Origin: Candidatus Bathyarchaeota archaeon | GTDB taxonomy: Archaea; Thermoproteota; Bathyarchaeia; Bathyarchaeales; Bathycorpusculaceae | Length of the DNA stretch: 64,000 nucleotides | NCBI GenBank assembly: GCA_963733095.1 | Contig: CAVTBV010000013.1 | Location: 1-64,000, forward strand | Direction: 5' to 3' | Part shown: positions 1 through 64,000 of the stretch, in pieces | Numbering within the stretch: the stretch's first letter is position 1 | Layout: each line of letters opens with the position of its first letter | Position numbers and translations under genes: made by a program | The notes under the pieces: model-generated | Told to the model about the DNA's origin: nothing | Databases searched by the model: none | The model's input: only the letters and a program-made list of their open reading frames with translations

Positions 1-534
1 CTCAAAGTTGTTGACGTGCGAAGTTCAAACAGCGGCTCCGTTCGACATTTGATGGATGTGGGCGAAGACCAAAGGCTCAAAGTTCCCAAAGAACTCGCCG
101 CCAAAAACCGCAGCGTGGAAGGCAAATCAGCAGTGTGGCTGGAAAGCGAGGGCTGCGGAGTATGCAACACAATTTTGGCTCATGACGCTTTTTTGGTGTC
201 GGGCAAAAGCATGCAAGGCAACATAATAACCTACAGTTTCATGGTGCCGACCGCTGACGCCTACAGAGGCATATTATTCTGGTTGGAAAGAGCTTTTCAT
301 GAAGTAAAAATCCTCAAAGTCGGCAAGTTAGATCAGCAAATAGGCGTTTTAACCGAGAATCAAGAGAGAATTTTTTGGTTGGCACTCAAAAGCGGCTTTT
401 TTGATTATCCGCGGCAGATTGGTATGGCGGAGTTGGCGGCTAAGTTGGACGTACTAGGTGCGGCAACGCTCTCTGAGATTATGAGACGGGGAACGCGGAG
501 GCTGCTGGAGCATTATTTTAAGCGTGAAATATAG
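1..534 (+). CDS. HTH_10 (Bat-type) DNA-binding domain protein, 5' partial
   Basis: C-terminal LTENQERIFWLALKSGFFDYPRQIGMAELAAKL motif; frame open from base 1. Confidence 0.8.
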   Translation, partial: LKVVDVRSSNSGSVRHLMDVGEDQRLKVPKELAAKNRSVEGKSAVWLESEGCGVCNTILAHDAFLVSGKSMQGNIITYSFMVPTADAYRGILFWLERAFHEVKILKVGKLDQQIGVLTENQERIFWLALKSGFFDYPRQIGMAELAAKLDVLGAATLSEIMRRGTRRLLEHYFKREI

Positions 535-637
535 TGACAAAACCGAAACAAAGTAGAAATCTACTGCACGCTCACGGACTACATTACCGGTTTTATGGGA
601 AAAATCAGGGTTTAGCCTTTTTGTCTAATATAAATTT

Positions 638-1088
638 TCAAAAATGACTGATGCTATAGTAATTGTTATGGAGGTTTAATAGCTTATTTCCAGCGGATTC
701 TTCACGTGTCTTTAGTTTCTCTTCCAAAAGAACGAGCAGTTCCTGAGGTTTCACTGGCTTGACCAAATAAGCATCTGCGCCTTCATCGAGCGCTTTAACA
801 CCCGTTTCAAGGGATGGAAAACCAGTAATCATGATTTTAACTGTGTGTTGGAGTTGTTTTTTGAGTTTTGCAAGTAAATCAGTACCATCCATATCTGGAA
901 GCCTAATGTCTACCAGCCGTATAGGTCGTAGTCGGCAGCGTTTTCAGCTTTTTCTATTGCTTCTTTGCCTGTTTCTGCTGTTTCAATTTCATAACCGCTC
1001 TTTTGCAGAATACGCGTGAAGGTTCGCAGAATCGATTTATCGTCGTCAACGACGGGTTGTTTTTTGCAATCTGTGCCACTTCTAACAT
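638..1088 (-). pseudogene. Response regulator receiver-domain protein, frameshifted (or sequencing error)
   Basis: VVDDDKSILRTF...ETAETGKEA and LVDIRLPDMDG...ITGF...ADAYLVKP lie in different frames. Confidence 0.75.
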
Positions 1089-1350
1089 TCCCTCTTAATT
1101 ATAATTTTGGCTTTTCTTAAACCTTGCGCGGTCATAATAAGCCCCAAATCTTTGAGTTATCAAGCCAACTTGATGATTGGTTTGATTCAACAAAGACTTC
1201 TTGCCCTTTACCATGGACAATCCTGACGATATTTTTTTGCCTGGATTAATAAACGCTATCCCACTTGATAAATTCAAAACGAAATGTTAACAATAAAGTT
1301 ATAACTCCAGGCAAAAAGAAGATGAATTCAGTATAACCGGTTTTGAGCGC

Positions 1351-2811
1351 ATGGTATCTGCACCTATTTCTTACACAATAGACACCGAAGTTCCATCCGC
1401 ATACTATGAGAAGCTATTTGACTTCATTTATACGCAGTACCTTGTTCCGCAAAAACAACAATTAAAAACCTATTTAGGGAAGCTAGTCCGGGTAGCAACA
1501 AAATCTCATACGTTGTTCTCGATGCGCAAGGAAGACAAACTATAAGCGTTGAAGTGACAGGTAAAGACACCGTAAACGCTAACATAACACCCTTAAAGTC
1601 GATATTTAGAGGTAACCCTCAAAGAAGCAAGACAAGATGTTCTCATCGCAACTGAGCTGTTTGAGGAAAAGGCCCGTAAAGCGACATGGTATTTTGCGTG
1701 GCGAGAAGGCGAAGAAATTCTACCTGAAAAAGTAAAGCTTCATGAAAAAAGCTTCAACCGCCTTTTCTTGGAAGCCCAAGTTTTATTAACCTTCGTATTT
1801 ATTGGGCTTCAACTGGGTTGCTGCGTTATTTCTGTTAGCATTTTACCCAAGCTACTTCTGGCTTGTCCCAATAATTTTGATTGTTTCACAATTAGTATTT
1901 GTTTTCTACTCAAACAAGATAGTTGCCCAGTCAGGTGATCGACGATTCCCCAAGGAAAACCCCTACATGCGATTCTTCGAATATCAGCCTGCAGTCGGGT
2001 CTTTCGGCACGTTAGATGGCTCTCAACAAATTTCGCCCGAACAGCTGGTAGATTTAAAGAAAGAAGTCTATAAGAAATAACCGCCAAACACGGCGCAATC
2101 GACTGCCAAGAAGCAGAAAAAATTTTTGCCGCCAAATACGATGTATCATGCAGACTCGGCAGTCTATCAGCCAAAAAAATCAACGTCTACGAACTGGTAA
2201 AGAAAGTTGCCGACCGTTTCGGGTACAAAGTACCTAAAATCGTGATTTCGAACACGATCGTTCCCAACGCAGCAGCTTCGGGTCCCAGCCCCAGCCGAGG
2301 CATAGTTTTGATAACTACTGGATTGCTTGTTCAATTAGAGGAGCCTGAGGTCATAAGCGTTTTAGGGCATGAATTTCGGCATCTTTCAGGCAGAGACCCT
2401 TAATCCTGTTTGGGCTGTTGAGCGCAGAGTTCCTGTTTCGGTTCTATGTATTGCTAGGTTTTTCCCTTCATATTCACTTCTCTGCTGTTCTTCATCTACT
2501 TCTTCGCAGTTATGACCCTAATATTCTTCATAGCGAAATTCTTTGAAGCCCGCGCAGACTTGACGTCGGCTATAATGATGGGGCAACCTAAGGTGATGGC
2601 TAGGTCGCTTGAGAAAATTGGGTTCCACAGACTTTTGTTTGAGCGAACGCCGAGTTTTCGTTTGCAGGAGTGGGTTGGCTTAGATTCGCACCCGCCGATT
2701 TACTTTAGAGTGGAACGTTTAGAGAATCTTGGAGATGAGAAGATTAAACATCCACTGGTTCAGTCGATTAAGGATGTGGTTAGAGGTTTTGCCGCTACCC
2801 TAAAAAGCTAA
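1351..2811 (+). pseudogene. M48 (HtpX-like) membrane zinc metalloprotease, several frameshifts
   Basis: PNAAASGP...ITTGLL...LGHEFRH (HExxH), FEARAD and SHPP motifs spread over several frames. Confidence 0.75.
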
Positions 2812-3287
2812 AATCTTCCCCGTTTGCAACCAAGTCCACCTTTCCGCATTTTGGTTTTTTGTCGATAAAGCCAAACTAAGACTAATCCCTGATGAAGCTA
2901 AAACAACTTAGTAAGAAGCAACATTATTCATTGCTGGGATTGATGGTGTTGAGGAAGGTGAAGTCGTCGGGGTGCAGATGGTGGCAAAGAATAAGCAGGG
3001 TTGCCTATCACGAAATTCCTCTCATTATCTAACCCGTAGTAGTAATGCAGAGTTGTTTGTTAAGCACGACTGCGCAACTACTGATCTCTGGGCTTGTTTT
3101 GTGTCCACAGTATTCAGCCAATCATAGAATCGCGCATGGTATTCGGTCTGAGCATACTCCATATTGTAAGAATAATTATGAGTTGAAAAACCAATAAAAG
3201 AAATACCATTCGTCTATCCAAATAAAAAAGTGTCTTCCTTAAATAAGGACACTGAAATCGTATCAATTATTGTCTTGCGGGATTGTC

Positions 3288-4724
3288 TTATTTTTTAGAT
3301 TCATTATTTCTTAGAGTTTGGCAAATCTTAATCAGCGAACTAATTCTATGTCTGCTTACCCAAACCAGTCCTGACAACAAAAACGCGTACCCAAAATACT
3401 GGACACTCATGAGGAGGCTAGTTACGCCGATTGGAGCATCATTAAAAAGTGAATAGCCCAAGTTAACATGAGGTTCTACTTTGAAAAGCAAATAATTCCA
3501 CGTGGAAAATAAATGCACATAATTCATGTTATAACTTATTGCTGCCCCCACCAATATGAAGCATGCTAAAGCAACGAAAAAATAGGGTATCTTGTTTAGT
3601 TTCTTTTTTCCCTTGTTTAAATTAATAAGTGAAATGTTTTTGGTTATCAATGATGCAGCTAACAAACTGAAGAATGGTAGTGATTGATAATCATATTTTA
3701 TTGCGTTTTGATAAGGAGATTTAAGGTCTAAACTTGCCCCCAAAAAAGTGTTAACGCCAATAACACAAATAATAGCGGCTAAAAAGATAGCGTCAAAAAC
3801 TAAAAACTTGTGAAATAAGCGTCTTTGAATCACGCACATGATTAACGATAAGATTGCTGCATCAATAAAAAACCATCCTAAACCATAGCTTACCAGAAAA
3901 TTGCCAACAAAAAAATATGACGGAACAATGTTGCTGGGTTCATTGATTATAAAATCAGTATGAACAAAAATGGAGAACAGTCCCAATCCAGTAATTGTTT
4001 GATACCATAAATAAGAAACCAGTAACACAGGCAAGAAAAATGCCGCCAACCAGCTTACGATACGCATAATGTTTTTTGGTCTATAATAGAAGAAGAGGGC
4101 TAATAATGGGACAAGAACAAAGATCGCATACAATTTTGTATTAAATGCAGCCGCAAAAATAATCCCAGCAGCAAAAAAAAGTTTGAATGAATCCCTGCGA
4201 ACAGCAATTATTCCTACGAACAAAGCTAATAGACTGAAGAATAAACACTGCACATCTATTAGGAATGTTCTGGAGAGGACAAGGTGCCATGGGCTAAAAG
4301 CGAATAGAGCCGCCGCGAAAAAGCCCGTTGTCTTGTCATACAGAGTCTTCCCAATTCCATAAACTAAGGCAACGCATCCAAGCCCAAACAAAGTAACCAA
4401 GAATGTACCATTGTAAATTGATGAACCGAAAACTTTGAAGAAAACTGCTATAATGTAAAAGCCTAACGGAGGCTGGTTAATTAAGCACAAACCGTTCGCA
4501 TAGGGCAAACCATATTTCATTACTCCCGACACAGCATCGTATTCCCATGCTGTATCGCCGTTGTAGTAGGGTCCTATTGAAATAGCAACGAGCATGAACC
4601 CGATTAAAATGCTTAACAAGGGGTAATTTTCGATAAAGAATTTTTTTAGACTATCCACTTTTACAGGTTTTTCTACAGTTCTGTTCTTTTGTAGTATTCG
4701 GGTAGTTGATGCTCTGTTTTCCAA
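3288..4724 (-). CDS. GT-C fold glycosyltransferase (family 39/PMT-like)
   Basis: Multi-TM protein; QPPLGFY, SRTFLIDVQ and TKLYA motifs. Confidence 0.8.
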   Translation of the reverse strand: MENRASTTRILQKNRTVEKPVKVDSLKKFFIENYPLLSILIGFMLVAISIGPYYNGDTAWEYDAVSGVMKYGLPYANGLCLINQPPLGFYIIAVFFKVFGSSIYNGTFLVTLFGLGCVALVYGIGKTLYDKTTGFFAAALFAFSPWHLVLSRTFLIDVQCLFFSLLALFVGIIAVRRDSFKLFFAAGIIFAAAFNTKLYAIFVLVPLLALFFYYRPKNIMRIVSWLAAFFLPVLLVSYLWYQTITGLGLFSIFVHTDFIINEPSNIVPSYFFVGNFLVSYGLGWFFIDAAILSLIMCVIQRRLFHKFLVFDAIFLAAIICVIGVNTFLGASLDLKSPYQNAIKYDYQSLPFFSLLAASLITKNISLINLNKGKKKLNKIPYFFVALACFILVGAAISYNMNYVHLFSTWNYLLFKVEPHVNLGYSLFNDAPIGVTSLLMSVQYFGYAFLLSGLVWVSRHRISSLIKICQTLRNNESKK

Positions 4725-4834
4725 AGCTATTTACTATCCTTAAAACACCATTTATTGGTCTTTGAACATAAGGTTTTTCTATGATAAGGGTTTAAAAAAG
4801 TTGCAAATCAAAGAAACAGTATTTTAAACAGGTT

Positions 4835-5914
4835 TCAACCGACTATGTTCTTCAGGTAAGGTAACCTCTTTAATGGGGCGATTATGGCGAGGCAGATGAG
4901 TAGGGTAACTACAGTTATTAATGGAATTTCTATTATTGGATTGATTGTTGTTACGCTTATTTTAAAGCCCAAGTACCCTTTTTGGAGAGACTCCAAGACT
5001 ATCACGTGGAAAAGGTAGATCGGCAAAGTATTTTCACTAATACTTTTGAGGACTTTGCTGCCGCGGGGAAATTTAGTTTCTACAGTTTGGTTGGGGATGG
5101 CGGCTAAGATAAGGAACAACGTGACTGAAGCGATTATAACACTAAAGCTTGATGCGTCAAGGAAGAATTGACTGTAATTTTCTCCTAATGTGCCAACCAG
5201 GAAATATGTTCCCATTATCGTCCAAACGGTGCTTAATGTTAAGCCTATGTAAAGAATTGACGGTCGAAAACGCAGCTTAGCTACGTAAGCTCCCAAGACA
5301 AAGTAGCCGATTAAACCAATCAATAGAAAAACACTGTCTCTAAACCACACAGCCTGTGGGCTAATGTTTGCGTATAGAATAAGCAGAGAAACTATACCTG
5401 TGCCAACAAACCAAATGAGCAGAAAATACCGTATGATCCGCCAATCAGCATGAGCCACGACCACCCGCAAAATAGGCGTGACAAGGTATAAGCCGATCAA
5501 AATGTACACGTACCAAAAATGAACATACGGTCCCGCAAGCACACCCTGGAGGATGGAAACTGTTGTTAGGGCTTGTCCCTTAACCGTAAAGTCCCATGCA
5601 AAGAATATTGCGCCCCAAAACAGGACCGGTATCCCAATTCTGTTCCAACGTTTCTTAAAGAAAACCCGCAGTGGCTCATCAGCTTTGTTCGGCTGGAGCA
5701 GTAGGGCACCAGTTAACATGATGAACAATGGTACGGCTGTTCTTGATATCGAATCGTAAACGTTTGATGTCCACCAGAGTTGCACACCCTCAGGCGACAT
5801 AAAATTCAAGGTTGGGTTGGGCTCGATTGCGGCATGAAGTAAAATAACAAGAATTATGGCTACTGTACGGATAAGGTCAACGGGAAGAGTAGTGCCCTGG
5901 GTCTTTGGGTACAT
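4835..5914 (-). CDS. Acyltransferase family 3 membrane protein
   Basis: DLIRTVAIILVILLH, AVPLFIMLTG, HFWY and IYLFH motifs. Confidence 0.9.
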   Translation of the reverse strand: MYPKTQGTTLPVDLIRTVAIILVILLHAAIEPNPTLNFMSPEGVQLWWTSNVYDSISRTAVPLFIMLTGALLLQPNKADEPLRVFFKKRWNRIGIPVLFWGAIFFAWDFTVKGQALTTVSILQGVLAGPYVHFWYVYILIGLYLVTPILRVVVAHADWRIIRYFLLIWFVGTGIVSLLILYANISPQAVWFRDSVFLLIGLIGYFVLGAYVAKLRFRPSILYIGLTLSTVWTIMGTYFLVGTLGENYSQFFLDASSFSVIIASVTLFLILAAIPNQTVETKFPRGSKVLKSISENTLPIYLFHVIVLESLQKGYLGFKISVTTINPIIEIPLITVVTLLICLAIIAPLKRLPYLKNIVG

Positions 5915-6016
5915 TTCGATCCCTTAAGTTTTATACTGTGTGTTTTGCTATTAACGATTTGCATTTACGCTAAAAAAAACGTTAGTTTGCATGGAAAAGC
6001 AGTTTTGCAAAAAAAA

Positions 6017-6730
6017 TTAACTTACGTTGAAATAATAATCATTTGGGGAACCATCTGGCAACGTTATTGCGTCATATACGTTGGAAGCAATGAGTGATGC
6101 ACCATCAGGGTTTGGATGCACCCCATCCATAAAATATTCTGAGTGGTTACCAAAAACATCGTACATGTTAACTGTAGGCAAATCTAATTGGTTTGCAACA
6201 TTGTCAACATGCGGTATCACCGAATTAACAAGGTATGTATTGTTGTAACTTGAGGTAGTGCTGAAAATCGGCGGTGACTCAACAATCCAGATTAGCTGAT
6301 TACCCTCAAGATTTTCAAAAGAGGTGACCAACTGGATATAGTCAGATTCAAAATTGTCTTCGCTGTGAGCGATTTCTGGGTTAGCATCATTTGTTCCAAG
6401 CATTATTACAACTATGTCGGGATCGAAGTTTTCTGCGTTCTTGAATGCGGTCTGGTTCATGTAAGGTATAGTGGAATTTTGTGACACAGTGGATCCGCAG
6501 ACGCCAAAATTACCCACCGTATAGTTAGAGCCAAGTAGCATTTGAAGTTTGTAGGGATATCCGCTTCCCTGAGTTATACTGTCTCCCACACAAGCAACAC
6601 GTACTGGTGTACCTAAAACAAGAGGTGTCGTTGCTACGCAGTATGCGGCAAGACCAGCTGACAGAATCATCACGGAAATTACGATTGCTGATACCGTTGT
6701 TTTCAGATCCATACCATTTGCCTCGACCAT
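6017..6730 (-). CDS. Secreted/anchored SGNH/GDSL hydrolase
   Basis: GDSIT, GTND and DGVHP blocks; N-terminal hydrophobic helix. Confidence 0.9.
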   Translation of the reverse strand: MVEANGMDLKTTVSAIVISVMILSAGLAAYCVATTPLVLGTPVRVACVGDSITQGSGYPYKLQMLLGSNYTVGNFGVCGSTVSQNSTIPYMNQTAFKNAENFDPDIVVIMLGTNDANPEIAHSEDNFESDYIQLVTSFENLEGNQLIWIVESPPIFSTTSSYNNTYLVNSVIPHVDNVANQLDLPTVNMYDVFGNHSEYFMDGVHPNPDGASLIASNVYDAITLPDGSPNDYYFNVS

Positions 6731-6828
6731 TCAGCGTTTGACACTTACGCAATTGAAATATTGGTTTCTATTGGAAGATTCGAATGCTAAGGTTTTAACC
6801 AGAATAGAGGCTCATCCAATATAAAATT

Positions 6829-7127
6829 TTAGGTAGAAATAGCCTGTTCGTCTTCATCCACGGTGACAATAAATTCGAGTTCGGGCTCCTTCACGATAAT
6901 GGCACTTCTTCTTTTTATGAGGCTTGCCTTTAGCATTAACGAGCCGCTTATCATAGCTCCTAAACCACCCAAGATACACATGTAACGAGTGTAGCCTCCA
7001 AAAAGTGGGTGAACTCCCTCTGACCACCCAAATAGGGCAAACTCTAAGGCTGAGGTACCTACAATTAACGCTAAAGCTCCAACTGTAATTTTGTTTTTAA
7101 GATGTTCGATTATTTTAGGCGTTGCAT
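6829..7127 (-). CDS. Small membrane protein, probable 1-nt frameshift just after the start
   Basis: ~99-codon open frame with two hydrophobic segments (KITVGALALIVG..., MCILGGLGAMISG); ATG after GAAGGTG is out of frame. Confidence 0.35.
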
Positions 7128-7608
7128 TGCACCTTCTAGGCGGATATTGTTTAGGTGCACATTAAGTGTGGCATGGGTAAACGGTTTATGAAATCAAGGT
7201 TCATATTTGAAATATTTTTTCGAAAAAACTTGTTCACCCCACATGTTAATAGTCTGAAAATCAGCTAATGCAGACCTATCCATCTATCGTTTCTGCATAA
7301 AACTACTATTAGGTTCCAAATAAAAAATTTCAAACTGTCGCAGAAAAAGAAAGAGCACTATCTTACTTTTCTCTTTATTTTGCTTCCATCGTCAAATGTA
7401 AGAACCCTCTGTGCAGGGTTTACTTTTGGAGCGACTTTTTCAACAATTTTCTTTTCAGTTTTATTCGTGTTTAACAAGCTATCCGTTAGACAAGAGATTC
7501 GACTTAAAACTTTGGTGGCTAATAAAATACTAATCGCTGCATTTTAATCACTAGAGTTTATCCATGCTTACTTTTAGAGGTGGTTTGCAACTTCCTTTGT
7601 TGGTGTTG

Positions 7609-8871
7609 TTATTCAATTTTACTATGTCTGTACCTCAAGATAGCGGCGAAGCCTCCTAAGGCTGTGAGCTTGGCTTTTTCCGTCGACTCTGTCGATATCA
7701 CCTCAACCCTTGCGTCTGTCTGCGAAGCCAAATCCTCCAGAACATCAATTATGTCCTTCTCCTCCACTTCATAATCAACCGCATTGCACCTCGAACATGG
7801 ACTCGAAATCATATCCCGCGTTGCTTGAACCTTCTGCTCGTTATGCAAAATTTTCGACTTTGATAATCTGCATTTTTTGCACAATAGAACAACTTGAATC
7901 ATTTCTGTAGTGTCCGCCACTAATGCAACTTCCACTTCACCATTCTTAAGAGCCGCCAAAACCACATCTAAACCGTAAGTAGCTAAATTGTCTTGTTTGC
8001 CCAGATAAGTCAAAAGCCGTTGCACAATCAATCTTTCCTCAGGTGCACACATGTTCTTGATGGTCTCGGATGATTTGTCAAGAACCTCTTTCACTCCTTC
8101 TTTGTCGGCGGATTGTGTATCAACCGTGCTAACTAGGGCATTTTGGAGTTCATAATGAAGATAATCACCCTTTAGAAAATCCTCTTTGGTTAGCCCCGGT
8201 CCCCCAACTGTCAACGCCGTAACTTTGTGTTTTTCAAGAAACGCTTTTGCAGAATGCTCTGCAACTCGGTGGAAATAGTTTGTGAGCGCCATATCGCGTT
8301 CTCTTTCATACCTTCGTTGGCTTGACCCGCCCTTTCCAGACTTGCCATGAATCCCCGAAGTAATATTCTCAAGAATTTCAAGGCGTTCACCATTGAGAAC
8401 CCCAAAGCTTGCCTCCTTTGAATCCAAAACAATTACCCCAACAACTTTTTGGTTTCTCAGCATTTCTCTTATAGGCTCTAACCGAAAATGGTTGTCAACT
8501 TCGTAGAGGTATGCGGTAATCGGTTCTGGTGGAGCGAGCTCTTCAACGTATAAAACTTCGTTTTCCGAGTTGTTAGGAGCGAAAGTCCCAGCAAATAAGG
8601 CAATTCCATTCTCAGGGATTTGATTCTGTAGTTTCAGTCGTTGGATAATATTCTTGAGAGCATCTTGCAGATGGTCTCTGATGTTCCTTGCGTTCTCGTA
8701 CTTTGAGGTTGCCTCTTCGGATTCATCCTTTAGGTTTGCAACTACTTTGTCCAGCGATGAGTCTCGTGGTATGTAGAGCGAGATAAACTCCATGCCCTTG
8801 CCCTCTTTGTCGGATAACCATGCCACGAGCTTTCTTAGTTTGTGCTGCTTCACTGAATTTGTGGTTGCCAT
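7609..8871 (-). CDS. aRF1/eRF1-family paralogue with degenerate catalytic and stop-recognition motifs
   Basis: ISLYIP, ENGIALF, GPGLTK and LGGFAAILRY motifs and CxxC-CxxC minidomain are present; GGSSQRR replaces GGQSxRR. Confidence 0.85.
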   Translation of the reverse strand: MATTNSVKQHKLRKLVAWLSDKEGKGMEFISLYIPRDSSLDKVVANLKDESEEATSKYENARNIRDHLQDALKNIIQRLKLQNQIPENGIALFAGTFAPNNSENEVLYVEELAPPEPITAYLYEVDNHFRLEPIREMLRNQKVVGVIVLDSKEASFGVLNGERLEILENITSGIHGKSGKGGSSQRRYERERDMALTNYFHRVAEHSAKAFLEKHKVTALTVGGPGLTKEDFLKGDYLHYELQNALVSTVDTQSADKEGVKEVLDKSSETIKNMCAPEERLIVQRLLTYLGKQDNLATYGLDVVLAALKNGEVEVALVADTTEMIQVVLLCKKCRLSKSKILHNEQKVQATRDMISSPCSRCNAVDYEVEEKDIIDVLEDLASQTDARVEVISTESTEKAKLTALGGFAAILRYRHSKIE

Positions 8872-8989
8872 CTGACATCCATGAAAATGTGTTGAAACCA
8901 AATTCGACACCTTAACGTTCAGTTACGGGGAATACTAATTTATAGAGTTTCTCAATAAGGGTATTTGTTTGGCAAGAGGAAATATTTTG

Positions 8990-10357
8990 ATGAAGAGAAC
9001 AAAGATAATATGCACTATGGGTCCTGCTTGTTCTTCAAAGCAAGCTATCAAAAAAATGTTTCATGCAGGCATGAACGGTGCAAGGATAAACACTGCCTAT
9101 GGAAATCTTGCCCAATATCAAACTGTTATAGAAACGGTGCGGGAAATTGCCGAAATCCCCATCCTTATTGACATTAAAGGGCCCGAAATCAGAATCAAAG
9201 CATCACAAAGAAAAATCTTGCAAAAAGGCGACACCTTGGAAGTGGGGTTTGACGGCGAAGCTGTCTGTTTCAATCACGATTTTTACGATAAAATGCAGGT
9301 TAATGATGAAATCTACATTGACAACGGAAAAATCAGAACCCGCGTAGTTGAAAAGAAAGACCGAAAACTTTTGCTTCTAACCCTAACCAACGGTGTGGTA
9401 GAGGATGGAAAAGGAGTCAACGTTCCCAATAAGTCCCTTGCAGTTCCAACTTTTCCTGAAAAAGACCTTGAAATCATAAAGTTTGCAAAAAAACACGACG
9501 TCGAATACGTTGCCCTTTCATTTACAAGAAATGCACAGGATGTAAGAAACCTCTCTGAAACCAACAGCTTTAAGGGAGGAATAATCGCAAAGATCGAGAA
9601 TTCTGAAGGCGTGCAGAATGTCGAAGAAATTTTGGATGCTTCCAGTGGGTTAATGGTTGCAAGGGGCGACTTAGGTGTTGAGATTGAACCTGAAAGAGTG
9701 CCTTTAGTTCAGAAATCACTCATCAAATTGTGTAATCAAAAGGGTAAGCTCGTCGTTACGGCGACAGAGATGCTTGAATCTATGATTAATCAACCTAACC
9801 CAACTAGAGCTGAGGTAAGCGATGTTGCAAATGCCATACTTGACGGCTCAGATGCAATAATGCTTTCAGGCGAAACAGCGGTCGGTCAATATCCATTGGG
9901 TGCTGTTGAGATGATGACGCGTATTGCAAATGAAACAGAGAAGGCGGTCAAGAGCAACGTTGAAGACACATCCTTCATCAACATTTCTGACACTGTAAGC
10001 CGAGCAATCCAGAGGATAAGCCAAAGCATGCCGGTTCACAAAGTTATTCCCCTAACACGCTCAGGATACACAGCCCGAATGATAGCCCGCTTCAAGATTG
10101 CCCAACCCATAATCGCGGTCACACCGGAAATTAAAGTTAAAAAACAATTAGAACTTGCATTCGGCGTTTATCCTGTTCTGTTTGATTATTACGAAGAAAA
10201 AGACCGAGTATCAGCCGTAGCAAACAAACTTCGCGAAATGCATCTGGTAAATGATGAAGAAACAGTATTGTTTACTTCCGCGATGAGAACCACGATGAAG
10301 CATGCAAGCAACTCGATTGAGATTCATAAAATAAAAGAATTAAGAAAGTTTTCGTAG
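8990..10357 (+). CDS. pyk: Pyruvate kinase
   Basis: [46 protein letters not shown] and MLSGETA motifs. Confidence 0.97.
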
Positions 10358-10566
10358 GGACGATTGTAAGCATGACTTTCCTGAATTAAATACCGATTTT
10401 TCCAATTGTTTAAGGGTGGACCTGTAATTCGTAAATCTGCACTTGACCTAATTACATCGCCCGCCAAAACTCCACGCCCTCCACTGTAGGTTGGAATGTC
10501 TGATTCCAAGCCAATTTCCATGGAGAAATACACAATCTTGTCACCTTCAATAAAATTGTCGTGCAA
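10324..10566 (-). pseudogene. glgP: N-terminal fragment of alpha-glucan phosphorylase
   Basis: [35 protein letters not shown], then similarity stops. Confidence 0.7.
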
Positions 10567-10895
10567 TATTCGCTGTCAAAATAGTATGTTGCCCAAGAAA
10601 TTCACATTTAAACTCTGTTTTCTGTGGGTCTAATGGCATTCCACAAACTAGGTCTTTAGTCGAAATAAAATCAGAAGCCTCGCGGTATCTGCATACGCTT
10701 TCAGCAATAATTAGTTTTATCTTGCCTTAAAAACAATCTGAGCAATCTATGCAACCTTTTGCACTAAGCAAACTTCAAAATAGTTAATAGTCATCAAAAC
10801 ATAAACTATTAGATGTAGCAAAGCCGCGTTTTAACCGCTTGTAGTTTGACGTAGCGTTAACAGGAGACTCATTAGTTTTAGAAGGTTGAGACATT

Positions 10896-11396
10896 ATGGT
10901 TAAGAAAACTTACTCAATCACTGAGCAGTTAGATTTGCACGATGTTGTTGATTGTGTCAAGGGTCATCTGGAGAGAGCAGGATACGATGTTACCGCTTTG
11001 CATAATTATGGAAATGGGGTTACGATAAGGGCGGTAAAAGATAAACAAAGCTTCGTTGTTGAGGCTGTTGGGGGACGCGGAGAAATTTCTAGTGCAACAG
11101 GGGAAGAGGCGCTCTTGTATGCGGTTGGCGAAGTCGTGCGAAGGATGAAAGAGCGGGCAGCGTGGACTTTTTATGGAATTGCCTTTCCAAGGAGCTATTT
11201 GAAATTTTTGAAAGATTTCGAGGTGGGTGGAATTCGGTTGTTGGATTTTCATTTTTTTATCGTTGAGAATGTATGGTCTTTATACCATCTTGATGCAAAA
11301 GCGGCAATCGCGCTTATTGAAGATCTTAATGCGGACAAGCCTGAAAGGCTAATAGATTTAGATATAGATTTCAAGGATTATGATTTTAACGTATGA
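10896..11396 (+). CDS. Hypothetical protein with restriction-endonuclease-like (PD-(D/E)xK) fold
   Basis: HLERAGYDV...GVTIRAVK...VVEAVG pattern. Confidence 0.5.
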   Translation: MVKKTYSITEQLDLHDVVDCVKGHLERAGYDVTALHNYGNGVTIRAVKDKQSFVVEAVGGRGEISSATGEEALLYAVGEVVRRMKERAAWTFYGIAFPRSYLKFLKDFEVGGIRLLDFHFFIVENVWSLYHLDAKAAIALIEDLNADKPERLIDLDIDFKDYDFNV

Positions 11397-11734
11397 AGAA
11401 ATATTTTTTTACCATAGTGGTGCTTTTCGGCTGATTTCTCAGACCCACCTTACCGTCATTAAGTCGTTTATTTTTTATTGCCTGTGGTTCTTTTTTTTCT
11501 TTGTGTGGGTGTGGGGCTCTAATGTTTGCACACTTCACTGTGGGCTTTGGAAACGTTTGCTTTTTTGGTTTAGGCTTGTTGACTTGTGTGGTTTTAGTGT
11601 GGGAAGAGCGTTTGCTTACACACCTCAACATAGAACCCATGCAGAGAAGTGTGGACGTGAGAGTACAAGCATGTAAGCAACTGATTTTAGTAACATAAAT
11701 CCAAACTCAAATCAAGCCCTAAATACTAAAATAA

Positions 11735-11754
11735 TAGCGGACCCGATGGGATGC
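11735..11754 (-). repeat. tRNA 3'-end-like fragment (possible att scar)
   Basis: Reverse complement gcATCCCATCGGGTCCGCTA resembles T-stem plus acceptor 3' strand. Confidence 0.4.
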
Positions 11755-12239
11755 ACTTAAATTTACGATTATTCAGGCTTGAATATTTCTGGGCGGGGGA
11801 TAATAGCCCCAATTTACCAGTAAAAAAATTGTTAATGATGATACAAAGGGGTTGCAAAAAAACTGGGCAAATCTACGTCTAATTTGAAAACTCTTTTAAT
11901 TGTCGCAAGTTCTTCGTTTGTCAAAGCCTCAACAACCCTAAGAAAATACTTGTTTCGTTGAAAACTCAAAACTATTCATCATTATAACCTATGATCCTTC
12001 TGATACAATAATAAGTGATCTAAAATGTATTGCTGCCATCCTTTAGTGTAACCAGCAAACTGATAAAGAAACCACTGTAGAGAGTTGTTTCACTTTCTGA
12101 CGCGGAGTCTATGATTAATGACTAAGAAATCTGAAGTGAAGTCATAACCCGCCGCGTCTAAATTGACAAAACTTAATAATGATTACAACTTCCATAATTT
12201 AGAAAAAATAATAATTCTATGGCGGTTTAAGGTCTACCC

Positions 12240-12437
12240 TTGTCAAAGAATTCTCTTACAACTATTGGCATAAGATTATGTGTTGTTAGCATTGCTATGC
12301 TATTTATAGGAATCGTGGCAATACATCCACATAATGTAATTGAAACCGAAATTGATGAATCGATTATTCTGGCAGCTGTATTTTTCTTGGTAGTTGGATT
12401 AATAGCGATTTTAAGGGACAGAACAAAACGCAAATGA
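12240..12437 (+). CDS. Small two-TM hypothetical protein
   Basis: Two hydrophobic helices and a basic tail. Confidence 0.5.
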   Translation: MSKNSLTTIGIRLCVVSIAMLFIGIVAIHPHNVIETEIDESIILAAVFFLVVGLIAILRDRTKRK

Positions 12438-12484
12438 CTTTTCAGAACGCTTTTAGACTTTCGCATCATCCTGTGACTGTTAAA

Positions 12485-12805
12485 TCAGATGGGAATTTTT
12501 CCTATGACGTTTTTCTTAAGTTTCACCCATAAATCTTTTCTGTTATAGAACATTGGAGTAATTACGTATTCTAGTTTGTAGTACACATAATCTAATTCTA
12601 CTGAGGCGCGGGCAGCAAGAGAACCTTGTATTTCGTAGTTTAATCCTATCGCTCATCCTGTAACGCCTTCTATCCACCATCCATCTAAAATTTGCCACCC
12701 ACATAAGGCTGCTTCTATTCCGCTTGTTCCTGAGGCTTCTTGGGTTGATAATGAAGTATTTAGCCAAATATCTACGCCTGCTATAGTTTTGGCTGCTGTC
12801 GCCAT
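12485..12805 (-). pseudogene. Hypothetical ORF interrupted by one in-frame TGA
   Basis: [10 protein letters not shown]...IEGVTG*AIGLNYEIQ...KIPI*; 107 codons in one frame. Confidence 0.3.
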
Positions 12806-12845
12806 GTCATAGTTTTCTAAATACTAAATTTTTTATCGCTTCAGG

Positions 12846-13781
12846 TTAAGTTTTCTTGATTGTGAGATTCTTTGAATGCTGATCGTGTGCTTCATCAGAC
12901 TCGATTCTAATCTTAAAATCCAAGACTTTGTCAAACATTTGCTTTATCTTCTCTTCCACCTCAGTAGCTATTTGGTCCGCCTCCCTAACGAGCATTTCAC
13001 TGGAAACAACAACATGCATATCTCCGGTCATGTATGGTCCCAACCTTCTCACGCGAATGCTGTGCACTTCCTTGACGCCTTTAACATTTTTCGCTATTTC
13101 TCCAATTGCACCAACGAAATCTCCACAGCTGCACGCATCCACTAGAACCAAAGAGGATTCTTTAAATATCGAATATGCGCCAACAAAAATGGCGCCTGAT
13201 ATCAATATTCCCGCAACTGAGTCTGCATGTAAGATTCCAAAATACCTACTAAGGACAACACCAATAAAAACTGCGATCGAGGTAAGTACATCCAGAGTGC
13301 TGCCTAGGCCGCCAACCCTGAGGGCTGTTGAACCCAACTTTTTTGCCGACTTGTTAATCCATGCAGATACTACCAAAACCACTATTGCTGATGCTGCGGC
13401 AACGAATATGGCTGTTTCAGCGTTTGCGACTGTCCTTTGTGCTACCCAAGCGTTGTATGCTTCAAAGAGAACGAAACCTCCAAAAACTGCTAAAACAAAG
13501 GCTGCAATGAAACTTCCAAGAGCCTCTATTCGATAGTAGCCAAAGTGAAAGGTTCCGTCAGGAGACCGCCCTGAAAGTCTTATGCCGATCCATATAATTA
13601 AGAAAATCAAGGATGTAGCGATAGATTGAATTCCGTCTGCTAATAGCGCAACGCTGGTGGAGAATAATGCAGCTACCACTTCAACCACGCCCACGGCTAA
13701 GATTATGAAGAAAGCTGTTTGAGCAATTACCCCGCCTTTCTTTAGATCTTGTGATGACAACGGCGTCAACCTTGTGAGCAA
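12846..13781 (-). CDS. Cation diffusion facilitator (CDF) transporter
   Basis: SVALLADG, FHFGYYRIE, 6 TM helices, C-terminal VHSIRVRRLG domain. Confidence 0.92.
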   Translation of the reverse strand: MLTRLTPLSSQDLKKGGVIAQTAFFIILAVGVVEVVAALFSTSVALLADGIQSIATSLIFLIIWIGIRLSGRSPDGTFHFGYYRIEALGSFIAAFVLAVFGGFVLFEAYNAWVAQRTVANAETAIFVAAASAIVVLVVSAWINKSAKKLGSTALRVGGLGSTLDVLTSIAVFIGVVLSRYFGILHADSVAGILISGAIFVGAYSIFKESSLVLVDACSCGDFVGAIGEIAKNVKGVKEVHSIRVRRLGPYMTGDMHVVVSSEMLVREADQIATEVEEKIKQMFDKVLDFKIRIESDEAHDQHSKNLTIKKT

Positions 13782-14075
13782 TTATTAAGGAAGATCTTAG
13801 TTAGAGTGATTATTTAATTCACCTGTAATAACAGATGAAAGAAACATAGCTGCAAACGCTGCTAATAACTTCAAGTTGTTTTGGCTCCCACCAAAGTTAA
13901 TTGGATACGAACCAAGAATGGTTCAGGTCTCTACCGAGCCTATCCCTGAAACGTATGAGCCACTGTGTTCTCAATGTATCTTTAGCTTTTTTCTGGTTTT
14001 GAGTTAAAATTTCTGTAAATGTGGGATATGCATAATACATTAAGCGAGTCCTAATTTTTTCTTGGGAAACACTGA

Positions 14076-14095
14076 TGGCGGGCTCACTGGGATGC
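14076..14095 (-). repeat. tRNA 3'-end fragment including CCA (possible att scar)
   Basis: Reverse complement gcATCCCAGTGAGCCCGCCA; a related GGTTCAAATCCCAGTGGCC piece lies at 14149-14167. Confidence 0.5.
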
Positions 14096-14193
14096 GTTCA
14101 AACTATTAAGCGAATCCAATACAATCAAAGGATAAACCGACGTAGTAAGGCCACTGGGATTTGAACCATAGGACAAGTGGAGATGTCACCCGA

Positions 14194-14236
14194 ACACTTC
14201 ATTATTAGTTAGACTTTTGAAGTTAATGATATACCA
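14194..14236. repeat. Left terminal inverted repeat
   Basis: Reverse complement tggtatatcattaacttcaaaagtctaactaataatgaagtgt. Confidence 0.8.
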
Positions 14237-14296
14237 ACATTGTTAATGTGTTTATTGAATAAAAGTCTTTCACTCGCTTGCGCTGAGTTAACTTAT

Positions 14297-14869
14297 TTAG
14301 CTAAAGTTTCTTGTCCATCCATTATTGTCAGCGATAGTTGGCAATATTGACTCAATAACATAGTGCAGAGGGACATTATCAGATTCGGCATATTGGTATT
14401 CAGCTGTTGTTAACCCTGTTGATTCATTGAATGAGGTGTTTACAGGTAAATGTTGTATTAAATATGCTCCAGCTAAGGCACCCATGTCAGAATCAATATA
14501 TTGTTGAGGAATTTCCCAGAATGAATCGATGAACTGAACGTAATTTTCGCTCCATGTTTTACTCGAATCATAATGTTTTGAGAATATGTCGGTCATGCTC
14601 TGACTTAGCCATGTTACGTTGTTGATATATTCAGGTTTTAGATGCCATTCGTACACAACTTTGGTTGGGGTTGCTGTGGGAGTTGGTGTAGTATAAGAAA
14701 TTGGTGTTGGTGTTGGCATTTGTGTTGGTGTTGGTGACTGATTAGGCGTTTTATGGTTAAGTTGGTTAATTTCTTGTTGCAAGTAACTAAAGCCAACTAC
14801 CATACTCACTATGATAACCAACAAAATAGCAATTATTATTGGGATAATCTTGTTGTTCATTGTATTCAA
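14297..14869 (-). CDS. Membrane-anchored protein with Pro/Thr linker
   Basis: N-terminal TM helix, PTPTQMPTPTP linker, extracellular domain. Confidence 0.75.
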   Translation of the reverse strand: MNTMNNKIIPIIIAILLVIIVSMVVGFSYLQQEINQLNHKTPNQSPTPTQMPTPTPISYTTPTPTATPTKVVYEWHLKPEYINNVTWLSQSMTDIFSKHYDSSKTWSENYVQFIDSFWEIPQQYIDSDMGALAGAYLIQHLPVNTSFNESTGLTTAEYQYAESDNVPLHYVIESILPTIADNNGWTRNFS

Positions 14870-15030
14870 GATAATAGGCTATATTTGAATTAAAAAACTT
14901 GTCCGTAAAAGTCTTTTGACTAAGCTCAGTCAAGTTTTCTTGACTAAGTTAGCTGAAGGATAATGTTTGATTGAATTATATTTTTTCCAGGTTTCCTTAG
15001 CGCTTGCTCAATCTATGTTTCGGAGCATAA

Positions 15031-15180
15031 TCAAGACGATTGAAGAACCAGTTGGTCACCCTCAAGTTTCCAGAAACGTTGGCGACCAGAAGCCAACCGC
15101 TTCAATCTTTTCAGAGGAACACTACCCACATGATAGCCACCTTGACTTCCCTTTTTAGAAACTCTCAAAATTACCTTCAA
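15031..15180 (-). CDS. 49-aa AbrB/SpoVT-like microprotein (copy 2)
   Basis: TTG start; MKVILRVSKKGSQGGYHVGSVPLKRLKRLASGRQRFWKLEGDQLVLQSS; paralogous to adjacent ORF. Confidence 0.65.
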   Translation of the reverse strand: MKVILRVSKKGSQGGYHVGSVPLKRLKRLASGRQRFWKLEGDQLVLQSS

Positions 15181-15324
15181 TTAACACGACTCCAAAACAA
15201 GCCACTCGCCATCCAAAGACCAAGCCAACTTACGACCAGAAGCTACCTGTTTCAATTTTTTCATAGGAACACTACAAATTCGAGAACCATTCTCAGTGGT
15301 AGTTACTTTCAATAAGACCTTCAA
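15181..15324 (-). CDS. 47-aa AbrB/SpoVT-like microprotein (copy 1)
   Basis: TTG start; MKVLLKVTTTENGSRICSVPMKKLKQVASGRKLAWSLDGEWLVLESC; stop abuts the start of copy 2. Confidence 0.65.
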   Translation of the reverse strand: MKVLLKVTTTENGSRICSVPMKKLKQVASGRKLAWSLDGEWLVLESC

Positions 15325-15429
15325 ATAAAGCTATCCTCATCAAACTACCTATCCCATTTCCTTAATTTATGCTTTATTATATTCTATTATTGTCCATATT
15401 CCATGCAGAGTTTTGTGTATTAATATCAA

Positions 15430-15752
15430 GTGAAGGTGGGTGGCACGACGACGTTAACACCACCTTTCTTGCAGAAAGGTGGCGCCAAAGATGATTAACC
15501 GCGCGGTCTTGTTAGTCCGCTCGGTTGTTTTGTTGTGTTGCCCTACTGGGTGAGGGCAACGCAGTCAAGAACCGCATTGTTATTTTTTTTGGTTTTGCGT
15601 TGAGATACTGTGGCGACATAAACCCAAGCCCTGTTGGGTTTCGGTCGTTTCAGCCGACGCGAAAGGTTTATTGTCGCCAATGACAGAGGGACGCATATCA
15701 GCCCCGCATTGTGTTAGTCATTTGACTCCATTTGAATGTGACTAAAACGCGT
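15430..15752 (+). ncRNA. Candidate structured non-coding RNA (unassigned)
   Basis: At least 6 helices, GC-rich island in AT-rich context, G-U pairs work only on the + strand. Confidence 0.5.
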
Positions 15753-15821
15753 TTTACAAAATCCTCAACTATTCCTTTCATTGCAAAAGCTTAAGGCGCA
15801 TTCATGACAAACGCTTAGAAC

Positions 15822-16340
15822 ATGATAACCATAACGGAACAGCTTTGGAGCGATGTAAAGCAATCGACAATAAGGGGAGTTATGAAACTCTTGGATGCTT
15901 CGCAAATGCTTTTACTAAATAATGGAAATAAGGAGGTCTGTGCAGGTTTGTACAGTTACGCTGTCGAAGAATACGGAAAATACCTCAGACTGACTGATTG
16001 TCTAAAGGTGCAAAATGGTGTTGAACTTGATTATTATGATATCTTTAGAGAAAGACGCCATGAAAAGAAGTTTAGAAGAGCCATCGATGACCTAAAGAGC
16101 AAGGACGCTTGGGAATGCACCATTTTAGCAAAGGGTCTCTTTGATCCTGCTATATTTGACCCTAAAATTTTTGATACCAGACCTCCTGTTGTTGTGGATT
16201 TCAATGCACGAATGGGGGTTTTCTATTGCGATTTGGATGATTCAAAACAGAGTTTAAGGGCTATTCCAGAGGTAGATATTGTACTTTTAGAAAAAGCGAT
16301 AATAAAGCTTAGAGAAATTCTGTTACCTCTAATCTCTTAA
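15822..16340 (+). CDS. HEPN AbiV-family protein
   Basis: LLDASQMLL...GLYSYAVEEYGK and RRHEKK match the AbiV-type EExGK / HxxK pattern. Confidence 0.7.
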   Translation: MITITEQLWSDVKQSTIRGVMKLLDASQMLLLNNGNKEVCAGLYSYAVEEYGKYLRLTDCLKVQNGVELDYYDIFRERRHEKKFRRAIDDLKSKDAWECTILAKGLFDPAIFDPKIFDTRPPVVVDFNARMGVFYCDLDDSKQSLRAIPEVDIVLLEKAIIKLREILLPLIS

Positions 16341-17611
16341 TTGGACTGCGATTGTTTGATATAGCCTGATTTTAGCTTCTCCGCATCTTTTTTGAATTGT
16401 TTTACAAACTCTGGGTTGTTCGCTAACTTGTTAGCTACTTGTTCCATTATGCTGTCAGCCATTTCCCTGTAACTCTCGGAATTTGCTATTTGCTTAATCA
16501 TGTTGCTTAAAGCCTCAAGCTCATTTTTAACGTCCTCAAGTTCTTTGCCTTTCTCGTCAAGTTGCCTCTTTATCTTTTGATTTTCCTCAGAAATCACATC
16601 AGTAATTGTTCTCTGGTCAGTTAAGTCACTCTGAAGTCTTTTTATAGCGTTTTTTAGAGGCTCAATTTTCTCAATATCGAGTTTTGGCTGTTCTGTAATG
16701 CTCAAGAATGTTTTTAGTTGGATAAATTTCTGCCTCAGATTTACAGTTGTCAAATATGTGTCGTCTGATTGTGCTATGGCTTTTCCGCAAAGCTTCTTTC
16801 CCGCCGTTAAGCCAATTCCGCTATCGATTGATGCAGAGAGGAACATTTTTCTAAAACAGTGAAATGAAACGCACTTGCCGTTAAGGTTAATCTTTGCTTT
16901 TTCTGTTAAACGCTGTAAGAGCTTGTTTAGCCATTCGTCAGAGATGCTTCTATTTCCATTAGAGGGGAAAAGGTATGGGTTGCCGTTTTTGCGTTCTAAA
17001 GTTGGCAAATAGATTTTGAGAAGGTCAACTGTTTCTTTGCTTAGAAAACCGTACGCTAAGACGCCCTCTTTTACGGTCATAGTTTCGAAGGCTATCGGCG
17101 GTTCTTGGTCTAATAATGGTAAATCGGATTTTTTTAGCGCAATAAAATCGCCTATCCTTAAACCCAAATCCGTTGCCATGATCAAAATTACTCTTTCCCT
17201 CAGGTCAGCTACTTCAAACATTTTACGGACATATTCAATCGTTAGAGGGAAATTCTTGGTTGTTTTAACCGTCTTTCCTATTTTGCTTCCGTTTCTAAAG
17301 CGTATTGGCATTTCATAATATCTGAAAAGTTGCCTAATTCCTAAGGTTTGAACTCTTGCTGTGTTGATGCTTCCTTGAGTTAGAAGTTGACTATGGAATT
17401 TTTCTATTTCTTTTTCAAAGTGTGAAGCTCTGTTTCGATATTCAATCAGGTTTTCTCCTGCTTGTTGGGTTAGGTCTTCTTTTCTAAGCTCAAGGATTTG
17501 TTCTGCGGTCTTTCCGTACCATTCACAGAACTTTTTAAGTCCATGTCTGTAACATTTTCTTGTTTTTGGGTTTGATATTGACTCAAGGAAGACTTGACTA
17601 CTCAATTCCAT
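16337..17611 (-). CDS. Tyrosine recombinase/integrase with C-terminal coiled coil
   Basis: GLRIGD (Arg), FHCFRK (HxxR), DTY (Tyr); N-terminal TRKCYRHGLKKF. Confidence 0.92.
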   Translation of the reverse strand: MELSSQVFLESISNPKTRKCYRHGLKKFCEWYGKTAEQILELRKEDLTQQAGENLIEYRNRASHFEKEIEKFHSQLLTQGSINTARVQTLGIRQLFRYYEMPIRFRNGSKIGKTVKTTKNFPLTIEYVRKMFEVADLRERVILIMATDLGLRIGDFIALKKSDLPLLDQEPPIAFETMTVKEGVLAYGFLSKETVDLLKIYLPTLERKNGNPYLFPSNGNRSISDEWLNKLLQRLTEKAKINLNGKCVSFHCFRKMFLSASIDSGIGLTAGKKLCGKAIAQSDDTYLTTVNLRQKFIQLKTFLSITEQPKLDIEKIEPLKNAIKRLQSDLTDQRTITDVISEENQKIKRQLDEKGKELEDVKNELEALSNMIKQIANSESYREMADSIMEQVANKLANNPEFVKQFKKDAEKLKSGYIKQSQSN

Positions 17612-17636
17612 TCATCCACACTCCATATATTTTGTG

Positions 17637-17679
17637 TGGTATATCAAACTACCTCAAAAGCCAACTAATAGTAAAGTGT
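17637..17679. repeat. Right terminal inverted repeat
   Basis: tggtatatcaaactacctcaaaagccaactaatagtaaagtgt. Confidence 0.8.
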
Positions 17680-18007
17680 ACACCCGCAAAACCCCTTTTT
17701 AGTGCAGTCTTAACAGTTCTTATCTCTAAACGGCTACAACTGACTATCCTCTTTTTATCTAGCTTCTGCGTCCGCAATTAATGTTAAATATTGAATAAGA
17801 CGAGATACAAACAGGTGCTTGTTTGTGGAAATGTCGATACCTTTCTCTTTCATGACTTGAACTACTATGGGTTAACTTTGTCGGCCGGTTTATTACCCGC
17901 ACTTGATGCAGTGATTCTATCTTTTCCATATTTGTTAGCAAAGGCTTCTGCTATTTGACTTCTGCCAGCGTTTTCGACACACACGAATAGAACTTTCTTT
18001 ATGACAA

Positions 18008-18313
18008 TCAACTCTTGGTTCGTTTTACTGGATAGGTCTTTCTTAGACCACGAATTAATTCTTGAGTCTGCTTTTTAGATTGATGTTTTATGGCGCCAGC
18101 AGGGCAAATTGAATCGCATCCAGAACACAATAACACACAGTTGGTTGGAGTCTTTACTATGGGGCGTTTCTTTCCGTTCTTCTCTTCAAAATCAAATGTT
18201 CTAAAGGTGCAGTATTCAACGCATTTTCCGCAGTTTACGCATTTTTCATAATCAATTGTTGGGTACCAAGGTACTTTACTTCGAGGGATTCCGTGCCAAG
18301 TTTCTTCCGACAT
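18008..18313 (-). CDS. 2x[4Fe-4S] ferredoxin family protein
   Basis: CVNCGKCVEYC and CVLLCSGCDSICP; N-terminal GIPRxxVPW. Confidence 0.9.
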   Translation of the reverse strand: MSEETWHGIPRSKVPWYPTIDYEKCVNCGKCVEYCTFRTFDFEEKNGKKRPIVKTPTNCVLLCSGCDSICPAGAIKHQSKKQTQELIRGLRKTYPVKRTKS

Positions 18314-18488
18314 TTTAAAGTCACTTTGAAGGCGCGAGTTCTTATATTTTGTTACAATTGACCCGCTATTTAATCTGATTGGTAGGAAAAAATGATAATT
18401 ATCGTTAGAGACATAAGTTCAGATTTTTCTGAAAAATCAGCAAAGTTTAAATGTTGAGAAAGTTAATGCCATAATCAAGGTAATTTGT

Positions 18489-18740
18489 ATGAGTAGTTGT
18501 ATTGGTGATACCTGCAGAATTGATGCAGTAATATCGATGGATGCGAAAGGACAAATTGTTCTTCCGAAGGATTTGCGTGAAAAGGCAAACTTCAAGCCAA
18601 ACGACAAAATAGCTGTAGTAGCTTGCGAAAAAGACGGTAAAGTATGCTGCATTATGATGTTGAAAGCTGAAAGACTACAGGGTGCCTTAACCAAAACGCT
18701 CGGTCCATTGCTCAAAGGAGTAACTAAACAGGAGAGTTAA
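18489..18740 (+). CDS. AbrB-like regulator resembling HgcAB-associated HgcC
   Basis: CRIDAVISMDAKGQIVLPKDLRE...DGKVCCI. Confidence 0.75.
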   Translation: MSSCIGDTCRIDAVISMDAKGQIVLPKDLREKANFKPNDKIAVVACEKDGKVCCIMMLKAERLQGALTKTLGPLLKGVTKQES

Positions 18741-18743
18741 TTT

Positions 18744-19571
18744 ATGAAAGAAGAAAAAGTTAAGAAACTTGTTAGAAATCGTTATGCAAAAGTTGCTAAA
18801 ACCAAAGGTTCTTGCTGTGCTTCAAATGTCAGCTGCTGCTCAGCTCCGACAAACGACCAAGTTAGCAAAATGATTGGTTACAGCGAAGAAGAGATGAACG
18901 CTGTTCCAGAAGGTGCCAATCTCGGATTAGGCTGTGGCAATCCGACAGCTTTAGCATCTTTGAAAAAAGGCGAGAGAGTTCTGGATTTGGGTTCAGGTGC
19001 AGGCTTTGACTGCTTTTTGGCAGCTAAGAAAGTAGGAAAGCTTGGGAAAGTCATCGGCGTAGACATGACTCCTGAAATGCTTGACAAAGCAAGAGCTAAC
19101 TCCAAAAAAGGCAAATACACAAATGTCGAGTTCAGGCTCGGAGAAATTGAAAACCTTCCTGTCGCAGACAATTCAGTCGACGTTATAATATCAAACTGCG
19201 TAATCAACCTCGCCCCAAACAAGAAACGAGTATTCGAAGAAGCGTTCAGAGTTCTTGCCCCAAAAGGTCGATTGATGGTTTCGGACATTGTCCTCCTGAA
19301 AGAGTTGCCTGAGTCTATTCAAAATAATGTTGAAGCCTATGCTGGATGCATCTCTGGAGCAGAACTAAAAGACAAATACCTTGAACTAATCCAAAAAGCA
19401 GGATTCAAAGAAGTAAAAGTTATAGACGAAAAAACTTACCCGCTTGAATACATCATAAGTGAATCCACATTGAAAGATGCAATCAAAATGGCAAACATGA
19501 CCGAAGAAGAGGTAAAGGAAGCAGCCAACACTGTGGTAAGCGTAAAAGTATCTGCAGTGAAAACGGCATAA
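18744..19571 (+). CDS. arsM: Arsenite S-adenosylmethionine methyltransferase
   Basis: [26 protein letters not shown] and AGCISGA motifs; N-terminal Cys pairs. Confidence 0.93.
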
Positions 19572-19595
19572 ACCCATCAAAAAAGACGGAACACA

Positions 19596-19687
19596 TAGGA
19601 GATAAAAGCTTCACCCCTGCAGTTTTCAGATTGTGGTTGCTTCGAACCCTCTGTGAATGGAGAAATCACCCGCATCACCCCATTTTT
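19596..19687. repeat. Dispersed ~92-bp non-coding repeat, copy A (putative empty recombination site)
   Basis: Aligns with 28684-28776; core tggaga..TCACCCGca..accc..ttttt. Confidence 0.8.
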
Positions 19688-20042
19688 CTTAAAATCTGTG
19701 CTTTATGAAGAAGCAGAAAAAGGAAATATTTGGACAAACATACGTAAACGCTTGCTTGAAAAGTAGTTTTAGGTCAAGGAAGGGCTTTTGCCGAGTATAT
19801 TGTTCCAAAAAGGAGAACAGAATTATCACTTCACAGCTGAGAAAGCAAAGGTGTTATTTTATCTATTATTGAATGAAAGAACAAGGTGAACGTCTAAAGG
19901 GGTTCAGGAATGCCTATTTAAATCTTGATACGAAAGATTTCGTAGGCAAGACCCATTTGTTATACAAATGAAGCGAGAGCCACAATTAGCGATGATTAGC
20001 AAAACTTATGATTTGCCCGCTCAATATTTAATTGTCTAATTC

Positions 20043-20750
20043 ATGGAAAACTATAAACTTAAATCTAAATTGCATAGAAATAGTCTAATCATGGCAACGT
20101 CAAAACAAGAAAACCTAAAAACTGAAGATTCACTTCAAAATGCAGTAAATAAACTTGCAATAATACTCAAAATTATTTTTGAAGATAACCAAGACATCTT
20201 CTTAAAAAAACCAGAAGAAGTTAGTGTGAAAGACCTAAACAATTTGTCAGGCTCATTTGTTTCACTTTCAACACAATTTCAAGAAGTTATCGAAGAATGG
20301 TTTGAATCTACGCCAGAAGGATTTGATGTTTTTAAAAGGTCGGAAGAACTGGAAGACCAGATTGACATTCAAGTATCCGAGGCTGATAAACTGGATTTTG
20401 AGCAAATAAGAAAAATCACCAATAGACTGAATAGAATTAACGATGCTATAGAAAGTTTAGAGAGAGTATCGGTTTATCTTAAATATTATGAAGATTTGTG
20501 CAAACAAAAAGGTCTTACGATGGATGCTAACTTGTCAGAACTTTTTAGAGTTTTTGGTATTGAGGAATTTATCAAAATCCTGAGAATTGAGGCAAAGAAA
20601 CATCGGAAACAAATAGAGAGAAATAATTTGTACAATAATCTGTACAATCAAGCTAAATTGAACACAAAGACATTGAAAATAGCTTATGCAGCCTTGGGAA
20701 TCTCTGTTTTGTCCGCTATACTTGCTGTGTTGGGTTTGCTCTTGAAGTAA
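20043..20750 (+). CDS. Hypothetical helical protein with C-terminal TM anchor
   Basis: 235-aa ORF, charged helical body, hydrophobic C-terminus. Confidence 0.65.
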   Translation: MENYKLKSKLHRNSLIMATSKQENLKTEDSLQNAVNKLAIILKIIFEDNQDIFLKKPEEVSVKDLNNLSGSFVSLSTQFQEVIEEWFESTPEGFDVFKRSEELEDQIDIQVSEADKLDFEQIRKITNRLNRINDAIESLERVSVYLKYYEDLCKQKGLTMDANLSELFRVFGIEEFIKILRIEAKKHRKQIERNNLYNNLYNQAKLNTKTLKIAYAALGISVLSAILAVLGLLLK

Positions 20751-20919
20751 AAAATATTTTTGTAAAAGTAATGCGCTACGGTAAATGGGGATGCAAATCA
20801 ACTCCGCTATTTTCTAAATATTAGCTTTCGTGTTTAGATGAGTTATCAAGCTAATTGTATTAAACTACGTTTATGACGTCGAAAGTTAAGTTTGTCAAGC
20901 TTTTCGCTTTGATTTTATT

Positions 20920-21075
20920 TTAGATTTTCAGCTTCTCAGCGAAGGCTTCAGCATGTTTGAGGTCTTCTTCATTAGGTCTTCCTTTGTTTAATCCACCAAA
21001 ATACTTGAGAAATTTGTTAGTGTTGAAACCTGCACAACTAAACTCGTTCGCAATCGTGTAGCCTTTGGATTGGAC
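20920..21075 (-). pseudogene. C-terminal fragment of flavodoxin-like protein
   Basis: SKGYTIANEFSCAGF...GGLNKGRPNEEDLKHAEAFA without N-terminal half. Confidence 0.65.
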
Positions 21076-21232
21076 AGTTGTCTTTAAGGACGTGTCTCTG
21101 ACCGCCTTATGAAGTGATTGGGTATTTAAAATTATGCGTCTATTTGACAAATGTTCATTTTCTGAGCGCGCGCTGGCGAAACCTTAAATAGAAAATAAGC
21201 CGATAGGCGCTAACATAGAGAAAGGGCTCAAA

Positions 21233-21691
21233 ATGAAGGTTTACGAAAAGTACGCGTGGGTGATATTACTAGCTGTAGGGCTGTTATGGTTGGTGGTTGG
21301 AATCGTTGCTGTGTTCCAGCCAGAAGGAATATTTGAGGGGGACGCCCAATCTGTCACAAACATGCCGTGGAGTGAGCTCAAGGCTTCGAGCCCTGAGGCT
21401 TCCAACTTTGTCATCTTCGTCTATGGGCAAATGGGTCTGCTCAAGATAAGTTGGTCATTGTTCATATTAGCCATAACTCTAACGGGTTATCGTAGGGGAG
21501 AAAAATGGGCTTGGTACATAATGTTATTAGCTCCTATCCTGCTGGTGAGCGATGCAGTTTTCAGCGCCGTCTTCATCGGCGACATCAACCAATTACTAGA
21601 TTTTATTCCAATTACAACCATAACGATGCTTGGGCTACTTGTGCCCTACAGGATATTCTTCCCAAAGAAACCATCGAAGGTGCAACAATGA
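21233..21691 (+). CDS. Four-TM hypothetical membrane protein
   Basis: Hydrophobic helices; YRRGEKWAW. Confidence 0.75.
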   Translation: MKVYEKYAWVILLAVGLLWLVVGIVAVFQPEGIFEGDAQSVTNMPWSELKASSPEASNFVIFVYGQMGLLKISWSLFILAITLTGYRRGEKWAWYIMLLAPILLVSDAVFSAVFIGDINQLLDFIPITTITMLGLLVPYRIFFPKKPSKVQQ

Positions 21692-22092
21692 ACATAAAAC
21701 TGGTACTGAGTGCAGCGCTTGCATTTGTTGCGTACTTTTTAGGCATTATAGCTGATGCGAACCATAATACGGACAGCGTGGTTTATCCCGCCGCATGTTT
21801 TTCCAAAATATTCCTCTTCTTAGTCGCCATTCCACTTGCAAACTCGGCCGGTAAAAGCATCAGAAAACAGTTAGGCACAACGGGGATTCCAGGTTTAAGA
21901 TTCACAAGTTGGATCCTATACGGAGTTGCAATAGTTCATTTTGCCTTTTTCTTTATGTGGCCCACTATTGCAAGCGGAAATACCCAGCTCCCAGACGGGC
22001 AAATAACGGTTGATGCAACGATCTTTCTTATGGCGTCGATGTTTATGATTGCAGACGCCCGGAATTCGCAAAAAAACAAAATTGGAGTGTAA
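21688..22092 (+). CDS. Hypothetical membrane protein
   Basis: ATGA overlap with upstream gene; four hydrophobic segments. Confidence 0.7.
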   Translation: MNIKLVLSAALAFVAYFLGIIADANHNTDSVVYPAACFSKIFLFLVAIPLANSAGKSIRKQLGTTGIPGLRFTSWILYGVAIVHFAFFFMWPTIASGNTQLPDGQITVDATIFLMASMFMIADARNSQKNKIGV

Positions 22093-22100
22093 TCTTGAAA

Positions 22101-23039
22101 ATGAAAGCAGCCATTTACGAGAAATATGGATCACCCGAGGTATTGAGCCTCAAAGAAATGGAAAAACCAGTTCCTAAAGACAATGAAGTACTGATAAAAA
22201 TCCGCGCCACAACTGTAGCAGCTGGAGATATACGGATGCGAGGCTTCAAAGTTCCAACGAAATTCTGGCTCCCTATGCGATTAGCTTTAGGTTTAACAGG
22301 ACCAAAAAATAAAGTCCTTGGGATGGAAGTATCTGGGACAGTCGAGACAATTGGCAAAGGTGTAGAAAAATTTAGGGTTGGTGATGAAGTCTTGGCTGCA
22401 ACCGGATTTGGTGGGGGATATGCCGAGTATATTTGTCTTCCAGAGAAAGACGTTGTGGGAAGAGTAGTTATCGAGGTCGCAAAGAAACCGCCAAATTTGA
22501 CTTTTGAGGAAGCTGCTGCTGTTCCCATTGGCGCAATGACTGCGCTGGCTTTTCTTAGGAAAGCAAAGGTCAAGAACGGGAGTAAAGTTCTTGTTTATGG
22601 AGCTTCGGGAAGCGTTGGCACTTACACGGTTCAGCTTGCTAAATATTTCGGGGCAGAAGTTACCGGTGTATGTAGTGCTTCAAATTTGGAGTTAGTCAAA
22701 TCTTTAGGGGCGGATGTTGTGATTGATTACGCCAAAGAAGATTTCGCCAAAAATGGTCAGAGGTATGACTTGGTTTTTGACGCTGTAGGCAAAATTTCGC
22801 GTTCAAAGGCGAAGGGATCGCTGACAGAAAACGGCGTTTTTCTTTCCACTTGGGGGTCCGGAGGCATGGAGCCAAATGATTTATCAACACTTAGCGGTCT
22901 AATTGAAGCTGGCAAATTAAAAGCAGTCATCGATAAAACGTACCCCTTGGAGCAGATTGTCGAAGCCCATCGCTACGTAGAAGCTGGGCACAAGAAGGGA
23001 AACGTCGTCATAACTTTGCAGCATAGCTTGCCCGCTTAG
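22101..23039 (+). CDS. NAD(P)-dependent oxidoreductase, MDR/quinone-reductase-like family
   Basis: GGYAEY, VLVYGASGSVG and HKKGNVVI motifs; no Zn ligands. Confidence 0.9.
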   Translation: MKAAIYEKYGSPEVLSLKEMEKPVPKDNEVLIKIRATTVAAGDIRMRGFKVPTKFWLPMRLALGLTGPKNKVLGMEVSGTVETIGKGVEKFRVGDEVLAATGFGGGYAEYICLPEKDVVGRVVIEVAKKPPNLTFEEAAAVPIGAMTALAFLRKAKVKNGSKVLVYGASGSVGTYTVQLAKYFGAEVTGVCSASNLELVKSLGADVVIDYAKEDFAKNGQRYDLVFDAVGKISRSKAKGSLTENGVFLSTWGSGGMEPNDLSTLSGLIEAGKLKAVIDKTYPLEQIVEAHRYVEAGHKKGNVVITLQHSLPA

Positions 23040-23112
23040 TTGAATGATTGGCGAAATAGTCAACTAAGAGGCGGTTCAGATACTCTCCCCAAACAGGGAG
23101 CGCCTCCAAAAG

Positions 23113-23532
23113 TTAAATTACGTTTTGCGCCAAAGATACCCAGCTAAAGCTATTATGACAAGTTTCCATGCTGACCAGATTAGCCAGGCATACGTTTGGT
23201 TCAAAAATAACCCCCAGAGCAAGCACACGATTCACTACCGAAACGGCAATAACCAGAGGCGGTGCCCACTTTAATTTACTTAACAACCCAAAGACAGAAA
23301 CAGCGTAAACCACTGCGTAGCCCAAAAGAATGGCGCTTGTTATCATAACGGCGCCATTTTTCCCCGCAAAACTTGCAATCAAACCACCGTATACTGACAA
23401 CTCTCCTAAGGAAGGGTCCCACAGAAAAAACGCCGCAGCTAAAACGTCCCCCGCAATATTGAGTATGACCAGAACTATCAGAATTTTGGTAATTAGGTTA
23501 GCATGCGATAGCTTTGAAGTTTTGGCGGTCAT
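23113..23532 (-). CDS. Hypothetical membrane protein
   Basis: Hydrophobic ORF; C-terminus may be frameshifted. Confidence 0.6.
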   Translation of the reverse strand: MTAKTSKLSHANLITKILIVLVILNIAGDVLAAAFFLWDPSLGELSVYGGLIASFAGKNGAVMITSAILLGYAVVYAVSVFGLLSKLKWAPPLVIAVSVVNRVLALGVIFEPNVCLANLVSMETCHNSFSWVSLAQNVI

Positions 23533-23826
23533 AGCTTTCTTTTACGTCTTTTTTCCTTATTTAACACTTGTCTCCGAACACGCGCATCTCATCATAAAAA
23601 CAAGATATCTCCTGATACGCCGCGCTTTTTTTGCCCGGGTGGCAAGTATAAGGGAGTTGAAAACTGCGTTGCTGTCTCTTTAATTTGAACGGTTAGAAGC
23701 TTTATGTTCAAAATAACCCATTTCACCATCAGCACCAAAGCTCCTCAGGTTTTGTTTGGCTAAAATAAACTATAAAGTGAAAAAGTATTTTTCGGGGTGG
23801 CTTAATCCCCGCTTGTAGCCTTTGTA

Positions 23827-24189
23827 TTAAGCTTGGATTGGTTTTCTGTTGGTCGTCTTTTGGATAGCTTCGGCAACGATGAATAAGCCAACGAGTAGGA
23901 TCACTGTCGGAATGAATGGCATTGCAAATCCCGCGATTCCGGCACCGCTTAAAGCGAATGCAAGCATACCTATGAAGAGACTGAATTTGCTAATGGCGAT
24001 TTTCCCGGTTTTTCTGGCAATATTTAGAGAAATTAAAATGATTCCAACGCCCAGAGCTACGTAAATTCCAGTGTCCATCTGATAGTAAGTTGATGTTATC
24101 CATCCGACTCCAAGCAGAATAATAAATACGCCCCATGCTATTGTGTCCAATACTTTGTTTGTTATCGAGTTAGCATTCATTTTTTTCAC
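23827..24189 (-). CDS. Four-TM hypothetical membrane protein
   Basis: LDTIAWGVFIILLG...; overlaps stop of upstream gene. Confidence 0.75.
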   Translation of the reverse strand: MKKMNANSITNKVLDTIAWGVFIILLGVGWITSTYYQMDTGIYVALGVGIILISLNIARKTGKIAISKFSLFIGMLAFALSGAGIAGFAMPFIPTVILLVGLFIVAEAIQKTTNRKPIQA

Positions 24190-24463
24190 CTCCGTTACTC
24201 ACTTTCTCTTGCCGTTGATGACTACACCCACATGAATTTGAGGATCCTTCCTCAACTTCGATTTCTGCTATGCCCGATGCAAATCTGTCTATTTGTGTCA
24301 TTGCGGTTTTTCGGACAAGCTTTGAGACTCCGATTGCTTCCGCGATTTCTTTTTTGTTAGCTCCGCCATCGAGAGCTTTTTTGATTATGTTTCTCAGGCA
24401 GGGTTGGCAGTTTGCGTTAAAAGCTGCTCCAACTGCAATCAGCAACTTTGTTTTAGTTTCCAT
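24170..24463 (-). CDS. Carboxymuconolactone decarboxylase/AhpD-like protein
   Basis: KLLIAVGAAFNANCQPC...GANKKEIAEAI. Confidence 0.8.
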   Translation of the reverse strand: METKTKLLIAVGAAFNANCQPCLRNIIKKALDGGANKKEIAEAIGVSKLVRKTAMTQIDRFASGIAEIEVEEGSSNSCGCSHQRQEKVSNGGEKNEC

Positions 24464-24564
24464 ATCAGTCCTTCCATCTTGTTCTTCTACTTCTTTATTG
24501 GGAGTAGAAAAATATATAAGATTTTTCTGACATCTACTTCTCAGAAGGCAGGAGAACACAATTT

Positions 24565-25320
24565 ATGAAAGATGAAGTAGTTGCCCGAGACCGAATAGTC
24601 TTAAGCCTAAAGAATCTAGCCTTATCGACGTATGAAGCGGAGGTCTATGCAGCACTACTGGCTCATCCAACAATGACCGCAGGTGCACTGTGTAAAGAAA
24701 CAGGAATTTCCGACACCAAGATTTACTATGCACTTGATGGACTCTCAGAGAAGGGAATGCTGATCGTTCGCAACGCTAACCCTAAAATCTACAAACCAGT
24801 TCCACCTAAGGAAGCAATCGCAAATTTAAAGCGGCGACTAACCGAAAAGCTAACCGATGAGTTAAAAGAAGCAGACGTTTTAGTCGATATGCTATCACCA
24901 ATCTATGAAAGCGCCGAAAAACCGGAAGAGTTGGAAGTAGGCTACATCATAAGTGGAAAAAACAACATCACAAACAGAATGAAAACCTTGATTGGAAATG
25001 CCAGAAAAGAAATAACATTATTCGTCGCGTATCCTGAGCTCTTCAAAGAACTGAGCGCATCGCTTCGCGAAGCCCAAGAGAAACGCAGGATTAAACTGAA
25101 TATCGCGATGACGGAAGAGATGCTTAAAACAGAAAACATCAAAGGTCTTGGCGACACACGCCAATTATGTTGCTCGGTGACTTTGCTAATATCTGATTTG
25201 AAAACGCTTGTCACGGTGTCTGATTGGGCTTTTTCCGAAACTGCTATGCTCTCGCAAGACCAAAACCTAATTCGAGTAGCAAGAGACTATTACGAGAACT
25301 CCATGTGTTATGCACCTTAA
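24565..25320 (+). CDS. TrmB-family transcriptional regulator
   Basis: LSTYEAEVYAALL...KIYYALDGLSEKG, PKIYKPVPP. Confidence 0.9.
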   Translation: MKDEVVARDRIVLSLKNLALSTYEAEVYAALLAHPTMTAGALCKETGISDTKIYYALDGLSEKGMLIVRNANPKIYKPVPPKEAIANLKRRLTEKLTDELKEADVLVDMLSPIYESAEKPEELEVGYIISGKNNITNRMKTLIGNARKEITLFVAYPELFKELSASLREAQEKRRIKLNIAMTEEMLKTENIKGLGDTRQLCCSVTLLISDLKTLVTVSDWAFSETAMLSQDQNLIRVARDYYENSMCYAP

Positions 25321-25411
25321 ATGCTCACGGATGAAGCCAACCTGAATATCTCTTGACCACTTTTACTACAGCATTAAATTAATATATCAAAATTGATCAT
25401 AAGGAAAATAC

Positions 25412-25867
25412 ATGTTATCAAATCAGGAGCTTTTTCAAAAGGCAGTTGCATACTTTGCTAGCGGTTACAACTGCACCCAAAGCGTGCTCTTAACGTTATG
25501 CGGACACATTGCGCCAGAAGTGAAGAGTGAGTTGGTTCCAAAAATAGGGAGCGGATTTGGCGGCGGCATTGGATTATGCGGGTGTGTTTGCGGGTCGTTA
25601 ACTGGCAGCATTATGGCTGTTGGAATCAAATATGGATCTAACGATGCAGGAGAAGAAAAAAACCTCATGGCCTACGCTAAGGCTAACGCACTTTACCATC
25701 TGTTTGAGAAGCAACACGGATCCGTTTTGTGTCGTGAACTAGTCAAATACGACCTATCCAAACCTGAAGAGGTAGCCAAAGCAAGACAAGCAGGAGTTTT
25801 TGAAAAAGTATGTGTCAACTTTGTTAAAACTGCTGTTGAAGATTATCTCGAAATAGAAAACAAATAA
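25412..25867 (+). CDS. C-GCAxxG-C-C family redox protein
   Basis: GYNCTQSV, GFGGG..CG..CGSLTG, HGSVLCREL, final Cys. Confidence 0.88.
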   Translation: MLSNQELFQKAVAYFASGYNCTQSVLLTLCGHIAPEVKSELVPKIGSGFGGGIGLCGCVCGSLTGSIMAVGIKYGSNDAGEEKNLMAYAKANALYHLFEKQHGSVLCRELVKYDLSKPEEVAKARQAGVFEKVCVNFVKTAVEDYLEIENK

Positions 25868-25909
25868 TCAAACTATCGTGGCACCTATAAAGTGACATCT
25901 TGAATTTGG

Positions 25910-26362
25910 TTAGTGCTTGTCTGATTGGCGTAAACTCTCTGATCCGTACAGCTTTTTGTATAGATAGCCAATAGCTACTCCAACAAAGAGAAACCTTGGA
26001 ACATTAAGTATTGTGCCAAAGAGGAAATAATAAAGGGCATCACTCGTCCCAAAACTTGAAGGGGCTTCCAGTAGAATTGCACCAATGACTAGGGCAATAA
26101 TGCTTAGTATTAAGGATTGTAGAATTGGATTTTTTGTCGGAATCTTGTCAAAGAAACGAACCAAGACAAAGCTAATTAAAAATCCGATAATCATGCCAGC
26201 AGGCAAAGAACCGACCCAGACCGTTTCCGCGCTCCACCGTGCAGCTCTATAATCCACTGTGATGGGAAACAGGGAAGTTGCGATGGAAACTGCCCAGAAG
26301 GCTAATCCACCCACGACCGCCAGTACTACTATCTTTCTCCAGACATCTTTTGATTGAGTCAT
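25910..26362 (-). CDS. Hypothetical membrane protein
   Basis: Four TM segments. Confidence 0.7.
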   Translation of the reverse strand: MTQSKDVWRKIVVLAVVGGLAFWAVSIATSLFPITVDYRAARWSAETVWVGSLPAGMIIGFLISFVLVRFFDKIPTKNPILQSLILSIIALVIGAILLEAPSSFGTSDALYYFLFGTILNVPRFLFVGVAIGYLYKKLYGSESLRQSDKH

Positions 26363-26386
26363 CTTTTTTCTCCCTCTTTACTTAAT

Positions 26387-27046
26387 TTAGTCAGTCTTTT
26401 TCGGTTCCTTAACAGCCATAATCAAAAGCCACGCAGTAAGAGAAATTTCCGCAATGAAGCTAATTGCATTTCCTGGATAAGCTAATATTTTGTAGTCGGG
26501 GAGAAGGAAGCCCTGTAAGAACCAGCTCATGTTGCCGAAGAAATCAAGGATCAGCAGTAGACCTAAGAATTTGGGAAGGGAGCGCGATTTGTAAACTAAG
26601 TATCCAAGGGGAAGTAGCCAAGCGCTGAAAAATATCTGGGCGATTAGAAAGCCATTTGTGTATAAATTGAGCGAGGACATTGCCATGGCTTGCAGTTGGC
26701 CTGTTTGAAATACGCTTAAGTAGTTAGCTCCGCTCAAGAACTGAAGGGCGGCAAATAGATTTAGCGCATTAAGGCACTCTACCGCGACACCGCCCAAGTT
26801 TAGTACCAAGAGCAACAAAGCCAGGTTTTTGTTAACCGGTTTTAACAACACATATAGTGCCCATGCCGTTAAAACAAAAAACACTGCAGATACTAGCTCG
26901 GTCACAAAACCGAAACGGAAAAACAATTCAGAACCCATAATATTATTGGCTGTGGCCGCTGCATCTCCGGATACAATAATATTTCCGCGAACATACGAGG
27001 CTAAGACAGTAGTTAAAATGAAAATGAGATAAAACAATCCCGCCAT
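26387..27046 (-). CDS. DUF4386-family membrane protein
   Basis: AGLFYL...GDAAATANNI...LYVLLKPVNK...LGYLVYKS.LPK; true start may be slightly upstream. Confidence 0.8.
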   Translation of the reverse strand: MAGLFYLIFILTTVLASYVRGNIIVSGDAAATANNIMGSELFFRFGFVTELVSAVFFVLTAWALYVLLKPVNKNLALLLLVLNLGGVAVECLNALNLFAALQFLSGANYLSVFQTGQLQAMAMSSLNLYTNGFLIAQIFFSAWLLPLGYLVYKSRSLPKFLGLLLILDFFGNMSWFLQGFLLPDYKILAYPGNAISFIAEISLTAWLLIMAVKEPKKTD

Positions 27047-27224
27047 TCTTGCGGTTTTACGTGGCGATAAATCTGCGACTGGGTTTGTTGTCGTAAAGAT
27101 TCTCCGTATGCTTTCATTCCTCTATATGGTGCTAATAAATTTTTCTAAGCTAGCAATCGCAAGGCAGACGAACCTGGCAGACCCGCCTTCTTCCAAGGTT
27201 GCTTTGTCAGGCTCTGTTATTATG

Positions 27225-27355
27225 TCTTACAGTTATGACGACATTTCCCTTTTGTGTCCCGCTTAAACATATCGATGAGCCTTGGCTATCTGTTCCAGCG
27301 GATAGTATCTGTCTATGACCGGCTTAATTTTTCCCGTTTCTAGCAGTTCATTGAG
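27225..27355 (-). pseudogene. C-terminal remnant of MDR oxidoreductase
   Basis: [39 protein letters not shown]; paralogous to end of 22101-23039. Confidence 0.7.
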
Positions 27356-27573
27356 CAAATTATTCCTTCAATACTGAACTTGGGGAGTTCGCCAACGAAA
27401 CCCTCGATTAACACTTTGTCATCGCCATCGCTAGGTATGGCGAGGCGTTTGACAAAATTCTTTGAAGCTAATTCTACCGAGAACATATGACCAGAGTTTT
27501 TCTGTGGGTTTGTCATTTCAATTCCTCGCATACTTCTCCATGAACCTTCATCTTTACCCCTCTTTCTCTTCAA
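27340..27573 (-). pseudogene. Truncated hypothetical protein
   Basis: HMFSVELASKNFVKR...VLIEGFVGEL runs into the oxidoreductase remnant. Confidence 0.45.
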
Positions 27574-27935
27574 GTTAGCGCCTATCAGCTTGTTTTCTTT
27601 ATAAAGTTTGTCATAGACGTAGCAACGCTTGCCATAGACTTAGCCATCATGATTTGCGATTCTCAAATCTTCTTCTATTAAAGACGGTTACCAATTCGGT
27701 TTAGTGGCAAAATCATTGTATACTGTACCTCTTACACACCCAAACTTCACACATAAATCTTGAACAATCTCAGTGGATGATAAGCTGCTTCCCTCTTGCT
27801 TTAGCAATTCTAAGCTTCTTGGTCACATTTTCTAAGGTTTTTGTAATTTGACTCATACAAGTTTTCAAAATTATAACTTGATACATAATTGCATGAAAAA
27901 AGATAAAAAAAGAGAATGGTATTTTTCTATTTTGT

Positions 27936-28388
27936 TTACTTTGAATTCTTTGTTTGCCGTCGACTAACAAATATGGCTAGACCAGCGATTGCTGCAACGC
28001 CAGCTACAAGAACTATAATGCATGTGCGGTCGTCAGATTGTGCTTGAGTTGCAACAAGATTCGGGTTATCTGATTCACTATTTGCAGAATCATATAAGGT
28101 TGAATCATCGGCGGAAGCTGTACTGTTGTCTTGGGGTCTATCTAAGAGTGGATTGTCATCTGTTGTTGCGGTACTGTTATCTTGGGCAGTATACAAGGTT
28201 GGGTTTTCATTAATTATTTCACTGTCGGCGTCGGTTGGTGTTTGATTTGGGATTCGAGTTGAGTCAAGTTCAGCACTTGCACTTGAGATTGCCGTTGCAG
28301 ATAACAAAAATAAGGTCAATACTGCAACGGTTAAGAATTTTTTTCCCTTGATTTGTGATTTATTTTCCATTTTTAACCACTTATGCAT
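27936..28388 (-). CDS. Secreted low-complexity protein with C-terminal TM anchor
   Basis: Signal peptide, QDNSTA(T/S)xDD repeats, TM helix plus basic tail. Confidence 0.75.
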   Translation of the reverse strand: MHKWLKMENKSQIKGKKFLTVAVLTLFLLSATAISSASAELDSTRIPNQTPTDADSEIINENPTLYTAQDNSTATTDDNPLLDRPQDNSTASADDSTLYDSANSESDNPNLVATQAQSDDRTCIIVLVAGVAAIAGLAIFVSRRQTKNSK

Positions 28389-28683
28389 CTACGTGGTAGA
28401 ATGTTGAATTTAGCACCATGCATTAGAACATAACATCATAATTTTTGGAACAGGATGTTCTAAACAATAGAACGGACACTTTAGAAATCCTCTAAGATTT
28501 GAATTACGCCAAAACATTTTGTAGTGGTTTGTCAGTTGGAGGTTTATACTTGAAGCTGAAATTCAAACGGTTTTGGCTAATACTGTTAATTAGTTTTTTT
28601 CCGCACCTAAACCTGTTATTTTGATAAAATTTCCTTATTTCATTTCTGGTTTTTCAGAATCATGCGAAATAAATCCCGTTTTT

Positions 28684-28776
28684 TAGGATATAGAAGCTAC
28701 ACCCCCTGGCAATTTGGGCAGCCGTTGCATCGAACCCTCAGTGAATGGAGATGTCACCCGCATTACCCAATTTTTT
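28684..28776. repeat. Dispersed ~92-bp non-coding repeat, copy B (putative empty recombination site)
   Basis: Aligns with 19596-19687; tggagatgtcacccg (28746-28760) is identical to 14178-14192. Confidence 0.8.
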
Positions 28777-28843
28777 GTAGAAGGCGATAGGAAAAAGTGA
28801 TGAACAAATTCCTTTCATTCAAATCTAAGGATCAAGAATTGGC

Positions 28844-29065
28844 TTATGGGCAACAATTACAGTTGTCGGTGTTGAGCCATTTTTTGTGCCACTTAAAGTT
28901 CTCGCAACCTTCTTTGGATTCGCAGCACATACATTGGTCTTCACTTGTAGCTTTATTTATCATATCGATTAGCTCCTTCTCCGCTTCAGGGTCAAGGCAT
29001 AGCTTTTTGACTTGTTTTTCAAATTCGCCTGTCAAATGCACAAACTCCTCTATAATTCTAACCAC
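28844..29065 (-). CDS. Small Cys-rich hypothetical protein
   Basis: CMCCESKEGCENFKW. Confidence 0.5.
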   Translation of the reverse strand: MVRIIEEFVHLTGEFEKQVKKLCLDPEAEKELIDMINKATSEDQCMCCESKEGCENFKWHKKWLNTDNCNCCP

Positions 29066-29087
29066 AAGCAGGTGTTCTTTAACATAA

Positions 29088-29175
29088 TGGTGCAGGGGGT
29101 GGGATTTGAACCCACGAACCTCTGAAGGATAGGCTCCTGAAGCCTACGCCTTTGACCATGCTCGGCGACCCCTGC
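29088..29175 (-). tRNA. tRNA-Leu(CAG), CCA encoded
   Basis: GCAGGGG/CCCCTGC acceptor, TAGGC-ttCAGga-GCCTA anticodon arm, long variable arm, GGTTCAAATCC. Confidence 0.97.
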
Positions 29176-29282
29176 GCTATACAAGTTGCAGTTATCAAAA
29201 ATAGTCCTTACTGATAAATACGTTACCACCGAAACTCAGCAAGCAACTGCTTCGTAGGTGATTTTTTTAATGAATGGGACGT

Positions 29283-30575
29283 TTAGGTTTTTTCTCTTTT
29301 GGCTGGTTTTCGCCTCAAGAAAACTAAGACAACAAAACCTACGATGGCTAATACAACTATGAGGATTGATATAAGCATCCAAATATCCACATTGTTGGTC
29401 GGGGTCGATGCTTGCGATGTGCCCAAGGCGTAAACAATGTGGTCCCAGGATCCAATATAGACAATGCCTTTGTAAACTGCTGGGGAAGAACTTACATGGC
29501 CCTGAGTAGCATACGTCCACACGCTTGCCCCAGTTGATGCATCTATGCAGTAAACATTGCCATCCCAACCTCCCACGTAAATGTAGTTGCCAGCGACAGC
29601 AGGAGATGAATACACCGCGTCTTGGGTAGCAAAATTCCAGATTTTCGTGCCGTTTGATGCATCTAGGCAGTAAATGTTTTTGTCTGTTTCCCCGGTTCCC
29701 ACGTAAACATATCCGTTTGCAACTGCAGGGACTGAGTCGACCCAGCCTTCCGTGGCGTAACTCCATATTTTGGAGCCGTTTAAGGCGCTAAGGCAATAGA
29801 TATTGTAGTCTTCGGACCCGATGTACACGTATTCACCGACGACCGCAGGAGAAGACTGCACCAGGTTTCCAGTTGTATACTTCCAAATTTCTGCTCCCGA
29901 CAAAGCGTCCAGACAATAAACGTTAAAGTTACTTGAACCCACGTAGACGCGACCGTTAGCAACTGCAGGGGAAGAATCAACCAAACCGCCAAGCGTGTAG
30001 TTCCATAGTTTTTGGCCTGTTAATGCATCGAGGCAGTAGAGGTTTCCATCCCAAGAACCCACGTAGACATAACCGGTGGAGACTGCCGGAGAAGACCCAA
30101 CGGTGCTTTCTGTGCTAAAATTCCACACTTTCTCGCCTGTGGCAGCGTTTAAACAATACACATTGGTATCGTAACTTCCAAAGTAGATGTAGCCCTCAGT
30201 AACCGCAACAGAAGAAGATATTGCTTGATGACTTTGGGGCGTGTAGCTCCATATCTGTGACCCGTCTAACGCGTTAAGGCAGTACACGGTTCCGTCGTCA
30301 GAGGGTATGTAGACATCGTCATCAACGATTACTGGAGATGCTCCTATTGGACCGTTGGTAGTGTAATTCCACAATGATACGTCAGAAGTTGCCGGCGCCG
30401 AGACTGATGATCCTGTGTGCATTAAATCGTGGTGGAACATTGTCCAATCTTCTGATGATTCTGCAGCAGATACGTTTGATTGGACAATGCAGAAAAGCAT
30501 GACTGCAGTTAGGAGACTAATGAGAACGAAGCTTGTTATTTTATTCTTATTGTTTAGTGCCTGCATATTTCTCAC
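29283..30575 (-). CDS. PQQ-like/BamB-type beta-propeller surface protein
   Basis: Eight SSPAV..G.VYVGS.D.N.YCLDA..G...W repeats; signal peptide and C-terminal TM. Confidence 0.9.
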   Translation of the reverse strand: MRNMQALNNKNKITSFVLISLLTAVMLFCIVQSNVSAAESSEDWTMFHHDLMHTGSSVSAPATSDVSLWNYTTNGPIGASPVIVDDDVYIPSDDGTVYCLNALDGSQIWSYTPQSHQAISSSVAVTEGYIYFGSYDTNVYCLNAATGEKVWNFSTESTVGSSPAVSTGYVYVGSWDGNLYCLDALTGQKLWNYTLGGLVDSSPAVANGRVYVGSSNFNVYCLDALSGAEIWKYTTGNLVQSSPAVVGEYVYIGSEDYNIYCLSALNGSKIWSYATEGWVDSVPAVANGYVYVGTGETDKNIYCLDASNGTKIWNFATQDAVYSSPAVAGNYIYVGGWDGNVYCIDASTGASVWTYATQGHVSSSPAVYKGIVYIGSWDHIVYALGTSQASTPTNNVDIWMLISILIVVLAIVGFVVLVFLRRKPAKREKT

Positions 30576-30646
30576 CTGAATTCAAGAAGCCGAAGTTACT
30601 ATTTTGCGACTTATTATTTATAATTATGCAACCTACCGTTATCTCA

Positions 30647-31054
30647 CTATAACCCACCAGGCGACAGCTGAACAATCAATTGCTTCACTTTGCTCTCGAT
30701 TTCATCCCTAATTTGCCTAACCTTTTCGATAGGTTTGCCTTTGGGGTCTTCAAGGTTCCATTCGATTGTAGGTTTAAAGAATGGTCCGGGGCAAACTCCT
30801 TGGTCGTTGCAGCCCATCGTAACAATCAAGTCTGAGTCCATAGCCATCTTTGCAGTTATTAATTTTGGCTTGCTGGTTGAGAGGTCAAGGTCTATTTCCT
30901 TCATAACTTTGACCACCAACGGATTGATCATGCTGGCAGGCTTGTTACCTGCGCTTGAAGCCGAAAACTTATCTGCTCCATGTTTCTTAGCAAACGCTTC
31001 TGCCATCTGACTCCTGCCAGCGTTCTCTACGCAGACAAACAAAACCTTCTTCAT
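30647..31054 (-). CDS. arsC: Arsenate reductase (LMW-PTP fold)
   Basis: FVCVENAGRSQMAEA, TMGC..CP and W.LEDP motifs; next to arsR/acr3. Confidence 0.88.
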   Translation of the reverse strand: MKKVLFVCVENAGRSQMAEAFAKKHGADKFSASSAGNKPASMINPLVVKVMKEIDLDLSTSKPKLITAKMAMDSDLIVTMGCNDQGVCPGPFFKPTIEWNLEDPKGKPIEKVRQIRDEIESKVKQLIVQLSPGGL

Positions 31055-31067
31055 AAGCAGCCCTTGT

Positions 31068-31355
31068 CTACGACAACGCGGCTTCTTGGAGTTTTTCGAT
31101 GGTTTTTTGAGTTTCCTCTTCGGATGGATGAGCGATTGCTTCAGCTGGACAGATGTCTTCACAGCCCCTGCAGAAAACAACACATCTGTTGGGGTTTACA
31201 ATGGTTCTCTTTTTGCCGTCTACCTCTTCAAACTTGAAGGTGCTCATGTGGCAGAAGTCAACGCATTTTCCACAGGCAATACATTTTTCGTAGTCAATTT
31301 TTGGGTCCCAAGGTATTTTTTCTCTGGGGATTCCTTCGTATGTTTCTTCAGACAT
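31068..31355 (-). CDS. 2x[4Fe-4S] ferredoxin family protein
   Basis: CIACGKCVDFC and CVVFCRGCEDICP; paralogue of 18008-18313. Confidence 0.9.
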   Translation of the reverse strand: MSEETYEGIPREKIPWDPKIDYEKCIACGKCVDFCHMSTFKFEEVDGKKRTIVNPNRCVVFCRGCEDICPAEAIAHPSEEETQKTIEKLQEAALS

Positions 31356-31370
31356 TCGAATAACCTTTTG

Positions 31371-31703
31371 TTATGTTGTCCAAAACGAGTAGACTTCCAA
31401 GTTTTCAAACTGATCCTTTAGGTATGCTTTGACTTCAGCTTCGTCTAGGTTTGGGATGCCGTTTTTGTCTTTGTGGAGGGGAATTTTTGTTTCTCTGAGA
31501 GTGTCGCCTTTTGGGAAGTCGTAAAAGATGTAGTAGCGTTTGTCGTGGAGCATGATTATTTTGAGGGTGGAGAGTTCTTTGTTTTTTGAGAAGCCGTTTT
31601 GTTCCAGTATGAATACGATTGACGCGGGTTTCTTTTCTGTGATTGTGTGTTTGAATTCTTGCCAGCTTCGTATGTGTATGTTGCCTTCGGTCAATGTGGT
31701 CAC
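31371..31703 (-). CDS. Hypothetical protein in ars cluster
   Basis: 110-aa ORF co-oriented with fdx-arsC. Confidence 0.7.
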   Translation of the reverse strand: MTTLTEGNIHIRSWQEFKHTITEKKPASIVFILEQNGFSKNKELSTLKIIMLHDKRYYIFYDFPKGDTLRETKIPLHKDKNGIPNLDEAEVKAYLKDQFENLEVYSFWTT

Positions 31704-31780
31704 TTGGTGTGTTTTGGCTATATTTAATTAAACTTATTGATATAAATATTTAAATATTGTTACATACTTTCTTTGAAATT

Positions 31781-32119
31781 ATGTCGTCGCCAACAGCATC
31801 CCAGCAAAGATTCAAAGCGCAGGTTTTCCATGCGCTCTCAGACCCAGACAGACTTGAAATTTTAGAGTTCCTTCGAGAAGGAGAAAAATGTGTCTGCGAA
31901 ATAGTCCCGCACCTTAGCCTTATCCAGCCAGTTGTTTCACGCCACCTAAAAATCCTCAAGTATGTAGGCTTAATCAGATGCCGAAAAGACGGAACCAAAA
32001 GAATGTACTCAATTATTGACCCACGAATCTACAAAGCTGTTGATGCACTAACCCCCGAAATAATTACCGTTCTGCAGAAAGAAGTAATGGAACAGATAAG
32101 CTGCAGTCCGACAAATTAG
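31781..32119 (+). CDS. arsR: ArsR/SmtB-family regulator
   Basis: FHALSDPDRL...EKCVCEI...VSRHLKIL. Confidence 0.92.
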   Translation: MSSPTASQQRFKAQVFHALSDPDRLEILEFLREGEKCVCEIVPHLSLIQPVVSRHLKILKYVGLIRCRKDGTKRMYSIIDPRIYKAVDALTPEIITVLQKEVMEQISCSPTN

Positions 32120-32142
32120 AATATTTTGAATTGGTCTGCTAA

Positions 32143-33195
32143 ATGACTTGTGAGACTGAAGAAAAATCGTTAGGCTGGATAAGCAAGCTCCTTGCTCTTT
32201 GGATTGCAATAGCCCTGGTTATTGGGCTTGCACTCAGTAAGTTCTTTCCAGTATTTAGTAGTACCCTCCAAATAGGCATCCCCATCGGTTTATTCTTCAT
32301 GATTTACCCCGCAATGACCAAAATCGAAATTAGCGAACTTAAAAAAGCCGTAAAAAGCCCCAAACAAACCAGCATTATCGTCTTCTTCAACTACGCCATA
32401 AACCCTTTCCTCCTATTTGCTTTAGGGTATATTTTCTTTGAAGTAGTTTTCCCATCTCTTGGACTCGTCGACCTTGTAACTGCGCGTTATCTATGGACAG
32501 GACTAATTCTTCTAGGTGTTGCCCCCTGTATCGCGATGGTGTTGGTTTGGACTGACCTGTGCAAAGGAAACGGTCCGCTTGGCATAGTGCTTATGGCATG
32601 GAACAGCATAATCCAAATAATCACTACACCCCTGTTCATCGCCCTTCTAATCGGCACCTACATTTCAATCGACATTGCGTCTATCGGCGAGAGCATACTC
32701 CTCTATCTAGGATTACCTCTACTTTTTGGAGCAATCACCCGACGAGAAGTCATCAAACACAAATCCCAGCAATGGTTCCAAAAAAAGCTGATTCCATATT
32801 TTGATTCGCTTCAGCTTTTGGCATTGCTCTTCACGATGGTTGTCATGTTTGCGTTACGCGGCGGCGTTATCCTCGATAATCCCTCGCTTGTGTGGCTGAT
32901 GGCCATTCCAGTGGTTCTTTTCTTCTTTATGCTCTTCAATTTGGTCTATTTTACCACTCGGCGCCTTGGATACAACTATGAAGACTCAGCGACAATGGCA
33001 TTTCACAGTACAGGAAGAAACTTTGAATTGGCTATTGCGATAGCTTTAACCGCGTTTGCTTCGATGCCTATGGTGGCGGTTTCGACAGTGGTTGGTCCAC
33101 TAATCGAAATTCCAGTCATGCTGACGCTTGTGCATTTTGCATTAAGACGAAGAAATCGAATTAGGAGTCAAACGAAACAAGCTACAAACTCCTGA
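32143..33195 (+). CDS. acr3: ACR3 arsenite efflux transporter
   Basis: APCIAMVLVW, GRNFELAIA and GPLIEIPV motifs. Confidence 0.95.
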   Translation: MTCETEEKSLGWISKLLALWIAIALVIGLALSKFFPVFSSTLQIGIPIGLFFMIYPAMTKIEISELKKAVKSPKQTSIIVFFNYAINPFLLFALGYIFFEVVFPSLGLVDLVTARYLWTGLILLGVAPCIAMVLVWTDLCKGNGPLGIVLMAWNSIIQIITTPLFIALLIGTYISIDIASIGESILLYLGLPLLFGAITRREVIKHKSQQWFQKKLIPYFDSLQLLALLFTMVVMFALRGGVILDNPSLVWLMAIPVVLFFFMLFNLVYFTTRRLGYNYEDSATMAFHSTGRNFELAIAIALTAFASMPMVAVSTVVGPLIEIPVMLTLVHFALRRRNRIRSQTKQATNS

Positions 33196-33346
33196 TTATT
33201 CATCAAATTTACTAATTTACTTAGAGTTCAAAATTTTTAAGCTATCGAGTTTTACACTAACCATAATTGCTAATGGGGCTTTCAGTTTGCAGTATTTTAA
33301 CTTGTTTCAAATGGTACACATCAGCAATATTTTACTCCATATTTGT

Positions 33347-33360
33347 CACAAAATTTATAA
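33347..33360 (+). promoter_or_regulatory. BRE/TATA box upstream of candidate ncRNA
   Basis: cacaaaaTTTATAA ends 24 nt before the 5' strand of the closing helix. Confidence 0.5.
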
Positions 33361-33383
33361 CAGATCAGATGCTATTGATTTGT

Positions 33384-33612
33384 GTAGGTCAGGGAGCAAG
33401 CTTTAGATGCAATGCATCGAGGCATAGATGCGTACTGATTGAAACAGCGAAAAATTGGTGCGCGACCAAGACTTTGCCTCTTTGGGCTGAACATGCATTG
33501 TGTTGAAGCAGCTAAGCGGTGAGCGGCAGGTTCAAAACGGTGCAAGGATCTGCAGCGGTTAAGACATTGTTTAGGTGGGCCGTGTCAACAATAAGGCTCA
33601 GACTTGACCTAC
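33384..33612 (+). ncRNA. Candidate ~230-nt structured RNA (unassigned)
   Basis: GTAGGTCA/TGACCTAC closing helix, at least 4 internal helices, TATA at canonical distance. Confidence 0.55.
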
Positions 33613-33776
33613 TATAATTTAGGTGGAAGAAAAACTTGTACGGGAAACCGTAAAATTCCACTTTTTTATAATTTTTCCAACCAGCAGCTAAGTTAGGCAG
33701 GTTACTTCTAAATTGTTGATGTATGGGTAAAGGTTTAAGTGCAACATGCAAGTTTATTCTGCCAAAGGTGTAAAAT

Positions 33777-33938
33777 ATGCCAACTCACGGTTCACTCTCA
33801 AAAGCTGGAAAAGTCCGCACTCAAACGCCAAAAATCCAAGCTCGAGAAAGAATTTCTCCGAGCCCAAAAACCAGAACCCGACGCACTTACGAGAAGCGCG
33901 TGATTCTGCAGCGGAAAGCTGGCCAAAACTGGGTCTAA
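33777..33938 (+). CDS. rps30e: 30S ribosomal protein S30e (absent from ORF track)
   Basis: [20 protein letters not shown]...RRTYEKR. Confidence 0.95.
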
Positions 33939-34024
33939 ACGAACTTTTTTTCAAGCTTAATTTTCCATTTTAACTTATAGCTTAGTTTATTTATTTGTAA
34001 TCTTAACCTAATTCGGTACTTTCC

Positions 34025-35617
34025 TTGAACAATCAAGTTGCCCTCAGAGAAATAATCACAACCCTACTTTCTATGCCTTCACCCACGCACGAGGATGTTA
34101 ACCGATTAAAAATCAAGGTGGCAGCAAAGTACCATTTAGAAGCTGTACCGGCAAACGCCGATCTAATAAGTGTTTTAACGGCTGCTGAAACAAAAAAGCT
34201 CCTGCCCATCATCAGACGCAAGAATACTCGCGCAATCAGCGGGGTAACAGTAATCGCCGTCATGACTAAACCGTACCCTTGCCCACAGCCCGAACCCTGC
34301 GCTTACTGTCCTGGCGGACCAACCCAAGGCAGCCCCCAAAGCTACACGGGATATGAACCAGCTGCGTTACGGGGAACCCAAAACAGTTTTGACCCCTATG
34401 AGCAGGTCAAAAGCCGCATCCGGCAACTCACCGCCATTGGGCACAAAGTGGACAAAGTCGAGTTGATCGTTATGGGTGGAACCTTCCCAGCTACACCCAT
34501 TGAGTACCAAACATGGTTTATCCAACGCTGCCTAGACGCCCTAACAGGCAAAACCTCCGCGAATCTAGAAGAGGCTATGGCGAATGCGGAAGTAAGCAAA
34601 ACTCGCAACGTCGGCATAACCGTCGAAACCCGCCCCGACTGGGCCAAACAACCCCACATCGACGTAATGCTCGACATGGGCGTGACACGAGTTGAGCTTG
34701 GGGTGCAGAATCCAGATAACGAAATTTACCGTTTAGTCGGCAGAACACACACCGTCGCGGATGTAGTTGAAGCCACTCGCATTGCCAAAGATTCGGGATT
34801 AAAAATTGTCTATCATTTGATGCCTGGTATGCCAGGTTCTAACCCTGAAAAAGACATTACTGCATTCAAACGAGTCTTCTCAGATTCAGCCTTCAAACCT
34901 GACATGATAAAAATCTATCCTTGCCTAGCCATCGCTGGAACCAAAGCCTACGAATGGTACCAGAAAGGCACATTTGAACCTTACACCACTGAACAAGCCG
35001 CGAACGTCATCGCAGAAATCAAAAAAACCATCCCACAATGGGTAAGGGTGATGCGTGTGCAACGGGACATCCCCGCAAGACTCATTTTGGCAGGAGTAAA
35101 AAAGAGCGATGTACGAGAGCTTGTCCAATCCAAACTCAAGGCGCAAGGTAGCCAATGCCGATGTATCCGCTGCCGCGAAGTAGGACACCGATTGGCAGTT
35201 GACCACATAAAACCAGATCTGGAAAAAATCAAAATTCTAACGCAGAAATATGAAGCTTCGGAAGGACAGGAATTTTTCATATCCGCCGAAGACCCAGAAA
35301 ACAACATATTGTTGGGGTACTTGCGTATGCGTTTTCCATCAGCAAAAGCTCATAGACCAGAAATCACCGCTGTGCCGTCCGCTATTGTGCGTGAACTCCA
35401 TGTTTACGGCCAACTTGTCCCCGTTGGAAAACATTCCGAGGGCGCTTGGCAACATAAGGGCTATGGACAAATCCTTTTAAAAGAAGCTGAAAGATTGGCT
35501 GGCGAGGCGCTCGGTTTGAAAAAGCTTTTAGTTATCAGTGCGTTAGGAACAAGAAGGTATTACATGCGTTTTGGGTACGAGCGTGATGGAGTTTACGTTT
35601 CAAAGAGGTTGAATTAA
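34025..35617 (+). CDS. elp3: tRNA uridine(34) acetyltransferase Elp3 (radical SAM + KAT)
   Basis: CPQPEPCAYCPGG, ETRPD, CRCIRCRE, RELHVYG and QHKGYG motifs. Confidence 0.96.
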   Translation: MNNQVALREIITTLLSMPSPTHEDVNRLKIKVAAKYHLEAVPANADLISVLTAAETKKLLPIIRRKNTRAISGVTVIAVMTKPYPCPQPEPCAYCPGGPTQGSPQSYTGYEPAALRGTQNSFDPYEQVKSRIRQLTAIGHKVDKVELIVMGGTFPATPIEYQTWFIQRCLDALTGKTSANLEEAMANAEVSKTRNVGITVETRPDWAKQPHIDVMLDMGVTRVELGVQNPDNEIYRLVGRTHTVADVVEATRIAKDSGLKIVYHLMPGMPGSNPEKDITAFKRVFSDSAFKPDMIKIYPCLAIAGTKAYEWYQKGTFEPYTTEQAANVIAEIKKTIPQWVRVMRVQRDIPARLILAGVKKSDVRELVQSKLKAQGSQCRCIRCREVGHRLAVDHIKPDLEKIKILTQKYEASEGQEFFISAEDPENNILLGYLRMRFPSAKAHRPEITAVPSAIVRELHVYGQLVPVGKHSEGAWQHKGYGQILLKEAERLAGEALGLKKLLVISALGTRRYYMRFGYERDGVYVSKRLN

Positions 35618-35618
35618 G

Positions 35619-36965
35619 ATGAGTCAAATTGAAGATTCTGGTTACCAGGGCGAAGCGTTGCGCCTGCTAAAACAAGCCGACTGCAACGTCGGCGACATCC
35701 TTAAAGTCACAAGCAAAGGCAAAACCTACGAGGGCATACTGATTCCTCGCTCAGGCGAAGGCACAGCCATCATAGTTAAAATGAAGAGCGGCTACAACAT
35801 CGGCATCCAAGCCGCCGCAGAGGTTAAAATTGAAAAAATCGGCAAAGGAACCAAACCAACATTCGCTTCCCCGCCTATCCCCAAACAGAACCCAGCCCTG
35901 CCACACGTCGTTATATTGAGTACTGGCGGAACAATCGCCAGCCGAGTAGACTACCGCACAGGCGCCGTGCGTTCAGCCATGTCCGCCAGCGACCTCTACG
36001 GAGTTGTCCCAGAACTCGCAGATGTTGCCCGAGTAGACACAGAAATTGTTTACAGCATTTACAGCGAAAACCTCACCCAAAAAAACTGGAGCGAACTCGC
36101 CCAAACCGTAGCCAAACACATCGAGCAAGGCGCAGACGGAGTAGTCATTGCTCACGGAACGGACACGATGGCTTACACTTCCGCCGCATTGAGCTTCGCA
36201 CTCCAGAACTTGCCTGTTCCAGTCATTCTTGTTGGGGCTCAACGATCTTCTGACCGACCAAGCAGCGACGCAGCAACCAACTTAATCGGCGCAGTAAAAG
36301 CCGCTGGAGAAGCACCCTTCGCAGAAGTTGGATTAGCGATGCATGAAACCATCTCCGACGCCGCGATTGTAGTTCATAGAGGTACCAAAGTGCGAAAATG
36401 CCACACCAGCCGTCGAGACACATTCAAATCCATCAACGGATTTCCCATCGCCAAAGTCCAAAACCTCCAAGTAACCATGAAAACAGACCAATACCAGCGC
36501 CGCAACCCAAAGAAAAAGCTGGTCCTCAAACCAGACTTCAGCGAAAAAGTCGCATTAGTCAAATTCTACCCTGGATTTGACCCCTCAATCATCGACTACT
36601 ATGTCCAAAAAGGAATCAAAGGAATTCTGCTTGAAGGTTCAGGTTTAGGTCATGTGAGCAAATTCTGTTTTGAAGCAATCAAGAACGCTGTGTCTAAGGA
36701 TGTGGTGGTTGCGTTGGCTTCCCAGTGCATATGGGGTAGAGTAAACATGAACGTCTATGACACTGGACGGGATCTGTTGTCCTTTGGCGTCGTCCCGCTT
36801 GATGATATGTTCCCTGAAACAGGGCTTGTCAAGCTCATGTGGGTTCTTGGGCAAACCGACATTCCCCAAGAAGCAATCAAGCTTCTAAAAACCAACTTTG
36901 CAGGCGAGTTCTCGGCTCGAACCTTCCTACAAGAAGAAAAACTTCAGTACCAAGGAGACCAATAA
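35619..36965 (+). CDS. gatD: Glu-tRNA(Gln) amidotransferase subunit D
   Basis: STGGTIASRVDY, HGTDT and QRSSDRPSSD motifs. Confidence 0.97.
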   Translation: MSQIEDSGYQGEALRLLKQADCNVGDILKVTSKGKTYEGILIPRSGEGTAIIVKMKSGYNIGIQAAAEVKIEKIGKGTKPTFASPPIPKQNPALPHVVILSTGGTIASRVDYRTGAVRSAMSASDLYGVVPELADVARVDTEIVYSIYSENLTQKNWSELAQTVAKHIEQGADGVVIAHGTDTMAYTSAALSFALQNLPVPVILVGAQRSSDRPSSDAATNLIGAVKAAGEAPFAEVGLAMHETISDAAIVVHRGTKVRKCHTSRRDTFKSINGFPIAKVQNLQVTMKTDQYQRRNPKKKLVLKPDFSEKVALVKFYPGFDPSIIDYYVQKGIKGILLEGSGLGHVSKFCFEAIKNAVSKDVVVALASQCIWGRVNMNVYDTGRDLLSFGVVPLDDMFPETGLVKLMWVLGQTDIPQEAIKLLKTNFAGEFSARTFLQEEKLQYQGDQ

Positions 36966-36966
36966 A

Positions 36967-38865
36967 ATGACCATCGACTACGCAAAAGTCGGCTTAAAAG
37001 TAGGCTTAGAAATCCACCAGCAACTAAACGTAAATAGCAAACTCTTCTGCATTTGCCCACCCGAACTCTTCAAAGAAGACCCTGAAATCACTTTCCTACG
37101 CAGACTCCGACCAACCCAAAGCGAATTAGGACAAATTGACCCAGCTGCGTACTTTGAGTTTCAGAAGGGCGTAAAAATTCTCTATGAAGCCAGCCGAAAA
37201 AGTAGCTGTCTTGTCGAGATGGATGAGGAGCCGCCTCACCCGATCAACTTGGATGCGGTTGAAGTGGTTTTAACTGCTTCGCTTATGATGAATATGCAGC
37301 CTGTCGATGAAGTGCATGTTATGCGTAAGACTGTTATTGACGGCTCAAACACCACTGGGTTTCAGCGCACCTGCATCATTGCGTTGGACGGCTGGATAAA
37401 GGTCGGTGAAAAAATCATCCCCATGCAAGCGGCAAGCCTAGAAGAAGATGCAGCACGCAAGACTGGAACTCAGGATGAGGGCAAAACCATCCGTTACCGC
37501 ATCGACCGTTTAGGAATCCCCCTTATCGAAGTCGCTACTGCACCAGTGATTTATTCACCCATGGAAGCCCAAGAAGTCGCGTTTGCCATTGGTAGAATCC
37601 TCAGGGATACAGGCAAAGTCATGCGAGGGTTAGGAACCATTCGTCAAGACCTCAACGTTTCTTTGCCAAACGGCGCTTTGATTGAGATTAAAGGTGTTCA
37701 GGAGCTTGAGTTGATTTCCACGGTTGTAGAGTATGAGGTTCAACGTCAACTCGGATTAATCGAGATAAAAGAGGAACTTGCCAAACGCGGCATCAAACCT
37801 GAATCGCTTAAACCCGAATTCGTAGATGTTACCACTATTTTCAAAGATAACAAAAGCAAAGTTATCCGAAAAGCAATCGACAAAAACCATAAGGTCTTAG
37901 CTGTGAAACTTTCAGGGTTCGCCGGTTTGACGGGCAGAGAATTGATGCCTAGTTTCCGCTTAGGTTCCGAACTGTCTGATCGTGCCAAATTCTGGGGCAG
38001 AGTCGGAGGAGTATTTCACACCGACGAAAACCTCTCCAACTACGGCGTAACACCCGCAGATGTGGAAGCGTTGCAAAAAGCCGTCGGCGCAACCCAAGCC
38101 GATGCAGTGGTGTTCGTTGCTGACACAGCCGAAAACACCCAAGACGCACTCAAAGCAGTTGTGGAGCGTGCGCAGGAAGCCTGCACAGGTATCCCAGCCG
38201 AAACACGCACCGCCAAAGACGACGGGACCACACGGTACATGCGTCCCCGTCCAGGCGCAGCAAGAATGTACCCCGAAACCGATATCCCAGCCCAACCCAT
38301 AACAGAAAAGCTCGTAGCGAAGGTTTGTGCGCATCTGCCTGAACCAGCCGACAAAAAGCTTGCACGCCTCATAAAGCAGTACGGGTTAAATGAAAAATTA
38401 GCCAAGCAACTCATCGATTCCGAATACAACCTCCTCTTTGAGGAAACTGCCAAAACCAGTTGTGTCTCAGCTTCAACGGTTGCCGCATTTCTAACCGAAA
38501 CTGTCAAGGCGCTCAAACGTGAAGGTGTCCAAACATCAAACGTCACAGACGACCAAATCCGCGCCATCTTCAACGCTGTCGGCTCAGGAGACATAGCAAA
38601 AGAAGCAATCGCAAGTGTTTTCAGCTGGTTATCCAAGAACGAAGACAAAACAGTGTCGGACGCAGTGGATGCTTTAGGCTTAAAAATGTTCACCGAATCA
38701 GACTTAGCACCAATAATCGACCGAATAGTCACTTCCAACAAGCAACAAATCGAAAAACTCGGAAAGAATGCTCAGGGCATGCTTATGGGTGCGGTGATGA
38801 AAGAAGTCCGTGGAAAGGCTAATCCTGAACTTGTAGGCAAACTTTTGCATGAGCGTCTAAAATAG
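36967..38865 (+). CDS. gatE: Glu-tRNA(Gln) amidotransferase subunit E
   Basis: GLEIHQQL, DGSNTTGFQRT and RPRPGAARMYPETD motifs. Confidence 0.97.
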   Translation: MTIDYAKVGLKVGLEIHQQLNVNSKLFCICPPELFKEDPEITFLRRLRPTQSELGQIDPAAYFEFQKGVKILYEASRKSSCLVEMDEEPPHPINLDAVEVVLTASLMMNMQPVDEVHVMRKTVIDGSNTTGFQRTCIIALDGWIKVGEKIIPMQAASLEEDAARKTGTQDEGKTIRYRIDRLGIPLIEVATAPVIYSPMEAQEVAFAIGRILRDTGKVMRGLGTIRQDLNVSLPNGALIEIKGVQELELISTVVEYEVQRQLGLIEIKEELAKRGIKPESLKPEFVDVTTIFKDNKSKVIRKAIDKNHKVLAVKLSGFAGLTGRELMPSFRLGSELSDRAKFWGRVGGVFHTDENLSNYGVTPADVEALQKAVGATQADAVVFVADTAENTQDALKAVVERAQEACTGIPAETRTAKDDGTTRYMRPRPGAARMYPETDIPAQPITEKLVAKVCAHLPEPADKKLARLIKQYGLNEKLAKQLIDSEYNLLFEETAKTSCVSASTVAAFLTETVKALKREGVQTSNVTDDQIRAIFNAVGSGDIAKEAIASVFSWLSKNEDKTVSDAVDALGLKMFTESDLAPIIDRIVTSNKQQIEKLGKNAQGMLMGAVMKEVRGKANPELVGKLLHERLK

Positions 38866-38944
38866 TCTTTTTCATGTCAAAAGAACCTATTAGCCACAAA
38901 TCCTAAATGACATCTACGAGTATAGAATGTAGACGAGGCTTAGC

Positions 38945-39424
38945 TTGATGAAACGCATTGAAGCACGGATTAAAACTCAGTTCGGCGAAGTCGTAATCGA
39001 AGGCGAAAGCCCACAAGACATAATGAACATGCTTGAAACGATACCTGAGGATTTTGTTGAGAAACTCTCCGATTTTGTCTCTAACCGCTTAACTCCTTCA
39101 GGAGCACAACTAAAGGGCATCATCGAACTCACTACCGAAGGACCAGTTATAGTTACCCGCGAAAACCTCACTCATTACGAAGCCGTTGGGCTGGTGCTGT
39201 ATGCTTCGGAAGAAAGAAAAAACACAGCTGCCCAAATCCAAAAGCTCTTAGAATCCAGCGGCATAAAAAGCATGGTGCCAGCACGATTAAACGAGATGAC
39301 TAAACGCGGCCAAGTCTTCAAACCTGACCCGAGCAAACCCGAGTTCAAACTGACTATTCAGGGCGAAAAATGGGTAGAAGAAGACGTTCTCTCCAGACTC
39401 CGAGGCAAGATGAGTGAGCGCTAA
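38945..39424 (+). CDS. Hypothetical protein with C-terminal winged-helix-like domain
   Basis: LTHYEAVGLVLYA...ARLNEMTKRG...FKLTIQG. Confidence 0.7.
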   Translation: MMKRIEARIKTQFGEVVIEGESPQDIMNMLETIPEDFVEKLSDFVSNRLTPSGAQLKGIIELTTEGPVIVTRENLTHYEAVGLVLYASEERKNTAAQIQKLLESSGIKSMVPARLNEMTKRGQVFKPDPSKPEFKLTIQGEKWVEEDVLSRLRGKMSER

Positions 39425-39926
39425 ACCCGAAAAAATTCATATACAAATAAAATACAAAGATTTTGAGCAACAGTTTTCCGCTGACCCACAAGAAGCATGG
39501 CTGCTTCTAAACAAGTTCTTCAACAAGATGATTCCCTCTTTTGAAATAGCCCAAAAACTCTGGTTAAACATAGACACTGAGCAGCTTGCCAAAGACTTAA
39601 ACGGCATAGTTGCTTTTTCAAGCGACGGCGTGAGCCTTCTGGTTCCTAAAACCAAGTTAACGGATAATGAAGCTTTGTTGATTTGGCTTGCAGCATATTA
39701 TTTGGGACAAAAGCTAAGCCTACTAAACAATGATTCATTTTCGAAAGATGAGTTGCAGGTTAAGCTAGGTAAAAGTGGTAAAATAACCAGCACGCGACTG
39801 GGCGAACTGGTAAAGAATAATTTTGTAGGCAAGACTTCGGATGAAAAGTTTAGGATAACAACATTTGGAGTTTTGCAGGTTCAAAAAGAGGTTATTCCAA
39901 AAATCAAATTAAAAATGGCTCCATAA
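39414..39926 (+). CDS. Hypothetical protein with C-terminal winged-helix-like domain
   Basis: LTDNEALLIWL...TRLGELVKNN...FRITTFG. Confidence 0.7.
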   Translation: MSAKPEKIHIQIKYKDFEQQFSADPQEAWLLLNKFFNKMIPSFEIAQKLWLNIDTEQLAKDLNGIVAFSSDGVSLLVPKTKLTDNEALLIWLAAYYLGQKLSLLNNDSFSKDELQVKLGKSGKITSTRLGELVKNNFVGKTSDEKFRITTFGVLQVQKEVIPKIKLKMAP

Positions 39927-40016
39927 AATTTCTGGGCGCCCTAACCTGTTTAGGGAATGCTTATTACTTACTGGCTCCAATTTTTTATTGAGGTCTTTCT
40001 GTTGAATTATGCCTTA

Positions 40017-40241
40017 ATGACAATTGTCTTTTCTATCTTGGGCAGTTTAGGACTTAGCCTTACAGCTCTCATTATCTTAGTTATAATCGGCTTGATAATC
40101 GTAATCCTCATCAAACTGTTTCTAGTTCTGATTCCAGCAATTCTTGTAGCCGTTGTGGTGTACTTTTTAACTGGAGATTTGTTCTGGACGGGCATTGCTT
40201 TCCTTGTGATTGCGGCGCTGTCAATACTGGCGAAGTTGTAG
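40017..40241 (+). CDS. Small very hydrophobic membrane protein
   Basis: Almost entirely hydrophobic, 74 aa. Confidence 0.65.
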   Translation: MTIVFSILGSLGLSLTALIILVIIGLIIVILIKLFLVLIPAILVAVVVYFLTGDLFWTGIAFLVIAALSILAKL

Positions 40242-40802
40242 GCTGATTTATTTCTCCCCTACCCTTATTTTCGTTTAAGGAAAAAGGAAAAGACCATCTG
40301 CAAATGAGTGATTGATCTCAGTTTACCCTTCTGCACCAGTTTATATTTTAATAAAATCCGTAATTTGGAATCATTAATAATTAAGATTCAGCCGCCCATA
40401 GGCTATAGCCACATTCAGAAGCGCGCGCTGGGTCTTTCTTCGTTATTTACTTGTAAGCTATTATAGGCATTGTCTATGCAAGGCATAATCTGTTTTTGAG
40501 GTTGTTTATAACCTTAAAATGGGTCCCTTTTTCGTACACATGGAAATGCGGCTTGAGTTCCATTAACAAAACAGCATATGCAATCAGCACCAACAACAAA
40601 ACACAACGTAAACCGAAAAGACATTAGAATAGTCGTGACATAGCAACCAAACCACAACAACAAGTAGCTCAAAAATCAAGCATTACATTTACTTTTATTA
40701 ACTAAACACTTTTTTGCTATTTGACTATGGATCTCTTTCATAAGGCTTTTATATTTGGTAGGGGGTTCTTGCATATTAACAGGAATGGACAGGGAACCAA
40801 TT

Positions 40803-41051
40803 ATGTCGATGATGGAACCAAGTAAAAAACCATTAAACGTACTCATTAAACAACTGCACGGCAACATCGAAGTTGTTCTGAAAAACGGCTATGAATACAA
40901 GGGAAAAATGATAAAGTGCGATGGGCACATGAACATCCTCTTGGAAGGCGCCACAGAATTCAAAGAAGACCAACTGATGACCAACTATGGTAACGTGTTG
41001 CTTCGAGGAAACAACATACTATACATAATTATGGACGCCAACAAGCACTAA
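40803..41051 (+). CDS. Sm-like (LSm) archaeal protein
   Basis: V.LKNG.EY.G....D.HMN..L and LLRGNNI motifs. Confidence 0.93.
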   Translation: MSMMEPSKKPLNVLIKQLHGNIEVVLKNGYEYKGKMIKCDGHMNILLEGATEFKEDQLMTNYGNVLLRGNNILYIIMDANKH

Positions 41052-41947
41052 AAAACTAAGCTTCTGGCTTCTCCAGTAACATAATTGCAGGCTGCTTGTG
41101 CAGCCAATTCCAGATTAAATTTTCGGCTGAAATAAGTTAGCACATTTTTAATGTCTCTTTCCAGAAGTTCCGCCGCGTTCGCATGATCAGTTTTTACGGC
41201 TTGCGGCCAATCAATAATCAGAATATGGCCATCAGGTTGCAGGATCAAGTTATACTCGCTGATATCTGCGTGAATTAGATGGGCTTTAACATAGGCTTTT
41301 CGTAGGTTTCTTAGAATTTCGCGCAAAACTTTTTCAGGTTTTCCAATATCTTTATATTTGGAAAGTTGGGCTCCTTCAATCATCCCCATAGCTACAACGT
41401 GGCGGTTTTGGCTGATTGGTTCAGGTACTGAAACGCCGTTTTCATAAGCATTTTTCATAGCTTGGAACTCTCTTTCAGCAGCCAGATGCGATTGAAAGAG
41501 CCATGTGGAATGTTCGCGTGTGTAGCCTCGTTTGCGTCTAGTTTGCCGAAAACTAATTCTGCCTAATCGGTGAAATTTGATAGCTAGGCGTTTGCCTTCT
41601 GAGTTTAAGGCGTCATAGACATCGGCTTCTTTTCCAACACCTAATGATTGCCCAAAAGACACTATGACGCCTGCTTTAACAAGTGCATTGATAGCTAAAC
41701 AATCGTACCCCGCGTAGTTTAGGGTGTGTCCGTTGTAGGTTTCTTTAGTTCGAAAGGTTAAGCCCAGCTTGTTTAATTTGCCCAAGGTAAAGTCTATGCG
41801 GTCCATGGGAACTTTGGCGTACCTTTGAATCTGTTCTATCGGGACAAATTCGTGTTTGCTCATACCAGCCTCAATTACATTTAAGATTCGAAAATCTTCA
41901 ATTTCTAACTCTTTGAATACGTGTACAGCTACTTCAGCGCTTGACAT
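41048..41947 (-). CDS. rio2: RIO2 serine/threonine kinase
   Basis: N-terminal wHTH; GVGKEADVY, KFHRLGRISF, HADISEYN and IIDWPQ motifs. Confidence 0.95.
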   Translation of the reverse strand: MSSAEVAVHVFKELEIEDFRILNVIEAGMSKHEFVPIEQIQRYAKVPMDRIDFTLGKLNKLGLTFRTKETYNGHTLNYAGYDCLAINALVKAGVIVSFGQSLGVGKEADVYDALNSEGKRLAIKFHRLGRISFRQTRRKRGYTREHSTWLFQSHLAAEREFQAMKNAYENGVSVPEPISQNRHVVAMGMIEGAQLSKYKDIGKPEKVLREILRNLRKAYVKAHLIHADISEYNLILQPDGHILIIDWPQAVKTDHANAAELLERDIKNVLTYFSRKFNLELAAQAACNYVTGEARSLVF

Positions 41948-42106
41948 ACAACTATTTAATAGATAGATTTTAGCTATTAAAACTAAGTATTCGGTCGCCA
42001 GTTTTTCTGAGCTTGACTTATATGGGAGAAAAGAGTCTTAATGGGCTATGCCAAAGGCGTCCGTAAATAAGATACCAATATCTAGTAAACCGTATGGTTT
42101 TAAAAC

Positions 42107-42844
42107 ATGGCAGTAGAACAGGGAAATGTCTCAAAGATACTTTCAGTCCTTTCGCATCCACTACGAAGGGAAATACTACTAAACCTTAGCAACAATGGCG
42201 AATCTTCCTTTACAGACTTGCTGAATTTGCTGAAGGTAGATACTGGAAAACTTAGTTTTCACCTTCGCTCACTATCACCCTTCATAGAGCAAACTGCCAA
42301 TGGCAAGTACAAACTCAGTAGGGCTGGCGAAAGCGCAGTTCGGGTTATTCACGATGTTGAGGGTTGGGCAGAAGTTGCTGATGTGCAAGGGAAAGCAAGT
42401 TCACTTCCGCTTGCATCTTTTAGGACCAGGGCTTTGGCATTTCTAGTTGATTTTGCGTTGATATTAGCCATTACGATGGCGATTACTTTCCTCCCAGCGG
42501 TGCTTTCTCTTTCAACCACCGATTTTTTGGGCGGAGATAGCGTTAGCTCAGTTATTTTCATAACAGTGGGTCTGCTTTGGCTCTACTCAACTCTGCTTGA
42601 AGGATTTAATGGTCAAAGTATAGGCAAACGGTTCATAGGTTTAAAGGTGGTTAGGACTGATGGAAAAAAAATGTCTTATGACCACGCGGCAGTGAGGAAC
42701 TTTGGGAAAGTTTTACCCTTGCTTCCATTCGACTTGCTTGTAGGATGGACAATAAAAAATAACGCATTCATAAGGTACTTTGACAAGTTTGCAGGAACAA
42801 CCGTGATAGATTTACGTTCGCATGCTCCTGAAAAAACCGTTTAG
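42107..42844 (+). CDS. wHTH-RDD domain membrane protein
   Basis: LSHPLRREIL...LSFHL, then R..AFLVD...GQSIGK RDD motifs. Confidence 0.88.
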   Translation: MAVEQGNVSKILSVLSHPLRREILLNLSNNGESSFTDLLNLLKVDTGKLSFHLRSLSPFIEQTANGKYKLSRAGESAVRVIHDVEGWAEVADVQGKASSLPLASFRTRALAFLVDFALILAITMAITFLPAVLSLSTTDFLGGDSVSSVIFITVGLLWLYSTLLEGFNGQSIGKRFIGLKVVRTDGKKMSYDHAAVRNFGKVLPLLPFDLLVGWTIKNNAFIRYFDKFAGTTVIDLRSHAPEKTV

Positions 42845-42901
42845 TTTTTTTGAGTAAAATCTTATTTGTTGCTTGTGTGTAGCTTCTACGGGAGAAACTG
42901 T

Positions 42902-43366
42902 ATGAGTGACATGGAGCTTAGGGTTTCCAAAATCAAAGACGGAACAGTCATCGACCACATCCGCGGTGGATACGCGTTAGATGTGGTGAAAATCCTAGGC
43001 ATAACTGGAAAAGAAAAAAGAGTAATGACCATCACAATCAACGTTCCCAGCAAACGTTTCGGCGCTAAAGATATTGTTAAGATAGAGGGAAAAGCGCTCA
43101 ACTCGCAGGAAGTTAACAGGATTGCTCTAGTTGCTCCGCATGCGTCAATAAACATAGTTCGAAACTATGCGGTAGTTGAAAAATTGGAGGTAAAACTGCC
43201 TAAAGTCATTGAAAGCATCGTTAAATGCGCAAACCCCTGCTGTATAAGCAACGCCGACGAACCGGTAGTCTCCAAATTCTATGTTATAACAGAGGAACCG
43301 TTACTGCTGAAATGCCACTATTGCGGAGTCACACTGGAGCAAGCAGATGTTCTAAGGCAACTCTAA
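42902..43366 (+). CDS. pyrI: Aspartate carbamoyltransferase regulatory chain
   Basis: IKDGTVIDHI, KDIVKIE, CANPCCIS and CHYC motifs. Confidence 0.96.
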   Translation: MSDMELRVSKIKDGTVIDHIRGGYALDVVKILGITGKEKRVMTITINVPSKRFGAKDIVKIEGKALNSQEVNRIALVAPHASINIVRNYAVVEKLEVKLPKVIESIVKCANPCCISNADEPVVSKFYVITEEPLLLKCHYCGVTLEQADVLRQL

Positions 43367-43788
43367 GGTAACCTTTCCTGAGCCAGCAAAAACAGCGCTT
43401 CAAAATCCTTTCTAGCCACCGTTCTTCCTTTACCAATTCCGGGGCACTCAACTGTAAAATCGAAAACATGATGGTTTTTGTCTGAGTCAAATTTTAATTC
43501 AAATGGATAAAACCTGCAGATTAAGGGTCTAAACTTGTAGATGCTGCATTGGTTGTCTTTTAAAAAGAAGCATTTGCCTTCACCGCTCTTTTTCATCTCA
43601 TAGCAATATGGGTTTTTGTCAGTGATTCGTTTGGTGAAGACTTGTCTGGGCAGGGAAGTCTCTTTTTCAATCGCGTTTGCTTCTTTCTCCAAAACTAGTA
43701 TGTTCCTTGTTTTTTGTTCGGTGTCACCACAGCATAAACCGCATTTGCTGCACTCGAAAAGCACATTATTTGGGCAGGTGAAATCCAA
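43363..43788 (-). CDS. YkgJ-family cysteine cluster protein
   Basis: CSKCGLCC, C.FL...CSIY..RP..CR.YPF. Confidence 0.92.
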   Translation of the reverse strand: MDFTCPNNVLFECSKCGLCCGDTEQKTRNILVLEKEANAIEKETSLPRQVFTKRITDKNPYCYEMKKSGEGKCFFLKDNQCSIYKFRPLICRFYPFELKFDSDKNHHVFDFTVECPGIGKGRTVARKDFEALFLLAQERLP

Positions 43789-43859
43789 TTTGCTTCAACA
43801 AACGATAATCAGAGTCTTGTCAAATAAAACTTTAGTTGTTACTTTCGGTTTTCTTCTGG

Positions 43860-44195
43860 CTACTTTTTTCGGTGTCCTTCACCATACTGGAAAGGCCTTC
43901 CCAAATTTTTCTCAAGCTTCTTCTTGAAAACTTCATCCATATTCATGTTTGGACAAGCTAAACGGCTTGCATCCAAAACATAAAAGATAACGTCAATTAA
44001 TTCCTCTGCAATTTTTTCCTCAGGCAAACCTTTCTTCCATGCATCACTAGCTTCGCCGAGTTCTATGAACGCAAAAAGCAGCTTCTTAGGAATATCCTCC
44101 GGCTTGTTGTAAAAACCTTTAGCTAATACTAAGGCTTCGATTTCCTTCTTCATCTCTTCCAACTGCAACTTACCTACTCTCCTTAGTTCTCTCAA
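43860..44195 (-). CDS. MazG-like nucleotide pyrophosphohydrolase
   Basis: ELGEA...EELIDV motifs. Confidence 0.85.
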   Translation of the reverse strand: MRELRRVGKLQLEEMKKEIEALVLAKGFYNKPEDIPKKLLFAFIELGEASDAWKKGLPEEKIAEELIDVIFYVLDASRLACPNMNMDEVFKKKLEKNLGRPFQYGEGHRKK

Positions 44196-44534
44196 AAACT
44201 ATAATCTCTTATATAAAGCGTCGATTGTCAGTTGCGTTGTCTCTATTTGGTGGATTACTGAGGTGTTTGTTTTTATTAGTAGTTTTGGCAGAAAACTCCG
44301 AATTTAACAGCTGCAGTGGTTCATGGAAAATATTGCGTTGTCATCGCCCTAAGGAAAAGGTTGCTTTCTGGTAGCAAGTATTCACAAGCAATGTGGTTAA
44401 AACTAATGAAACTGCCAAAAGAACGCTGCAAATCCCAAAAACTTGACTCTTACTTCTGACCTTTGCAAGCGAGTTTATTTGATGTGGCTATACAATCGCT
44501 TAAAAGCCGGTTCCTTGCAAGCATATTTTGTCAG

Positions 44535-44681
44535 CTAAAACTCAGAACAACACCTAAATGTGGTTCCACAAGCTCCACATCTGAAAAGTGCTATGCAAAA
44601 AACAGGGTTCTCCAGTTTCTTCACTGGCTTATCGAGCACTTTTCCGCATTTTGGACAGTTAGCTTTATTGCATGAAATCAA
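44535..44681 (-). CDS. 48-aa zinc-ribbon microprotein, Cren7-like
   Basis: MISCNKANCPKCGKVLDKPVKKLENPVFCIALFRCGACGTTFRCCSEF, translated by hand from a TTG start. Confidence 0.6.
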   Translation of the reverse strand: MISCNKANCPKCGKVLDKPVKKLENPVFCIALFRCGACGTTFRCCSEF

Positions 44682-44874
44682 GAAATCAACTTCATATTAC
44701 TGGTAAATGTACTATATATGAAAACTTGTTGTCTCAAACAGGAACAACAACATTCTGTCATCTCGCTTGTAAACCTCAGAAAATAGAAAGCAAAAGCATT
44801 TTTTGTGGTTGTTTGGGTACTCCCACAAATTCTTATTTTCTATCAAATCGGTAAGTATTTGCCGAGAAAATATC

Positions 44875-45006
44875 TGTCGTTTGGCAGGCAAACCTACAGC
44901 CGATCAAGGCTCTGTTTGCCAGTTATGCAATATGGGGCTTAGGCTCCCAAATGTGTATATCTGGGCACCCTTTTACGGCAATTAGGTGCTTGCCAAACGG
45001 CACCTA
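44875..45006 (+). other. Long imperfect stem-loop (candidate structured RNA or MITE-like element)
   Basis: 44875-44896 pairs with 44983-45002 (about 20 bp, 2 G-U). Confidence 0.45.
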
Positions 45007-45046
45007 CTAAAATTAATTCTAAAACTTTTCATGGGAGAGCCCCTTA

Positions 45047-46285
45047 TTATTTTGGCTTAAGAAGGACCGTTGATAAACAGTCCTCTTGAAGATAAGTGTT
45101 GGCAGTGTCCATTATTTCCTCGGTTGAAACAGCTTTGATTTTACCGATGTAATCCACCAATGCTCTTTCGCTTTTGAATTGCCTTTCCATGTAGGCAATA
45201 ATTTCTGAGCATTCATGCGGATTGTCCATTCCTCTGAGGATTTCTGCTAAAATCAGGTTTTTGTTTCTTTCAAGTTCTTCTGTTGGCACGTCGTTTGTTC
45301 TTAGCTTGTATAATTCTTTGAGGATCAAGTCTTTAGCCTTTGACAATTTTTGGTCTTTCACTGCGCAGTTAATGCTGAAGTACCCAAAATCTGTGCCTTT
45401 GTTGTGGTCACAAGTTACGTCGTAGGTTAAAGCGTTCTTTTCCCTCAATTCAACAAAGAGTCTTGAACTAGTGCCTCCGCTGAGTAATGCACTCATCAAA
45501 TCAAGCTTGGGTGAATCTTTATGACTTGAACAAACCGTTCTCGCACCGATGGTCAAATAGGTTTGAGCTATTCCAGGTTTTTTCTCAACAACCATCGATT
45601 CAGGTTTAGCTGTCTCAACAGGAAAATTTTTCTTTGAATACGTCTCCTCAACAGTTCTGTTTTCAAAGTTCTCAAGAACCCTAACTGCCGCGTTTTCAGT
45701 TAAATTGCCCGTTAAAGTTAATATCATGTTTGGGGGAAAATAGTTGGATTTATGAGCATGGTCTAACTGGCTTAAAGTTAATTTTTTTACGGTTTCTGGA
45801 AAGCCTCCGACAGGCCGTTTTACAGGGTGATTTTTGAACAAGGTTTTTAGGAGTAATTCTTCAATTCTTTCTGTTGGATCATCTAAAGCTTCAGAGAGTT
45901 CGTTGAGGATTATTTTTCTTTCTTTTTTGAATTGTTGATCCTCAAAATCCCTGTTAAAGAGCAATTCAGAGATTATACTTGACGCTTCGATTAACTTGTC
46001 AGGTAAAATATCCATCGTGGTCATCATATGTTCGTGGTCTGTGTAAAAATCTAAAATTCCGCCTGAATCCTCGATACTTCTGGAGAGTTGTATACGATTT
46101 TCGGATCCACCCGCAAGCATGTGTTCTATGAAATGGGCAACTCCGGCGAGTTCTGCGGGTTCCTGATTTGAACCATATCCAACTGAGACAGAAAGCTGTG
46201 TAGTGTTCGCGTTTTCCCGGGGAAAGAGCAGCACTGTTAGACCATTCGGAAGGATGTTCCTGCGCCAAAACATGTCAGTAGTCAT
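45047..46285 (-). CDS. M16 family (pitrilysin-like) metallopeptidase
   Basis: GVAHFIEHM (HxxEH) and SSRLFVELREK motifs. Confidence 0.93.
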   Translation of the reverse strand: MTTDMFWRRNILPNGLTVLLFPRENANTTQLSVSVGYGSNQEPAELAGVAHFIEHMLAGGSENRIQLSRSIEDSGGILDFYTDHEHMMTTMDILPDKLIEASSIISELLFNRDFEDQQFKKERKIILNELSEALDDPTERIEELLLKTLFKNHPVKRPVGGFPETVKKLTLSQLDHAHKSNYFPPNMILTLTGNLTENAAVRVLENFENRTVEETYSKKNFPVETAKPESMVVEKKPGIAQTYLTIGARTVCSSHKDSPKLDLMSALLSGGTSSRLFVELREKNALTYDVTCDHNKGTDFGYFSINCAVKDQKLSKAKDLILKELYKLRTNDVPTEELERNKNLILAEILRGMDNPHECSEIIAYMERQFKSERALVDYIGKIKAVSTEEIMDTANTYLQEDCLSTVLLKPK

Positions 46286-46403
46286 ATCCAAAATCAAACA
46301 AGTGCTTCTAAAAAAGATTAACAACCAAACAGCCACTTCGGGAAGGATACAGGGCAATTTTGATTGTGCTAATGCGATGCGTTTCTGATTTGGTTGACAG
46401 TGG

Positions 46404-46760
46404 TTATTGTTTTTGGTTGTGTTCGCCTTCTAAGTGGAAATGGTGCAGGAACCTGTGTATGATTGGAGCGGCAAAAATGCCGATTGCTATTAACTCAATT
46501 AATCCGCAGTACAGTGCGTATATTCCAGCGAACACTTTTCCCGCATCTGTATGCAAGGTGCCAACTGGTCCCATTCCGCCCATAAGCATAGCAGCATTTA
46601 GGAATGAGTCAACCCATGAGTAACCTTCAAACCCATGGTAACCAACCATGCCAATCACCAAAGACACAAGCACCAGACAGAGGGATATCAGTGCGTATTT
46701 GGCGAAACGTTTGAGGAATAGGCGTCTTGGCAAAAGTTTTTCGTGGTGATGCTCAAACAT
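46404..46760 (-). CDS. Two-TM ion-channel-like small membrane protein
   Basis: TM1-GYHGFEGYSWVDSFLNAAMLMGGMGP-TM2. Confidence 0.65.
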   Translation of the reverse strand: MFEHHHEKLLPRRLFLKRFAKYALISLCLVLVSLVIGMVGYHGFEGYSWVDSFLNAAMLMGGMGPVGTLHTDAGKVFAGIYALYCGLIELIAIGIFAAPIIHRFLHHFHLEGEHNQKQ

Positions 46761-46888
46761 TCCTGTTTACCTCTTGCTTAATCTCTAACTGTTAGTTTAC
46801 GTGTGCCTTTATACTTTTCACAAGCAAAAATCATCCTAACCAAACAAACGTTTTAATCTCCAAACGGCATTTCACAAGCTCGATTGAC

Positions 46889-47155
46889 ATGGCCCGAGTA
46901 AAATGTAAAAAATGCGGCAACGTTTTTGAACAAGGTCTTGGCGGAGCAGCCTTGGCGCCGCATATTGGTCCCCTGCACTACGTTAAATGCCCCGCTTGCG
47001 GAAAAAGAAGCTGGCTCAATGTTTACTCATCAGTCAAAGACCCCATCACCTGGCCTCCAGAAGAAGCAAAACAGCAACAGGTTGCTCCACCAGAGCTAAC
47101 CGAGGAAGAACTGGAGAAGAAGCGCATAGAAGAATCCAAGTACGAAAAACTGTGA
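46889..47155 (+). CDS. Zinc-ribbon protein
   Basis: CKKC...CPAC. Confidence 0.8.
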   Translation: MARVKCKKCGNVFEQGLGGAALAPHIGPLHYVKCPACGKRSWLNVYSSVKDPITWPPEEAKQQQVAPPELTEEELEKKRIEESKYEKL

Positions 47156-47209
47156 CATCGTTAAAAGAGATTCTCCATTTGTAAAAGTTCATGAAATGGA
47201 TGTCTTGGA

Positions 47210-47584
47210 ATGGGCCAATTACTCAGCGCATCAATCGGTGGACCATATGTCGAATTGATCCTTGTGGTCGTAGTCTTGGTTTTGGCGATAACTTTTCGGC
47301 TTTACCTGATTAAAAATCCTGGTAGAATGCGTGCGAAATGTAAAAAATGCGGAAATGTATTTGACGCTTCACGTAGCATTTCCATGTTTCATATTGGGCC
47401 TCTCAAACAATTAACGTGCCCCTCATGCGGCAAAACAAGCCTAATGAACACTTATGTGAAAGACCCCCTCACTTGGCCAACTGAAGAAAAAAGGTCGGAA
47501 CCACAAACTGACTATCAATTGACGCCAGAAGAGTTAGAGCAAAAAAGCATCGAAGAATCTAAATATGAAAAGCATAATTTATAG
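47210..47584 (+). CDS. Membrane-anchored zinc-ribbon protein (paralogue of upstream gene)
   Basis: TM helix, CKKC...CPSC, VKDPLTWP, IEESKYEK. Confidence 0.8.
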   Translation: MGQLLSASIGGPYVELILVVVVLVLAITFRLYLIKNPGRMRAKCKKCGNVFDASRSISMFHIGPLKQLTCPSCGKTSLMNTYVKDPLTWPTEEKRSEPQTDYQLTPEELEQKSIEESKYEKHNL

Positions 47585-47602
47585 AAAATCTGAAGGCGCC
47601 AA

Positions 47603-48535
47603 TTGATGATTGACACCCAAAACCTTACCCGAAAATTCGGCAACCTAACAGCCGTAGACAACGTTACCTTGCACGTTGAAGAAGGCGAGGTTTTTGGTTT
47701 TCTCGGTCCCAACGGAGCAGGAAAAACCACCACTGTTAGAATGCTCTGCTGCTTAATCGGCAAAACGAGCGGTGAAGCCAAAATAGGTGACTACTCTGTT
47801 GATAACGAAGATAGCTGTCTTAAAATCCGAAAAATGGTCGGTTTTCTCCCTGAAAGCGTAGGGTTATATGATAGTTTAAGCGCTTATCGGAACCTTGACT
47901 TTTACGGGGAACTCTATGAGGTTCCAGAGCAAAAACGCAAAGAAAACATCGAACATCTCCTTACTCTTCTTGGAATCTGGGAACGTCGAGAAGACGCCGC
48001 GGGCACTTTCAGCAAGGGCATGAAACAGAAACTTGCAATAGCCCGATCTTTAATTCATGACCCCAAGGTCTTGTTTTTGGATGAGCCCACGGCGAACCTT
48101 GATCCTGAAGCCGCTAAGACCGTGAGGGATTTCGTTTTGGAGCTCAAGAAAGAGAAGCGGACAATTTTCATTAACACTCACAACTTGGATGAAGCTGAAC
48201 GTCTCTGCGACCGAATTGCCATCCTGAAAACCAAGCTGGTCGCAGTTGATTCGCCAAAAAATTTGGAGCGAAGCCTCTACAATCGAAAGACGATTGTGCA
48301 TCTGGATCATGTAACAAGTGGTGTTGCGTCGGCTGTAGAAAAATTGGGTTTTGTTAAGAATTTGCGTACCAGCGACAATAAGTTGGTTCTTGATATTGAT
48401 AACCCTGAGAAAGACAACCCTGAGGTTGTAAGAGCCATCGTAGAGGCAGGCGGCAACATACAATACGTCACCGAACTGCGTTCCACACTGGAGGATGTTT
48501 ATCTTAAACTTATTCGGGAGGCTTCCGTTCAATGA
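47603..48535 (+). CDS. ABC-2 type transporter ATP-binding protein
   Basis: GPNGAGKTT, FSKGMKQK and LDEPT motifs. Confidence 0.95.
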   Translation: MMIDTQNLTRKFGNLTAVDNVTLHVEEGEVFGFLGPNGAGKTTTVRMLCCLIGKTSGEAKIGDYSVDNEDSCLKIRKMVGFLPESVGLYDSLSAYRNLDFYGELYEVPEQKRKENIEHLLTLLGIWERREDAAGTFSKGMKQKLAIARSLIHDPKVLFLDEPTANLDPEAAKTVRDFVLELKKEKRTIFINTHNLDEAERLCDRIAILKTKLVAVDSPKNLERSLYNRKTIVHLDHVTSGVASAVEKLGFVKNLRTSDNKLVLDIDNPEKDNPEVVRAIVEAGGNIQYVTELRSTLEDVYLKLIREASVQ

Positions 48536-49293
48536 GACTTTGGAAATCATGGATAGTAACCAGAAAAGACTTGAGCGTTTTCCGAAAGAACAAGTACGTT
48601 CTCTATTCCCTCATTGCTATGCCAATCATAATTGGCGTAGTTTTGCCCATAATTTTTATATTTGCTCTAAACTCAGAAATTGGTTCTGGAACGCTTACTC
48701 ATGACCAAGTTTTGGCTGCCGTAAACCAGATTGTGAGTATAGCAACAATGTACTTTGTTCTCATTCCAGCGGTTCTCCCATCGATCATTGCATCGTACAG
48801 TTTTGTTGGAGAAAAAATCGAGAAAAGCCTCGAACCCCTGCTGGCAACCCCAACCACTGACGGCGAACTGCTGCTCGGCAAAAGCTTAGCTGCTTTTGTT
48901 CCATGCATGGTTGTAACATACGTTGGCGCCGCTATATCCGCGGTAATCGTAGATTTCTGGTCATACACAACCCCCCAAATACACGCCTTCCTAATCCCAA
49001 ATCCCTACTGGCTTCTAGTAATTGGAGTAATAGCGCCCTTGGCCTGCATAATGAGTGTTGAAGCAAACATAATAATTTCTTCCAGAGTAAACGACATACG
49101 CGCTGCCCAGCAGCTTGGAGGTTTAGTTGTTTTGCCATTGATTTTCTTAGTAATCTTCGCTTCAACTAGTGCCCAACTCTCAACGTTGTTGGCTATAGGT
49201 GTTTCAGGTGCCCTGGCAGCGGCAGACATTGCCTTGTTCTACCTCAGCAAAGCCACCTTCCAGAGAGAAGAAATACTGACTAAATGGAAATAA
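48532..49293 (+). CDS. ABC-2 type transporter permease
   Basis: GEKIEKSLEPLLATP; 6 TM helices. Confidence 0.92.
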   Translation: MRLWKSWIVTRKDLSVFRKNKYVLYSLIAMPIIIGVVLPIIFIFALNSEIGSGTLTHDQVLAAVNQIVSIATMYFVLIPAVLPSIIASYSFVGEKIEKSLEPLLATPTTDGELLLGKSLAAFVPCMVVTYVGAAISAVIVDFWSYTTPQIHAFLIPNPYWLLVIGVIAPLACIMSVEANIIISSRVNDIRAAQQLGGLVVLPLIFLVIFASTSAQLSTLLAIGVSGALAAADIALFYLSKATFQREEILTKWK

Positions 49294-49391
49294 AATGGTT
49301 TTTTCTTTAATTTTTAGGTTTTAACTCCAAGTTTTTTCGAAACCCCTTTAAGCCGAACGTATTCTATTGTACGGTTTAAGGTGGCGAGTTC

Positions 49392-52300
49392 ATGGAGAAA
49401 GCACTGCAAAATGGCGATAATCTAAACGACTCTTCAGTTGCCAAGACGCAGCCTATGCTTACCTCCGAAGACATGGTAAACCTTCCTATAGAAGAACTCA
49501 TGGGACGCTTAAACTCGTCACAGCGGGGACTTACCTCTGAGCAAGCTGTCGAACGGCTTGAAGTTTACGGCAGCAACGAACTTGCCCGAGGACACAAACA
49601 CTCAGCCGTCAAAGAGTTCCTTCTGCATTTCAAGAGCCCTCTCGTAATTATACTCTTGATTGCAGGGATTATTTCGGGTTTTTTTGGTGAAATAGCCAAT
49701 ACTGCAATTATCTTAAGCATAATTTTCATCAGCGTCATACTCGACTATTACCAAGAAAATAAAGCAGAAAAAGCTGCTCAACTGCTTAAACAAAAAGTCA
49801 CCTCGACGGCCACGGTAATTAGGGATAATATTAAACAAGAAATAAAATTCCCAGACATCGTTCCTGGAGACATAATCTATCTTTCAGCCGGCGACATTGC
49901 ACCTGCTGACTCAAGAGTAATCAGCGCCAAAGACTTGTTCGTTAACCAGTCTTCCTTAACTGGGGAGTCATTTCCCGTCGAGAAAGCTGCAAGCACCATC
50001 ACAAGCAAGGAGGGTGCAATTACCGAATGGAGCAACTTTTGTTTCATGGGCACCTCCGTGGTCAGTGGCAGTGCAACTGCGATGGTTGTTAAAACCGGTA
50101 GTGCAACCGAATACGGGAAAATCGCGAAAAAACTCATAGAGAAAGCCCCTGAAACCGAATTCGAACGCGGCATCCGAAGCTTTGGTTTCCTCATCATGCA
50201 GGTAACCTTCTTGTTGGTTATCTTTGTGTTTTTAATAATTTCTTTGCGCAACCCCACCACCGATGGGGTCGTTACAGCTCTACTGTTCGCTGTCGCGTTG
50301 GCAGTTGGGTTGACACCTGAATTGCTGCCAATGATAATAACCATTAACCTCTCCAGAGGCGCCATGGCTATGTCCAAGAAAGGCGTTATCGTGAAACGAT
50401 TATCCGCCATAGAGAACTTTGGTAGCATGAACGTTTTATGCACTGACAAAACGGGTACCCTTACAGAAAACCGCATAAAACTCATATTGAACGTGGATAT
50501 GGAAGGCGACGAAGACGAAAAAGTATTCATGTATTCATTCCTCAACAGCAACTTCCAAACGGGATTGAAAAGCCCACTTGACGAAGCAATCCTGAAACAT
50601 AAAGAAATTGACACTTCAAAGTTTCTCAAGATAGATGAAGTGCCGTTTGATTTTATTCGAAGACGCGTTTCCGTAGTTGTGGAACGTGAGGGGCAAAGAT
50701 ATTTCATAGCTAAAGGTGCCCCCGAAGAAATCCTCAAAGTCTGCTCCTACTATGAGTTACGCAGAACAGTAGCGGACCTCACTGATAAGACAAAGAGGCA
50801 AATTGAGCAAAAATACCATGGCTACAGCGCCGAAGGACTACGAGTCTTAAGTATCGCATACAAGCGAATCAAAGAAGAAAAAGGGGTCTACTCGATAAAC
50901 GATGAAACCGACATGGTGTTTCTGGGCTTTGTAGCTTTCCTTGACCCACCCAAAGAAACAGCCAAACAATCGCTTCAAATGCTGACTAAGGCAGGAATTG
51001 AACTCAAAGTTCTCACAGGCGACAACGAACTTGTTACCCGAAAAGTTTGTGAAGAGCTGGGTTTTGAGATTAAGGGTGTTGCGCTTGGTCCAGATATAGC
51101 TAATATGTCAGATGAAGCGTTGACGGCTGTAGTTGAAGAGGCAACAATTTTCTGCCGCGTTAACCCCATTCAAAAAGACCGCATAATTGCTTTGTTAAAG
51201 AGAAACGGCCACGTAGTAGGCTACATGGGCGATGGAATAAACGATGCACCCTCACTGAAAACTAGCGACGTTGGAATCTCTGTTGACAATGCTGTAGATG
51301 TGGCAAGAGAATCAGCCGACATCATTCTCTCCAAAAACGATCTGACAGTTTTGGCAGAAGGTGTTTTTGAAGGACGCAAAACCTTTGGCAACACAATGAA
51401 ATACATCATGCTTGGCGTAAGCTCCAATTTTGGCAACATGTTTAGCGTTGCAGGAGCTTCTATATTCTTGACTTTTCTGCCTATGCTTCCAGTTCAGATT
51501 CTCTTAAACAATCTTCTCTACGACGTTTCCCAATCCACAATCACAACCGACCGCGTTGACGATGAATATGTTGAGAGACCAAAACGGTGGGATATCGGCT
51601 ACATTAGACAATTCATGCTGTATATGGGCCCAGTTAGTTCACTCTTTGACTTCTTAACTTTCTTCATTATGATAGTAGCCTTCAACATCCCTCTGGTAGG
51701 TTCCACCCTTCATGATCAATCACTATTCCAGACAGCTTGGTTTATCGAATCCCTCTGCTCACAAATCCTAGTTGTATTCGTAATTAGAACGCGACGAAAA
51801 CCATTCTGGAAGAGCAAGCCAAGCAAATACTTGATAGTCAGCGCCTTAACCATTCTTGCCTTCGCCTTAATATTGCCCTTCACGCCGCTTGGCGAAATAT
51901 TTGGGTTTATTGCGCCGCCTTCCTTGTTCTTTATAATCTTAACGCTTTTGCTAGGCGCATATTTGTTGCTTGCTGAAGTTATAAAGAACTGGTTCTTCAA
52001 ACGGCATGCCTATCGCCTAGAGCAAACCTTGGTTCCGAAACGAACTTACTACGTAACCAGAACGGCAAAACTGATGCAGGACATGATTGCAACAATTAGC
52101 CTAAGGGATGAAGATGAATTCACGATCGAATCGTTAACTGAGGACTTAAACAGCGCCATAACCTACCCTGTTAACTCAAACCAGATGGCGCGCAACCTCC
52201 AGTACCTGAGACGCTCTGGCCTAATCAGTGTAGACTGGAATAAACGTATTCTAAAGCGCGAAAAATCTATGAGCGAATATGTTAAGAAAAGCATAATCGG

Positions 52301-52412
52301 AGGTCCAATGTGGCCATCCGTAAGCGAGGAATGGCGAAAAATAAACAATATACTCCTAAACAAGCACGGCACAGTTAACGCGGAGTACCAGCAGCTAATT
52401 CCAAAACAATAA
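49392..52412 (+). CDS. mgtA: Mg2+-translocating P-type ATPase with C-terminal extension
   Basis: TGES, PELLP, DKTGT, GDGIND, SSNFGN and NNLLYD motifs. Confidence 0.93.
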   Translation: MEKALQNGDNLNDSSVAKTQPMLTSEDMVNLPIEELMGRLNSSQRGLTSEQAVERLEVYGSNELARGHKHSAVKEFLLHFKSPLVIILLIAGIISGFFGEIANTAIILSIIFISVILDYYQENKAEKAAQLLKQKVTSTATVIRDNIKQEIKFPDIVPGDIIYLSAGDIAPADSRVISAKDLFVNQSSLTGESFPVEKAASTITSKEGAITEWSNFCFMGTSVVSGSATAMVVKTGSATEYGKIAKKLIEKAPETEFERGIRSFGFLIMQVTFLLVIFVFLIISLRNPTTDGVVTALLFAVALAVGLTPELLPMIITINLSRGAMAMSKKGVIVKRLSAIENFGSMNVLCTDKTGTLTENRIKLILNVDMEGDEDEKVFMYSFLNSNFQTGLKSPLDEAILKHKEIDTSKFLKIDEVPFDFIRRRVSVVVEREGQRYFIAKGAPEEILKVCSYYELRRTVADLTDKTKRQIEQKYHGYSAEGLRVLSIAYKRIKEEKGVYSINDETDMVFLGFVAFLDPPKETAKQSLQMLTKAGIELKVLTGDNELVTRKVCEELGFEIKGVALGPDIANMSDEALTAVVEEATIFCRVNPIQKDRIIALLKRNGHVVGYMGDGINDAPSLKTSDVGISVDNAVDVARESADIILSKNDLTVLAEGVFEGRKTFGNTMKYIMLGVSSNFGNMFSVAGASIFLTFLPMLPVQILLNNLLYDVSQSTITTDRVDDEYVERPKRWDIGYIRQFMLYMGPVSSLFDFLTFFIMIVAFNIPLVGSTLHDQSLFQTAWFIESLCSQILVVFVIRTRRKPFWKSKPSKYLIVSALTILAFALILPFTPLGEIFGFIAPPSLFFIILTLLLGAYLLLAEVIKNWFFKRHAYRLEQTLVPKRTYYVTRTAKLMQDMIATISLRDEDEFTIESLTEDLNSAITYPVNSNQMARNLQYLRRSGLISVDWNKRILKREKSMSEYVKKSIIGGPMWPSVSEEWRKINNILLNKHGTVNAEYQQLIPKQ

Positions 52413-52557
52413 AAAAACTGTTTGTCGACTTTTCTTAAGTATTTGTTAAGTTGAAAACTGGTTTTAGTGAAGCCAAGTGAACAGATTATCTTGCGTCACA
52501 ATCTGGTAAACGTTGCAGAAAAACTGTTTTTAGTAATAAAAAATGGTGAAAAGAGGT

Positions 52558-52893
52558 TTATGCGCTAGTCGTTAGCTCTTTTAGTTGTTTTTTGGTTAAC
52601 CCCAATCCTGGCGTGGCGTCAAGTCTCTTTTTAACTTGTCCTTTGTTGAAAAGCAGAACGGTGGGGTAGTAGTCGATTTCGTATTTTTCGCATAAGTCTG
52701 GATTGTCATCTATCACGACGCTTATGCACTCCTGCGGATTGGTCTTGGCGTAGTCTTCAAAAATCGGCAGAAACCGTTGCGAGTAAGGACACCACGACGC
52801 ATAGAATAGAACGAATGCCTTCTCTTTGGAATTCCAGGAATCGTCAACGTTACTCTTTGCCTGTTTGGACTTTACTTTTTCAGCTTTGCTCAT
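52558..52893 (-). CDS. Thioredoxin-like protein (WCPYS, monothiol)
   Basis: FYASWCPYS and YPT motifs. Confidence 0.85.
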   Translation of the reverse strand: MSKAEKVKSKQAKSNVDDSWNSKEKAFVLFYASWCPYSQRFLPIFEDYAKTNPQECISVVIDDNPDLCEKYEIDYYPTVLLFNKGQVKKRLDATPGLGLTKKQLKELTTSA

Positions 52894-53633
52894 TTTATCA
52901 CCTCTCTATCTTCTTCAGGATAATGACTGCTGTCACAAAACGGCTTGTTAGTGGATTTTCCGCAGCGACAAAGCGTCACGCGGTTCCTGACTTCATAGGG
53001 TTTTCCTTCAGCCGAGTAGATGGGTATTGCGCCGCGAACCCAAATCGGGCCGTCCCCTCCTATGCCTGGATCGTCAATTAACCCAATCGATTTTTCAAGT
53101 GACGGCTCAATTGTTTTTCCCGTTTCTTTATCTACAACTACCAATCGACCAGATGGGCAGTCGCAGGCGTTGTCAATTGCGTTTTTCTTTGCCCATGACT
53201 CGTCTGATTGGAGGACTACCTGCCATATATCGCCTCCTCGATGGCAGAATCGTGCAGACGCGCAAAGTATCTCAGCATCCTTTAGTATTAATTTTGGGCT
53301 ATCGATAACCTTCGCCATTTTTTCGTAAAGTTCATTGTCGCTGGTTTCTGTTCCGTCAAAGTTTACTTTTTTATGAGTTCCATCGCAGAAAGGTTTGGTC
53401 TTTGATTGTCCGCATCGGCAAAGAGAATAGCTTTCTTTGGTCTGCAGTTTTTCGCCCATCACCCATTTCGCAGGTATGCCCTTAGAATCGCATTGAATCA
53501 ACATTTTAATTAAAGGAATGTTTCCAGACACACGGTAGGGTCCATTTTTTAAGACTCGTATTTTGGAGTTATCGCTTGATTTTGCATTTTCTTTATTTTC
53601 CAAGGCTTCATCTCTCTCAAACAAATTAAGCAC
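52890..53633 (-). CDS. CDGSH iron-sulfur domain protein (two CDGSH-type motifs)
   Basis: CRCGQSKTKPFCDGTH and CRCGKSTNKPFCDSSH; central CPSG domain. Confidence 0.92.
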   Translation of the reverse strand: MLNLFERDEALENKENAKSSDNSKIRVLKNGPYRVSGNIPLIKMLIQCDSKGIPAKWVMGEKLQTKESYSLCRCGQSKTKPFCDGTHKKVNFDGTETSDNELYEKMAKVIDSPKLILKDAEILCASARFCHRGGDIWQVVLQSDESWAKKNAIDNACDCPSGRLVVVDKETGKTIEPSLEKSIGLIDDPGIGGDGPIWVRGAIPIYSAEGKPYEVRNRVTLCRCGKSTNKPFCDSSHYPEEDREVIK

Positions 53634-53854
53634 TAAAAATATTAACCGATTATTACTTCAAAAGAACCCTTCTCGGATAGTTAAATTTTTTGTAGTTTCA
53701 TTTTATTGCCAAAAAATATTCTTTAAATGCGAAACTATGCAGGAGGCTACAGTTAATGAATTAAGCTTGTTACTGATGTGTTGCAACCACAAAGTATATA
53801 TTAAATAAAAAATGACACTACTATTTGAGTGAATTTCTCATATATTGAAGGTTT

Positions 53855-54082
53855 TTGATGAAAATAGGTTTATTCAAGTTTTCTTTTCAAAATATTTGGC
53901 GATTTACAAAACTCATATTTGTAATTCAACTTTTCAACTTGGCTATAAGTTACTTCGTTTGGTTATCTTATGAGTACATTGTGTCAGGCTGGACAATTGT
54001 TGCATTATCTATTGGTTACACAGCAATAATCTTGGCAATTAAAAATGCTCAAGAAAACCAAGCCAGAGTAGCCTTCAAGTAA
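53855..54082 (+). CDS. Small membrane hypothetical protein
   Basis: Two hydrophobic segments. Confidence 0.4.
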   Translation: MMKIGLFKFSFQNIWRFTKLIFVIQLFNLAISYFVWLSYEYIVSGWTIVALSIGYTAIILAIKNAQENQARVAFK

Positions 54083-54269
54083 GTAAAAATTTCGAAAACT
54101 TTTATTAACGCTTCAACCTTAGAAATTACAGTAAAATTCTACGTCAAAACCATGCAATCAGGTACGTTCTAATGCATTTTCTGTAAACTGCTGACTATGT
54201 TGTCAATGCAACGCAGTAACGTGGTTATCGAGCTACATGAAAACAGTTTTGGAAAGGAGGTGAATTGGT

Positions 54270-54833
54270 TTGTCTGAGGAAAAAAAGAAGAAAATGTACT
54301 ATTATTATGGCGGTAAAGAGAAAAAAGCTGGCGAAATCAAAAAACACGCCGAAGAAATTGCCCCTTTCTCTTCTAGTGCGTTTCAGCGGGATTTTGACAG
54401 AATGATGAAGAGTTTCCAACGTGAATTTGACGACTTCTGGGAAACGCCCTCGCGGTGGGGTCGTGGAATGCGGTGGAGGCATGGCTTTCCAATTATGCCT
54501 TTCAGAGATACAATGATGCCTTCAGTTGACCTTGAGGATCGCGGGAAGGATTTCCGTTTGACGGTGGATTTGCCCGGTTTTACCAAGGAAAATGTGGAAA
54601 TCGAAGTAACCGATGATTCAGTGGCAATTCAGGCGAAAAAAAGCGTTGAAGAAGAAGAGAAAAAGAAAAATTATGTTCGTCGTGAAAGAGCAGCTCAAAC
54701 TTTCTACCGTAGAGTTCAGTTGCCCGCAATGGTGCGGTCAGATGATGCAAAAGCAAACCTGAACAATGGCGTACTGGAGATTACGCTGCCCAAGAAAGAG
54801 CCAAAAGAAACCAAAAAAGTTGCCATAGAATAG
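54270..54833 (+). CDS. Small heat-shock protein Hsp20
   Basis: VDLPG, F.RRVQLP and NNGVLEITLPK motifs. Confidence 0.95.
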   Translation: MSEEKKKKMYYYYGGKEKKAGEIKKHAEEIAPFSSSAFQRDFDRMMKSFQREFDDFWETPSRWGRGMRWRHGFPIMPFRDTMMPSVDLEDRGKDFRLTVDLPGFTKENVEIEVTDDSVAIQAKKSVEEEEKKKNYVRRERAAQTFYRRVQLPAMVRSDDAKANLNNGVLEITLPKKEPKETKKVAIE

Positions 54834-55045
54834 GCAGGGAAGGTTTTTTCTTTCCTTTTCTTGCTTAAAATTTTTTGTCAAATACATTAACCCAGTGTTT
54901 TACCATTTTAACGGGAGTCGTAGAACAATCATTCTTCTAATTCGTTATTTTTTATGGAGTTGCGAGAGAATTAAACAATAAAAAAGGTTATTGTTTCAGA
55001 AAGAATTTATTAGTATAAGTGCGTTATAAAACAAATGCGATAAAC

Positions 55046-55402
55046 ATGGATCCTCAATGCGAAATAATAGGCAAATATGTTCTACCAATTTTTAGGTCAA
55101 TGCTAGCCAAAGAACTCGTACAAAAATACCATCTCTCGCAGACAGAAGCCGCAAAAAAATTGGGCACCACCCAAGCCGCAGTAAGCCAATACCTAAGTTC
55201 AAAACGTGCTTACAAAGGCACTGAGCAAGTTGAGCAGTACTTGCCCAAAATACAAAGTATGGCTGCTGAAACTGCCCAAAAGCTTGTAAGTAATGAAATT
55301 GCAGCCAAAGATGTTACCTTTGATTTCTGCAAGCTCTGCGTCACTTTTTGTACAAAAGATTCAGTGAAAACTAACGTTCTAAGCCCTGAATATTACATTT
55401 GA
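55046..55402 (+). CDS. HTH transcriptional regulator with conserved cysteines
   Basis: PQCEI...SQTEAAKKLGTTQAAVSQY...CKLC. Confidence 0.88.
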   Translation: MDPQCEIIGKYVLPIFRSMLAKELVQKYHLSQTEAAKKLGTTQAAVSQYLSSKRAYKGTEQVEQYLPKIQSMAAETAQKLVSNEIAAKDVTFDFCKLCVTFCTKDSVKTNVLSPEYYI

Positions 55403-55416
55403 CACTCAAAGCAGGC

Positions 55417-55971
55417 TTAAAGCATCCGTAGCAAATCTGCTTTCGTAATGATGCCTACCACGACGCCTTTCTTTGATACTAAAACCGCCGAGTACGTCTG
55501 CAAAAGACTTGTGATTAGCGATAATGGTGCATCCTCGTTTATCTGAGGGAATGCTTCTTCCATGATGTCTTCTGTGGGCAATTTGGATATTTGTTCCAAG
55601 TCTTTTCCTGAAAGAATTTGATGCAGGATTGCTTTCTCTGAGATGCTGCCAACAGACTGTTTTCCACTGAACACGGGTAGTTGAGAGTAGCCGTGGTCTT
55701 TCATTATTTTTACGACTTCTGAGATTAGCTGGTCTTTTTGGATGCTTAGGACGTCCGTGTGAACTATCTTTTCTGTTTGAACTTTTGTTTTGAATTCTAA
55801 GCGTTCGAGCACGTCGAATATTGTTTTTACTGTGGTGTATGATGAATCTGTGGTGCCTGATTCGAGTTTGGCGATTAGTGATTGGCTGACGCCTGCCATT
55901 TTGGCTAATTCGGATTGTTTTAGGCATAGTTGTTTGCGGCGTTTGGCGATGTCTTCTATTGTGGGAAACAT
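55417..55971 (-). CDS. XRE-HTH + tandem CBS domain regulator
   Basis: QSELAKMAGVSQSLIAKLESG, YSQLPV and GIITKADL motifs. Confidence 0.92.
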   Translation of the reverse strand: MFPTIEDIAKRRKQLCLKQSELAKMAGVSQSLIAKLESGTTDSSYTTVKTIFDVLERLEFKTKVQTEKIVHTDVLSIQKDQLISEVVKIMKDHGYSQLPVFSGKQSVGSISEKAILHQILSGKDLEQISKLPTEDIMEEAFPQINEDAPLSLITSLLQTYSAVLVSKKGVVVGIITKADLLRML

Positions 55972-56082
55972 GGATAGTAATTGTTTTGCTCTGGTAATAT
56001 TCTTTTTGGAATATTTTTTGCAAGAACCAATATAACGCCGTTATTCATATTTTGTTTTAACCAAAAACAGAGGCAACAAAAA

Positions 56083-57384
56083 GTGCCAAACAAAAAAATA
56101 GACACAATAGCCCTCCACGCAGGGCAAGAAACTCCTGACCCAACCACAGGATCAAGAGCCGTCCCTATCTACCAGACCAGCTCATACGTATTCAAGAGCA
56201 CAGAGTATGCAGCAAACCTATTTGCCCTAAAAGAAATAGGAAACATTTACACCAGAATGAACAACCCTACAAACGATGTTTTCGAAAAAAGAGTCGCCGC
56301 CATCGAAGGCGGAACAGGAGCGTTAGCCGTAGCATCAGGTCAATCCGCAATATCACTGGCACTGTTAACCATAACCCAAGTAGGTGACGAAATCGTAGCA
56401 GCCAACAACCTCTACGGCGGAACCTACAGCCTACTCCACTACACCTTCCGCAAACTGGCCAGAACAACAACATTTGTTGACTCCCAGAAACCCAGCGAAT
56501 TCAAAAAAGCCATAACGTCCAAAACCCGCGCAATCTACGCTGAAACCATAGGAAACCCCAAACTCGACGTTCCTGACTTTGAGGCATTAGCAAAAATAGC
56601 CCATGAAGCAGGCGTACCCTTAGTTGTGGATAACACAGTTGGCGTAGGCTTAGTAAAACCAATCGACTTTGGCGCAGACATAATCGCAACTTCAGCAACC
56701 AAATACATCGGCGGGCATGGAACAAGCATCGGCGGTGTAATCGTTGACTCTGGCAAATTCAAATGGAACAACGGCAAATACCCGGAATTCACCGAGCCAG
56801 ACCCCAGCTACCATGGAGTAAAATACTGGGATAACTTTGGCAATTTTCCAGGCTTAGGAAACGTCGCCTTCATCATCAAAGCCCGAGTCCAACTCCTACG
56901 CGACTTAGGGCCAGCTTTAAGCCCCTTCAACGCCTTCCTGTTCCTCCAAGGGCTAGAAGATTTGCCACTAAGACAACGCAGACACTCTGAAAACGCCCTG
57001 CAGGTGGCTCAGTTCCTGAAAAATCACCCATTAGTTAGCTGGGTTAATTATCCAGGGTTAACTGACAACCCCAATCACAAGTTAGCCTCAAAATACCTCA
57101 AAAAACACTACGGCGGTTTAGTCGGCTTTGGCATCAAAGGCGGTTTAGCATCAGGCAAAAAATTCATCGAATCTGTAAAGCTACTCTCGCATCTAGCCAA
57201 CATCGGCGACGCAAAAAGCCTCGTCATCCACCCAGCATCAACCACACACCAGCAACTCACCACACAAGAACAAGCCACAACAGGCGTAACTCCCGACTAC
57301 ATCAGACTCTCAATCGGCATAGAAGACCCCGAAGACATAATCGCCGACATAGACCAAGCACTCAAAGTGTCAGCCAAGCCGTAA
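56083..57384 (+). CDS. metY: O-acetylhomoserine aminocarboxypropyltransferase (sulfhydrylase)
   Basis: [24 protein letters not shown] and [10 protein letters not shown] motifs. Confidence 0.95.
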
Positions 57385-57406
57385 ATACCACAAATTTTTC
57401 TTTTTT

Positions 57407-58540
57407 ATGGAGGCAAATAAACTAATAACCAACGAAAAAACTGACCCAACCCAAAACTTCACTTTCGCTCATCCTCCAGATGAGTTAACGTTAGAATCAG
57501 GCGAAAAACTAGGCCCAATAACGCTTGCATACGAAACATACGGCAAACTTAATGCACAAAAATCAAACGCAATTCTGGTTCTTCATGCACTCACAGGGGA
57601 TGCTCATTCTGCTGGTCCAGGCGGGTGGTGGCAGAACCTTATCGGCTCAGGCAAAGGTATTAACACTGACAAGTATTTTGTGGTATGCAGCAATGTTGTT
57701 GGGGGCTGCAAAGGCTCCATCGGTCCCACTTCAATTAATCCAAAAACAGGAAAGCCGTATGGTCTTAGTTTTCCCTTAATCAGCATCGGCGATATAGTTC
57801 AAGCCCAAAAACATCTCATCGACCACTTGGGAATTGAGAAGCTTTTAGCCGTCATTGGCGGCTCAATGGGCGGCATGCAAGTTTTGCAATGGATGGTTTC
57901 TTACCCAAACAAAATTCGCTCAGCAATTCCCATCGCAACAACAATGAAACATACGCCACAGCAGATAGCCTTCAACGAAGTCGGACGGCAAGCAGTGATG
58001 TCTGACCCTGACTGGAAAAATGGTAACTATTACGACTATGATCCTCCCGCTAAGGGTTTAGCTCTTGCAAGGATGATTGGACACATAACTTACATGAGTG
58101 ACACTTCGATGACTGAGAAGTTTGGGAGAAAAACCCGTGCCGACAAAGAGCCCTTCAAATTCAGCGCTGACTACGAAGTTGAAGGTTACCTCCGCTACAG
58201 AGGCGACAACTTCGTTAAACGCTTCGATGCAAACAGCTACCTCTACCTAACAAAAGCCATCGACAACTTCAACCTCCTCAACGGACACCCCCTAAGTAGC
58301 GTATTTGGTGGCTTAAAGGCGAAAGTGCTGGTTTTAGCGTTCAAATCTGACTGGCTCTACCCAGCCTACCAAAGCCAAGAAATCGTTAAAGCCTGCAAAT
58401 TAGCAGGCGTAGAGGCAAGCTATTGCGAAATAAACAGCACCTACGGACACGACTCTTTCCTTTTAGAAACTGAGCAGGAAACGCAGCTAATCGGAGGCTT
58501 TCTAAAAGCTGTATCCAACACAGGTGGGAGCAACAACTAA
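57407..58540 (+). CDS. metX: Homoserine O-acetyltransferase
   Basis: HALTGD, GGSMGG, FDANSY and GHDSFL motifs. Confidence 0.95.
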
Positions 58541-58542
58541 AC

Positions 58543-59136
58543 ATGACAAAACAAACTCATGTAATCGAACACAGAGTCATTTCAAGCTGGGTTAGTAGCC
58601 GAGCATCCGTGTTAGATTTGGGCTGCGGCGATGGCGAACTACTTAATTTGCTAATTCGAAACAAGCAAGTGCACGCTCAGGGCGTTGAGCTAAGCGAACA
58701 AGCCATCCATAACTGCGTTGCAGCGGGATTAAGCGTGTTCCAACAAGACATCGACACGGGATTAACAGAATACGCCGACAAAAGCGTAGATTACGTTATT
58801 TTGAACCAGACGCTGCAGCAAGTCAAAAAACCAGATTTTGCCATAAAAGAAGCCCTACGCGTCGGCAAAAAAGTTATCGTTGGCTTCCCCAACTTCTGCT
58901 ACGTAACAGATAGGTTCCAGATTTTCTTCCGCGGAAAAGTCCCCGTTACCCCTTCACTACCCTACGAATGGTACGATACACCTAACCTGCACTTCCTAAG
59001 CATTGCAGACTTCAAAGAATACTGCAGAAAAAACCAACTAACCGTTGTGGATGCGGCGTTTATTTCAAAAAACCGTCTGGTTAGGTTTTTGCCCAATCTT
59101 TTTGGTGAAGTGGGGCTTTTTCTGCTTTCAACATAA
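58543..59136 (+). CDS. metW: Methionine biosynthesis protein MetW
   Basis: LDLGCGDG and LPYEWYDTPNLH motifs; follows metX. Confidence 0.93.
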   Translation: MTKQTHVIEHRVISSWVSSRASVLDLGCGDGELLNLLIRNKQVHAQGVELSEQAIHNCVAAGLSVFQQDIDTGLTEYADKSVDYVILNQTLQQVKKPDFAIKEALRVGKKVIVGFPNFCYVTDRFQIFFRGKVPVTPSLPYEWYDTPNLHFLSIADFKEYCRKNQLTVVDAAFISKNRLVRFLPNLFGEVGLFLLST

Positions 59137-59377
59137 AGCTCTCGTTTCTGAATTGAGTTACTAATAGGATCCAAAATACGCTCCAAATATGCTTGAAGCC
59201 TTTGTCGGGTTCCTTGTTTAGACCTCTTGAGTAGTAAAATTTTGTTAGTCAAGGAATCTTGACGAAAAAGGTTTTATTTCTAAGTCACTGAACTCACCCT
59301 TGAGCAATCCATGGGCAAAAATGTTAGCGGTTGTTTGCAAAAATATATGAAGACAGAGCACCAATGGGTTTGCATGG

Positions 59378-61006
59378 GTGGGGTTAGGTATTAAACAGCG
59401 GATGCTTCTCTGTTTATCTATTGCTTCCCTAGTCGTCGTTTACTTTCTTAGCGTACAAGTTGCTCCAACCGACTCCTGCTATGGTCCCTGCATAACTGCA
59501 GACATCGACAAAACTCAACTTAATATCAACCAAACCGTCACTGTGACCGGGCAAGTGTGTCCTCCCGCAGAAAATAAGACCATACGGGTTGCCTTCACAC
59601 GACCAGACTACACCTACGTTGAACAGTACGTGCTAACGGACCCAGTTACAGGAAATTTTAGTGTTACCCAAAAACTCGACATGGCGGGCTACTGGAACAT
59701 ATTTCCAATAGATGGTCACATCAGCGACAGATTATTTGCCCACGTAACTGACCCTGCAAACCCCAATGCACCATCTCCAACACCGAGCATAGCATTGCCA
59801 TACAAGCCCAACTGGTCAGTTATCGGCGTAACCGTTGCTTTTCTAAGTGCAGGCACCATTGTTTTGTTTTTTGGAACCCGAAACAAAACCCGAAAGATCA
59901 GTTCCCTGCGCTTGTTTGTCCAAATATGTTTAATCTTTGTTCTCTTTGCAGGAATATTCGTCGACCACTACGGTTTGCCCGTGCCTGCATCTCAGATTGC
60001 TCCTCACGAATTAGACATAGGAACCAGCGTGCTTGGCGTGGGTATGCCTGATGGGTTGCCTGCACCCTTCTTTGGCTGTTTCTATCCTTGCGGAAGAGTC
60101 TCGACTTGTGCGCTTTGGCAGATTCAAGCTTACATTTACCCGTTCTTTGATGTTGCCGGCGGTTGGGGCGTACATTACGACTCAACTGGGTTGGCAAGGT
60201 TAGCAGTGGTCTTTGGCATAATCATTCTGGCAGCGGTGGTTTTGGGAAGGTTTTGGTGCGGTTGGGTCTGCCCCTTTGGCTTATACGTGGATTTGATGAC
60301 GCGTCTGCGCAAAGCGTTGAAGATTAAGCGACGCAACTTTTCAGACAAGTTTAACGAGCGGTTCCACCAGTTAAGCTACCTCATACTAGCATTAATCATA
60401 ATTCTAAGCGTGGTCTTTGCTTCTCAAGCCCTCTCAGGCACCCAACTGGTAGCTGGAACCCAAAAAGGCGGATTCGTCTACACCTACTTCTCAGCGCCCT
60501 TCTGCCAAGTCTGCCCCATGAAACCCCTCTGCATCTTAACAGAGACCGGCGTAGGCTTAATGAAACCTGCATGGATAACCCAGAACACCACCGGACAATT
60601 CTGGCAACTAGGATACTACGTAACCTCAACCAACCTCATAATATTCGGCTTGGTTACGGCAGCAGCGTTCTTCTTCCGCCGGTCCTGGTGCAGAATATGT
60701 CCACTGGGCGCTTTGATTGCACTCTTTAACCGTTTTCCACCCTTCAAATGGGTCAGCGGCGTACGCCTAAACAAGATAGAGGAAAAATGCACCAAATGCG
60801 GCATATGCAAACGGGTTTGTCCCACCCAAGTAAAGGAGGTTTACGAGCAAAAAAGCGGCGACGTGGCGAGTTCGCAGTGTATTTACTGTTTGCGTTGCGT
60901 AGAGATGTGTCCCAACGAGGATTGTCTGCAGTTCAAGTTTGCGGGGAAGACCGTTTGTCGGTCGAGGAATTGGTTAAATAAATCTGACAGTGTAAGGATG
61001 GAATAA
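59378..61006 (+). CDS. NapH/MauN-type membrane 4Fe-4S protein with N-terminal extracellular domain
   Basis: GRFWCGWVCPFG, WCRICPLG, two CxxCxxCxxxCP motifs. Confidence 0.88.
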   Translation: MGLGIKQRMLLCLSIASLVVVYFLSVQVAPTDSCYGPCITADIDKTQLNINQTVTVTGQVCPPAENKTIRVAFTRPDYTYVEQYVLTDPVTGNFSVTQKLDMAGYWNIFPIDGHISDRLFAHVTDPANPNAPSPTPSIALPYKPNWSVIGVTVAFLSAGTIVLFFGTRNKTRKISSLRLFVQICLIFVLFAGIFVDHYGLPVPASQIAPHELDIGTSVLGVGMPDGLPAPFFGCFYPCGRVSTCALWQIQAYIYPFFDVAGGWGVHYDSTGLARLAVVFGIIILAAVVLGRFWCGWVCPFGLYVDLMTRLRKALKIKRRNFSDKFNERFHQLSYLILALIIILSVVFASQALSGTQLVAGTQKGGFVYTYFSAPFCQVCPMKPLCILTETGVGLMKPAWITQNTTGQFWQLGYYVTSTNLIIFGLVTAAAFFFRRSWCRICPLGALIALFNRFPPFKWVSGVRLNKIEEKCTKCGICKRVCPTQVKEVYEQKSGDVASSQCIYCLRCVEMCPNEDCLQFKFAGKTVCRSRNWLNKSDSVRME

Positions 61007-61938
61007 TGAAAGCGCTAAAAATCAAAAAAACGTTCGTATTGGTGGCGTTCTTCTTAGTGCTTACTTTAATACCCGCTGTTTGTGTAAAGCCTGCAAACCC
61101 TCAGGTGTCCCTCGCAACGGTTATTATTCTGCCTGACGGGTCCGTTTCGCCTTCAACCGCGCCGATTATGCAGAATGGAAACACCTACACCTTAACAGGC
61201 GACCTAAACGCCGCCATTAAAATTCAGAAAAGCAACATAGTACTAGATGGTGCTGGCTACACGCTCTCAGGCATATTCAACGGAAACTCAACCGACATTT
61301 GGGTAGTAGGAACAGGACCAGACCCAAATAAGCTGGATTACTACACAATTGGTGTCGATTTAGGCGGCAGCGACGTGGATGGAATTACTGTAAAGAACAT
61401 TAAAGTCGAAAACTTTAGCATCGGTATGTACATTTGGACCCAAAATAACACGGTGACGGAAAATTCTGTCTCAAACAACATCGTTGGCTTGCTCATTTCA
61501 GGATCAAATGGTACTATAACCAAAAATTATATCTCAGAAAACATAGACGGCCTCTTTTTTGGGTCCAACTCCGCTTCAGGAGAATCCCCACCCGACATGA
61601 TTGTTCACCAAAACTCATTCATAGAAAACAACGTGCAAATCAGCGGGTGCCAATGCAAAACCTACAACCTCACAGAAACCCCCCACTACTGGGATAACGG
61701 CAAAGCAGGCAACTACTGGAGCGACTACAACGGCACCGACGCCAACGGCGATGGCATAGGAGACACAGCTTACGTAATCGATCCGCTAGACCTCGACCGT
61801 TATCCACTTATGCAAAGTCCAGTCCAATCTACCCTTCAGACGGCAACAATTCCCCTTGAATCCATAACTTTTGGTGTCTTAGCGATGACTGTTGTGGTTG
61901 CTGCAGTGTTTGTCTATAGGCAAAGAAAGAAAAAGTAG
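61006..61938 (+). CDS. NosD/CASH-like beta-helix surface protein
   Basis: GNYWSDY.GTD.NGDGIGD..Y and DRYPL motifs; C-terminal TM. Confidence 0.85.
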   Translation: MKALKIKKTFVLVAFFLVLTLIPAVCVKPANPQVSLATVIILPDGSVSPSTAPIMQNGNTYTLTGDLNAAIKIQKSNIVLDGAGYTLSGIFNGNSTDIWVVGTGPDPNKLDYYTIGVDLGGSDVDGITVKNIKVENFSIGMYIWTQNNTVTENSVSNNIVGLLISGSNGTITKNYISENIDGLFFGSNSASGESPPDMIVHQNSFIENNVQISGCQCKTYNLTETPHYWDNGKAGNYWSDYNGTDANGDGIGDTAYVIDPLDLDRYPLMQSPVQSTLQTATIPLESITFGVLAMTVVVAAVFVYRQRKKK

Positions 61939-61995
61939 GGTTGGTTGCGGTATTCTTTTATCTCAATTCCTAATTTACCTGTTAATGGTGATTTA

Positions 61996-62571
61996 GTGAA
62001 AGTTGTTGCCATTAATGGGAGTGCACGAAAAGACGGAAACACCGCCATACTAATCAAGCGTGTTTTGAGTGTTTTGGAGAGTGAAGGCATAGAAACCGAA
62101 TTAATCCAGCTTGCAGGCGAACAAATCCACGGTTGCACCGCATGCGGAATCTGCCAAAAAGTCCAGAACAAACAGTGCAAAATCGTAAACGACAACGTTA
62201 ACCTCTTTATCGAAAAGATGGCGGCGGCAGATGGCATAATTCTTGGGTCGCCCACATACTTTTCCATGATGACTACTGAGATGAAGGCGCTTATTGACCG
62301 TGCGGGGTTTGTGGGCAGGTCAAACGGGGACCTCTACAAACGCAAAGTCGGCGCTGCAGTCGTGGCCGTGAGGCGGGCAGGCGGCATACCAACCTTCGAC
62401 GCCATAAACCACTTCTTCCTCATCAACCAAATGATTGTTCCTGGCTCATCCTACTGGAACATAGGCGTGGGCTTAGCGAAGGGCGATGTGGAGAAAGACG
62501 AGGAAGGACTCAAAACCATGGATGACTTGGGCAAGAACATGGCGTGGCTACTCAAAAAAGTAAACTCTTAA
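61996..62571 (+). CDS. Iron-sulfur flavoprotein (flavodoxin-like FMN reductase family)
   Basis: [18 protein letters not shown].....C and GSPTYF motifs. Confidence 0.92.
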
Positions 62572-62930
62572 CGCCACTGCATCATGAGTTCAACGCCAGG
62601 TATCTTCTTTCTCTCGTAGATTACGTCCATTATTTTTGAGAACCCAGTTATCGACACTAAGTAAATTGCACCGATAAAAATCCAGACATGCCCTCGGAGC
62701 GTGATTCCTGCAGCTGTCAAATCATAAAGCCCTACCAATGCTAGGGTGGAGGTGCTTTTTGTTCGGCGTCTTAAACTCTATTTTTCTGAAGGCCAGCATA
62801 ACTGCAAGCAGGGTGATGCAGGAAACGAGGAAACGCCAGAAAACAAACGTGAAAGGGTCGATGGTATTTAACCCACTCTTTATGATTGGAAACGAAGTAC
62901 CCCCGAGTGCGCCAGCCAAAATAGTGAGAA
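62568..62930 (-). pseudogene. DMT/EamA transporter remnant
   Basis: GTSFPIIKSGL..IDPFTFVFWRF, then frameshift/truncation. Confidence 0.6.
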
Positions 62931-63068
62931 GACTGCTTTGGCTTTATTGCTAAACGGGTGGGGCAAGGGTTGTCTCCTTTCCCTGTTAGGCAGAGCTTCT
63001 TAGATAAAGCGTTTATGCCTAAAAAAATCGGGGGTGATATGAAAAAAGTTAGAAAAAAGTTGGGATAT

Positions 63069-64000
63069 TTATTTCATTATGGCTTTGAGGTCTTCATCTG
63101 GCGTCTTGATCGGCATAATGTTGAATTTTTCAACAAGAACGTTTAGGATGTTTGGTGTTATGAAGGCTGGTAGACTTGGTCCAATGCGCATGTCTTTTAT
63201 GCCCAGATACAATAGCGATAGCAAGATTGCAACGGCTTTTTGCTCATACCATGAGAGCACTATTGAGAGAGGCAAATCGTTAATTTCCACGTGGAACGCT
63301 TCTGCCAAGGCTTGAGCAATTTTTACTGCCGAGTAAGCATCGTTGCACTGTCCAATGTCGAGCAGGCGTGGGATGTCGTCGATTGTTCCTAGTTCTTTGT
63401 CGAAGAATCGGAATTTTCCGCAGGCAAGCGTCATTATGATGGTGTTGCTGGGTGCTTTCTCCACAAATTCTGTGTAGTAGCTGCGTCCGGGTTTTGCTCC
63501 GTCGCATCCGCCGACAAGTATGAAGCGTTTGATGTGTCCACTCTTTACTGAATCTATAACTTTGCCCGCAACACTTAGAACCGCGTTTCTGCCGAATCCA
63601 ACCAGGACCGTTTTGCCTTCAACATCATCTGGGAACCCTGGCATCTCCAGCGCTTTCTTTATTACTGGTGAGAAGTCTTTGCCGCTAATATGCGTCACGC
63701 CTGGGTAGCCGACCGTTCCAGCTGTGAAAATGTTGCTCTTGTAGCTTTCGATTGGGCGCTGGATGCAGTTGGTTGTCATTAGTATGGCGCCTGGAAACTG
63801 TGCGAATTCTTTCTGCTGGTTTTGCCATGCGGTTCCGTAGTGGCCGTAGAAGTTGGGATATGCTTTGAGTTTTGGGTAGCCGTGGGTTGGGAGCATTTCG
63901 CCGTGGGTATAGACGGTGATGCCTGTGCCTTGGGTTTGTTTTAGTATGTTTTCTAAGTCGATGAGGTCGTGTCCTGAAACGACGATGGCTTTGCCTTTTT
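63069..64000 (-). CDS. hcp: Hybrid-cluster protein (hydroxylamine reductase), 5' partial
   Basis: [32 protein letters not shown] and WYEQKA motifs. Confidence 0.96.

Follow-up and report, generated by a model that had tools for sequence, protein, structure and literature searches.

An aRF1 paralogue family of Bathyarchaeia with degenerate decoding motifs and an invariant GG loop

[quoted passage not shown] The gene is a member of a family, not a lone mutant, and comparison of the family's sequences gives good support to the conclusion that canonical stop-codon reading has been lost throughout it. Since the decoding parts are lost while the GG loop is strictly kept, the paralogue probably works on ribosomes without reading stop codons. 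We tentatively propose that it is a stop-codon-independent A-site factor which, on a full aRF1 scaffold, promotes peptidyl-tRNA hydrolysis; these sequence patterns make such a role plausible, though we stop short of calling it likely.

A first-pass annotation, made from the sequence alone, had described an aRF1 paralogue with altered motifs and had taken its product for a non-catalytic factor. Its observations on motifs, domains and reading frame have held, and so have the paralogue status and the loss of decoding; the start at 8871 is probably wrong, and the non-catalytic interpretation is not supported as first written. That the gene is a paralogue is confirmed by the window genome itself, which also encodes a canonical aRF1 on contig C9 (511 bits, with NIKS, GGQ and YRCDSRF) and Pelota on contig C5. 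A canonical copy is likewise present in 8/8 paralogue-bearing genomes of the family sample. NIKS, GGQ and YRCD[SA]RF are found in each of the 18 canonical copies inspected, namely the window genome's own and 17 others. The features of the gene and its surroundings are as follows.

8936..8953, minus strand: promoter-like GAGAAACTC and TATAAATTA (BRE/TATA-like), about 39 nt 5′ of TTG 8901; putative function
8908..8913, minus strand: Shine-Dalgarno-like AAGGTG, 6 nt 5′ of TTG 8901; putative function
7609..8901, minus strand: aRF1 paralogue coding sequence, from the probable start TTG 8901 to TAA 7611-7609, 430 codons
8872..8901, minus strand: N-terminal tail LVSTHFHGCQ
8788..8796, minus strand: GME in place of the GT(S/E) loop
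8674..8724, minus strand: degenerate NIKS loop ESEEATSKYENARNIRD
8485..8505, minus strand: YEVDNHF in place of YxCxxxF
8293..8334, minus strand: GG loop KGGSSQRRYERERD, with G181, G182 and residue 183 (Ser, TCA 8325-8323)
8047..8049, minus strand: Cys275
7786..7881, minus strand: CxxC...CxxC minidomain of the C domain
7630..7656, minus strand: C-terminal GGFAAILRY motif

Gene and protein

The frame, earlier called intact without a strand being named, runs along the minus strand between 8871 and 7609 as 420 open codons followed by TAA. It is indeed intact, but ATG 8871, where it had been taken to begin, is probably not the true start. Among 29 orthologous genome copies, 13 have a codon at the aligned position that is none of ATG, GTG and TTG, and in all 29 the frame upstream of it is open, with third-position variation. 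The start is probably TTG 8901, with GTG 8910 as an alternative; GGTG, as found in the Shine-Dalgarno-like element, recurs at the corresponding position of many orthologous loci.

The stretch between the two candidate starts encodes a conserved, family-specific tail (consensus ..EKVTHFHGCQ, of which the window copy is short of 3 codons). Its cysteine (C9) is unchanged in 63/63 aligned sequences, and the tail is predicted to be disordered (pLDDT 26-39). HFHGCQ is absent from the seven canonical-type N-termini compared (P0121-P0124, P0126, P0128 and P0132). A match on contig C4 was considered as a further copy of the paralogue and rejected because there are 0 differences in the coding sequence; it is an overlapping contig end (98.76% identity over 10.1 kb).

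The product is an aRF1-type protein over its full length, as had been proposed: it scores 370.8 bits against the NCBIfam aRF1 profile TIGR03676, above the cut-off of 234.7, and contains all three Pfam domains (eRF1_1, residues 14-138; eRF1_2, 144-273; eRF1_3, 278-415). In a structure model with a mean pLDDT of 74.1, the best Foldseek match is aRF1 4af1 (E 2.8e-29) and the top matches are aRF1 or eRF1 structures, while the N domain superposes on that of human eRF1 with a target-normalised TM of 0.87 (rmsd 2.2 Å, 140 columns). The Zn minidomain that had been reported to persist is there, as CxxC...CxxC at 7881-7786, and is kept in 149 of 150 family members; the segment is missing from one genome copy outside the 150-member alignment (G435). 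The C-terminal GGFAAILRY is also conserved in the family, a type of motif that, for e/aRF1, a passage of PMC2613156 implicates in eRF3 binding. Cys275 (C285 when counted from TTG 8901) is family-specific and invariant in alignment A2, the canonical aRF1 of both compared groups having Arg.

Other profiles match less of the protein or stay under their cut-offs. The Balon/Rv2629 profile NF052289 gives 30 bits (cut-off 320), the Pelota profile TIGR00111 gives 66.7 bits (cut-off 177.65) and covers residues 129-322 only, and NF041024, for the acVLRF1/baeRF families, gives 33.4 (cut-off 125). The related PF18859 and PF18854 match the M domain only (42 and 35.6 bits), beneath a far stronger eRF1_2 match. 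Source databases label proteins of the family 'peptide chain release factor aRF-1', and tallies of archaeal genomes with 'two aRF1 copies' (4.3% of genomes, according to a passage of PMC12626013) therefore mix working and non-decoding factors.

Decoding motifs, origin and selection

Motif positions in the paralogue were read from its alignment to aRF1 4af1, which bears out the alterations noted at the outset: unrelated residues and a 2-residue insert take the place of NIKS, YEVDNHF replaces YxCxxxF (Cys to Val), and GME replaces GT(E/S). The family as a whole follows this pattern. Neither YxCxxx[FY] nor the GTx loop occurs in any of the 150 members, and a NIK[SD] string (regex) occurs in 2 of them, versus 18/18 host-type and 77/79 Nitrososphaeria aRF1. 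The columns equivalent to NIKS (54-56) have undergone 39, 52 and 49 changes, ranking 2nd, 3rd and 13th of 420; mean column entropy in the loop is 1.43 bits in the family versus 0.12 in host-type and 0.41 in Nitrososphaeria aRF1, and indels are present in it. All three stop-codon-reading elements have thus decayed, and the family would therefore not select ribosomes by stop codon in the known way.

A release factor whose codon specificity has been altered to suit a changed or ambiguous genetic code is a decidedly improbable explanation. It is true that the protein exceeds the aRF1 cut-off and that GGQ is present in 64 of the 150 members. However, the codon-reading elements vary more than any other part of the protein, carry indels and show no new conserved form. 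In the window genome, moreover, no PylS scores over the cut-off, an ARAGORN search for intron-less tRNAs reported 33 with no suppressor among them, all three stops are in use in frames of at least 300 codons (TAA 586, TAG 221, TGA 202), and the canonical aRF1 is intact.

Of the 401 genomes sampled from the host class, Bathyarchaeia, 30 carry the paralogue, and they fall in 2 of 37 families; within the host genus it is found in 21 of 40 genomes, that of the window included. In both trees, which are quick searches with SH-aLRT support and no bootstrap, it groups with Nitrososphaeria aRF1 (SH-aLRT 100 and 99) and not with the aRF1 of its host. Eleven residue columns are common to the family and Nitrososphaeria aRF1, compared with four common to the family and host-type aRF1, and the D-(D/N)-H-F of the window's YEVDNHF is shared with the CDDH[FY] found in 79/79 Nitrososphaeria aRF1. 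These comparisons indicate that the paralogue was apparently borrowed from another archaeal class, Nitrososphaeria. A recent duplication within the genome was rejected: the trees disagree with it, and forcing the paralogue together with host-type aRF1 costs 50.3 in log-likelihood (p-AU 0.0095, for a constrained group chosen after tree inspection and with long branches involved). Between genomes, the divergences of the paralogue and the canonical gene disagree, with a dN ratio of 0.8 to 4.3; in two comparisons (G098 with G016 and with G000) the paralogue has a dS of about 1.0-1.1 where that of the canonical gene is saturated.

Comparison of 21 loci, each about 17 kb long, revealed no conserved partner gene: the paralogue is the one gene common to all, and synteny is confined to near kin. 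Pfam searches of 68 neighbouring ORFs, drawn from 17 of these loci, turned up an assortment in which no phage, defence or transposon gene recurred; the neighbours in the window were searched too, and loci G442, G450 and G417 share neighbours with scanned loci. Most immediate neighbours are ordinary housekeeping genes; a single DDE transposase fragment occurs among the 68 ORFs. Translation genes adjoin the paralogue in four scanned loci (eIF1A and RIO1; an IF-2B-family protein and a tRNA-intron endonuclease; a class-I tRNA synthetase; an AlaX-like protein), and none recurs beyond near kin. One paralogue copy follows a fragment resembling a tRNA 3′ end. Within the window, a tyrosine integrase lies 7.4 kb from the paralogue.

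The paralogue does travel with its own conserved promoter-like region. Although their neighbours are unrelated, 19 of 29 loci have ATAAAT or TTAAAT in the range -72 to -82 relative to codon 1, against a background in which 7.9% of random 130-nt genome windows contain the motif anywhere.

Such surroundings also bear on whether the paralogue is a conflict or mobile-element factor, spread horizontally in a host-virus or element-host contest over termination, for example with stop-recoding invaders. Its foreign origin, its patchiness (in the genus and among families), the unrelated neighbours in most of the 21 loci, the discordant divergences, and the tRNA-like fragment and integrase just mentioned would all suit this idea. 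We nevertheless regard it as improbable, because the neighbours are mostly housekeeping genes with nothing recurrent from phages, defence systems or transposons, the G+C content equals that of the genome (0.439 vs 0.431), and omega is well below 1 overall. In addition, IMG/VR yielded no family member, only three distant viral aRF1-like genes, which share 33-35% identity and carry NIKS or GGQ.

The gene is under purifying selection, looser than that on canonical aRF1. The 25 pairs of lowest dS give an omega of 0.12-0.30 (57 of 378 pairs have dS <1.5); in matched pairs it is 0.10-0.18 (11/21 pairs), versus 0.036-0.072 for the canonical gene (measurable in 5/21), and so two- to fourfold higher. 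The suggestion that purifying selection be looked for is therefore answered positively for the gene, at 0.10-0.30, but negatively for GGS itself, which is not conserved. There are 63 invariant columns across 63 sequences that are as low as 52% identical to the window's. At the same time the paralogue is dispensable, since it is present in only 21 of the 40 genus genomes, one genome copy of 32 (G445) is broken, the frame being open in the other 31, and G435 is without the Zn minidomain.

We give very little credence to the view that the paralogue is a functionless passenger, a foreign aRF1 copy drifting to loss. Patchiness, dispensability, evolution faster than the canonical gene, and the one broken and one internally deleted copy could be taken that way. 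They are outweighed by an omega of this size held over many lineages, the invariant columns, the near-universally open frames, the conserved upstream region, and conserved novelties such as the HFHGCQ tail, Cys275 and Gln185.

The GG loop and the proposed activity

The replacement of GGQ by GGS in the window copy is confirmed (codons GGC GGG TCA, 8331-8323), but the idea that GGS would prove conserved in the clade did not survive: GGS marks a subclade, not the whole family. Residue 183 is S in 65, Q in 64, E in 12, M in 4, W in 4 and A in 1 of the 150 members, with at least 17 changes on their tree, and Pro is found at this position in none of them. Close orthologues thus do retain GGQ, an outcome that the first-pass annotation had itself named as speaking against its reading; so do 18 of 32 genome copies, and the deepest branches of the family are all GGQ. 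Six residue types therefore occupy the Gln position among proteins that are otherwise 70-78% identical.

Around this one position nothing moves. KGGxSQRR is found in 150/150 members, with zero changes at residues 180-182 and 184-187, and includes Gln185, which is a family-specific conserved residue. The GG loop and its flanks are conserved to the degree seen in canonical aRF1, with a mean entropy of 0.37 in the family versus 0.34 and 0.47. The codons TCG (Ser), TGG (Trp), CAG (Gln) and GAG (Glu) are each one step from TAG. Passage of residue 183 through an in-frame amber codon was considered and rejected, as there is no stop at codon 183 in the 32 genome copies.

What this pattern could mean depends on how the loop works. 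According to passages of PMC4691834, the catalytic-loop glycines take a conformation impossible for other residues, the main-chain amide of the Gln coordinates water, release is abolished when Pro replaces the Gln, and the Gln side chain packs to select water (there citing Shaw and Green 2007). Factors without the Gln are still active in data from bacterial RF1/RF2, as cited by another paper. As the GG loop and flanks are absolutely conserved, the paralogue would be expected to enter the peptidyl-transferase centre, and as the glycines and the third-residue main-chain amide carry catalysis in bacterial RFs, the family would be expected to hydrolyse peptidyl-tRNA.

The mechanism that we propose would have begun with the entry of a Nitrososphaeria-type aRF1 into one group of Bathyarchaeia, where it now stands beside the host's aRF1 and Pelota. 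Its N domain keeps the eRF1 fold but would have given up stop-codon selection. Hydrolysis would be slower or less selective where the Gln is replaced, and the targets would be ribosomes that are stalled or have no readable codon in the A site, as with bacterial ArfB/ICT1. We infer ribosome binding, delivery by aEF1-alpha, catalysis and the type of ribosome targeted from comparisons of this kind.

Some observations go against this proposal. Since the Gln is freely replaced, with Trp and Glu among the substitutes, hydrolysis could just as well have been abandoned as the function; the family is patchy and dispensable, its omega is above the canonical one, and the host's Pelota already serves rescue. 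Gln mutants of eRF1 are more impaired than their bacterial counterparts and, to our knowledge, working class-1 release factors universally keep the Gln of GGQ. A literature search for eRF1 Gln185 mutant data gave nothing usable.

The paralogue might instead occupy the A site without catalysis, whether or not aEF1-alpha takes part, its GG loop kept for fit in the peptidyl-transferase centre and not for chemistry. Such a factor could park or protect idle ribosomes (Balon-like, in hibernation), hand stalled ones to ABCE1 for splitting (Pelota-like) or compete with aRF1 and so damp termination. We consider this possible but doubtful. In its favour, the catalytic Gln varies freely and the decoding motifs are lost. 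Earlier examples exist as well: passages of PMC10901736 and PMC2613156 describe Balon and Pelota as relatives of aeRF1 that have neither NIKS nor GGQ, to which archaeal Balon candidates (PMC13324472) and an apparently inactive M. barkeri aRF1 copy (PMC2943090) can be added, as the passages concerned describe them. On the other hand, K180, G181, G182 and S184-R187 are unchanged in 150 sequences, whereas Pelota and Balon lost the whole loop; the glycines are required for the catalytic backbone conformation (in the relevant passage of PMC4691834); and the scores with the Balon and Pelota models are far from their cut-offs, with the deep branches being GGQ. As first written, then, the term 'non-catalytic' is not supported, given the many members with GGQ and glycines and flanks that are invariant, unlike those of Pelota and Balon. 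We know of no non-catalytic reason for such glycine invariance.

Release-factor paralogues that quit codon reading have repeatedly become rescue or hibernation factors, as Pelota and Balon did. The present family resembles an intermediate, with decoding gone, the loop frozen save for its Gln, and a new conserved tail. It amounts to a natural mutagenesis series in which the debated role of the Gln side chain could be tested in a factor of the archaeal/eukaryotic type; if the hydrolase reading is true, the 'universal' Gln of GGQ is dispensable. Since Bathyarchaeia are abundant sediment archaea with no cultured models, translation factors specific to one of their lineages bear on their physiology.

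Comparison with known systems

With canonical aRF1 (TIGR03676; 4af1, 3agk, 3vmf) the paralogue shares its three domains, the eRF1-type N fold, the GG loop with its flanks, the CxxC...CxxC minidomain and the C-terminal G-G-x-A-A-x-L-R-Y. It differs in having no NIKS, no Cys of YxCxxxF and no GTx loop, in a Gln of GGQ that is not conserved, in the added HFHGCQ tail and Cys275, and in being an extra copy in every one of the eight genomes checked. Its nearest sequence relatives are the aRF1 of Nitrososphaeria (P0121-P0126; loci L066-L145), which are 40-46% identical to the window protein but, unlike it, retain NIKS and GGQ; in genome G759, the Nitrososphaeria aRF1 is the sole aRF1 candidate found.

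The paralogue further recalls Methanosarcina aRF1-2 and the archaeal Balon candidates, which passages of PMC2943090, PMC12626013 and PMC13324472 present as an extra aeRF1 that stands beside a working aRF1 and is inactive in, or unsuited to, stop-codon termination. Of two M. barkeri copies, one seemed to have no termination activity (PMC2943090, in the passage concerned), and putative archaeal Balon without NIKS and GGQ is described for Methanosarcinia, Syntropharchaeia and Thermoplasmatota, always beside aeRF1 (PMC13324472, likewise). Compared with these by description and outside the trees, the paralogue belongs to another host class and apparently has a separate origin, within the Nitrososphaeria branch. 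The archaeal Balon candidates were moreover selected as lacking GGQ, according to the passage of PMC13324472 on them, whereas the present family keeps the GG loop and is ancestrally GGQ. Bathyarchaeia are unnamed in the passages of PMC2943090, PMC12626013 and PMC13324472 that deal with aRF1-2 or archaeal Balon. Our literature searches found no description of this paralogue family in the passages of text that they covered; Bathyarchaeia could be listed in PMC12626013 (Table S9) or PMC13324472 (figures and supplements).

Balon/Rv2629 is similarly aeRF1-like and without NIKS, the paralogue would likewise occupy the A site, and Foldseek matches it to 8v9j with an E of 3.6e-14. This likeness is by analogy only. 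According to a passage of PMC10901736, a lasso loop takes the place of the GG(Q) loop in Balon, and its N domain bears an HP motif. In the paralogue, by contrast, the GG loop and flanks are kept and invariant, and the protein scores far below the cut-off of the Balon profile.

Pelota/Dom34 lacks the GGQ tip, according to a passage of PMC2613156. It too is an aeRF1 paralogue, has M and C domains in common with the family and binds the A site without stop-codon reading, but the N domain of our paralogue is, unlike that of Pelota, of the eRF1 type.

In its proposed mode of action, the paralogue would be most like bacterial ArfB and mitochondrial ICT1, whose GGQ-type loop frees peptides from stalled ribosomes without codon recognition. 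The likeness is a functional analogy, as the fold and descent of ArfB/ICT1 (bacterial RF type) are unrelated, and ArfB retains the Gln of GGQ. A fuller version of our proposal, which we offer as speculation and think rather unlikely in all its parts, is that the paralogue is an archaeal, aRF1-derived counterpart of ArfB/ICT1, a codon-independent peptidyl-tRNA hydrolase in which the G-G backbone would do the work, the third residue may tune the nucleophile, and the His/Cys tail together with Cys275, possibly as a metal or redox site, would sense the target ribosome in place of codon reading.

An aRF1-type protein beside the canonical factor

The paralogue is encoded on the minus strand (window 7609-8871) by 420 codons and a TAA stop, open throughout. 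Its product contains Pfam eRF1 domains 1, 2 and 3 and scores 370.8 bits with the NCBIfam aRF1 model (cut-off 234.7), and it falls far under the cut-offs of the models for Pelota (66.7 bits, cut-off 177.65), acVLRF1 (33.4, cut-off 125) and the Balon/Rv2629 family (30, cut-off 320). The first-pass annotation had described altered GGQ, NIKS, YxCxxxF and GT(E/S) motifs with a retained Zn minidomain, and residue-level alignment to the solved aRF1 4af1 (E 1.8e-60) bears this out:

GG loop: K-G-G-S-S-Q-R-R in the paralogue, k-g-g-q-s-a-q-r in 4af1
NIKS stretch: unrelated residues and a two-residue insert in the paralogue
YxCxxxF site: Y-E-V-D-N-H-F in the paralogue
G-T-Q of 4af1: G-M-E in the paralogue

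The CxxC...CxxC minidomain and a C-terminal GGFAAILRY motif are kept. An AlphaFold2 model with 39 family members as input is of moderate quality (mean pLDDT 74.1, pTM 0.48); its top Foldseek matches are aRF1 and eRF1, and its N domain fits that of human eRF1 with a target-normalised TM of 0.87 (rmsd 2.2 Å, 140 columns).

The ATG at 8871, previously taken as the start and used here for residue numbers, is probably not the true one. The codon aligned to it is ATA, ATT, CTA, CTC, CTG, GTA, TTA or GAA in 13 of 29 orthologous genome copies, and in all 29 the frame continues upstream, encoding a conserved peptide (consensus ..EKVTHFHGCQ) whose third-position variation is typical of coding sequence. 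Across an alignment of 63 tail-bearing sequences, the Cys of this tail never varies, and conservation of its Phe and Gln reaches 90% or more. The window copy has the following features:

8901-8872, minus strand: tail LVSTHFHGCQ
8901, minus strand: TTG, candidate start, with AAGGTG 6 nt before it
8910, minus strand: GTG, further candidate start
8953-8936, minus strand: BRE/TATA-like GAGAAACT-TATAAATTA, upstream of the paralogue

Public gene calls are divided, with an ATG-type start in 67 and the tail included in 52 of 119 parsed proteins. The tail is disordered in the model (pLDDT 26-39) and absent from all seven canonical-type protein representatives inspected (P0121-P0124, P0126, P0128 and P0132).

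The window belongs to contig C13 of a 2.84 Mb assembly (16 contigs, 95% complete). A canonical aRF1 elsewhere in the genome, proposed earlier as a check, is present on contig C9 (511 bits, with TASNIKS, GGQ and YRCDSRF), and Pelota lies on C5 (247.1 bits). A third 'aRF1' match, on C4, was rejected as a further copy: C13:1-10091 corresponds to C4:74472-84549 at 98.76% identity, with no differences in the coding sequence. Two strain variants overlapping in the assembly probably account for this 10.1 kb duplication of the contig start (window 1-10091) at the end of C4, which inflates gene counts (e.g. 'three aRF1 hits'). Nothing suggests a changed genetic code in this genome; no PylS exceeded the cut-off, no suppressor tRNA is among its 33 tRNAs found by ARAGORN, and frames of at least 300 codons end in TAA (586), TAG (221) or TGA (202).

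Distribution, selection and origin of the family

A search of 5.8 billion proteins gave at least 1423 matches at E ≤1e-10 among 8000 candidates scored. The best 120 are full length and 70-78% identical to the window protein; the named proteins among these 120 are 'aRF-1' of Bathyarchaeia, and two of the names come from bins with a bacterial label. Of 101 genomes sampled from the host family, 8 encode a copy with at least 54% identity, and each of the 8 has in addition a canonical one (35-38% identity). Within the class, 30 of the 401 genomes sampled contain the paralogue at E ≤1e-100.

Genomes with the paralogue (E ≤1e-100)
Same genus, other genomes: 20 of 39
Three further genera of the host family: 4 of 12, 2 of 2, 1 of 3
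One other family of the order: 2 of 18

At this threshold it was not found in the remaining 35 families of the class in the 401-genome sample. Sampling 401 genomes across the phylum gave a single match from outside the class, a protein with 41% identity, which we read as canonical because it is the sole aRF1 candidate of its genome. Within the genus, mean genome size, calculated from rounded sizes, is 2.58 Mb for bearers (n=21) and 2.18 Mb for non-bearers (n=19). One copy (genome G445) contains two in-frame stops and another (G435) is without the Zn minidomain.

Purifying selection, also raised in the first-pass annotation, is evident from Nei-Gojobori omega values of 0.12-0.30 in the 25 paralogue pairs with lowest dS (57 of 378 pairs have dS <1.5). 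For seven genomes with both genes, omega is 0.10-0.18 for the paralogue (11 of 21 pairs measurable) and 0.036-0.072 for the canonical gene (5 of 21), and the paralogue/canonical dN ratio ranges from 0.8 to 4.3.

Among 1.84 billion proteins, the nearest representatives beyond the family's own cluster are P0121-P0126 (40-46% identity), which have NIKS, GGQ and Y-x-C-D-D-H-F, several also with inteins. Closely related proteins from named genomes belong to Nitrososphaeria (80 loci, 79 proteins extracted), with C-D-D-H-F/Y in all 79, and nothing more than 49% identical to P0124 was found in the 401 Bathyarchaeia genomes sampled. A tree of 92 rows (LG+C20, Pelota as outgroup) places 31 paralogues in a single clade (SH-aLRT 100, stem 0.64) nested with Nitrososphaeria-type proteins (support 100), and 18 canonical aRF1 proteins of the host type, the decoding factor of Bathyarchaeia themselves, in a clade apart (support 100). 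A second tree (54 rows, 15 named Nitrososphaeria sequences) gives the same grouping with support 99. A tree constrained to unite paralogues with host-type aRF1 is 50.3 log-likelihood units worse (p-AU 0.0095), a value to be taken with caution, as the group was chosen with the tree already in view and the paralogue stem is long. Independently of any tree, 11 well-conserved columns unite the paralogues with Nitrososphaeria aRF1 to the exclusion of the host type, and 4 unite them with the host type instead. The trees, the AU test and the shared columns make a xenologue acquired from a Nitrososphaeria-like lineage the most likely origin of the family, with an ancient duplication followed by wide loss less favoured.

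Between genome G098 and either G016 or G000, paralogue dS is ~1.0-1.1 and canonical dS is saturated; that the paralogue is no more diverged hints at its transfer between Bathyarchaeia lineages. Its neighbourhoods are unlike in most of 21 loci, with synteny only among near kin and no recurrent partner gene across the 21. In 19 of 29 paralogue loci there is an ATAAAT or TTAAAT at -72 to -82 (7.9% of random 130-nt windows have the motif anywhere), and, judging by sequence, the same upstream region accompanies the paralogue everywhere despite the differing neighbourhoods. Its G+C content (0.439) equals that of the genome (0.431).

Directly upstream of the paralogue in G048 (locus L031) is a 25-nt tRNA-like string (T-arm, acceptor 3' strand, CCA) that may be the remnant of an integration site; in the wider locus (L164) ARAGORN detected no complete tRNA. 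Two further features flank the window copy:

16337-17611, minus strand: 424-residue ORF with a phage-integrase (tyrosine recombinase) domain (E 1.4e-10), separated from the paralogue by 7.4 kb that include several ORFs with no Pfam match
6731-7608: ~880 nt from the paralogue stop to a GDSL-lipase gene, without a gene-like ORF of 60 codons; a short minus-strand frame may encode a hydrophobic peptide

Decayed and retained sites, and a possible role

We aligned 150 family members with 18 host-type and 79 Nitrososphaeria aRF1 proteins.

Mean column entropy in bits (family values are lowered by close relatives, which dominate that sample)
NIKS loop: family 1.43; host-type aRF1 0.12; Nitrososphaeria aRF1 0.41
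GG loop and flanks: family 0.37; host-type aRF1 0.34; Nitrososphaeria aRF1 0.47

By parsimony on a FastTree of the 150 members (median 11 changes per column), the NIKS-equivalent columns 54-56 underwent 39, 52 and 49 changes, ranking 13th, 2nd and 3rd of 420. Neither YxCxxx[FY] nor the GTx pattern occurs in any member; CxxC...CxxC is present in 149. Among the conserved features that set the family apart from both canonical groups are Val for Cys at 125, Gln for Ala at 185 and Cys for Arg at 275. On these data the paralogue has kept the aRF1 shape and given up the three codon-reading elements.

KGGxSQRR is found in 150 of 150 members, with no change at K180, G181, G182, S184, Q185, R186 or R187, while residue 183 changed 17 times (rank 145 of 420). 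Its states are S 65, Q 64, E 12, M 4, W 4 and A 1, never Pro, and its codons in 32 genome copies are CAA 10, CAG 8, TCA 7, TCG 5, TCC 1 and GAG 1. Gln persists throughout the deep branches; GGS, suggested earlier as a possible clade-conserved trait, marks only the crown group with the window copy and not the family. The G-G loop is kept with extreme strictness, and the hallmark Gln drifts.

In release factors this loop sits in the peptidyl-transferase centre. For bacterial factors, passages of PMC4691834 state that the glycines take a backbone conformation open to no other residue, that the main-chain amide of Gln coordinates the hydrolytic water, that Gln to Pro abolishes release, and that the Gln side chain mainly packs the pocket and so selects water (credited there to Shaw and Green 2007). 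By analogy with these passages, invariant glycines followed by anything but Pro would be expected of a factor still catalysing, or at least triggering, hydrolysis without need of the Gln side chain. This pattern leads us, tentatively, to prefer a codon-independent role in release or rescue. Judging by the conserved C domain, aEF1-alpha might deliver the factor and ABCE1 might take over from it. In the main rival reading, that of the first-pass annotation, the protein would occupy the A site without catalysis, as Balon or Pelota do. We rate this somewhat less probable: it accounts for the free Gln position but leaves the frozen glycines and flanks unexplained, Balon and Pelota having lost the loop.

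Related aRF1 variants and known systems

In Nitrososphaeria-type representatives (P0121, P0122, P0123 and P0126), inteins interrupt aRF1 where it is most critical, between Y-x and Cys of YxCxxxF and directly after GGQ, the latter starting with Cys and ending in HN, then Ser; many of the 150 best representatives have 500-1450 residues and are split at query residue 183. GGW replaces GGQ, with NIKS and YRCDQMF intact, in L168:88-1278 and L169:1-1194 (both plus strand) and in P0137, P0147, P0148 and P0157; both L168 and L169, which are metagenome contigs, have a real TGG at this codon, and their products share 68% identity with P0137. Among 102 pattern-matched representatives the third loop residue is Q 84, W 10, S 3, F 3, E 1 and V 1. 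IMG/VR contigs of 61-156 kb encode two short aRF1-like proteins, 325 and 330 residues long, and a 148-residue fragment (L170:7950-8924, L171:7938-8927 and L172:7917-8360); in both of the longer products NIKS and a YxCxxxF-like string are present and the Zn minidomain is absent, and all three have KGGQSQRR, common by construction in a pattern-based scan.

Our literature search, supplements and figures being outside it, found no paper on the Bathyarchaeia family or its Nitrososphaeria affinity, nor one on the HFHGCQ tail or on a frozen GG loop whose third residue varies freely. According to PMC12626013, 4.3% of sampled archaeal genomes (n = 81) have two aRF1 copies, with motifs undiscussed, a review (PMC2943090) states that only one of the two factors of M. 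barkeri appears active in termination, and PMC13324472 describes 'potential archaeal Balon' proteins without NIKS and GGQ in Methanosarcinia, Syntropharchaeia and Thermoplasmatota. As a release-factor paralogue no longer decoding, the family is of a known kind; it differs from Balon and Pelota, which have lost the GGQ loop, in that its GG loop and flanks are frozen.

What the first reader, a model, noticed from the sequence alone, without database searches (positions are those of the whole stretch)
14187..17686. Compact tyrosine-recombinase element with long terminal inverted repeats and a 6-bp core duplication
Seen: CACCCG at both ends, ~43-bp imperfect inverted repeats immediately inside (14194-14236 / 17637-17679), and the integrase starting 26 bp inside the right repeat. 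Joining the ends gives a symmetric circle junction ...taatagtaAAGTGT-acacccga-ACACTTcattatta. No replication, conjugation or virion genes are present. Cargo is a membrane protein, two microproteins, a structured non-coding region and a HEPN/AbiV-like gene. Established: archaeal integrases usually target tRNA genes and leave direct att repeats. Inference: a minimal, non-tRNA-targeting, TIR-bounded element family that I cannot assign to a described class.
Basis: partly seen in the sequence, partly recalled or inferred. Interest (0 to 1): 0.9.

Follow-up and report, generated by a model that had tools for sequence, protein, structure and literature searches.

The report
Small archaeal integrase element, repeat-targeting
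This is a 3.5-kb mobile element of a Bathyarchaeia archaeon that carries its own Xer-like integrase and inserts, always at the same 6-bp core, into a short palindromic sequence repeated many times in these genomes, usually beside leftover pieces of tRNA genes.

Summary
CACCCG flanks the element at 14187-14192 and 17681-17686. Gapped inverted repeats of about 47 bp lie just inside, and no control reached their score (0 of 10,000). The tyrosine recombinase gene starts about 22 bp inside the right repeat.

It belongs to a large family:
- A second, diverged copy sits on another contig of the same genome.
- 30 relatives were found in genome contigs and 229 in metagenome contigs, almost all labelled Bathyarchaeia.
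- An unbiased scan of 83 loci found 29 elements of 2.9-7.2 kb with the same repeats and an identical 6-mer at both ends. The pairs were CGGGAG/CGGGAG or CGGGTG/CGGGTG, never mixed.
- One contig holds a full element in tandem with a 1.4-kb copy that lacks the integrase.

The repeats are best read as the recombinase-binding arms of a dif-like attP site, not transposase ends.

The target is not random and not a tRNA gene. It is a conserved palindromic "module", AAAAAGGGG..TTG|CGGGWG|AYATCTCC. About 10 strict copies occur in this genome, and 19 of 41 relatives have it, while only 3 of 41 have the integrase. The module usually sits about 8 nt from a displaced tRNA 3' fragment at the edge of tRNA-linked islands.

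Cargo varies and is often defence-like. Excision of this copy was not shown. Verdict: a new variant of a known kind.

The parts
14145..14173 (-). Displaced tRNA 3' fragment (T-arm to acceptor end, tRNA-Pro-like). It is host or island DNA outside the element.
   Evidence: It matches positions 49-77 of the genome's own tRNA-Pro(GGG) in a local alignment; the blastn core is 20 nt at 95%. ARAGORN and Rfam call no tRNA here.
14174..14186 (-). Conserved half of the target module, AYATCTCCAC when read on the minus strand. It is the attB arm next to the core.
   Evidence: The sequence ACATCTCCACTT follows the core on the minus strand. The same AYATCTCC follows the distal core in nearly all complete relatives.
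14187..14192 (.). Core copy 1, CACCCG (CGGGTG on the minus strand). This is the crossover region at the integrase-distal junction.
   Evidence: Metagenome contigs in 3 runs (6, 3 and 4 contigs) match up to 14192 and then continue as the other module half, CAAA..CC..TTTTT (table 7).
14194..14239 (.). Integrase-distal inverted repeat (attP arm). Its blocks are ACACTT, ATTAGTT and TGATATACC.
   Evidence: It is 85-87% identical to the second genomic copy.
14297..14869 (-). Cargo: 190-aa protein with an N-terminal hydrophobic segment and a Thr/Pro-rich linker. No family was assigned.
   Evidence: Searches gave only sub-threshold Pfam hits. PADLOC and NCBIfam gave nothing meaningful.
15031..15324 (-). 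Two tandem genes (15031-15180 and 15181-15324) for a conserved basic protein of about 48 aa (family 'F2'). It is a candidate DNA-binding accessory factor.
   Evidence: 29 distinct homologues were found in related elements. Alignment A1 has invariant S-V-P and W positions. The AF2 model has pLDDT 84.4 with a beta-beta-alpha-beta-beta order. There was no Pfam, PDB-sequence or PDB-fold match.
15400..15720 (.). Structured non-coding region. It includes the hairpin 15537-15560 (GTTGCCCT-N8-AGGGCAAC) and two CCGCATTGT boxes (15571-15580 and 15703-15712).
   Evidence: z -4.60 on the plus strand and -5.36 on the minus strand. The hairpin stem and the boxes are conserved while the loop varies in the C9 copy, L010, L018 and L065. 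Repeat D17 was reported.
15822..16340 (+). Cargo: 172-aa HEPN/AbiV-like protein (weak call).
   Evidence: Pfam HEPN_AbiV at E 0.041, below the cut-off. It is 27% identical to the C9-copy protein, which scores 2.9e-11. PADLOC gave no hit.
16337..17611 (-). Tyrosine recombinase (integrase), 424 aa, facing inward from the right end. It has a Xer-like catalytic core plus a non-conserved C-terminal tail from about residue 300.
   Evidence: PF00589 at 1.4e-10. Nearest solved structure is XerA 4a8e at 2.8e-5. NF040815 XerA scores 60.5 bits, far below its cut-off of 220. R152, H250-x-x-R253, K276 and Y286 are conserved in at least 97% of 89 family members.
17633..17679 (.). Integrase-proximal inverted repeat (attP arm).
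   Evidence: It is 91% identical to the C9 copy. The consensus TAGACCTTACGATTAGTTGGyTTTT..TGATATACC holds across 33 elements.
17681..17686 (.). Core copy 2, CACCCG, at the integrase-proximal junction.
17687..17706 (-). Other half of the target module, AAAAAGGGGTTTTG when read on the minus strand. It is host or island DNA outside the element.
   Evidence: It matches, 19 of 20 nt, the corresponding half of an uninterrupted module at C9:264479-264498. 60 of 93 relatives have an A-run plus G-run flank here.

Best explanation
The 3.5-kb stretch 14187-17686 is an integrated copy of a compact site-specific integrative element, called 'E' here, of Bathyarchaeia.

Inferred mechanism:
1. E's own Xer-like tyrosine recombinase binds the two roughly 47-bp inverted arms. 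In the excised circle these arms flank a single 6-bp asymmetric core, CGGG(T/A)G, forming a dif-like attP.
2. The recombinase pairs attP with a chromosomal attB that carries the same 6-bp core inside a short palindromic module, AAAAAGGGGnnTTG | CGGGWG | AYATCTCCAC.
3. It exchanges strands at the edges of the core. The core therefore ends up once at each junction, and the element always lies in one orientation, with the integrase next to the A/G-run half.

The module is a dispersed repeat that exists independently of E. It typically sits about 8 nt upstream of a displaced tRNA 3' fragment at the far edge of units integrated next to tRNA genes. E therefore lands at the borders of tRNA-linked genomic islands.

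Cargo is variable and often defence-like. A conserved 48-aa basic protein and a hairpin/iteron-like non-coding block are candidate accessory or replication functions.

Shown here: the ends, the core, the orientation rule, family membership, unoccupied paralogous sites, tandem and integrase-less copies, and conservation of the catalytic residues.

Inferred, not shown: that the arms are recombinase binding sites, the cleavage positions, the circular intermediate, and that this particular copy is still active.
For: 1. A second copy lies in the same genome at C9, about 114.6-118.6 kb. Its integrase is 80% identical, its ends are 85-91% identical and its cargo differs. It sits in another copy of the same module, split at the same CACCCG.

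2. Family size: 30 relatives in genome contigs, 27 labelled Bathyarchaeota/Bathyarchaeia/Bathyarchaeum plus 3 from one Thermoproteota SAG... more exactly, the remainder are one Thermoproteota SAG, one Sifarchaeum MAG and one Heimdallarchaeota MAG. 229 relatives were found in metagenome contigs, of which 80 were kept.

3. Ends, biased count: of 99 loci examined, 5 had no recognisable end and 1 had no flank. Of the 93 with at least 20 nt of flank, all have a C(G/T)G(G/T)NG-type core 41-50 nt upstream of a TGATATAC box, and 60 have the A-run/G-run module flank.

4. Ends, unbiased count: the distal arm was searched for by inverted-repeat score alone in 83 non-redundant loci, and 38 scored 14 or more.
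   - In 29 of these the 6-mer after the arm equals the proximal core: 24 CGGGAG/CGGGAG, 5 CGGGTG/CGGGTG, 0 mixed.
   - One more (L029) is the same with a 1-nt register slip.
   - One (L118) differs by 1 nt.
   - Seven low-scoring hits are not ends.

5. Element sizes are 2.85-7.2 kb. The distal flank starts with AYATCTCC-like sequence in nearly all complete elements.

6. Unoccupied sites: the strict 14-mer CGGGWGAYATCTCC occurs 10 times in this genome, 2 of them occupied. It occurs in 19 of 41 genomes searched, at 0-10 copies each, while the reversed control gave 2 hits in total. The integrase at E<=1e-30 is in only 3 of the 41.

7. L131 holds a full element followed, across a shared CGGGTG, by a 1378-bp copy with both arms, the small-protein gene and no integrase, and then the module half ATATCTCCAC.

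8. L104 shows another junction of distal arm, core and proximal arm.

9. The integrase is Xer-like and its R, H-x-x-R and Y residues are conserved in 89 members.

10. Simple sites made of inverted arms around a 6-7 nt spacer are the known substrate form of Xer/dif and of lambda-type cores (PMC8371274, passages).
Against: - No empty allele of this very locus was found. The two flanks are not syntenic in any of 40 relatives.
- No circular form was seen.
- Public runs hold at most 7% of the sampled words of the stretch, and the contigs laid gave no joint across the element.
- The two genomic copies are only 78-87% identical, so there is no sign of recent movement within this genome.
- The second catalytic His is a Lys in the whole family. 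Its effect is unknown.
- 33 of 93 flanks do not fit the simple module pattern. Some are other recurrent sequences, such as GGAGATATCTATGTCAATCGGGAATA| and GAAAACGGTCATGTGATGGCGGATTT|. Target choice is therefore broader than one motif.
- Relatedness of the loci inflates all counts.
- No binding, cleavage or excision has been measured.
Confidence: 0.8

Rival explanations
1. It is an integrated small plasmid. The hairpin plus repeated CCGCATTGT boxes (15537-15580 and 15685-15715) would be a replication origin used after excision, and the integrase would serve only for chromosomal parking. This modifies the best explanation and does not exclude it.
For: - One relative (L013) carries a REP_ORF2-G2P replication protein at 1.8e-8, 35 bits against a cut-off of 27.8.
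- The non-coding block is strongly structured.
- Its stem and boxes are conserved with a variable loop in 4 related elements.
Against: - The window element has no recognisable Rep.
- Only 1 of the 10 complete elements whose ORFs were inspected has one.
- The block is absent from most relatives. blastn found it in 4 of the roughly 110 loci searched.
- No free circular contig was found among 80 metagenome loci.
Confidence: 0.2
2. It is a cut-and-paste transposon. The inverted repeats would be transposase-type terminal repeats and CACCCG a 6-bp target-site duplication.
For: Terminal inverted repeats plus a short flanking direct repeat are the textbook look of an insertion sequence. There are two copies in one genome. 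An integrase-less miniature copy exists.
Against: - The 6-mer is the same conserved sequence in all 31 elements with defined ends.
- It is present once in unoccupied modules.
- Insertion orientation relative to the module is fixed in all 34 complete elements.
- The only enzyme encoded is a tyrosine recombinase with Xer-like catalytic residues, and no DDE or HUH transposase family was hit.
Confidence: 0.03
3. The module, not the element, is the main actor. Modules would be the recombination sites of an island-building system, and E-family integrases, from E or from viruses, would recombine module with module. That would move the gene units lying between co-oriented modules, in the manner of integron cassettes or tycheposon arrays.
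For: - Modules occur in co-oriented clusters: C9 256.9-265.5 kb has 5, C7 83.4-86.0 kb has 4, and the window has 14179/17687, 19659 and 28747.
- Arrays begin at tRNA genes in G003 and in the window.
- Both arms of the module resemble each other and, loosely, the element's core-proximal arms.
- An IMG/VR head-tailed virus contig (TerL, portal, capsid) carries an E-family integrase, 72% identical, with an uninterrupted module-like site 280 nt upstream and no E-type arms.
Against: - The gene block between two window modules (arsC'-ferredoxin-AbrB-arsM, 17817-19570) is found in 9 relatives without a module within the roughly 1.5 kb fetched on either side.
- Genes between modules are ordinary chromosomal-looking genes.
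- tRNA snippets within one array are not always those of the flanking tRNA.
- No module-to-module product was observed, and the virus case is n=1.
Confidence: 0.15

Closest known systems
Cryptic integrated elements (CIE) of Thaumarchaeota (Krupovic et al. 2019, PMC6563490; passages read)
   Same: These are archaeal elements defined by a tyrosine-recombinase integrase, flanking direct repeats and cargo without virus or plasmid hallmark genes. Their att repeats can be very short (as short as 8 bp). 15 of 68 sit in intergenic regions, and tandem arrays are noted.
   Different: Here the repeat is only 6 bp and is the same in all family members. The ends are roughly 47-bp inverted arms. The target is a multi-copy module, not a unique site. 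Integrase-less miniature copies exist. The host is Bathyarchaeia. I did not see the paper's supplementary tables, which list the att sites.
Xer/dif-type simple recombination sites and elements that integrate at them (review PMC8371274, passages read; IMEX elements are recalled, not from a call)
   Same: The nearest relatives of the integrase by sequence are archaeal XerA proteins. The inferred attP is two inverted arms around a 6-8 nt centre, like dif (11-6-11).
   Different: It scores far below the XerA family cut-off, 60.5 against 220 bits. It is carried by the mobile element itself. The attB is a multi-copy module and not the single chromosomal dif. The arms are much longer, with three conserved blocks over about 47 bp.
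Tycheposons of Prochlorococcus (bioRxiv 10.1101/2020.12.28.424599; passages read)
   Same: Cargo-carrying elements with an inward-facing site-specific tyrosine recombinase at one end. They insert next to short tRNA segments inside tRNA-linked genomic islands, form tandem junctions, and carry adaptive or defence-related cargo.
   Different: Tycheposons recombine with the tRNA sequence itself, are 10-20 kb, usually carry a replication module, and are bacterial with their own integrase lineage. E recombines in a separate palindromic module beside the tRNA snippet, is 3-7 kb, and mostly lacks a replication gene.
Insertion sequences that target the ends or recombination sites of other mobile elements (IS1111-attC group, IS4321/IS5075, REP-targeting IS; recalled, no call)
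   Same: Multi-copy, orientation-specific insertion into a short conserved sequence that belongs to another repeated or mobile entity.
   Different: Those use DEDD or DDE transposases. E uses a tyrosine recombinase with a conserved crossover core.
SSV-type archaeal integrases (review PMC8371274 and the abstract of PMC7253208 in the search listing)
   Same: Archaeal tyrosine integrases of small elements.
   Different: SSV-type integrases carry attP inside their own gene and are split on integration. Here the gene is intact and the att core lies 75 bp upstream of its start.

Membership tests
Tyrosine recombinase superfamily (Pfam PF00589) | Match to the catalytic-domain profile above the curated cut-off | tested here: met
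   41.7 bits against a cut-off of 27.1, E 1.4e-10, residues 133-276.
Tyrosine recombinase superfamily (Pfam PF00589) | Catalytic residues Arg I, His-x-x-Arg II, His/Trp III and the Tyr nucleophile | tested here: inconclusive
   In the alignment to XerA 4a8e, R152 (LRIGDF), H250-x-x-R253 (FHCFRKMF) and Y286 (DDTY) align with the XerA residues. They are at least 97% conserved in 89 members. The position of the last His is a conserved Lys (GK276). Activity was not measured.
Archaeal XerA (NCBIfam NF040815, equivalog) | Score at or above the curated cut-off of 220 bits | tested here: not met
   60.5 bits, E 1.8e-16. It is a distant relative, not XerA.
SSV-type ('suicidal') integrase | attP lies inside the integrase ORF, so integration splits the gene | tested here: not met
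   The ORF 16337-17611 is intact at 424 aa, and both cores lie outside it.
Insertion sequence / DNA transposon | A target-site duplication whose sequence varies with the insertion site | tested here: not met
   The same CGGG(A/T)G is found at both ends of 29 of 29 unbiased elements, plus the window and C9 copies.
Insertion sequence / DNA transposon | A transposase (DDE, DEDD, HUH or serine) | tested here: not met
   The only recombinase family hit is PF00589.
Cryptic integrated element (descriptive class, PMC6563490) | An integrase, flanking direct repeats, and no virus, plasmid or conjugation hallmark genes | tested here: met
   for the window copy. One relative (L013) does carry a Rep.
Tycheposon | Integration by recombination with a tRNA gene sequence | tested here: not met
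   The crossover core lies about 20 nt outside the tRNA-derived snippet, and half of the complete relatives have no snippet at all.
Tycheposon | Membership of the tycheposon-specific integrase lineage and hallmark gene set | not tested
   No tycheposon sequences were compared.
Integron | IntI-type integrase next to attI and an array of attC-bounded promoterless cassettes | tested here: not met
   Module arrays have no adjacent integrase: 20 PF00589 hits were mapped in the genome and none lies in the C7 or C9 arrays. The units between modules hold ordinary genes in both orientations. The IntI-specific insertion was not examined.
HEPN_AbiV (PF18728) for the 172-aa cargo protein | Score at or above the cut-off of 27.1 bits | tested here: not met
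   14.5 bits, E 0.041. The C9-copy protein meets it at 44.2 bits and is 27% identical to the window protein.
tRNA gene (for the target) | Recognised as a tRNA by ARAGORN or by Rfam RF00005 | tested here: not met
   No call at the window site or at the uninterrupted copies, including Rfam at E<=1. Only the T-arm to 3' end is tRNA-like.

The most novel reading that the evidence does not exclude
The palindromic module would be a dedicated, genome-wide landing and exchange site of an archaeal island-building system. E-family integrases, carried by compact elements like this one and by at least one head-tailed virus, would recombine any two sites that share the 6-bp core. They would then insert themselves and also excise, shuffle and spread the host-gene units lying between co-oriented modules next to tRNA genes. 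That would be a tyrosine-recombinase cassette system in Archaea, distinct from integrons.
Probability: 0.15. Interest if true: 0.8.

Novelty: new variant of a known kind. Interest (0 to 1): 0.55.

Why it matters
Mobile elements of Bathyarchaeia, a very abundant uncultured sediment lineage, are hardly described. Four full-text searches found no paper describing this family or its target.

This report defines several things:
- A family of at least about 250 sequenced members, with ends mapped to the base pair.
- A 6-bp crossover core whose one variable position always agrees between the two ends.
- A conserved attB of about 14-35 bp, with a fixed insertion orientation.
- Natural tandem and integrase-less derivatives.

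That makes it one of the best computationally specified archaeal integrase/att systems, and it can be tested directly in vitro with short oligonucleotide substrates.

The target is also informative. It is a repeat that marks the outer borders of tRNA-linked islands and exists in many genomes that lack the integrase. This suggests how islands in these archaea grow by accretion. It also gives a simple sequence tag, the module plus a tRNA snippet, for finding island borders in MAGs.

The cargo includes AbiV-like, DUF4145, STAND/CHAT and NERD genes. The elements may therefore act as small shuttles for defence genes.

Tried and rejected
- **tRNA or known RNA at the target.** ARAGORN and Rfam, at gathering score and at E<=1, found nothing at the window site or at uninterrupted copies. 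An ARAGORN 'tRNA-Asn with a 2779-nt intron' on C7 looked like a false call on inspection.
- **Consensus RNA structure of the module.** RNAalifold on 24 copies gave none on either strand. Ideas of a tRNA-like minihelix, a 't-element' or a permuted tRNA were dropped. No acceptor-stem partner is conserved, and the similarity to tRNAs starts only in the T-stem.
- **Orthologous empty site.** The left and right flanks are not adjacent in any of 40 relatives. The ars block in 9 relatives has no module nearby.
- **Reads.** The look-up of sequencing runs listed 5 DNA runs with shares of 0.07 or less and no RNA holder. Read laying on 4 of them (contigs, 85% likeness) gave no joint spanning the element and no circle junction. 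Only the loose ends at 14192 and 17688 were informative.
- **Module in viruses.** The 14-mer gave more than 114 IMG/VR stretches. Of the 80 loci returned, 0 had the T-arm context and 1 had a T-run, which is chance level for a 14-mer.
- **Integrase in IMG/VR.** Only 1 relative was found.
- **Small protein F2.** No Pfam match, no PDB-sequence match with a profile at E<=10, and no Foldseek PDB match at E<=0.001, best 0.4. My AbrB/SpoVT guess is unsupported.
- **Distant integrase paralogues.** The C12 copies at 116.8 and 267.6 kb, 28-29% identical, have no module nearby.
- **G003 tRNA-Gly locus.** This locus, with a 435-aa recombinase-like ORF and a module 9.7 kb away, is not a clean pair. The snippet is not tRNA-Gly's, and the ORF is unrelated to E's integrase, blastp E 0.097.
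- **Sub-threshold Pfam names.** Hits on the integrase tail (ATLF, DUF445 and others) and on the 190-aa protein (YopE_N) are low-complexity or coiled-coil noise below the cut-offs. They were not followed.
- **Supplementary files** of the papers were not seen. Table S2 of PMC6563490 (att sites) could bear on how unusual a 6-bp core is.

Full report
**What is at the coordinates**

The sequence shows CACCCG at 14187-14192 and again at 17681-17686. Imperfect inverted repeats lie just inside these two copies.
- The repeat finder lists an ungapped 24-nt pair, 14194-14217 / 17656-17679, at 79% complementarity. It is the second longest of 242 inverted pairs in the 4.3 kb examined.
- A gapped local alignment extends the pair to 14194-14239 / 17633-17679 with score 26.
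- None of 5000 random pairs of 66-nt segments from the neighbourhood reached that score (maximum 24), and none of 5000 shuffles did (maximum 20).

ORFs and features inside the element:
- **Integrase.** A 424-aa ORF on the minus strand (16337-17611) is a tyrosine recombinase: PF00589 at 1.4e-10, above the cut-off.
- **HEPN/AbiV-like protein.** A 172-aa protein at 15822-16340 has only a sub-threshold HEPN_AbiV match, E 0.041.
- **Membrane-type protein.** A 190-aa protein with a hydrophobic N-terminus lies at 14297-14869.
- **Two small genes.** Two tandem minus-strand genes of 49 and 47 aa lie at 15031-15324.
- **Non-coding block.** 15400-15720 folds 4.6-5.4 standard deviations better than shuffles.

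No replication, conjugation or virion family was hit.

**It is a family, and the ends are real**

The organism's own genome has 16 contigs, 2.84 Mb and 43% G+C. It holds a second copy on contig C9.
- Its integrase is 80% identical.
- Homologous DNA blocks cover the integrase, the small-protein region, parts of the non-coding block and both ends.
- Its cargo is different. That includes a protein that does match HEPN_AbiV, at 2.9e-11, and is 27% identical to the window's 172-aa protein.

Searching with the integrase found 30 loci in species-representative genomes. Nearly all are labelled Bathyarchaeota or Bathyarchaeia. The others are one Thermoproteota single-cell genome, one Sifarchaeum MAG and one Heimdallarchaeota MAG. 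It also found 229 relatives in metagenome contigs, of which the best 80 were kept.

Upstream of the integrase start the loci align base for base. The order is:
1. a TGATATACC box,
2. an ATTAGTTGG(C/T)TTTT block,
3. TAGACC or TACAC,
4. the core CGGG(A/T)G,
5. unrelated flank.

I dropped two loci whose match did not start near residue 1 and examined 99.
- 5 had no recognisable end.
- 1 had no flank.
- 93 had at least 20 nt of flank.

To avoid circularity I then searched for the other end by inverted-repeat score alone in 83 non-redundant loci. 38 scored 14 or more.
- In 29 of them the 6-mer that follows equals the proximal core: 24 CGGGAG/CGGGAG and 5 CGGGTG/CGGGTG, never mixed.
- One more is the same after a 1-nt register slip.
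- One differs by one base.
- Seven weak hits are not ends.

With the window and C9 copies this gives 33 non-redundant complete elements of 2.85-7.2 kb. The one variable core position always agrees between the two ends. This is what is expected if the 6 bp is the strand-exchange (overlap) region of conservative site-specific recombination. It is not what a transposase-made duplication would give.

**Natural junctions and a miniature copy**

Metagenome contig L131 carries an element whose integrase is 88% identical to the window's. Across a single shared CGGGTG it is followed by a 1378-bp copy. That copy has the proximal arm, the small-protein gene, a membrane-protein-like gene and the distal arm, but no integrase. 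Then come a second CGGGTG and ATATCTCCAC plus a T-arm-like sequence.

The short copy shows that integrase-less derivatives exist. L104 shows a second such junction between two different elements.

**The integrase**

- The nearest solved structure is Pyrococcus XerA, 4a8e, E 2.8e-5.
- The nearest NCBIfam model is archaeal XerA, but at 60.5 bits against a cut-off of 220.
- In an alignment of 89 family members the XerA-aligned Arg (R152), His-x-x-Arg (H250, R253) and Tyr (Y286) are at least 97% conserved.
- The position of the last catalytic His is a conserved Lys.
- The region after about residue 300 is not conserved, and lengths run from 343 to 474 aa.

Xer-type and lambda-core-type sites are two inverted binding arms around a 6-7 nt spacer whose edges are the cleavage points (review PMC8371274, passages). 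The symmetric arms around CACCCG are thus the expected form of attP for such an enzyme. What is unusual is only their length and the three conserved blocks.

**The target**

Homology between the window and C9 copies runs about 30 nt and about 20 nt beyond the two cores. This is because both sit in the same repeated sequence. Read on the strand of the integrase, the uninterrupted form is AAAAAGGGGnnTTG CGGGWG AYATCTCCAC.

- A loose search finds about 25-30 copies in this genome.
- The strict 14-mer CGGGWGAYATCTCC finds 10, two of them occupied.
- The two halves form an imperfect palindrome (GGGGA / TCTCC) around the core.
- In 60 of 93 relatives the integrase-side flank has the A-run/G-run half.
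- In nearly all complete elements the other flank begins AYATCTCC, so insertion is orientation-specific.
- Other recurrent flanks exist, for example GGAGATATCTATGTCAATCGGGAATA| in six loci. It again pairs with ATATCTCC on the far side.

Among 41 genomes (own, 24 of the genus, 16 of the order):
- The strict motif is in 19, at 0-10 copies each.
- The reversed control pattern gave 2 hits in all.
- The integrase at E<=1e-30 is in 3.

The module therefore exists without the element, and these copies are natural unoccupied sites. Contigs of three metagenome runs match the window up to base 14192 and then continue as CAAA..CC..TTTTT, the other module half.

**What the module is next to**

About 8 nt beyond AYATCTCCAC, many copies continue with a sequence that matches the 3' end of a real tRNA of the same genome, from the T-stem to the discriminator.
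- One copy matches tRNA-Leu(TAG) at 25 of 25 nt.
- Others match Leu(CAG), Cys, Ala(TGC), Arg(CCT) and, at the window site, Pro(GGG) at 20 nt and 95%.
- In all, 10 of 28 copies have matches of 18-25 nt at 91-100%, and 7 of 28 have none.
- No copy is called a tRNA.

The complete genome G003 shows two arrays:
- tRNA-Cys, then 1.55 kb, then a module with a Cys-like snippet.
- tRNA-Ala, then 0.87 kb, then a module with an Ala snippet, then 7.9 kb, then another module with an Ala snippet.

The window has the same layout on its minus strand:
1. tRNA-Leu(CAG) at 29088-29175,
2. a module at 28747,
3. a module at 19659,
4. the ars gene block,
5. the module split by the element,
6. the tRNA-Pro-like snippet with further tRNA-like debris at 14024-14117.

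My reading is an inference. The module is a conserved arm that lies beside the displaced tRNA fragment at the outer border of units integrated at tRNA genes, and the element uses it as attB. Against a tidy version of this reading:
- Snippets in one array are not always those of the flanking tRNA.
- Sub-families of the module share longer homology on one side or the other.
- I found no intact integrase-bearing parent element that ends in a module.

**Cargo**

Across ten complete elements the only shared genes besides the integrase are the 48-aa protein and, in close relatives, the non-coding hairpin block.

The 48-aa family has 29 distinct sequences and invariant S-V-P and Trp positions. Its AlphaFold model is confident, pLDDT 84.4. 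It has no Pfam, PDB-sequence or PDB-fold relative. A role as a directionality or regulatory factor is a guess.

Other cargo:
- HEPN_AbiV
- DUF4145, with a PADLOC PD-T7-4 match at 1.1e-8
- a STAND NTPase with a CHAT domain
- a NERD nuclease
- winged-helix regulators
- Kelch-repeat, PRC-barrel, amylase and DJ-1 proteins
- a REP_ORF2-G2P replication protein in one element

**Comparison with what is known**

- **Thaumarchaeal 'cryptic integrated elements'.** These are integrase elements with short att repeats, some intergenic, some in tandem (PMC6563490). This element fits that descriptive class.
- **Tycheposons.** They share the inward-facing integrase, cargo, insertion beside tRNA snippets in islands, and tandem junctions (bioRxiv 10.1101/2020.12.28.424599). 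They recombine with the tRNA itself, and they are larger and bacterial.
- **SSV-type integrase.** It is not one, because the gene is intact.
- **XerA.** It is not XerA, because it scores below the cut-off.
- **Transposon.** It is not one, because the core is constant.
- **Integron.** It is not one, because there is no integrase at the arrays and the units hold ordinary genes.

Four full-text searches found no description of this family or of the module. The supplementary tables of the cited papers were not available to me.

**What is not shown**

- I found no empty allele of this locus. The flanks are not syntenic in relatives.
- I found no circle and no read-level excision.
- The two genomic copies are old, at 78-87% identity.
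- All counts are over related sequences and are not independent events.

One IMG/VR contig with terminase, portal and capsid genes carries a family integrase (72% identical, N-terminus not recognised, no E-type arms). An uninterrupted module-like site lies 280 nt upstream of it. This single case keeps open the bolder reading that modules are general exchange sites for this integrase family.

**Verdict**

This is a real, well-delimited, compact integrative element. It is a member of a large Bathyarchaeia family that inserts orientation-specifically at a 6-bp core in a repeated palindromic module beside tRNA remnants. It is a new variant of a known kind, with interest 0.55.

Noticed in passing
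window 17817-18011 (-): This is an arsC (LMWPc-type arsenate reductase) pseudogene. It has 48 aa in frame, then a frameshift, and similarity to relatives ends near 17817, at about residue 65. In relative G012 the gene is intact at 134 aa, beside the same ferredoxin, AbrB-like and arsM genes. About 130 nt of unrelated DNA separate the break from the module half at 17687.
   Followed up: partly
window 19589-19690 and 28650-28775; also G000 C9:265.4 kb, C7:85.2 kb, C3:3.5 kb: This is a sub-family of the module of about 100 nt with five copies. It shares GGATATAGAAGCTACACCCCC...TCGAACCCTC..GTGAAT upstream of the core. Its tRNA-like part stops inside the T-loop (GGGTTCGA|). The copy after arsM is absent from the same position in 9 relatives.
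   Followed up: partly
window 14022-14117 and 13873-13962: The left flank holds a 30-nt direct repeat (14022-14051 / 14088-14117, 70% identical). It also has stretches similar to the 3' end and flank of tRNA-Arg(CCG) and to repeats on C7 (49485-49575) and C12 (509980-510054). This looks like debris of earlier integrations. A near-homologous but unoccupied site with the same downstream GGATTCGCTTAA lies at G003 about 887.7 kb.
   Followed up: partly
L266 (IMG/VR contig) 592-9161: A head-tailed virus-like contig with Terminase_6N, portal and capsid Pfam matches. It ends with an E-family integrase (72% identical over residues 50-364) without the element's inverted arms. An uninterrupted module-like CGGGAGACATCGCC lies 280 nt upstream.
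   Followed up: partly
G000 whole genome: There are 20 PF00589 matches in a 2.8-Mb genome. Several lie directly beside tRNA genes (Ala, Val, Pro, Phe, Arg, Asn, Ser). Classical tRNA 3'-fragment repeats bound 7-13 kb islands, for example tRNA-Ser C1:102369 / 89095 and tRNA-Ser C13:94365 / 87157. A second arm type, GGCGATATCG.., lies beside tRNA snippets on C14 (23.5 and 28.0 kb).
   Followed up: no
G000 C12:116.4 kb and 267.3 kb: The two distant paralogues of the integrase (28-29% identical) both have ATTAGGATCC(A/T)AATAT about 150-300 nt upstream. This may be their own recombination or regulatory site.
   Followed up: no
L131 2803-4186 (metagenome contig): A 1378-bp integrase-less derivative of the element in tandem with a full copy. 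It keeps both arms, one small-protein gene and a membrane-protein-like ORF.
   Followed up: yes
G000 C7:48190-51063: ARAGORN reports a tRNA-Asn with a 2779-nt 'intron'. The sequence does not look like a tRNA, and I take it as a false positive.
   Followed up: yes

Follow-up and report, generated by a model that had tools for sequence, protein, structure and literature searches.

How did a short intergenic repeat come to lie between gene blocks of a Bathyarchaeia genome, and is it the recombination site of a system that moves those blocks? The question is raised by the first 64,000 nucleotides of contig CAVTBV010000013.1 from a Candidatus Bathyarchaeota archaeon (assembly GCA_963733095.1), here called the window. 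A preliminary description of this DNA had noted three copies of the repeat, sites A, B and C, one of them split by an integrative element. Direct reading verified that all three are on the + strand and that each is preceded by T(C/T)GAACC. The features of the locus are:

14144–14192, +, left half of site A: reverse complement of a tRNA-Pro(GGG)-like 3′ end (14144–14166), 10-nt spacer and TGGAGATGTCACCCG (14178–14192)
14193–17686, −, integrative element, about 3.5 kb with one CACCCG core counted
14297–14869, −, element ORF, 190 aa, no family assigned
15040–15315, +, element ORF, 91 aa, no family assigned
15822–16340, +, element ORF, 172 aa, no family assigned
16337–17611, −, predicted tyrosine integrase, 424 aa
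17681–17700, +, right half of site A: CACCCG-CAAAACCCC-TTTTT
17817–19571, both strands, block 1, between sites A and B
18008–18313, −, 4Fe-4S ferredoxin (block 1)
18489–18740, +, small AbrB/MazE-fold protein (block 1; Pfam MazE_antitoxin, 26.6 bits)
18744–19571, +, SAM methyltransferase, Methyltransf_31 (block 1)
19593–19698 (profile envelope), +, site B, type 1, with the motif at 19658–19673 followed by the T tract
19699–28679, 9-kb 'module', in fact a mosaic of four or more sub-blocks, with small genes for redox, membrane and regulatory proteins
About 21165–23667, 23826–25866, 25946–27322 and 27889–28582, sub-blocks of the 9-kb 'module'
28680–28785 (profile envelope), +, site C, type 1, with the motif at 28746–28761
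28844–29065, −, mini-module located between site C and the tRNA-Leu gene: a small Cys-rich ORF, called at 73 aa
29088–29175, −, tRNA-Leu(CAG), oriented like the tRNA remnants of the sites

The integrase element and its target

Judged by its sequence, the 424-residue protein of the element is a member of the tyrosine recombinase or phage-integrase family. It matches PF00589 with 41.7 bits (cut-off 27.1) as well as the integrase families phrog_1 and phrog_216, and it has a C-terminal extension of about 120 residues. An alignment to XerA (4a8e) places the arginine of LRIGD, the HCFRK motif (His-x-x-Arg) and the terminal tyrosine in register, with lysine at the second histidine position. Among 1200 relatives of the integrase, those with a named source belong to Bathyarchaeia or Bathyarchaeota. 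Summed over contigs, the depth at the stretch of the 190-residue ORF (bin 14351–14967) is very high in three other metagenomes.

The element interrupts site A right after CACCCG (the left arm of this site matches tRNA-Pro at 19 of 20 positions, plus a local alignment), and the CACCCG core is present at both element ends, at 14187–14192 and 17681–17686. Removal of the element produces an intact target, and intact sites hold both halves contiguously. The joined element ends form an imperfect inverted repeat of about 15 + 15 nt around ACACCCGA, which resembles an attP. A second copy of the element, with an 80% identical integrase, is located on contig 9, again after the CACCCG of a site. Sites fall into two subfamilies by core, CACCCG and CTCCCG, and eight elements carry the same 6-bp core at both ends (five CACCCG, three CTCCCG), matching the site subfamily. 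At about 15 of the 24 evaluable Bathyarchaeia loci, the integrase gene is preceded, at a distance of 75 nt, by the right half of the site. No tRNA gene is present within 6 kb at any of the 30 integrase loci, and half of the targeted sites in other genomes (4/8) lack the T arm. An attB/attP pair is recognised by an identical short core, a target reconstituted on removal and a dyad-symmetric attP, all of which are present here. Comparison of occupied and intact sites shows that the conserved part of the site is the predicted attB of Bathyarchaeia-wide 3–6-kb tyrosine-integrase elements, with strand exchange at CACCCG or CTCCCG. The preliminary claim that the element targets a dispersed non-coding site is borne out by the two independent CACCCG insertions in this genome and by relatives inserted at the same half-sites.

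Sites usually join a displaced tRNA end to a conserved sequence

Every site unites a left part, usually a displaced tRNA 3′ end that reaches from the CCA end to the T arm, with a conserved terminal sequence on the right. A site of about 58 nt consists of the reverse complement of the tRNA 3′ end, about 10 nt, and (G)TGGAGATRTCACCCGC-N4-5-CCC(C)-T5-7. Alignment of 47 sites gave one consensus from position −27 to +30, outside which nothing is conserved. The conserved right part of about 45 nt comprises the spacer, a 12-nt pseudo-palindrome GGAG-N4-CACC overlapping the core (T)CACCCG, C-N4-5-CCC(C) and the T tract; by reading of the alignments, symmetry around TCACCCG is confined to the GG/CC and G/C positions. 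The tRNA-derived part corresponds to the acceptor and T arm, the latter being the t(c/t)gaacc block, and its source tRNA differs between sites. Left arms match tRNAs of this genome at 25/25 positions for tRNA-Leu(TAG), 24/25 for tRNA-Ala(TGC), 22/23 for tRNA-Cys and 19/20 for tRNA-Pro, and in every case the match stops directly after GAACC(C). The remnants within one array stem from different tRNAs (Pro-like, type 1, Leu, Ala, Arg). Type 1 sites lack the tRNA acceptor part altogether, and the left arm of site B is a conserved non-tRNA sequence of about 50–75 nt that terminates in TTCGAACCC.

Arrays of sites are found on the 3′ side of a tRNA-Leu gene, and oriented to match it, in the window, on contig 9 (224–231 kb) and in two other genomes, G021 and G013. 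The tRNA-Leu(CAG) gene 300 nt to the right of site C is likely the anchor of the window array. The identity of the fragments agrees with the adjacent tRNA-Leu on contig 9 at 224–231 kb but disagrees with it in the window, where the arms are Pro-like and type 1. The small Cys-rich gene, which is 84–91% identical at the DNA level in eight other genomes, stands beside an intact tRNA-Leu in this genome. Beside the same gene, the tRNA 3′ end runs into the spacer and motif in four of eight other genomes (G001, G021, G064, G095), and likewise on contigs of two other metagenomes. The motif is absent from the classical tRNA-adjacent integrase elements of this genome, and an intact integrase-bearing module with a predicted T-arm attP was not found.

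In the window, the 15-mer TGGAGANNTCACCCG is matched three times, whereas 100 shuffles that preserve dinucleotides gave a mean of 0.00. The strict 16-mer (TGGAGANNTCACCCG plus a trailing C) occurs 11 times in the whole 2.8-Mb genome and 34 times in 13 of 40 relatives, with at most seven copies in any of them, and its reversed control has no match across the 41 genomes. Eleven of the 24 same-genus genomes contain the 16-mer. A profile search of this 2.8-Mb Bathyarchaeia genome, proposed in the preliminary description, returned 23 matches at E ≤ 0.01, and the family thus has more than 20 members rather than three. They are for the most part arranged in arrays of a single orientation, with 0.2 to 9 kb between sites. 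Sites are scattered over at least seven loci per genome, and the copies range from near-consensus, or fresh, to decayed.

Such a distribution could be produced by a self-spreading miniature repeat, a unit of 60–130 nt that multiplies itself as a non-autonomous element, or persists as 'solo' sites after module loss, and provides a landing pad for the integrase element, while gene blocks are not moved through it. The gradation from fresh to decayed copies and the high strict-motif copy number of this genome are in line with this explanation, as are the type 1 units of about 130 nt, which occur at five to seven loci here and at one in G002 with unrelated DNA on both sides. Sites are also intergenic without orientation bias towards neighbouring genes (17, 16, 14 and 11 of 58 sites in the four arrangements), and ordinary genes border them, including a core-like gltD-type gene pair. 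However, reading of the alignments revealed neither terminal inverted repeats nor target duplications around the unit, no transposase linked to the sites was found, and the left arms are the ends of unrelated tRNAs rather than one element sequence. Furthermore, the sole clear insertion polymorphism is not a bare site: genome G003 carries, between genes that are direct neighbours in this genome, a gene-bearing insertion of 640 bp that includes a site, and the 16-bp direct repeat at its borders has no relation to either core. We consider a self-multiplying repeat quite improbable.

Alternatively, the repeat could encode a small RNA (for example a tRNA-like RNA or the 3′ piece of a split tRNA) or act as a regulatory signal (for example a terminator or a promoter family), and be targeted as tRNA genes are by other integrases. 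The motif is nearly invariant in species with about 70% core-gene identity, also in genomes without the integrase, and the T arm, a second small hairpin and the T tract could in principle be read as RNA. RNAalifold folded the minus strand of type 1 units into a long stem, but its stems rely on G-U pairs, with two compensatory pairs among 26 and a covariation term of +0.48. The third pair of the second hairpin occurs in all combinations without covariation, and the homology break falls exactly on a mismatch of the T stem. In the window, Rfam at the gathering score finds solely the tRNA-Leu gene, matches near site B being at chance level; neither strand has anything conserved at promoter distance; orientation relative to neighbouring genes is random; and no tRNA carries the motif. 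A tRNA gene, a split-tRNA piece or an Rfam family was rejected as the identity of the sites, at which there was no covariance-model match and no conserved paired structure. The preliminary description had named a transcribed RNA or promoter family as the alternative that could refute it. The Rfam, covariation and promoter-distance results speak against this alternative, which is very unlikely to be correct.

Sites and the boundaries of gene blocks

Genome comparisons suggest that sites often mark the seams of variable, horizontally shared gene blocks. Block boundaries coincide with sites A, B and C and with all five seams of the contig-9 array, and the blocks of both arrays each have their best match in a different genome. 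Site B separates a conserved methyltransferase operon from DNA specific to this genome. Cargo blocks are 83–95% identical between species, compared with 65–71% for the neighbouring core gene. A 550-bp block on contig 12 that exactly fills the interval between two sites has 91% identity to G056, and both G002 and this genome have the same pair of Leu-like and type 1 sites around unrelated cargo. Spacer-motif segments appear to be homogenised within a genome. These observations and the single orientation and 0.2–9-kb spacing of the arrays favour an active cassette system, in which an integrase acting in trans would excise modules between direct-repeat sites as circles and reinsert them at other sites.

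Several details of the seams do not fit such a system. The homology of comparable cargo stops at the T arm, after GAACC, or begins past the T tract, and does not break at CACCCG as the preliminary description had anticipated for differences in gene content. Homologous cargo elsewhere is mostly siteless, with no sites at six of seven contig-9 loci and none alongside the contig-12 block in G056. Each sub-block of the 9-kb 'module' is 85–91% identical to a different locus in other species, yet three or four seams inside it, at about 23.7, 25.9 and 27.3–27.9 kb, are siteless, and metagenome contigs skip blocks there. Modules contain genes on both strands, and a relative of the integrase is present in one of the 24 same-genus genomes, whereas sites are present in 11, so that the integrase is missing from most genomes with sites. 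The module circles that had been envisaged did not appear, as no circular junction was observed. An active cassette system is unlikely. Of the preliminary picture of an island partitioned by sites, the part concerning sites A, B and C and the contig-9 seams was retained, whereas several seams of the 9-kb 'module' depart from it. Its ferredoxin/methyltransferase module (17.7–19.6 kb) and small redox and membrane genes (19.7–28.7 kb) were recovered, and its 'hgcC-like' gene was not, the only Pfam match there being MazE_antitoxin. The proposed pdif- or integron-like excision or shuffling by a recombinase keeps the same-orientation sites at seams in its favour and conflicts with the homology breaks, the siteless homologous cargo and the scarcity of the integrase.

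Proposed accretion at tRNA genes, and known systems

The explanation that we prefer, and to which we give about an even chance, is that the repeat represents att-type junctions, left behind when modules accreted at tRNA genes and now reused as attB, with no dedicated cassette system. The junctions would have arisen as the distal, attR-like ends of small integrative modules stacked beside tRNA genes, mostly tRNA-Leu. Most of the modules presumably lost, or never carried, an integrase, and further recombination may then have spread and reshuffled the junctions. The recombinase behind the T-arm junctions and any present movement of modules are a matter of inference. The partition of the island into blocks would be a by-product, because it would result from accretion and later rearrangement. 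The tRNA-derived left arms, the position of arrays 3′ of tRNA-Leu, the grading of copies into decayed ones, the higher identity between species of cargo than of a neighbouring core gene and the site-bearing insertion in G003 count in favour of accretion. The occurrence of different tRNAs within one array counts against it, since it is not predicted by simple accretion at one tRNA, as do the type 1 sites without an acceptor part, the failure to find an intact module with a T-arm attP, the targeted sites without a T arm, and the 16-bp repeat of the G003 insertion, which matches neither core. A further point against it is that, in two comparisons, the cargo on either side is better conserved than the spacer and motif, a pattern that no single crossover point explains. 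The near-invariance of the motif in genomes without the integrase could instead indicate a host function.

A more elaborate, doubtful possibility is a two-core composite att site, in which a tRNA T-arm-like core (GG-N7-ACCC) is followed by the CACCCG core of the same outline. Both cores would be used by integrases of transient 3–6-kb elements, which would mobilise integrase-less modules in trans among tRNA genes and existing sites across Bathyarchaeia species.

In the parts of the reports considered here, tycheposons of Prochlorococcus (10.1101/2020.12.28.424599) and Islander islands (PMC4383910) are tyrosine-recombinase islands seeded at tRNA genes with partial tRNAs inside; they share with the arrays an intact tRNA at one end, displaced 3′ fragments as marks of successive or degraded integrations, cargo with few resident integrases, and confinement to hot spots. 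Unlike in those islands, several tRNA sources contribute to one array here, each fused to the conserved motif of about 45 nt, and the integrase element inserts into the motif instead of a tRNA, with no tRNA near 30 relatives. Cis-mobilisable elements (CIMEs) are reportedly found beside integrative elements in streptococci, where site-specific accretion is said to occur, and Dehalococcoides is said to have tandem ssrA islands. The arrays resemble these, and archaeal tandem elements, in integrase-less DNA, direct att sites, repeated integration and potential trans mobilisation. They differ in their very small modules of 0.2–2.5 kb and in sites at seven or more loci per genome; trans mobilisation is a prediction here. 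Tandem integration of elements is noted for archaea in the portion of PMC8371274 considered.

Same-orientation repeats between small blocks, with a tyrosine recombinase acting at the repeat, are reminiscent of integron attC arrays and pdif modules. An integron was rejected, as no IntI-type integrase or attI was seen beside the arrays, and the 20 PF00589 matches of the genome lie elsewhere except for the two 3.5-kb elements inside sites. An identity as attC was rejected as well, since the sites consist of a tRNA remnant and a 12-nt pseudo-palindrome, without attC architecture, and module genes are on both strands. Modules of the pdif/Xer type were dismissed because array sites share one orientation and have a single asymmetric core without XerC/D half-sites. 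Unlike in integrons and pdif modules, block homology here does not end at the core. Integrons have reportedly been found in archaea. Insertion sequences or group II introns specific for attC sites are elements that target the repeats of other mobile DNA. They share with the present system the exploitation of a multi-copy recombination site by a second element, and differ in that the invader here is an element with a tyrosine integrase and a palindromic attP.

Published work on the mobile DNA of Bathyarchaeia, which are abundant and uncultured, is scarce. The titles and abstract openings found for Bathyarchaeia mobile elements and integrases describe no such sites, and a virus survey (PMC10541130) mentions integrases just in passing in the sections considered. 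A multi-copy, sequence-defined site provides a marker for flexible genome parts in metagenome bins, and the palindromic attP together with the site of about 30 bp constitutes a defined substrate pair for testing an archaeal integrase. It also becomes possible to examine whether such sites are the path taken by small accessory genes, whose identity here is 83–95% between species with a core of about 70%. Mobilisation in trans, if it occurs, would add a new path by which archaea exchange genes. If the two-core reading is correct, archaea would have, in sites made from tRNA remnants, a counterpart of the gene shuffling by integrons or CIMEs.

The site family and its anatomy

The window contains three copies of a repeated site, all on the + strand. 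Site A is split by a 3.5-kb element, and sites B and C are intact. Direct reading of the sequence confirmed the coordinates proposed in the preliminary description.

Features of the window
ending at 14192, + strand: left half of site A, TGGAGATGTCACCCG (sequence reading)
16337–17611, − strand: tyrosine recombinase, 424 aa (PF00589 above cut-off; Arg, His-x-x-Arg and Tyr in register with XerA 4a8e)
17681–17700, + strand: right half of site A, CACCCG-CAAAACCCC-TTTTT (sequence reading)
~19593–19698, + strand: site B, intact (sequence reading)
~28680–28785, + strand: site C, intact (sequence reading)
28844–29065, − strand: small Cys-rich ORF (84–91% DNA identity in eight other same-genus genomes, far above core genes)
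29088–29175, − strand: tRNA-Leu(CAG), 300 nt right of site C, the sole RNA gene found in the window

The 15-mer TGGAGANNTCACCCG has three matches in the window and none in 100 shuffles. The profile scan that had been suggested as a check covered the 2.84 Mb and 16 contigs of the genome (G000) and, seeded with five full-length copies, returned 23 matches at E ≤ 0.01, the seeds counted in. Past this threshold weaker, decayed copies appear, and the left half of site A scores E = 0.03. The genome belongs to Bathyarchaeia, judging from its TrmB-type regulators and from the source names of integrase relatives. The matches are grouped, with one orientation per group, in the window (three), on contig 9 (109–121, 228–231 and 256–265 kb), on contig 7 (76–79 and 83–86 kb), on contig 3 and on contig 12. 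A strict 16-mer occurs 11 times in G000 and is present in 11 of the 24 same-genus comparison genomes and in 2 of the 16 from other genera of the order; the reversed 16-mer is absent from all 41 genomes. The initial observation is confirmed and enlarged to a family extending far beyond the three window copies. In the single-contig relative G003, the strict motif marks one + site at 0.19 Mb and six − sites at 0.48–1.87 Mb, a possible chromosomal strand polarity for which the points are too few to judge.

The conserved right part of the site, the motif, carries the CACCCG core. The consensus of 47 sites, chosen by a loose motif and the T tract, is ggGgggGa.TTGAACCCC.c....AGTGGAGATGTCACCCGCAta.CCCCtTTTTTTtt. 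Conservation is confined to about −27 to +31, both in these sites and in an alignment of 41 copies (A4). The left part of the site reads, in reverse complement, as a tRNA 3' end, with left arms matching G000 tRNA-Leu(TAG) at 25/25, tRNA-Ala(TGC) at 24/25, tRNA-Cys at 22/23 and tRNA-Pro(GGG) at 19/20. The similarity always runs from the CC of the CCA end to just past GAACC(C), within the 5' strand of the T stem. Type 1 sites, among them sites B and C, have a conserved non-tRNA left arm of ~50–75 nt, which likewise ends TCGAACCC. At two places the arm lacks the motif, and its similarity again ends at TCGAACCCT. Sister subfamilies have other pseudo-palindromes, such as a CTCCCG-core form that follows a different small hairpin.

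CACCCG-type and CTCCCG-type sites are paired 87–97 nt apart at three places:
G016, locus L023: 5691/5778
G016, locus L023: 10701/10790
G013, locus L021: 3934/4031
In G003 (locus L011, 3448/4056) the two types lie ~600 nt apart. A second decayed stretch resembling a tRNA 3' end was noticed by eye just upstream of site A, at 14076–14103; the short word TTAAGCGAATCCAA near it also flanks, by eye, another tRNA remnant on contig 7.

Several other identities of the site were rejected. An RNA gene is not indicated by Rfam, which at gathering score gives tRNA-Leu alone, and an E-value scan around site B remained at chance level. RNAalifold on both strands of six type 1 copies produced weak stems with almost no covariation, and the third pair of the second hairpin occurs in every combination; ARAGORN, Rfam and RNAalifold together detected nothing apart from the tRNA-Leu gene. 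A split tRNA or mini-tRNA was dismissed, as pairing of the motif with the acceptor exists in Leu-like copies only; the motif was found within no tRNA with up to five mismatches allowed. At least some of the tRNAs missing according to ARAGORN were overlooked by it. One that it did not report, a likely tRNA-Leu(TAA), was read by eye on contig 14 (~10400–10485), adjoining a 433-aa integrase; 13–17 kb downstream of it are sites whose palindrome is of the TGGCGATATCGCCA type. The copies are not remnants of a partitioned integrase gene, since they differ by indels and do not maintain reading frames. The sites are intergenic and their orientation relative to neighbouring ORFs is unbiased (17/16/14/11 for 58 sites), which, together with the lack of a conserved block at promoter distance, argues against a terminator or promoter. 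Origin-recognition boxes are expected as inverted pairs, and the sites form direct arrays instead. Zinc-ribbon ORFs lie near only 3 of 21 sites and are not a constant companion.

The integrase element and its target

The 3.5-kb element separates the two halves of site A. Besides the tyrosine recombinase it contains three ORFs, to which family searches assigned no family. Joining the two ends of the element yields an imperfect inverted repeat, ~15+15 nt, around ACACCCGA, which in its sequence resembles an attP. A second copy of the element, with an 80% identical integrase, lies on contig 9 directly after the CACCCG of a site with another tRNA remnant.

Relatives of the integrase were examined at 30 loci of other Bathyarchaeia genomes, 24 of them evaluable for the right half-site. 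This half-site, read there as an A run, GGG(G), 3–5 nt and G|CGGG(T/A/G)G, precedes the integrase start by 75 nt in ~15 of the 24. At the other end GGAGAYATC(A/T)CCCG borders element DNA; this junction was seen at six relative loci and twice in G000. Each of the eight elements carries one and the same 6-bp core at its two ends (CACCCG in five, CTCCCG in three), and the two core types correspond to two site subfamilies. None of the 30 loci has a tRNA gene within 6 kb. The T arm is absent from four of the eight targeted sites; therefore, the target is the motif and not the tRNA remnant. The earlier proposal that the element targets a dispersed site is thus well supported by the second insertion, the half-sites of relatives and the eight matching core pairs.

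The last ~120 residues of the integrase, past the catalytic Tyr (window 16337–16700), are Lys/Glu-rich and repeat-like; they yield spurious weak family matches, and relatives of 374–505 aa vary in length there. The bin of the 190-aa element ORF (14297–14869, − strand) has a summed contig depth of 91–267 in three other metagenomes, with nearly nil over the rest of the element. This ORF could be a particularly widespread gene in the element family, or a repeat.

Sites as block boundaries

The preliminary description proposed that a recombinase moves modules between the sites, as in integron or pdif arrays. Some seams do coincide with sites. Site B lies between a conserved operon and G000-specific DNA: in G056, G085, G064 and G012 a flavoredoxin-type gene follows the methyltransferase gene within 40 nt, and its G000 homologue is at ~33.3 kb. 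In the contig-9 array all five block seams coincide with sites, and each block has its best match in a different genome. Contig 12 contains a 550-bp block exactly between two sites, 91% identical to G056. Cargo blocks are 83–95% identical between species, compared with 65–71% for a core-like neighbour gene at 29.4–30.4 kb. In G003, a 640-bp insertion comprises a zinc-ribbon ORF together with one site and one decayed copy, and its flanking genes are adjacent in G000.

The G003 insertion occupies ~3843–4474 of locus L014 (G003:C1:1870500-1878500), opposite ~196.8 kb of G000 contig 9. A 16-bp direct repeat (AGARAAAGGATTATAT) borders it on both sides, and the left copy of this repeat is in the T-arm position relative to the adjoining motif. 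Two paralogous ferredoxin-type stretches are present in the window (17817–18317 and 30696–31356). Other species have the order ferredoxin, homologue of the 31.9–33.1 kb gene, methyltransferase, flavoredoxin; in G000 this set appears split into partial copies at 17.8–19.6 and 30.7–33.7 kb, flanking the island.

Against a cassette system, the supposed 9-kb module breaks up into four or more sub-blocks, and the seams between them are siteless. Contigs of another metagenome jump from 23667/23704 to 25897 and from 25971 to 27198, with no site at either joint. All metagenome runs were compared as contigs, and uncovered stretches are uninformative, among them the greater part of the 3.5-kb element in X1, a wetland sample in which half of the sampled sequence words occur; a joint from 14740 to 29707 was disregarded, having only 21 letters on one side. 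Backward joints from 29110–29113 to 28742–28746 do not, in our reading, indicate circles; they show the motif after a tRNA-Leu fragment, as in G001. Searches to E < 10 found no site near homologous blocks at six of seven loci (G001, G002, G059, G076, G085, G060), the exception being G079, and none beside the contig-12 block homologue in G056. Synteny of G000 with same-genus genomes is poor; the 430-aa neighbour comes from a multi-copy family, and the cation-efflux gene has matches in 14 of 40 genomes.

Gene content was predicted to break at CACCCG. Homology breaks instead at the T arm and the T tract: where sites flank shared cargo, high identity resumes past the T tract and stops at the T arm, and the spacer-motif segment between is much less alike and apparently genome-specific. 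An integron- or pdif-like cassette mechanism fits these breakpoints poorly. An integrase relative at E ≤ 1e-40 was found in only one of the 24 same-genus genomes. The unbiased orientation of the sites relative to neighbouring ORFs likewise counts against cassettes. Mobilisation of the modules in trans is a minority reading that is still live.

Junctions at tRNA genes

The Cys-rich ORF adjoins a tRNA-Leu 3' end in five of nine genomes. In G000 the intact tRNA-Leu(CAG) follows it; this tRNA 3' end is also present in G001, G021, G064 and G095, where it leads into spacer and motif, not into the tRNA body. The same join, with differing spacers, is present in contigs of two further metagenomes. Hence at least some sites were made by recombination at the T arm or next to it. 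The Cys-rich product ends ...CMCCESKEGCENFKWHKKWLNTDNCNCCP, and no Pfam or PHROG family was found for it.

The T arm, GGGATTTGAACCC, has the outline GG-N7-ACCC in common with the motif, GGAGATGTCACCC, and in our reading of the alignments both junctions fall directly after ACCC and one base. We therefore speculate from these sequences that the same integrase, or a related one, might act at both T arm and motif. T arms might equally well recombine with each other through short homology.

Four arrays, those of the window, of contig 9 (224 kb), of G021 and of G013, are situated on the 3' side of a tRNA-Leu gene in fitting orientation. This arrangement is the hallmark of islands that grew by accretion at tRNA genes. 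Accretion at tRNA genes has been described for tycheposon islands (10.1101/2020.12.28.424599), and tandem integration for archaea (PMC8371274). Accretion leaves unexplained the mixed tRNA remnants within one array and the type 1 arms, a gap that the speculative use of both T arm and motif by one integrase might close. No account of such sites was found in the portions of the literature that were searched. Overall, we read the sites as junctions of att type, left by modules that accreted at tRNA genes; their conserved end would now serve as a multi-copy attB for small integrase elements of a family that extends across Bathyarchaeia.
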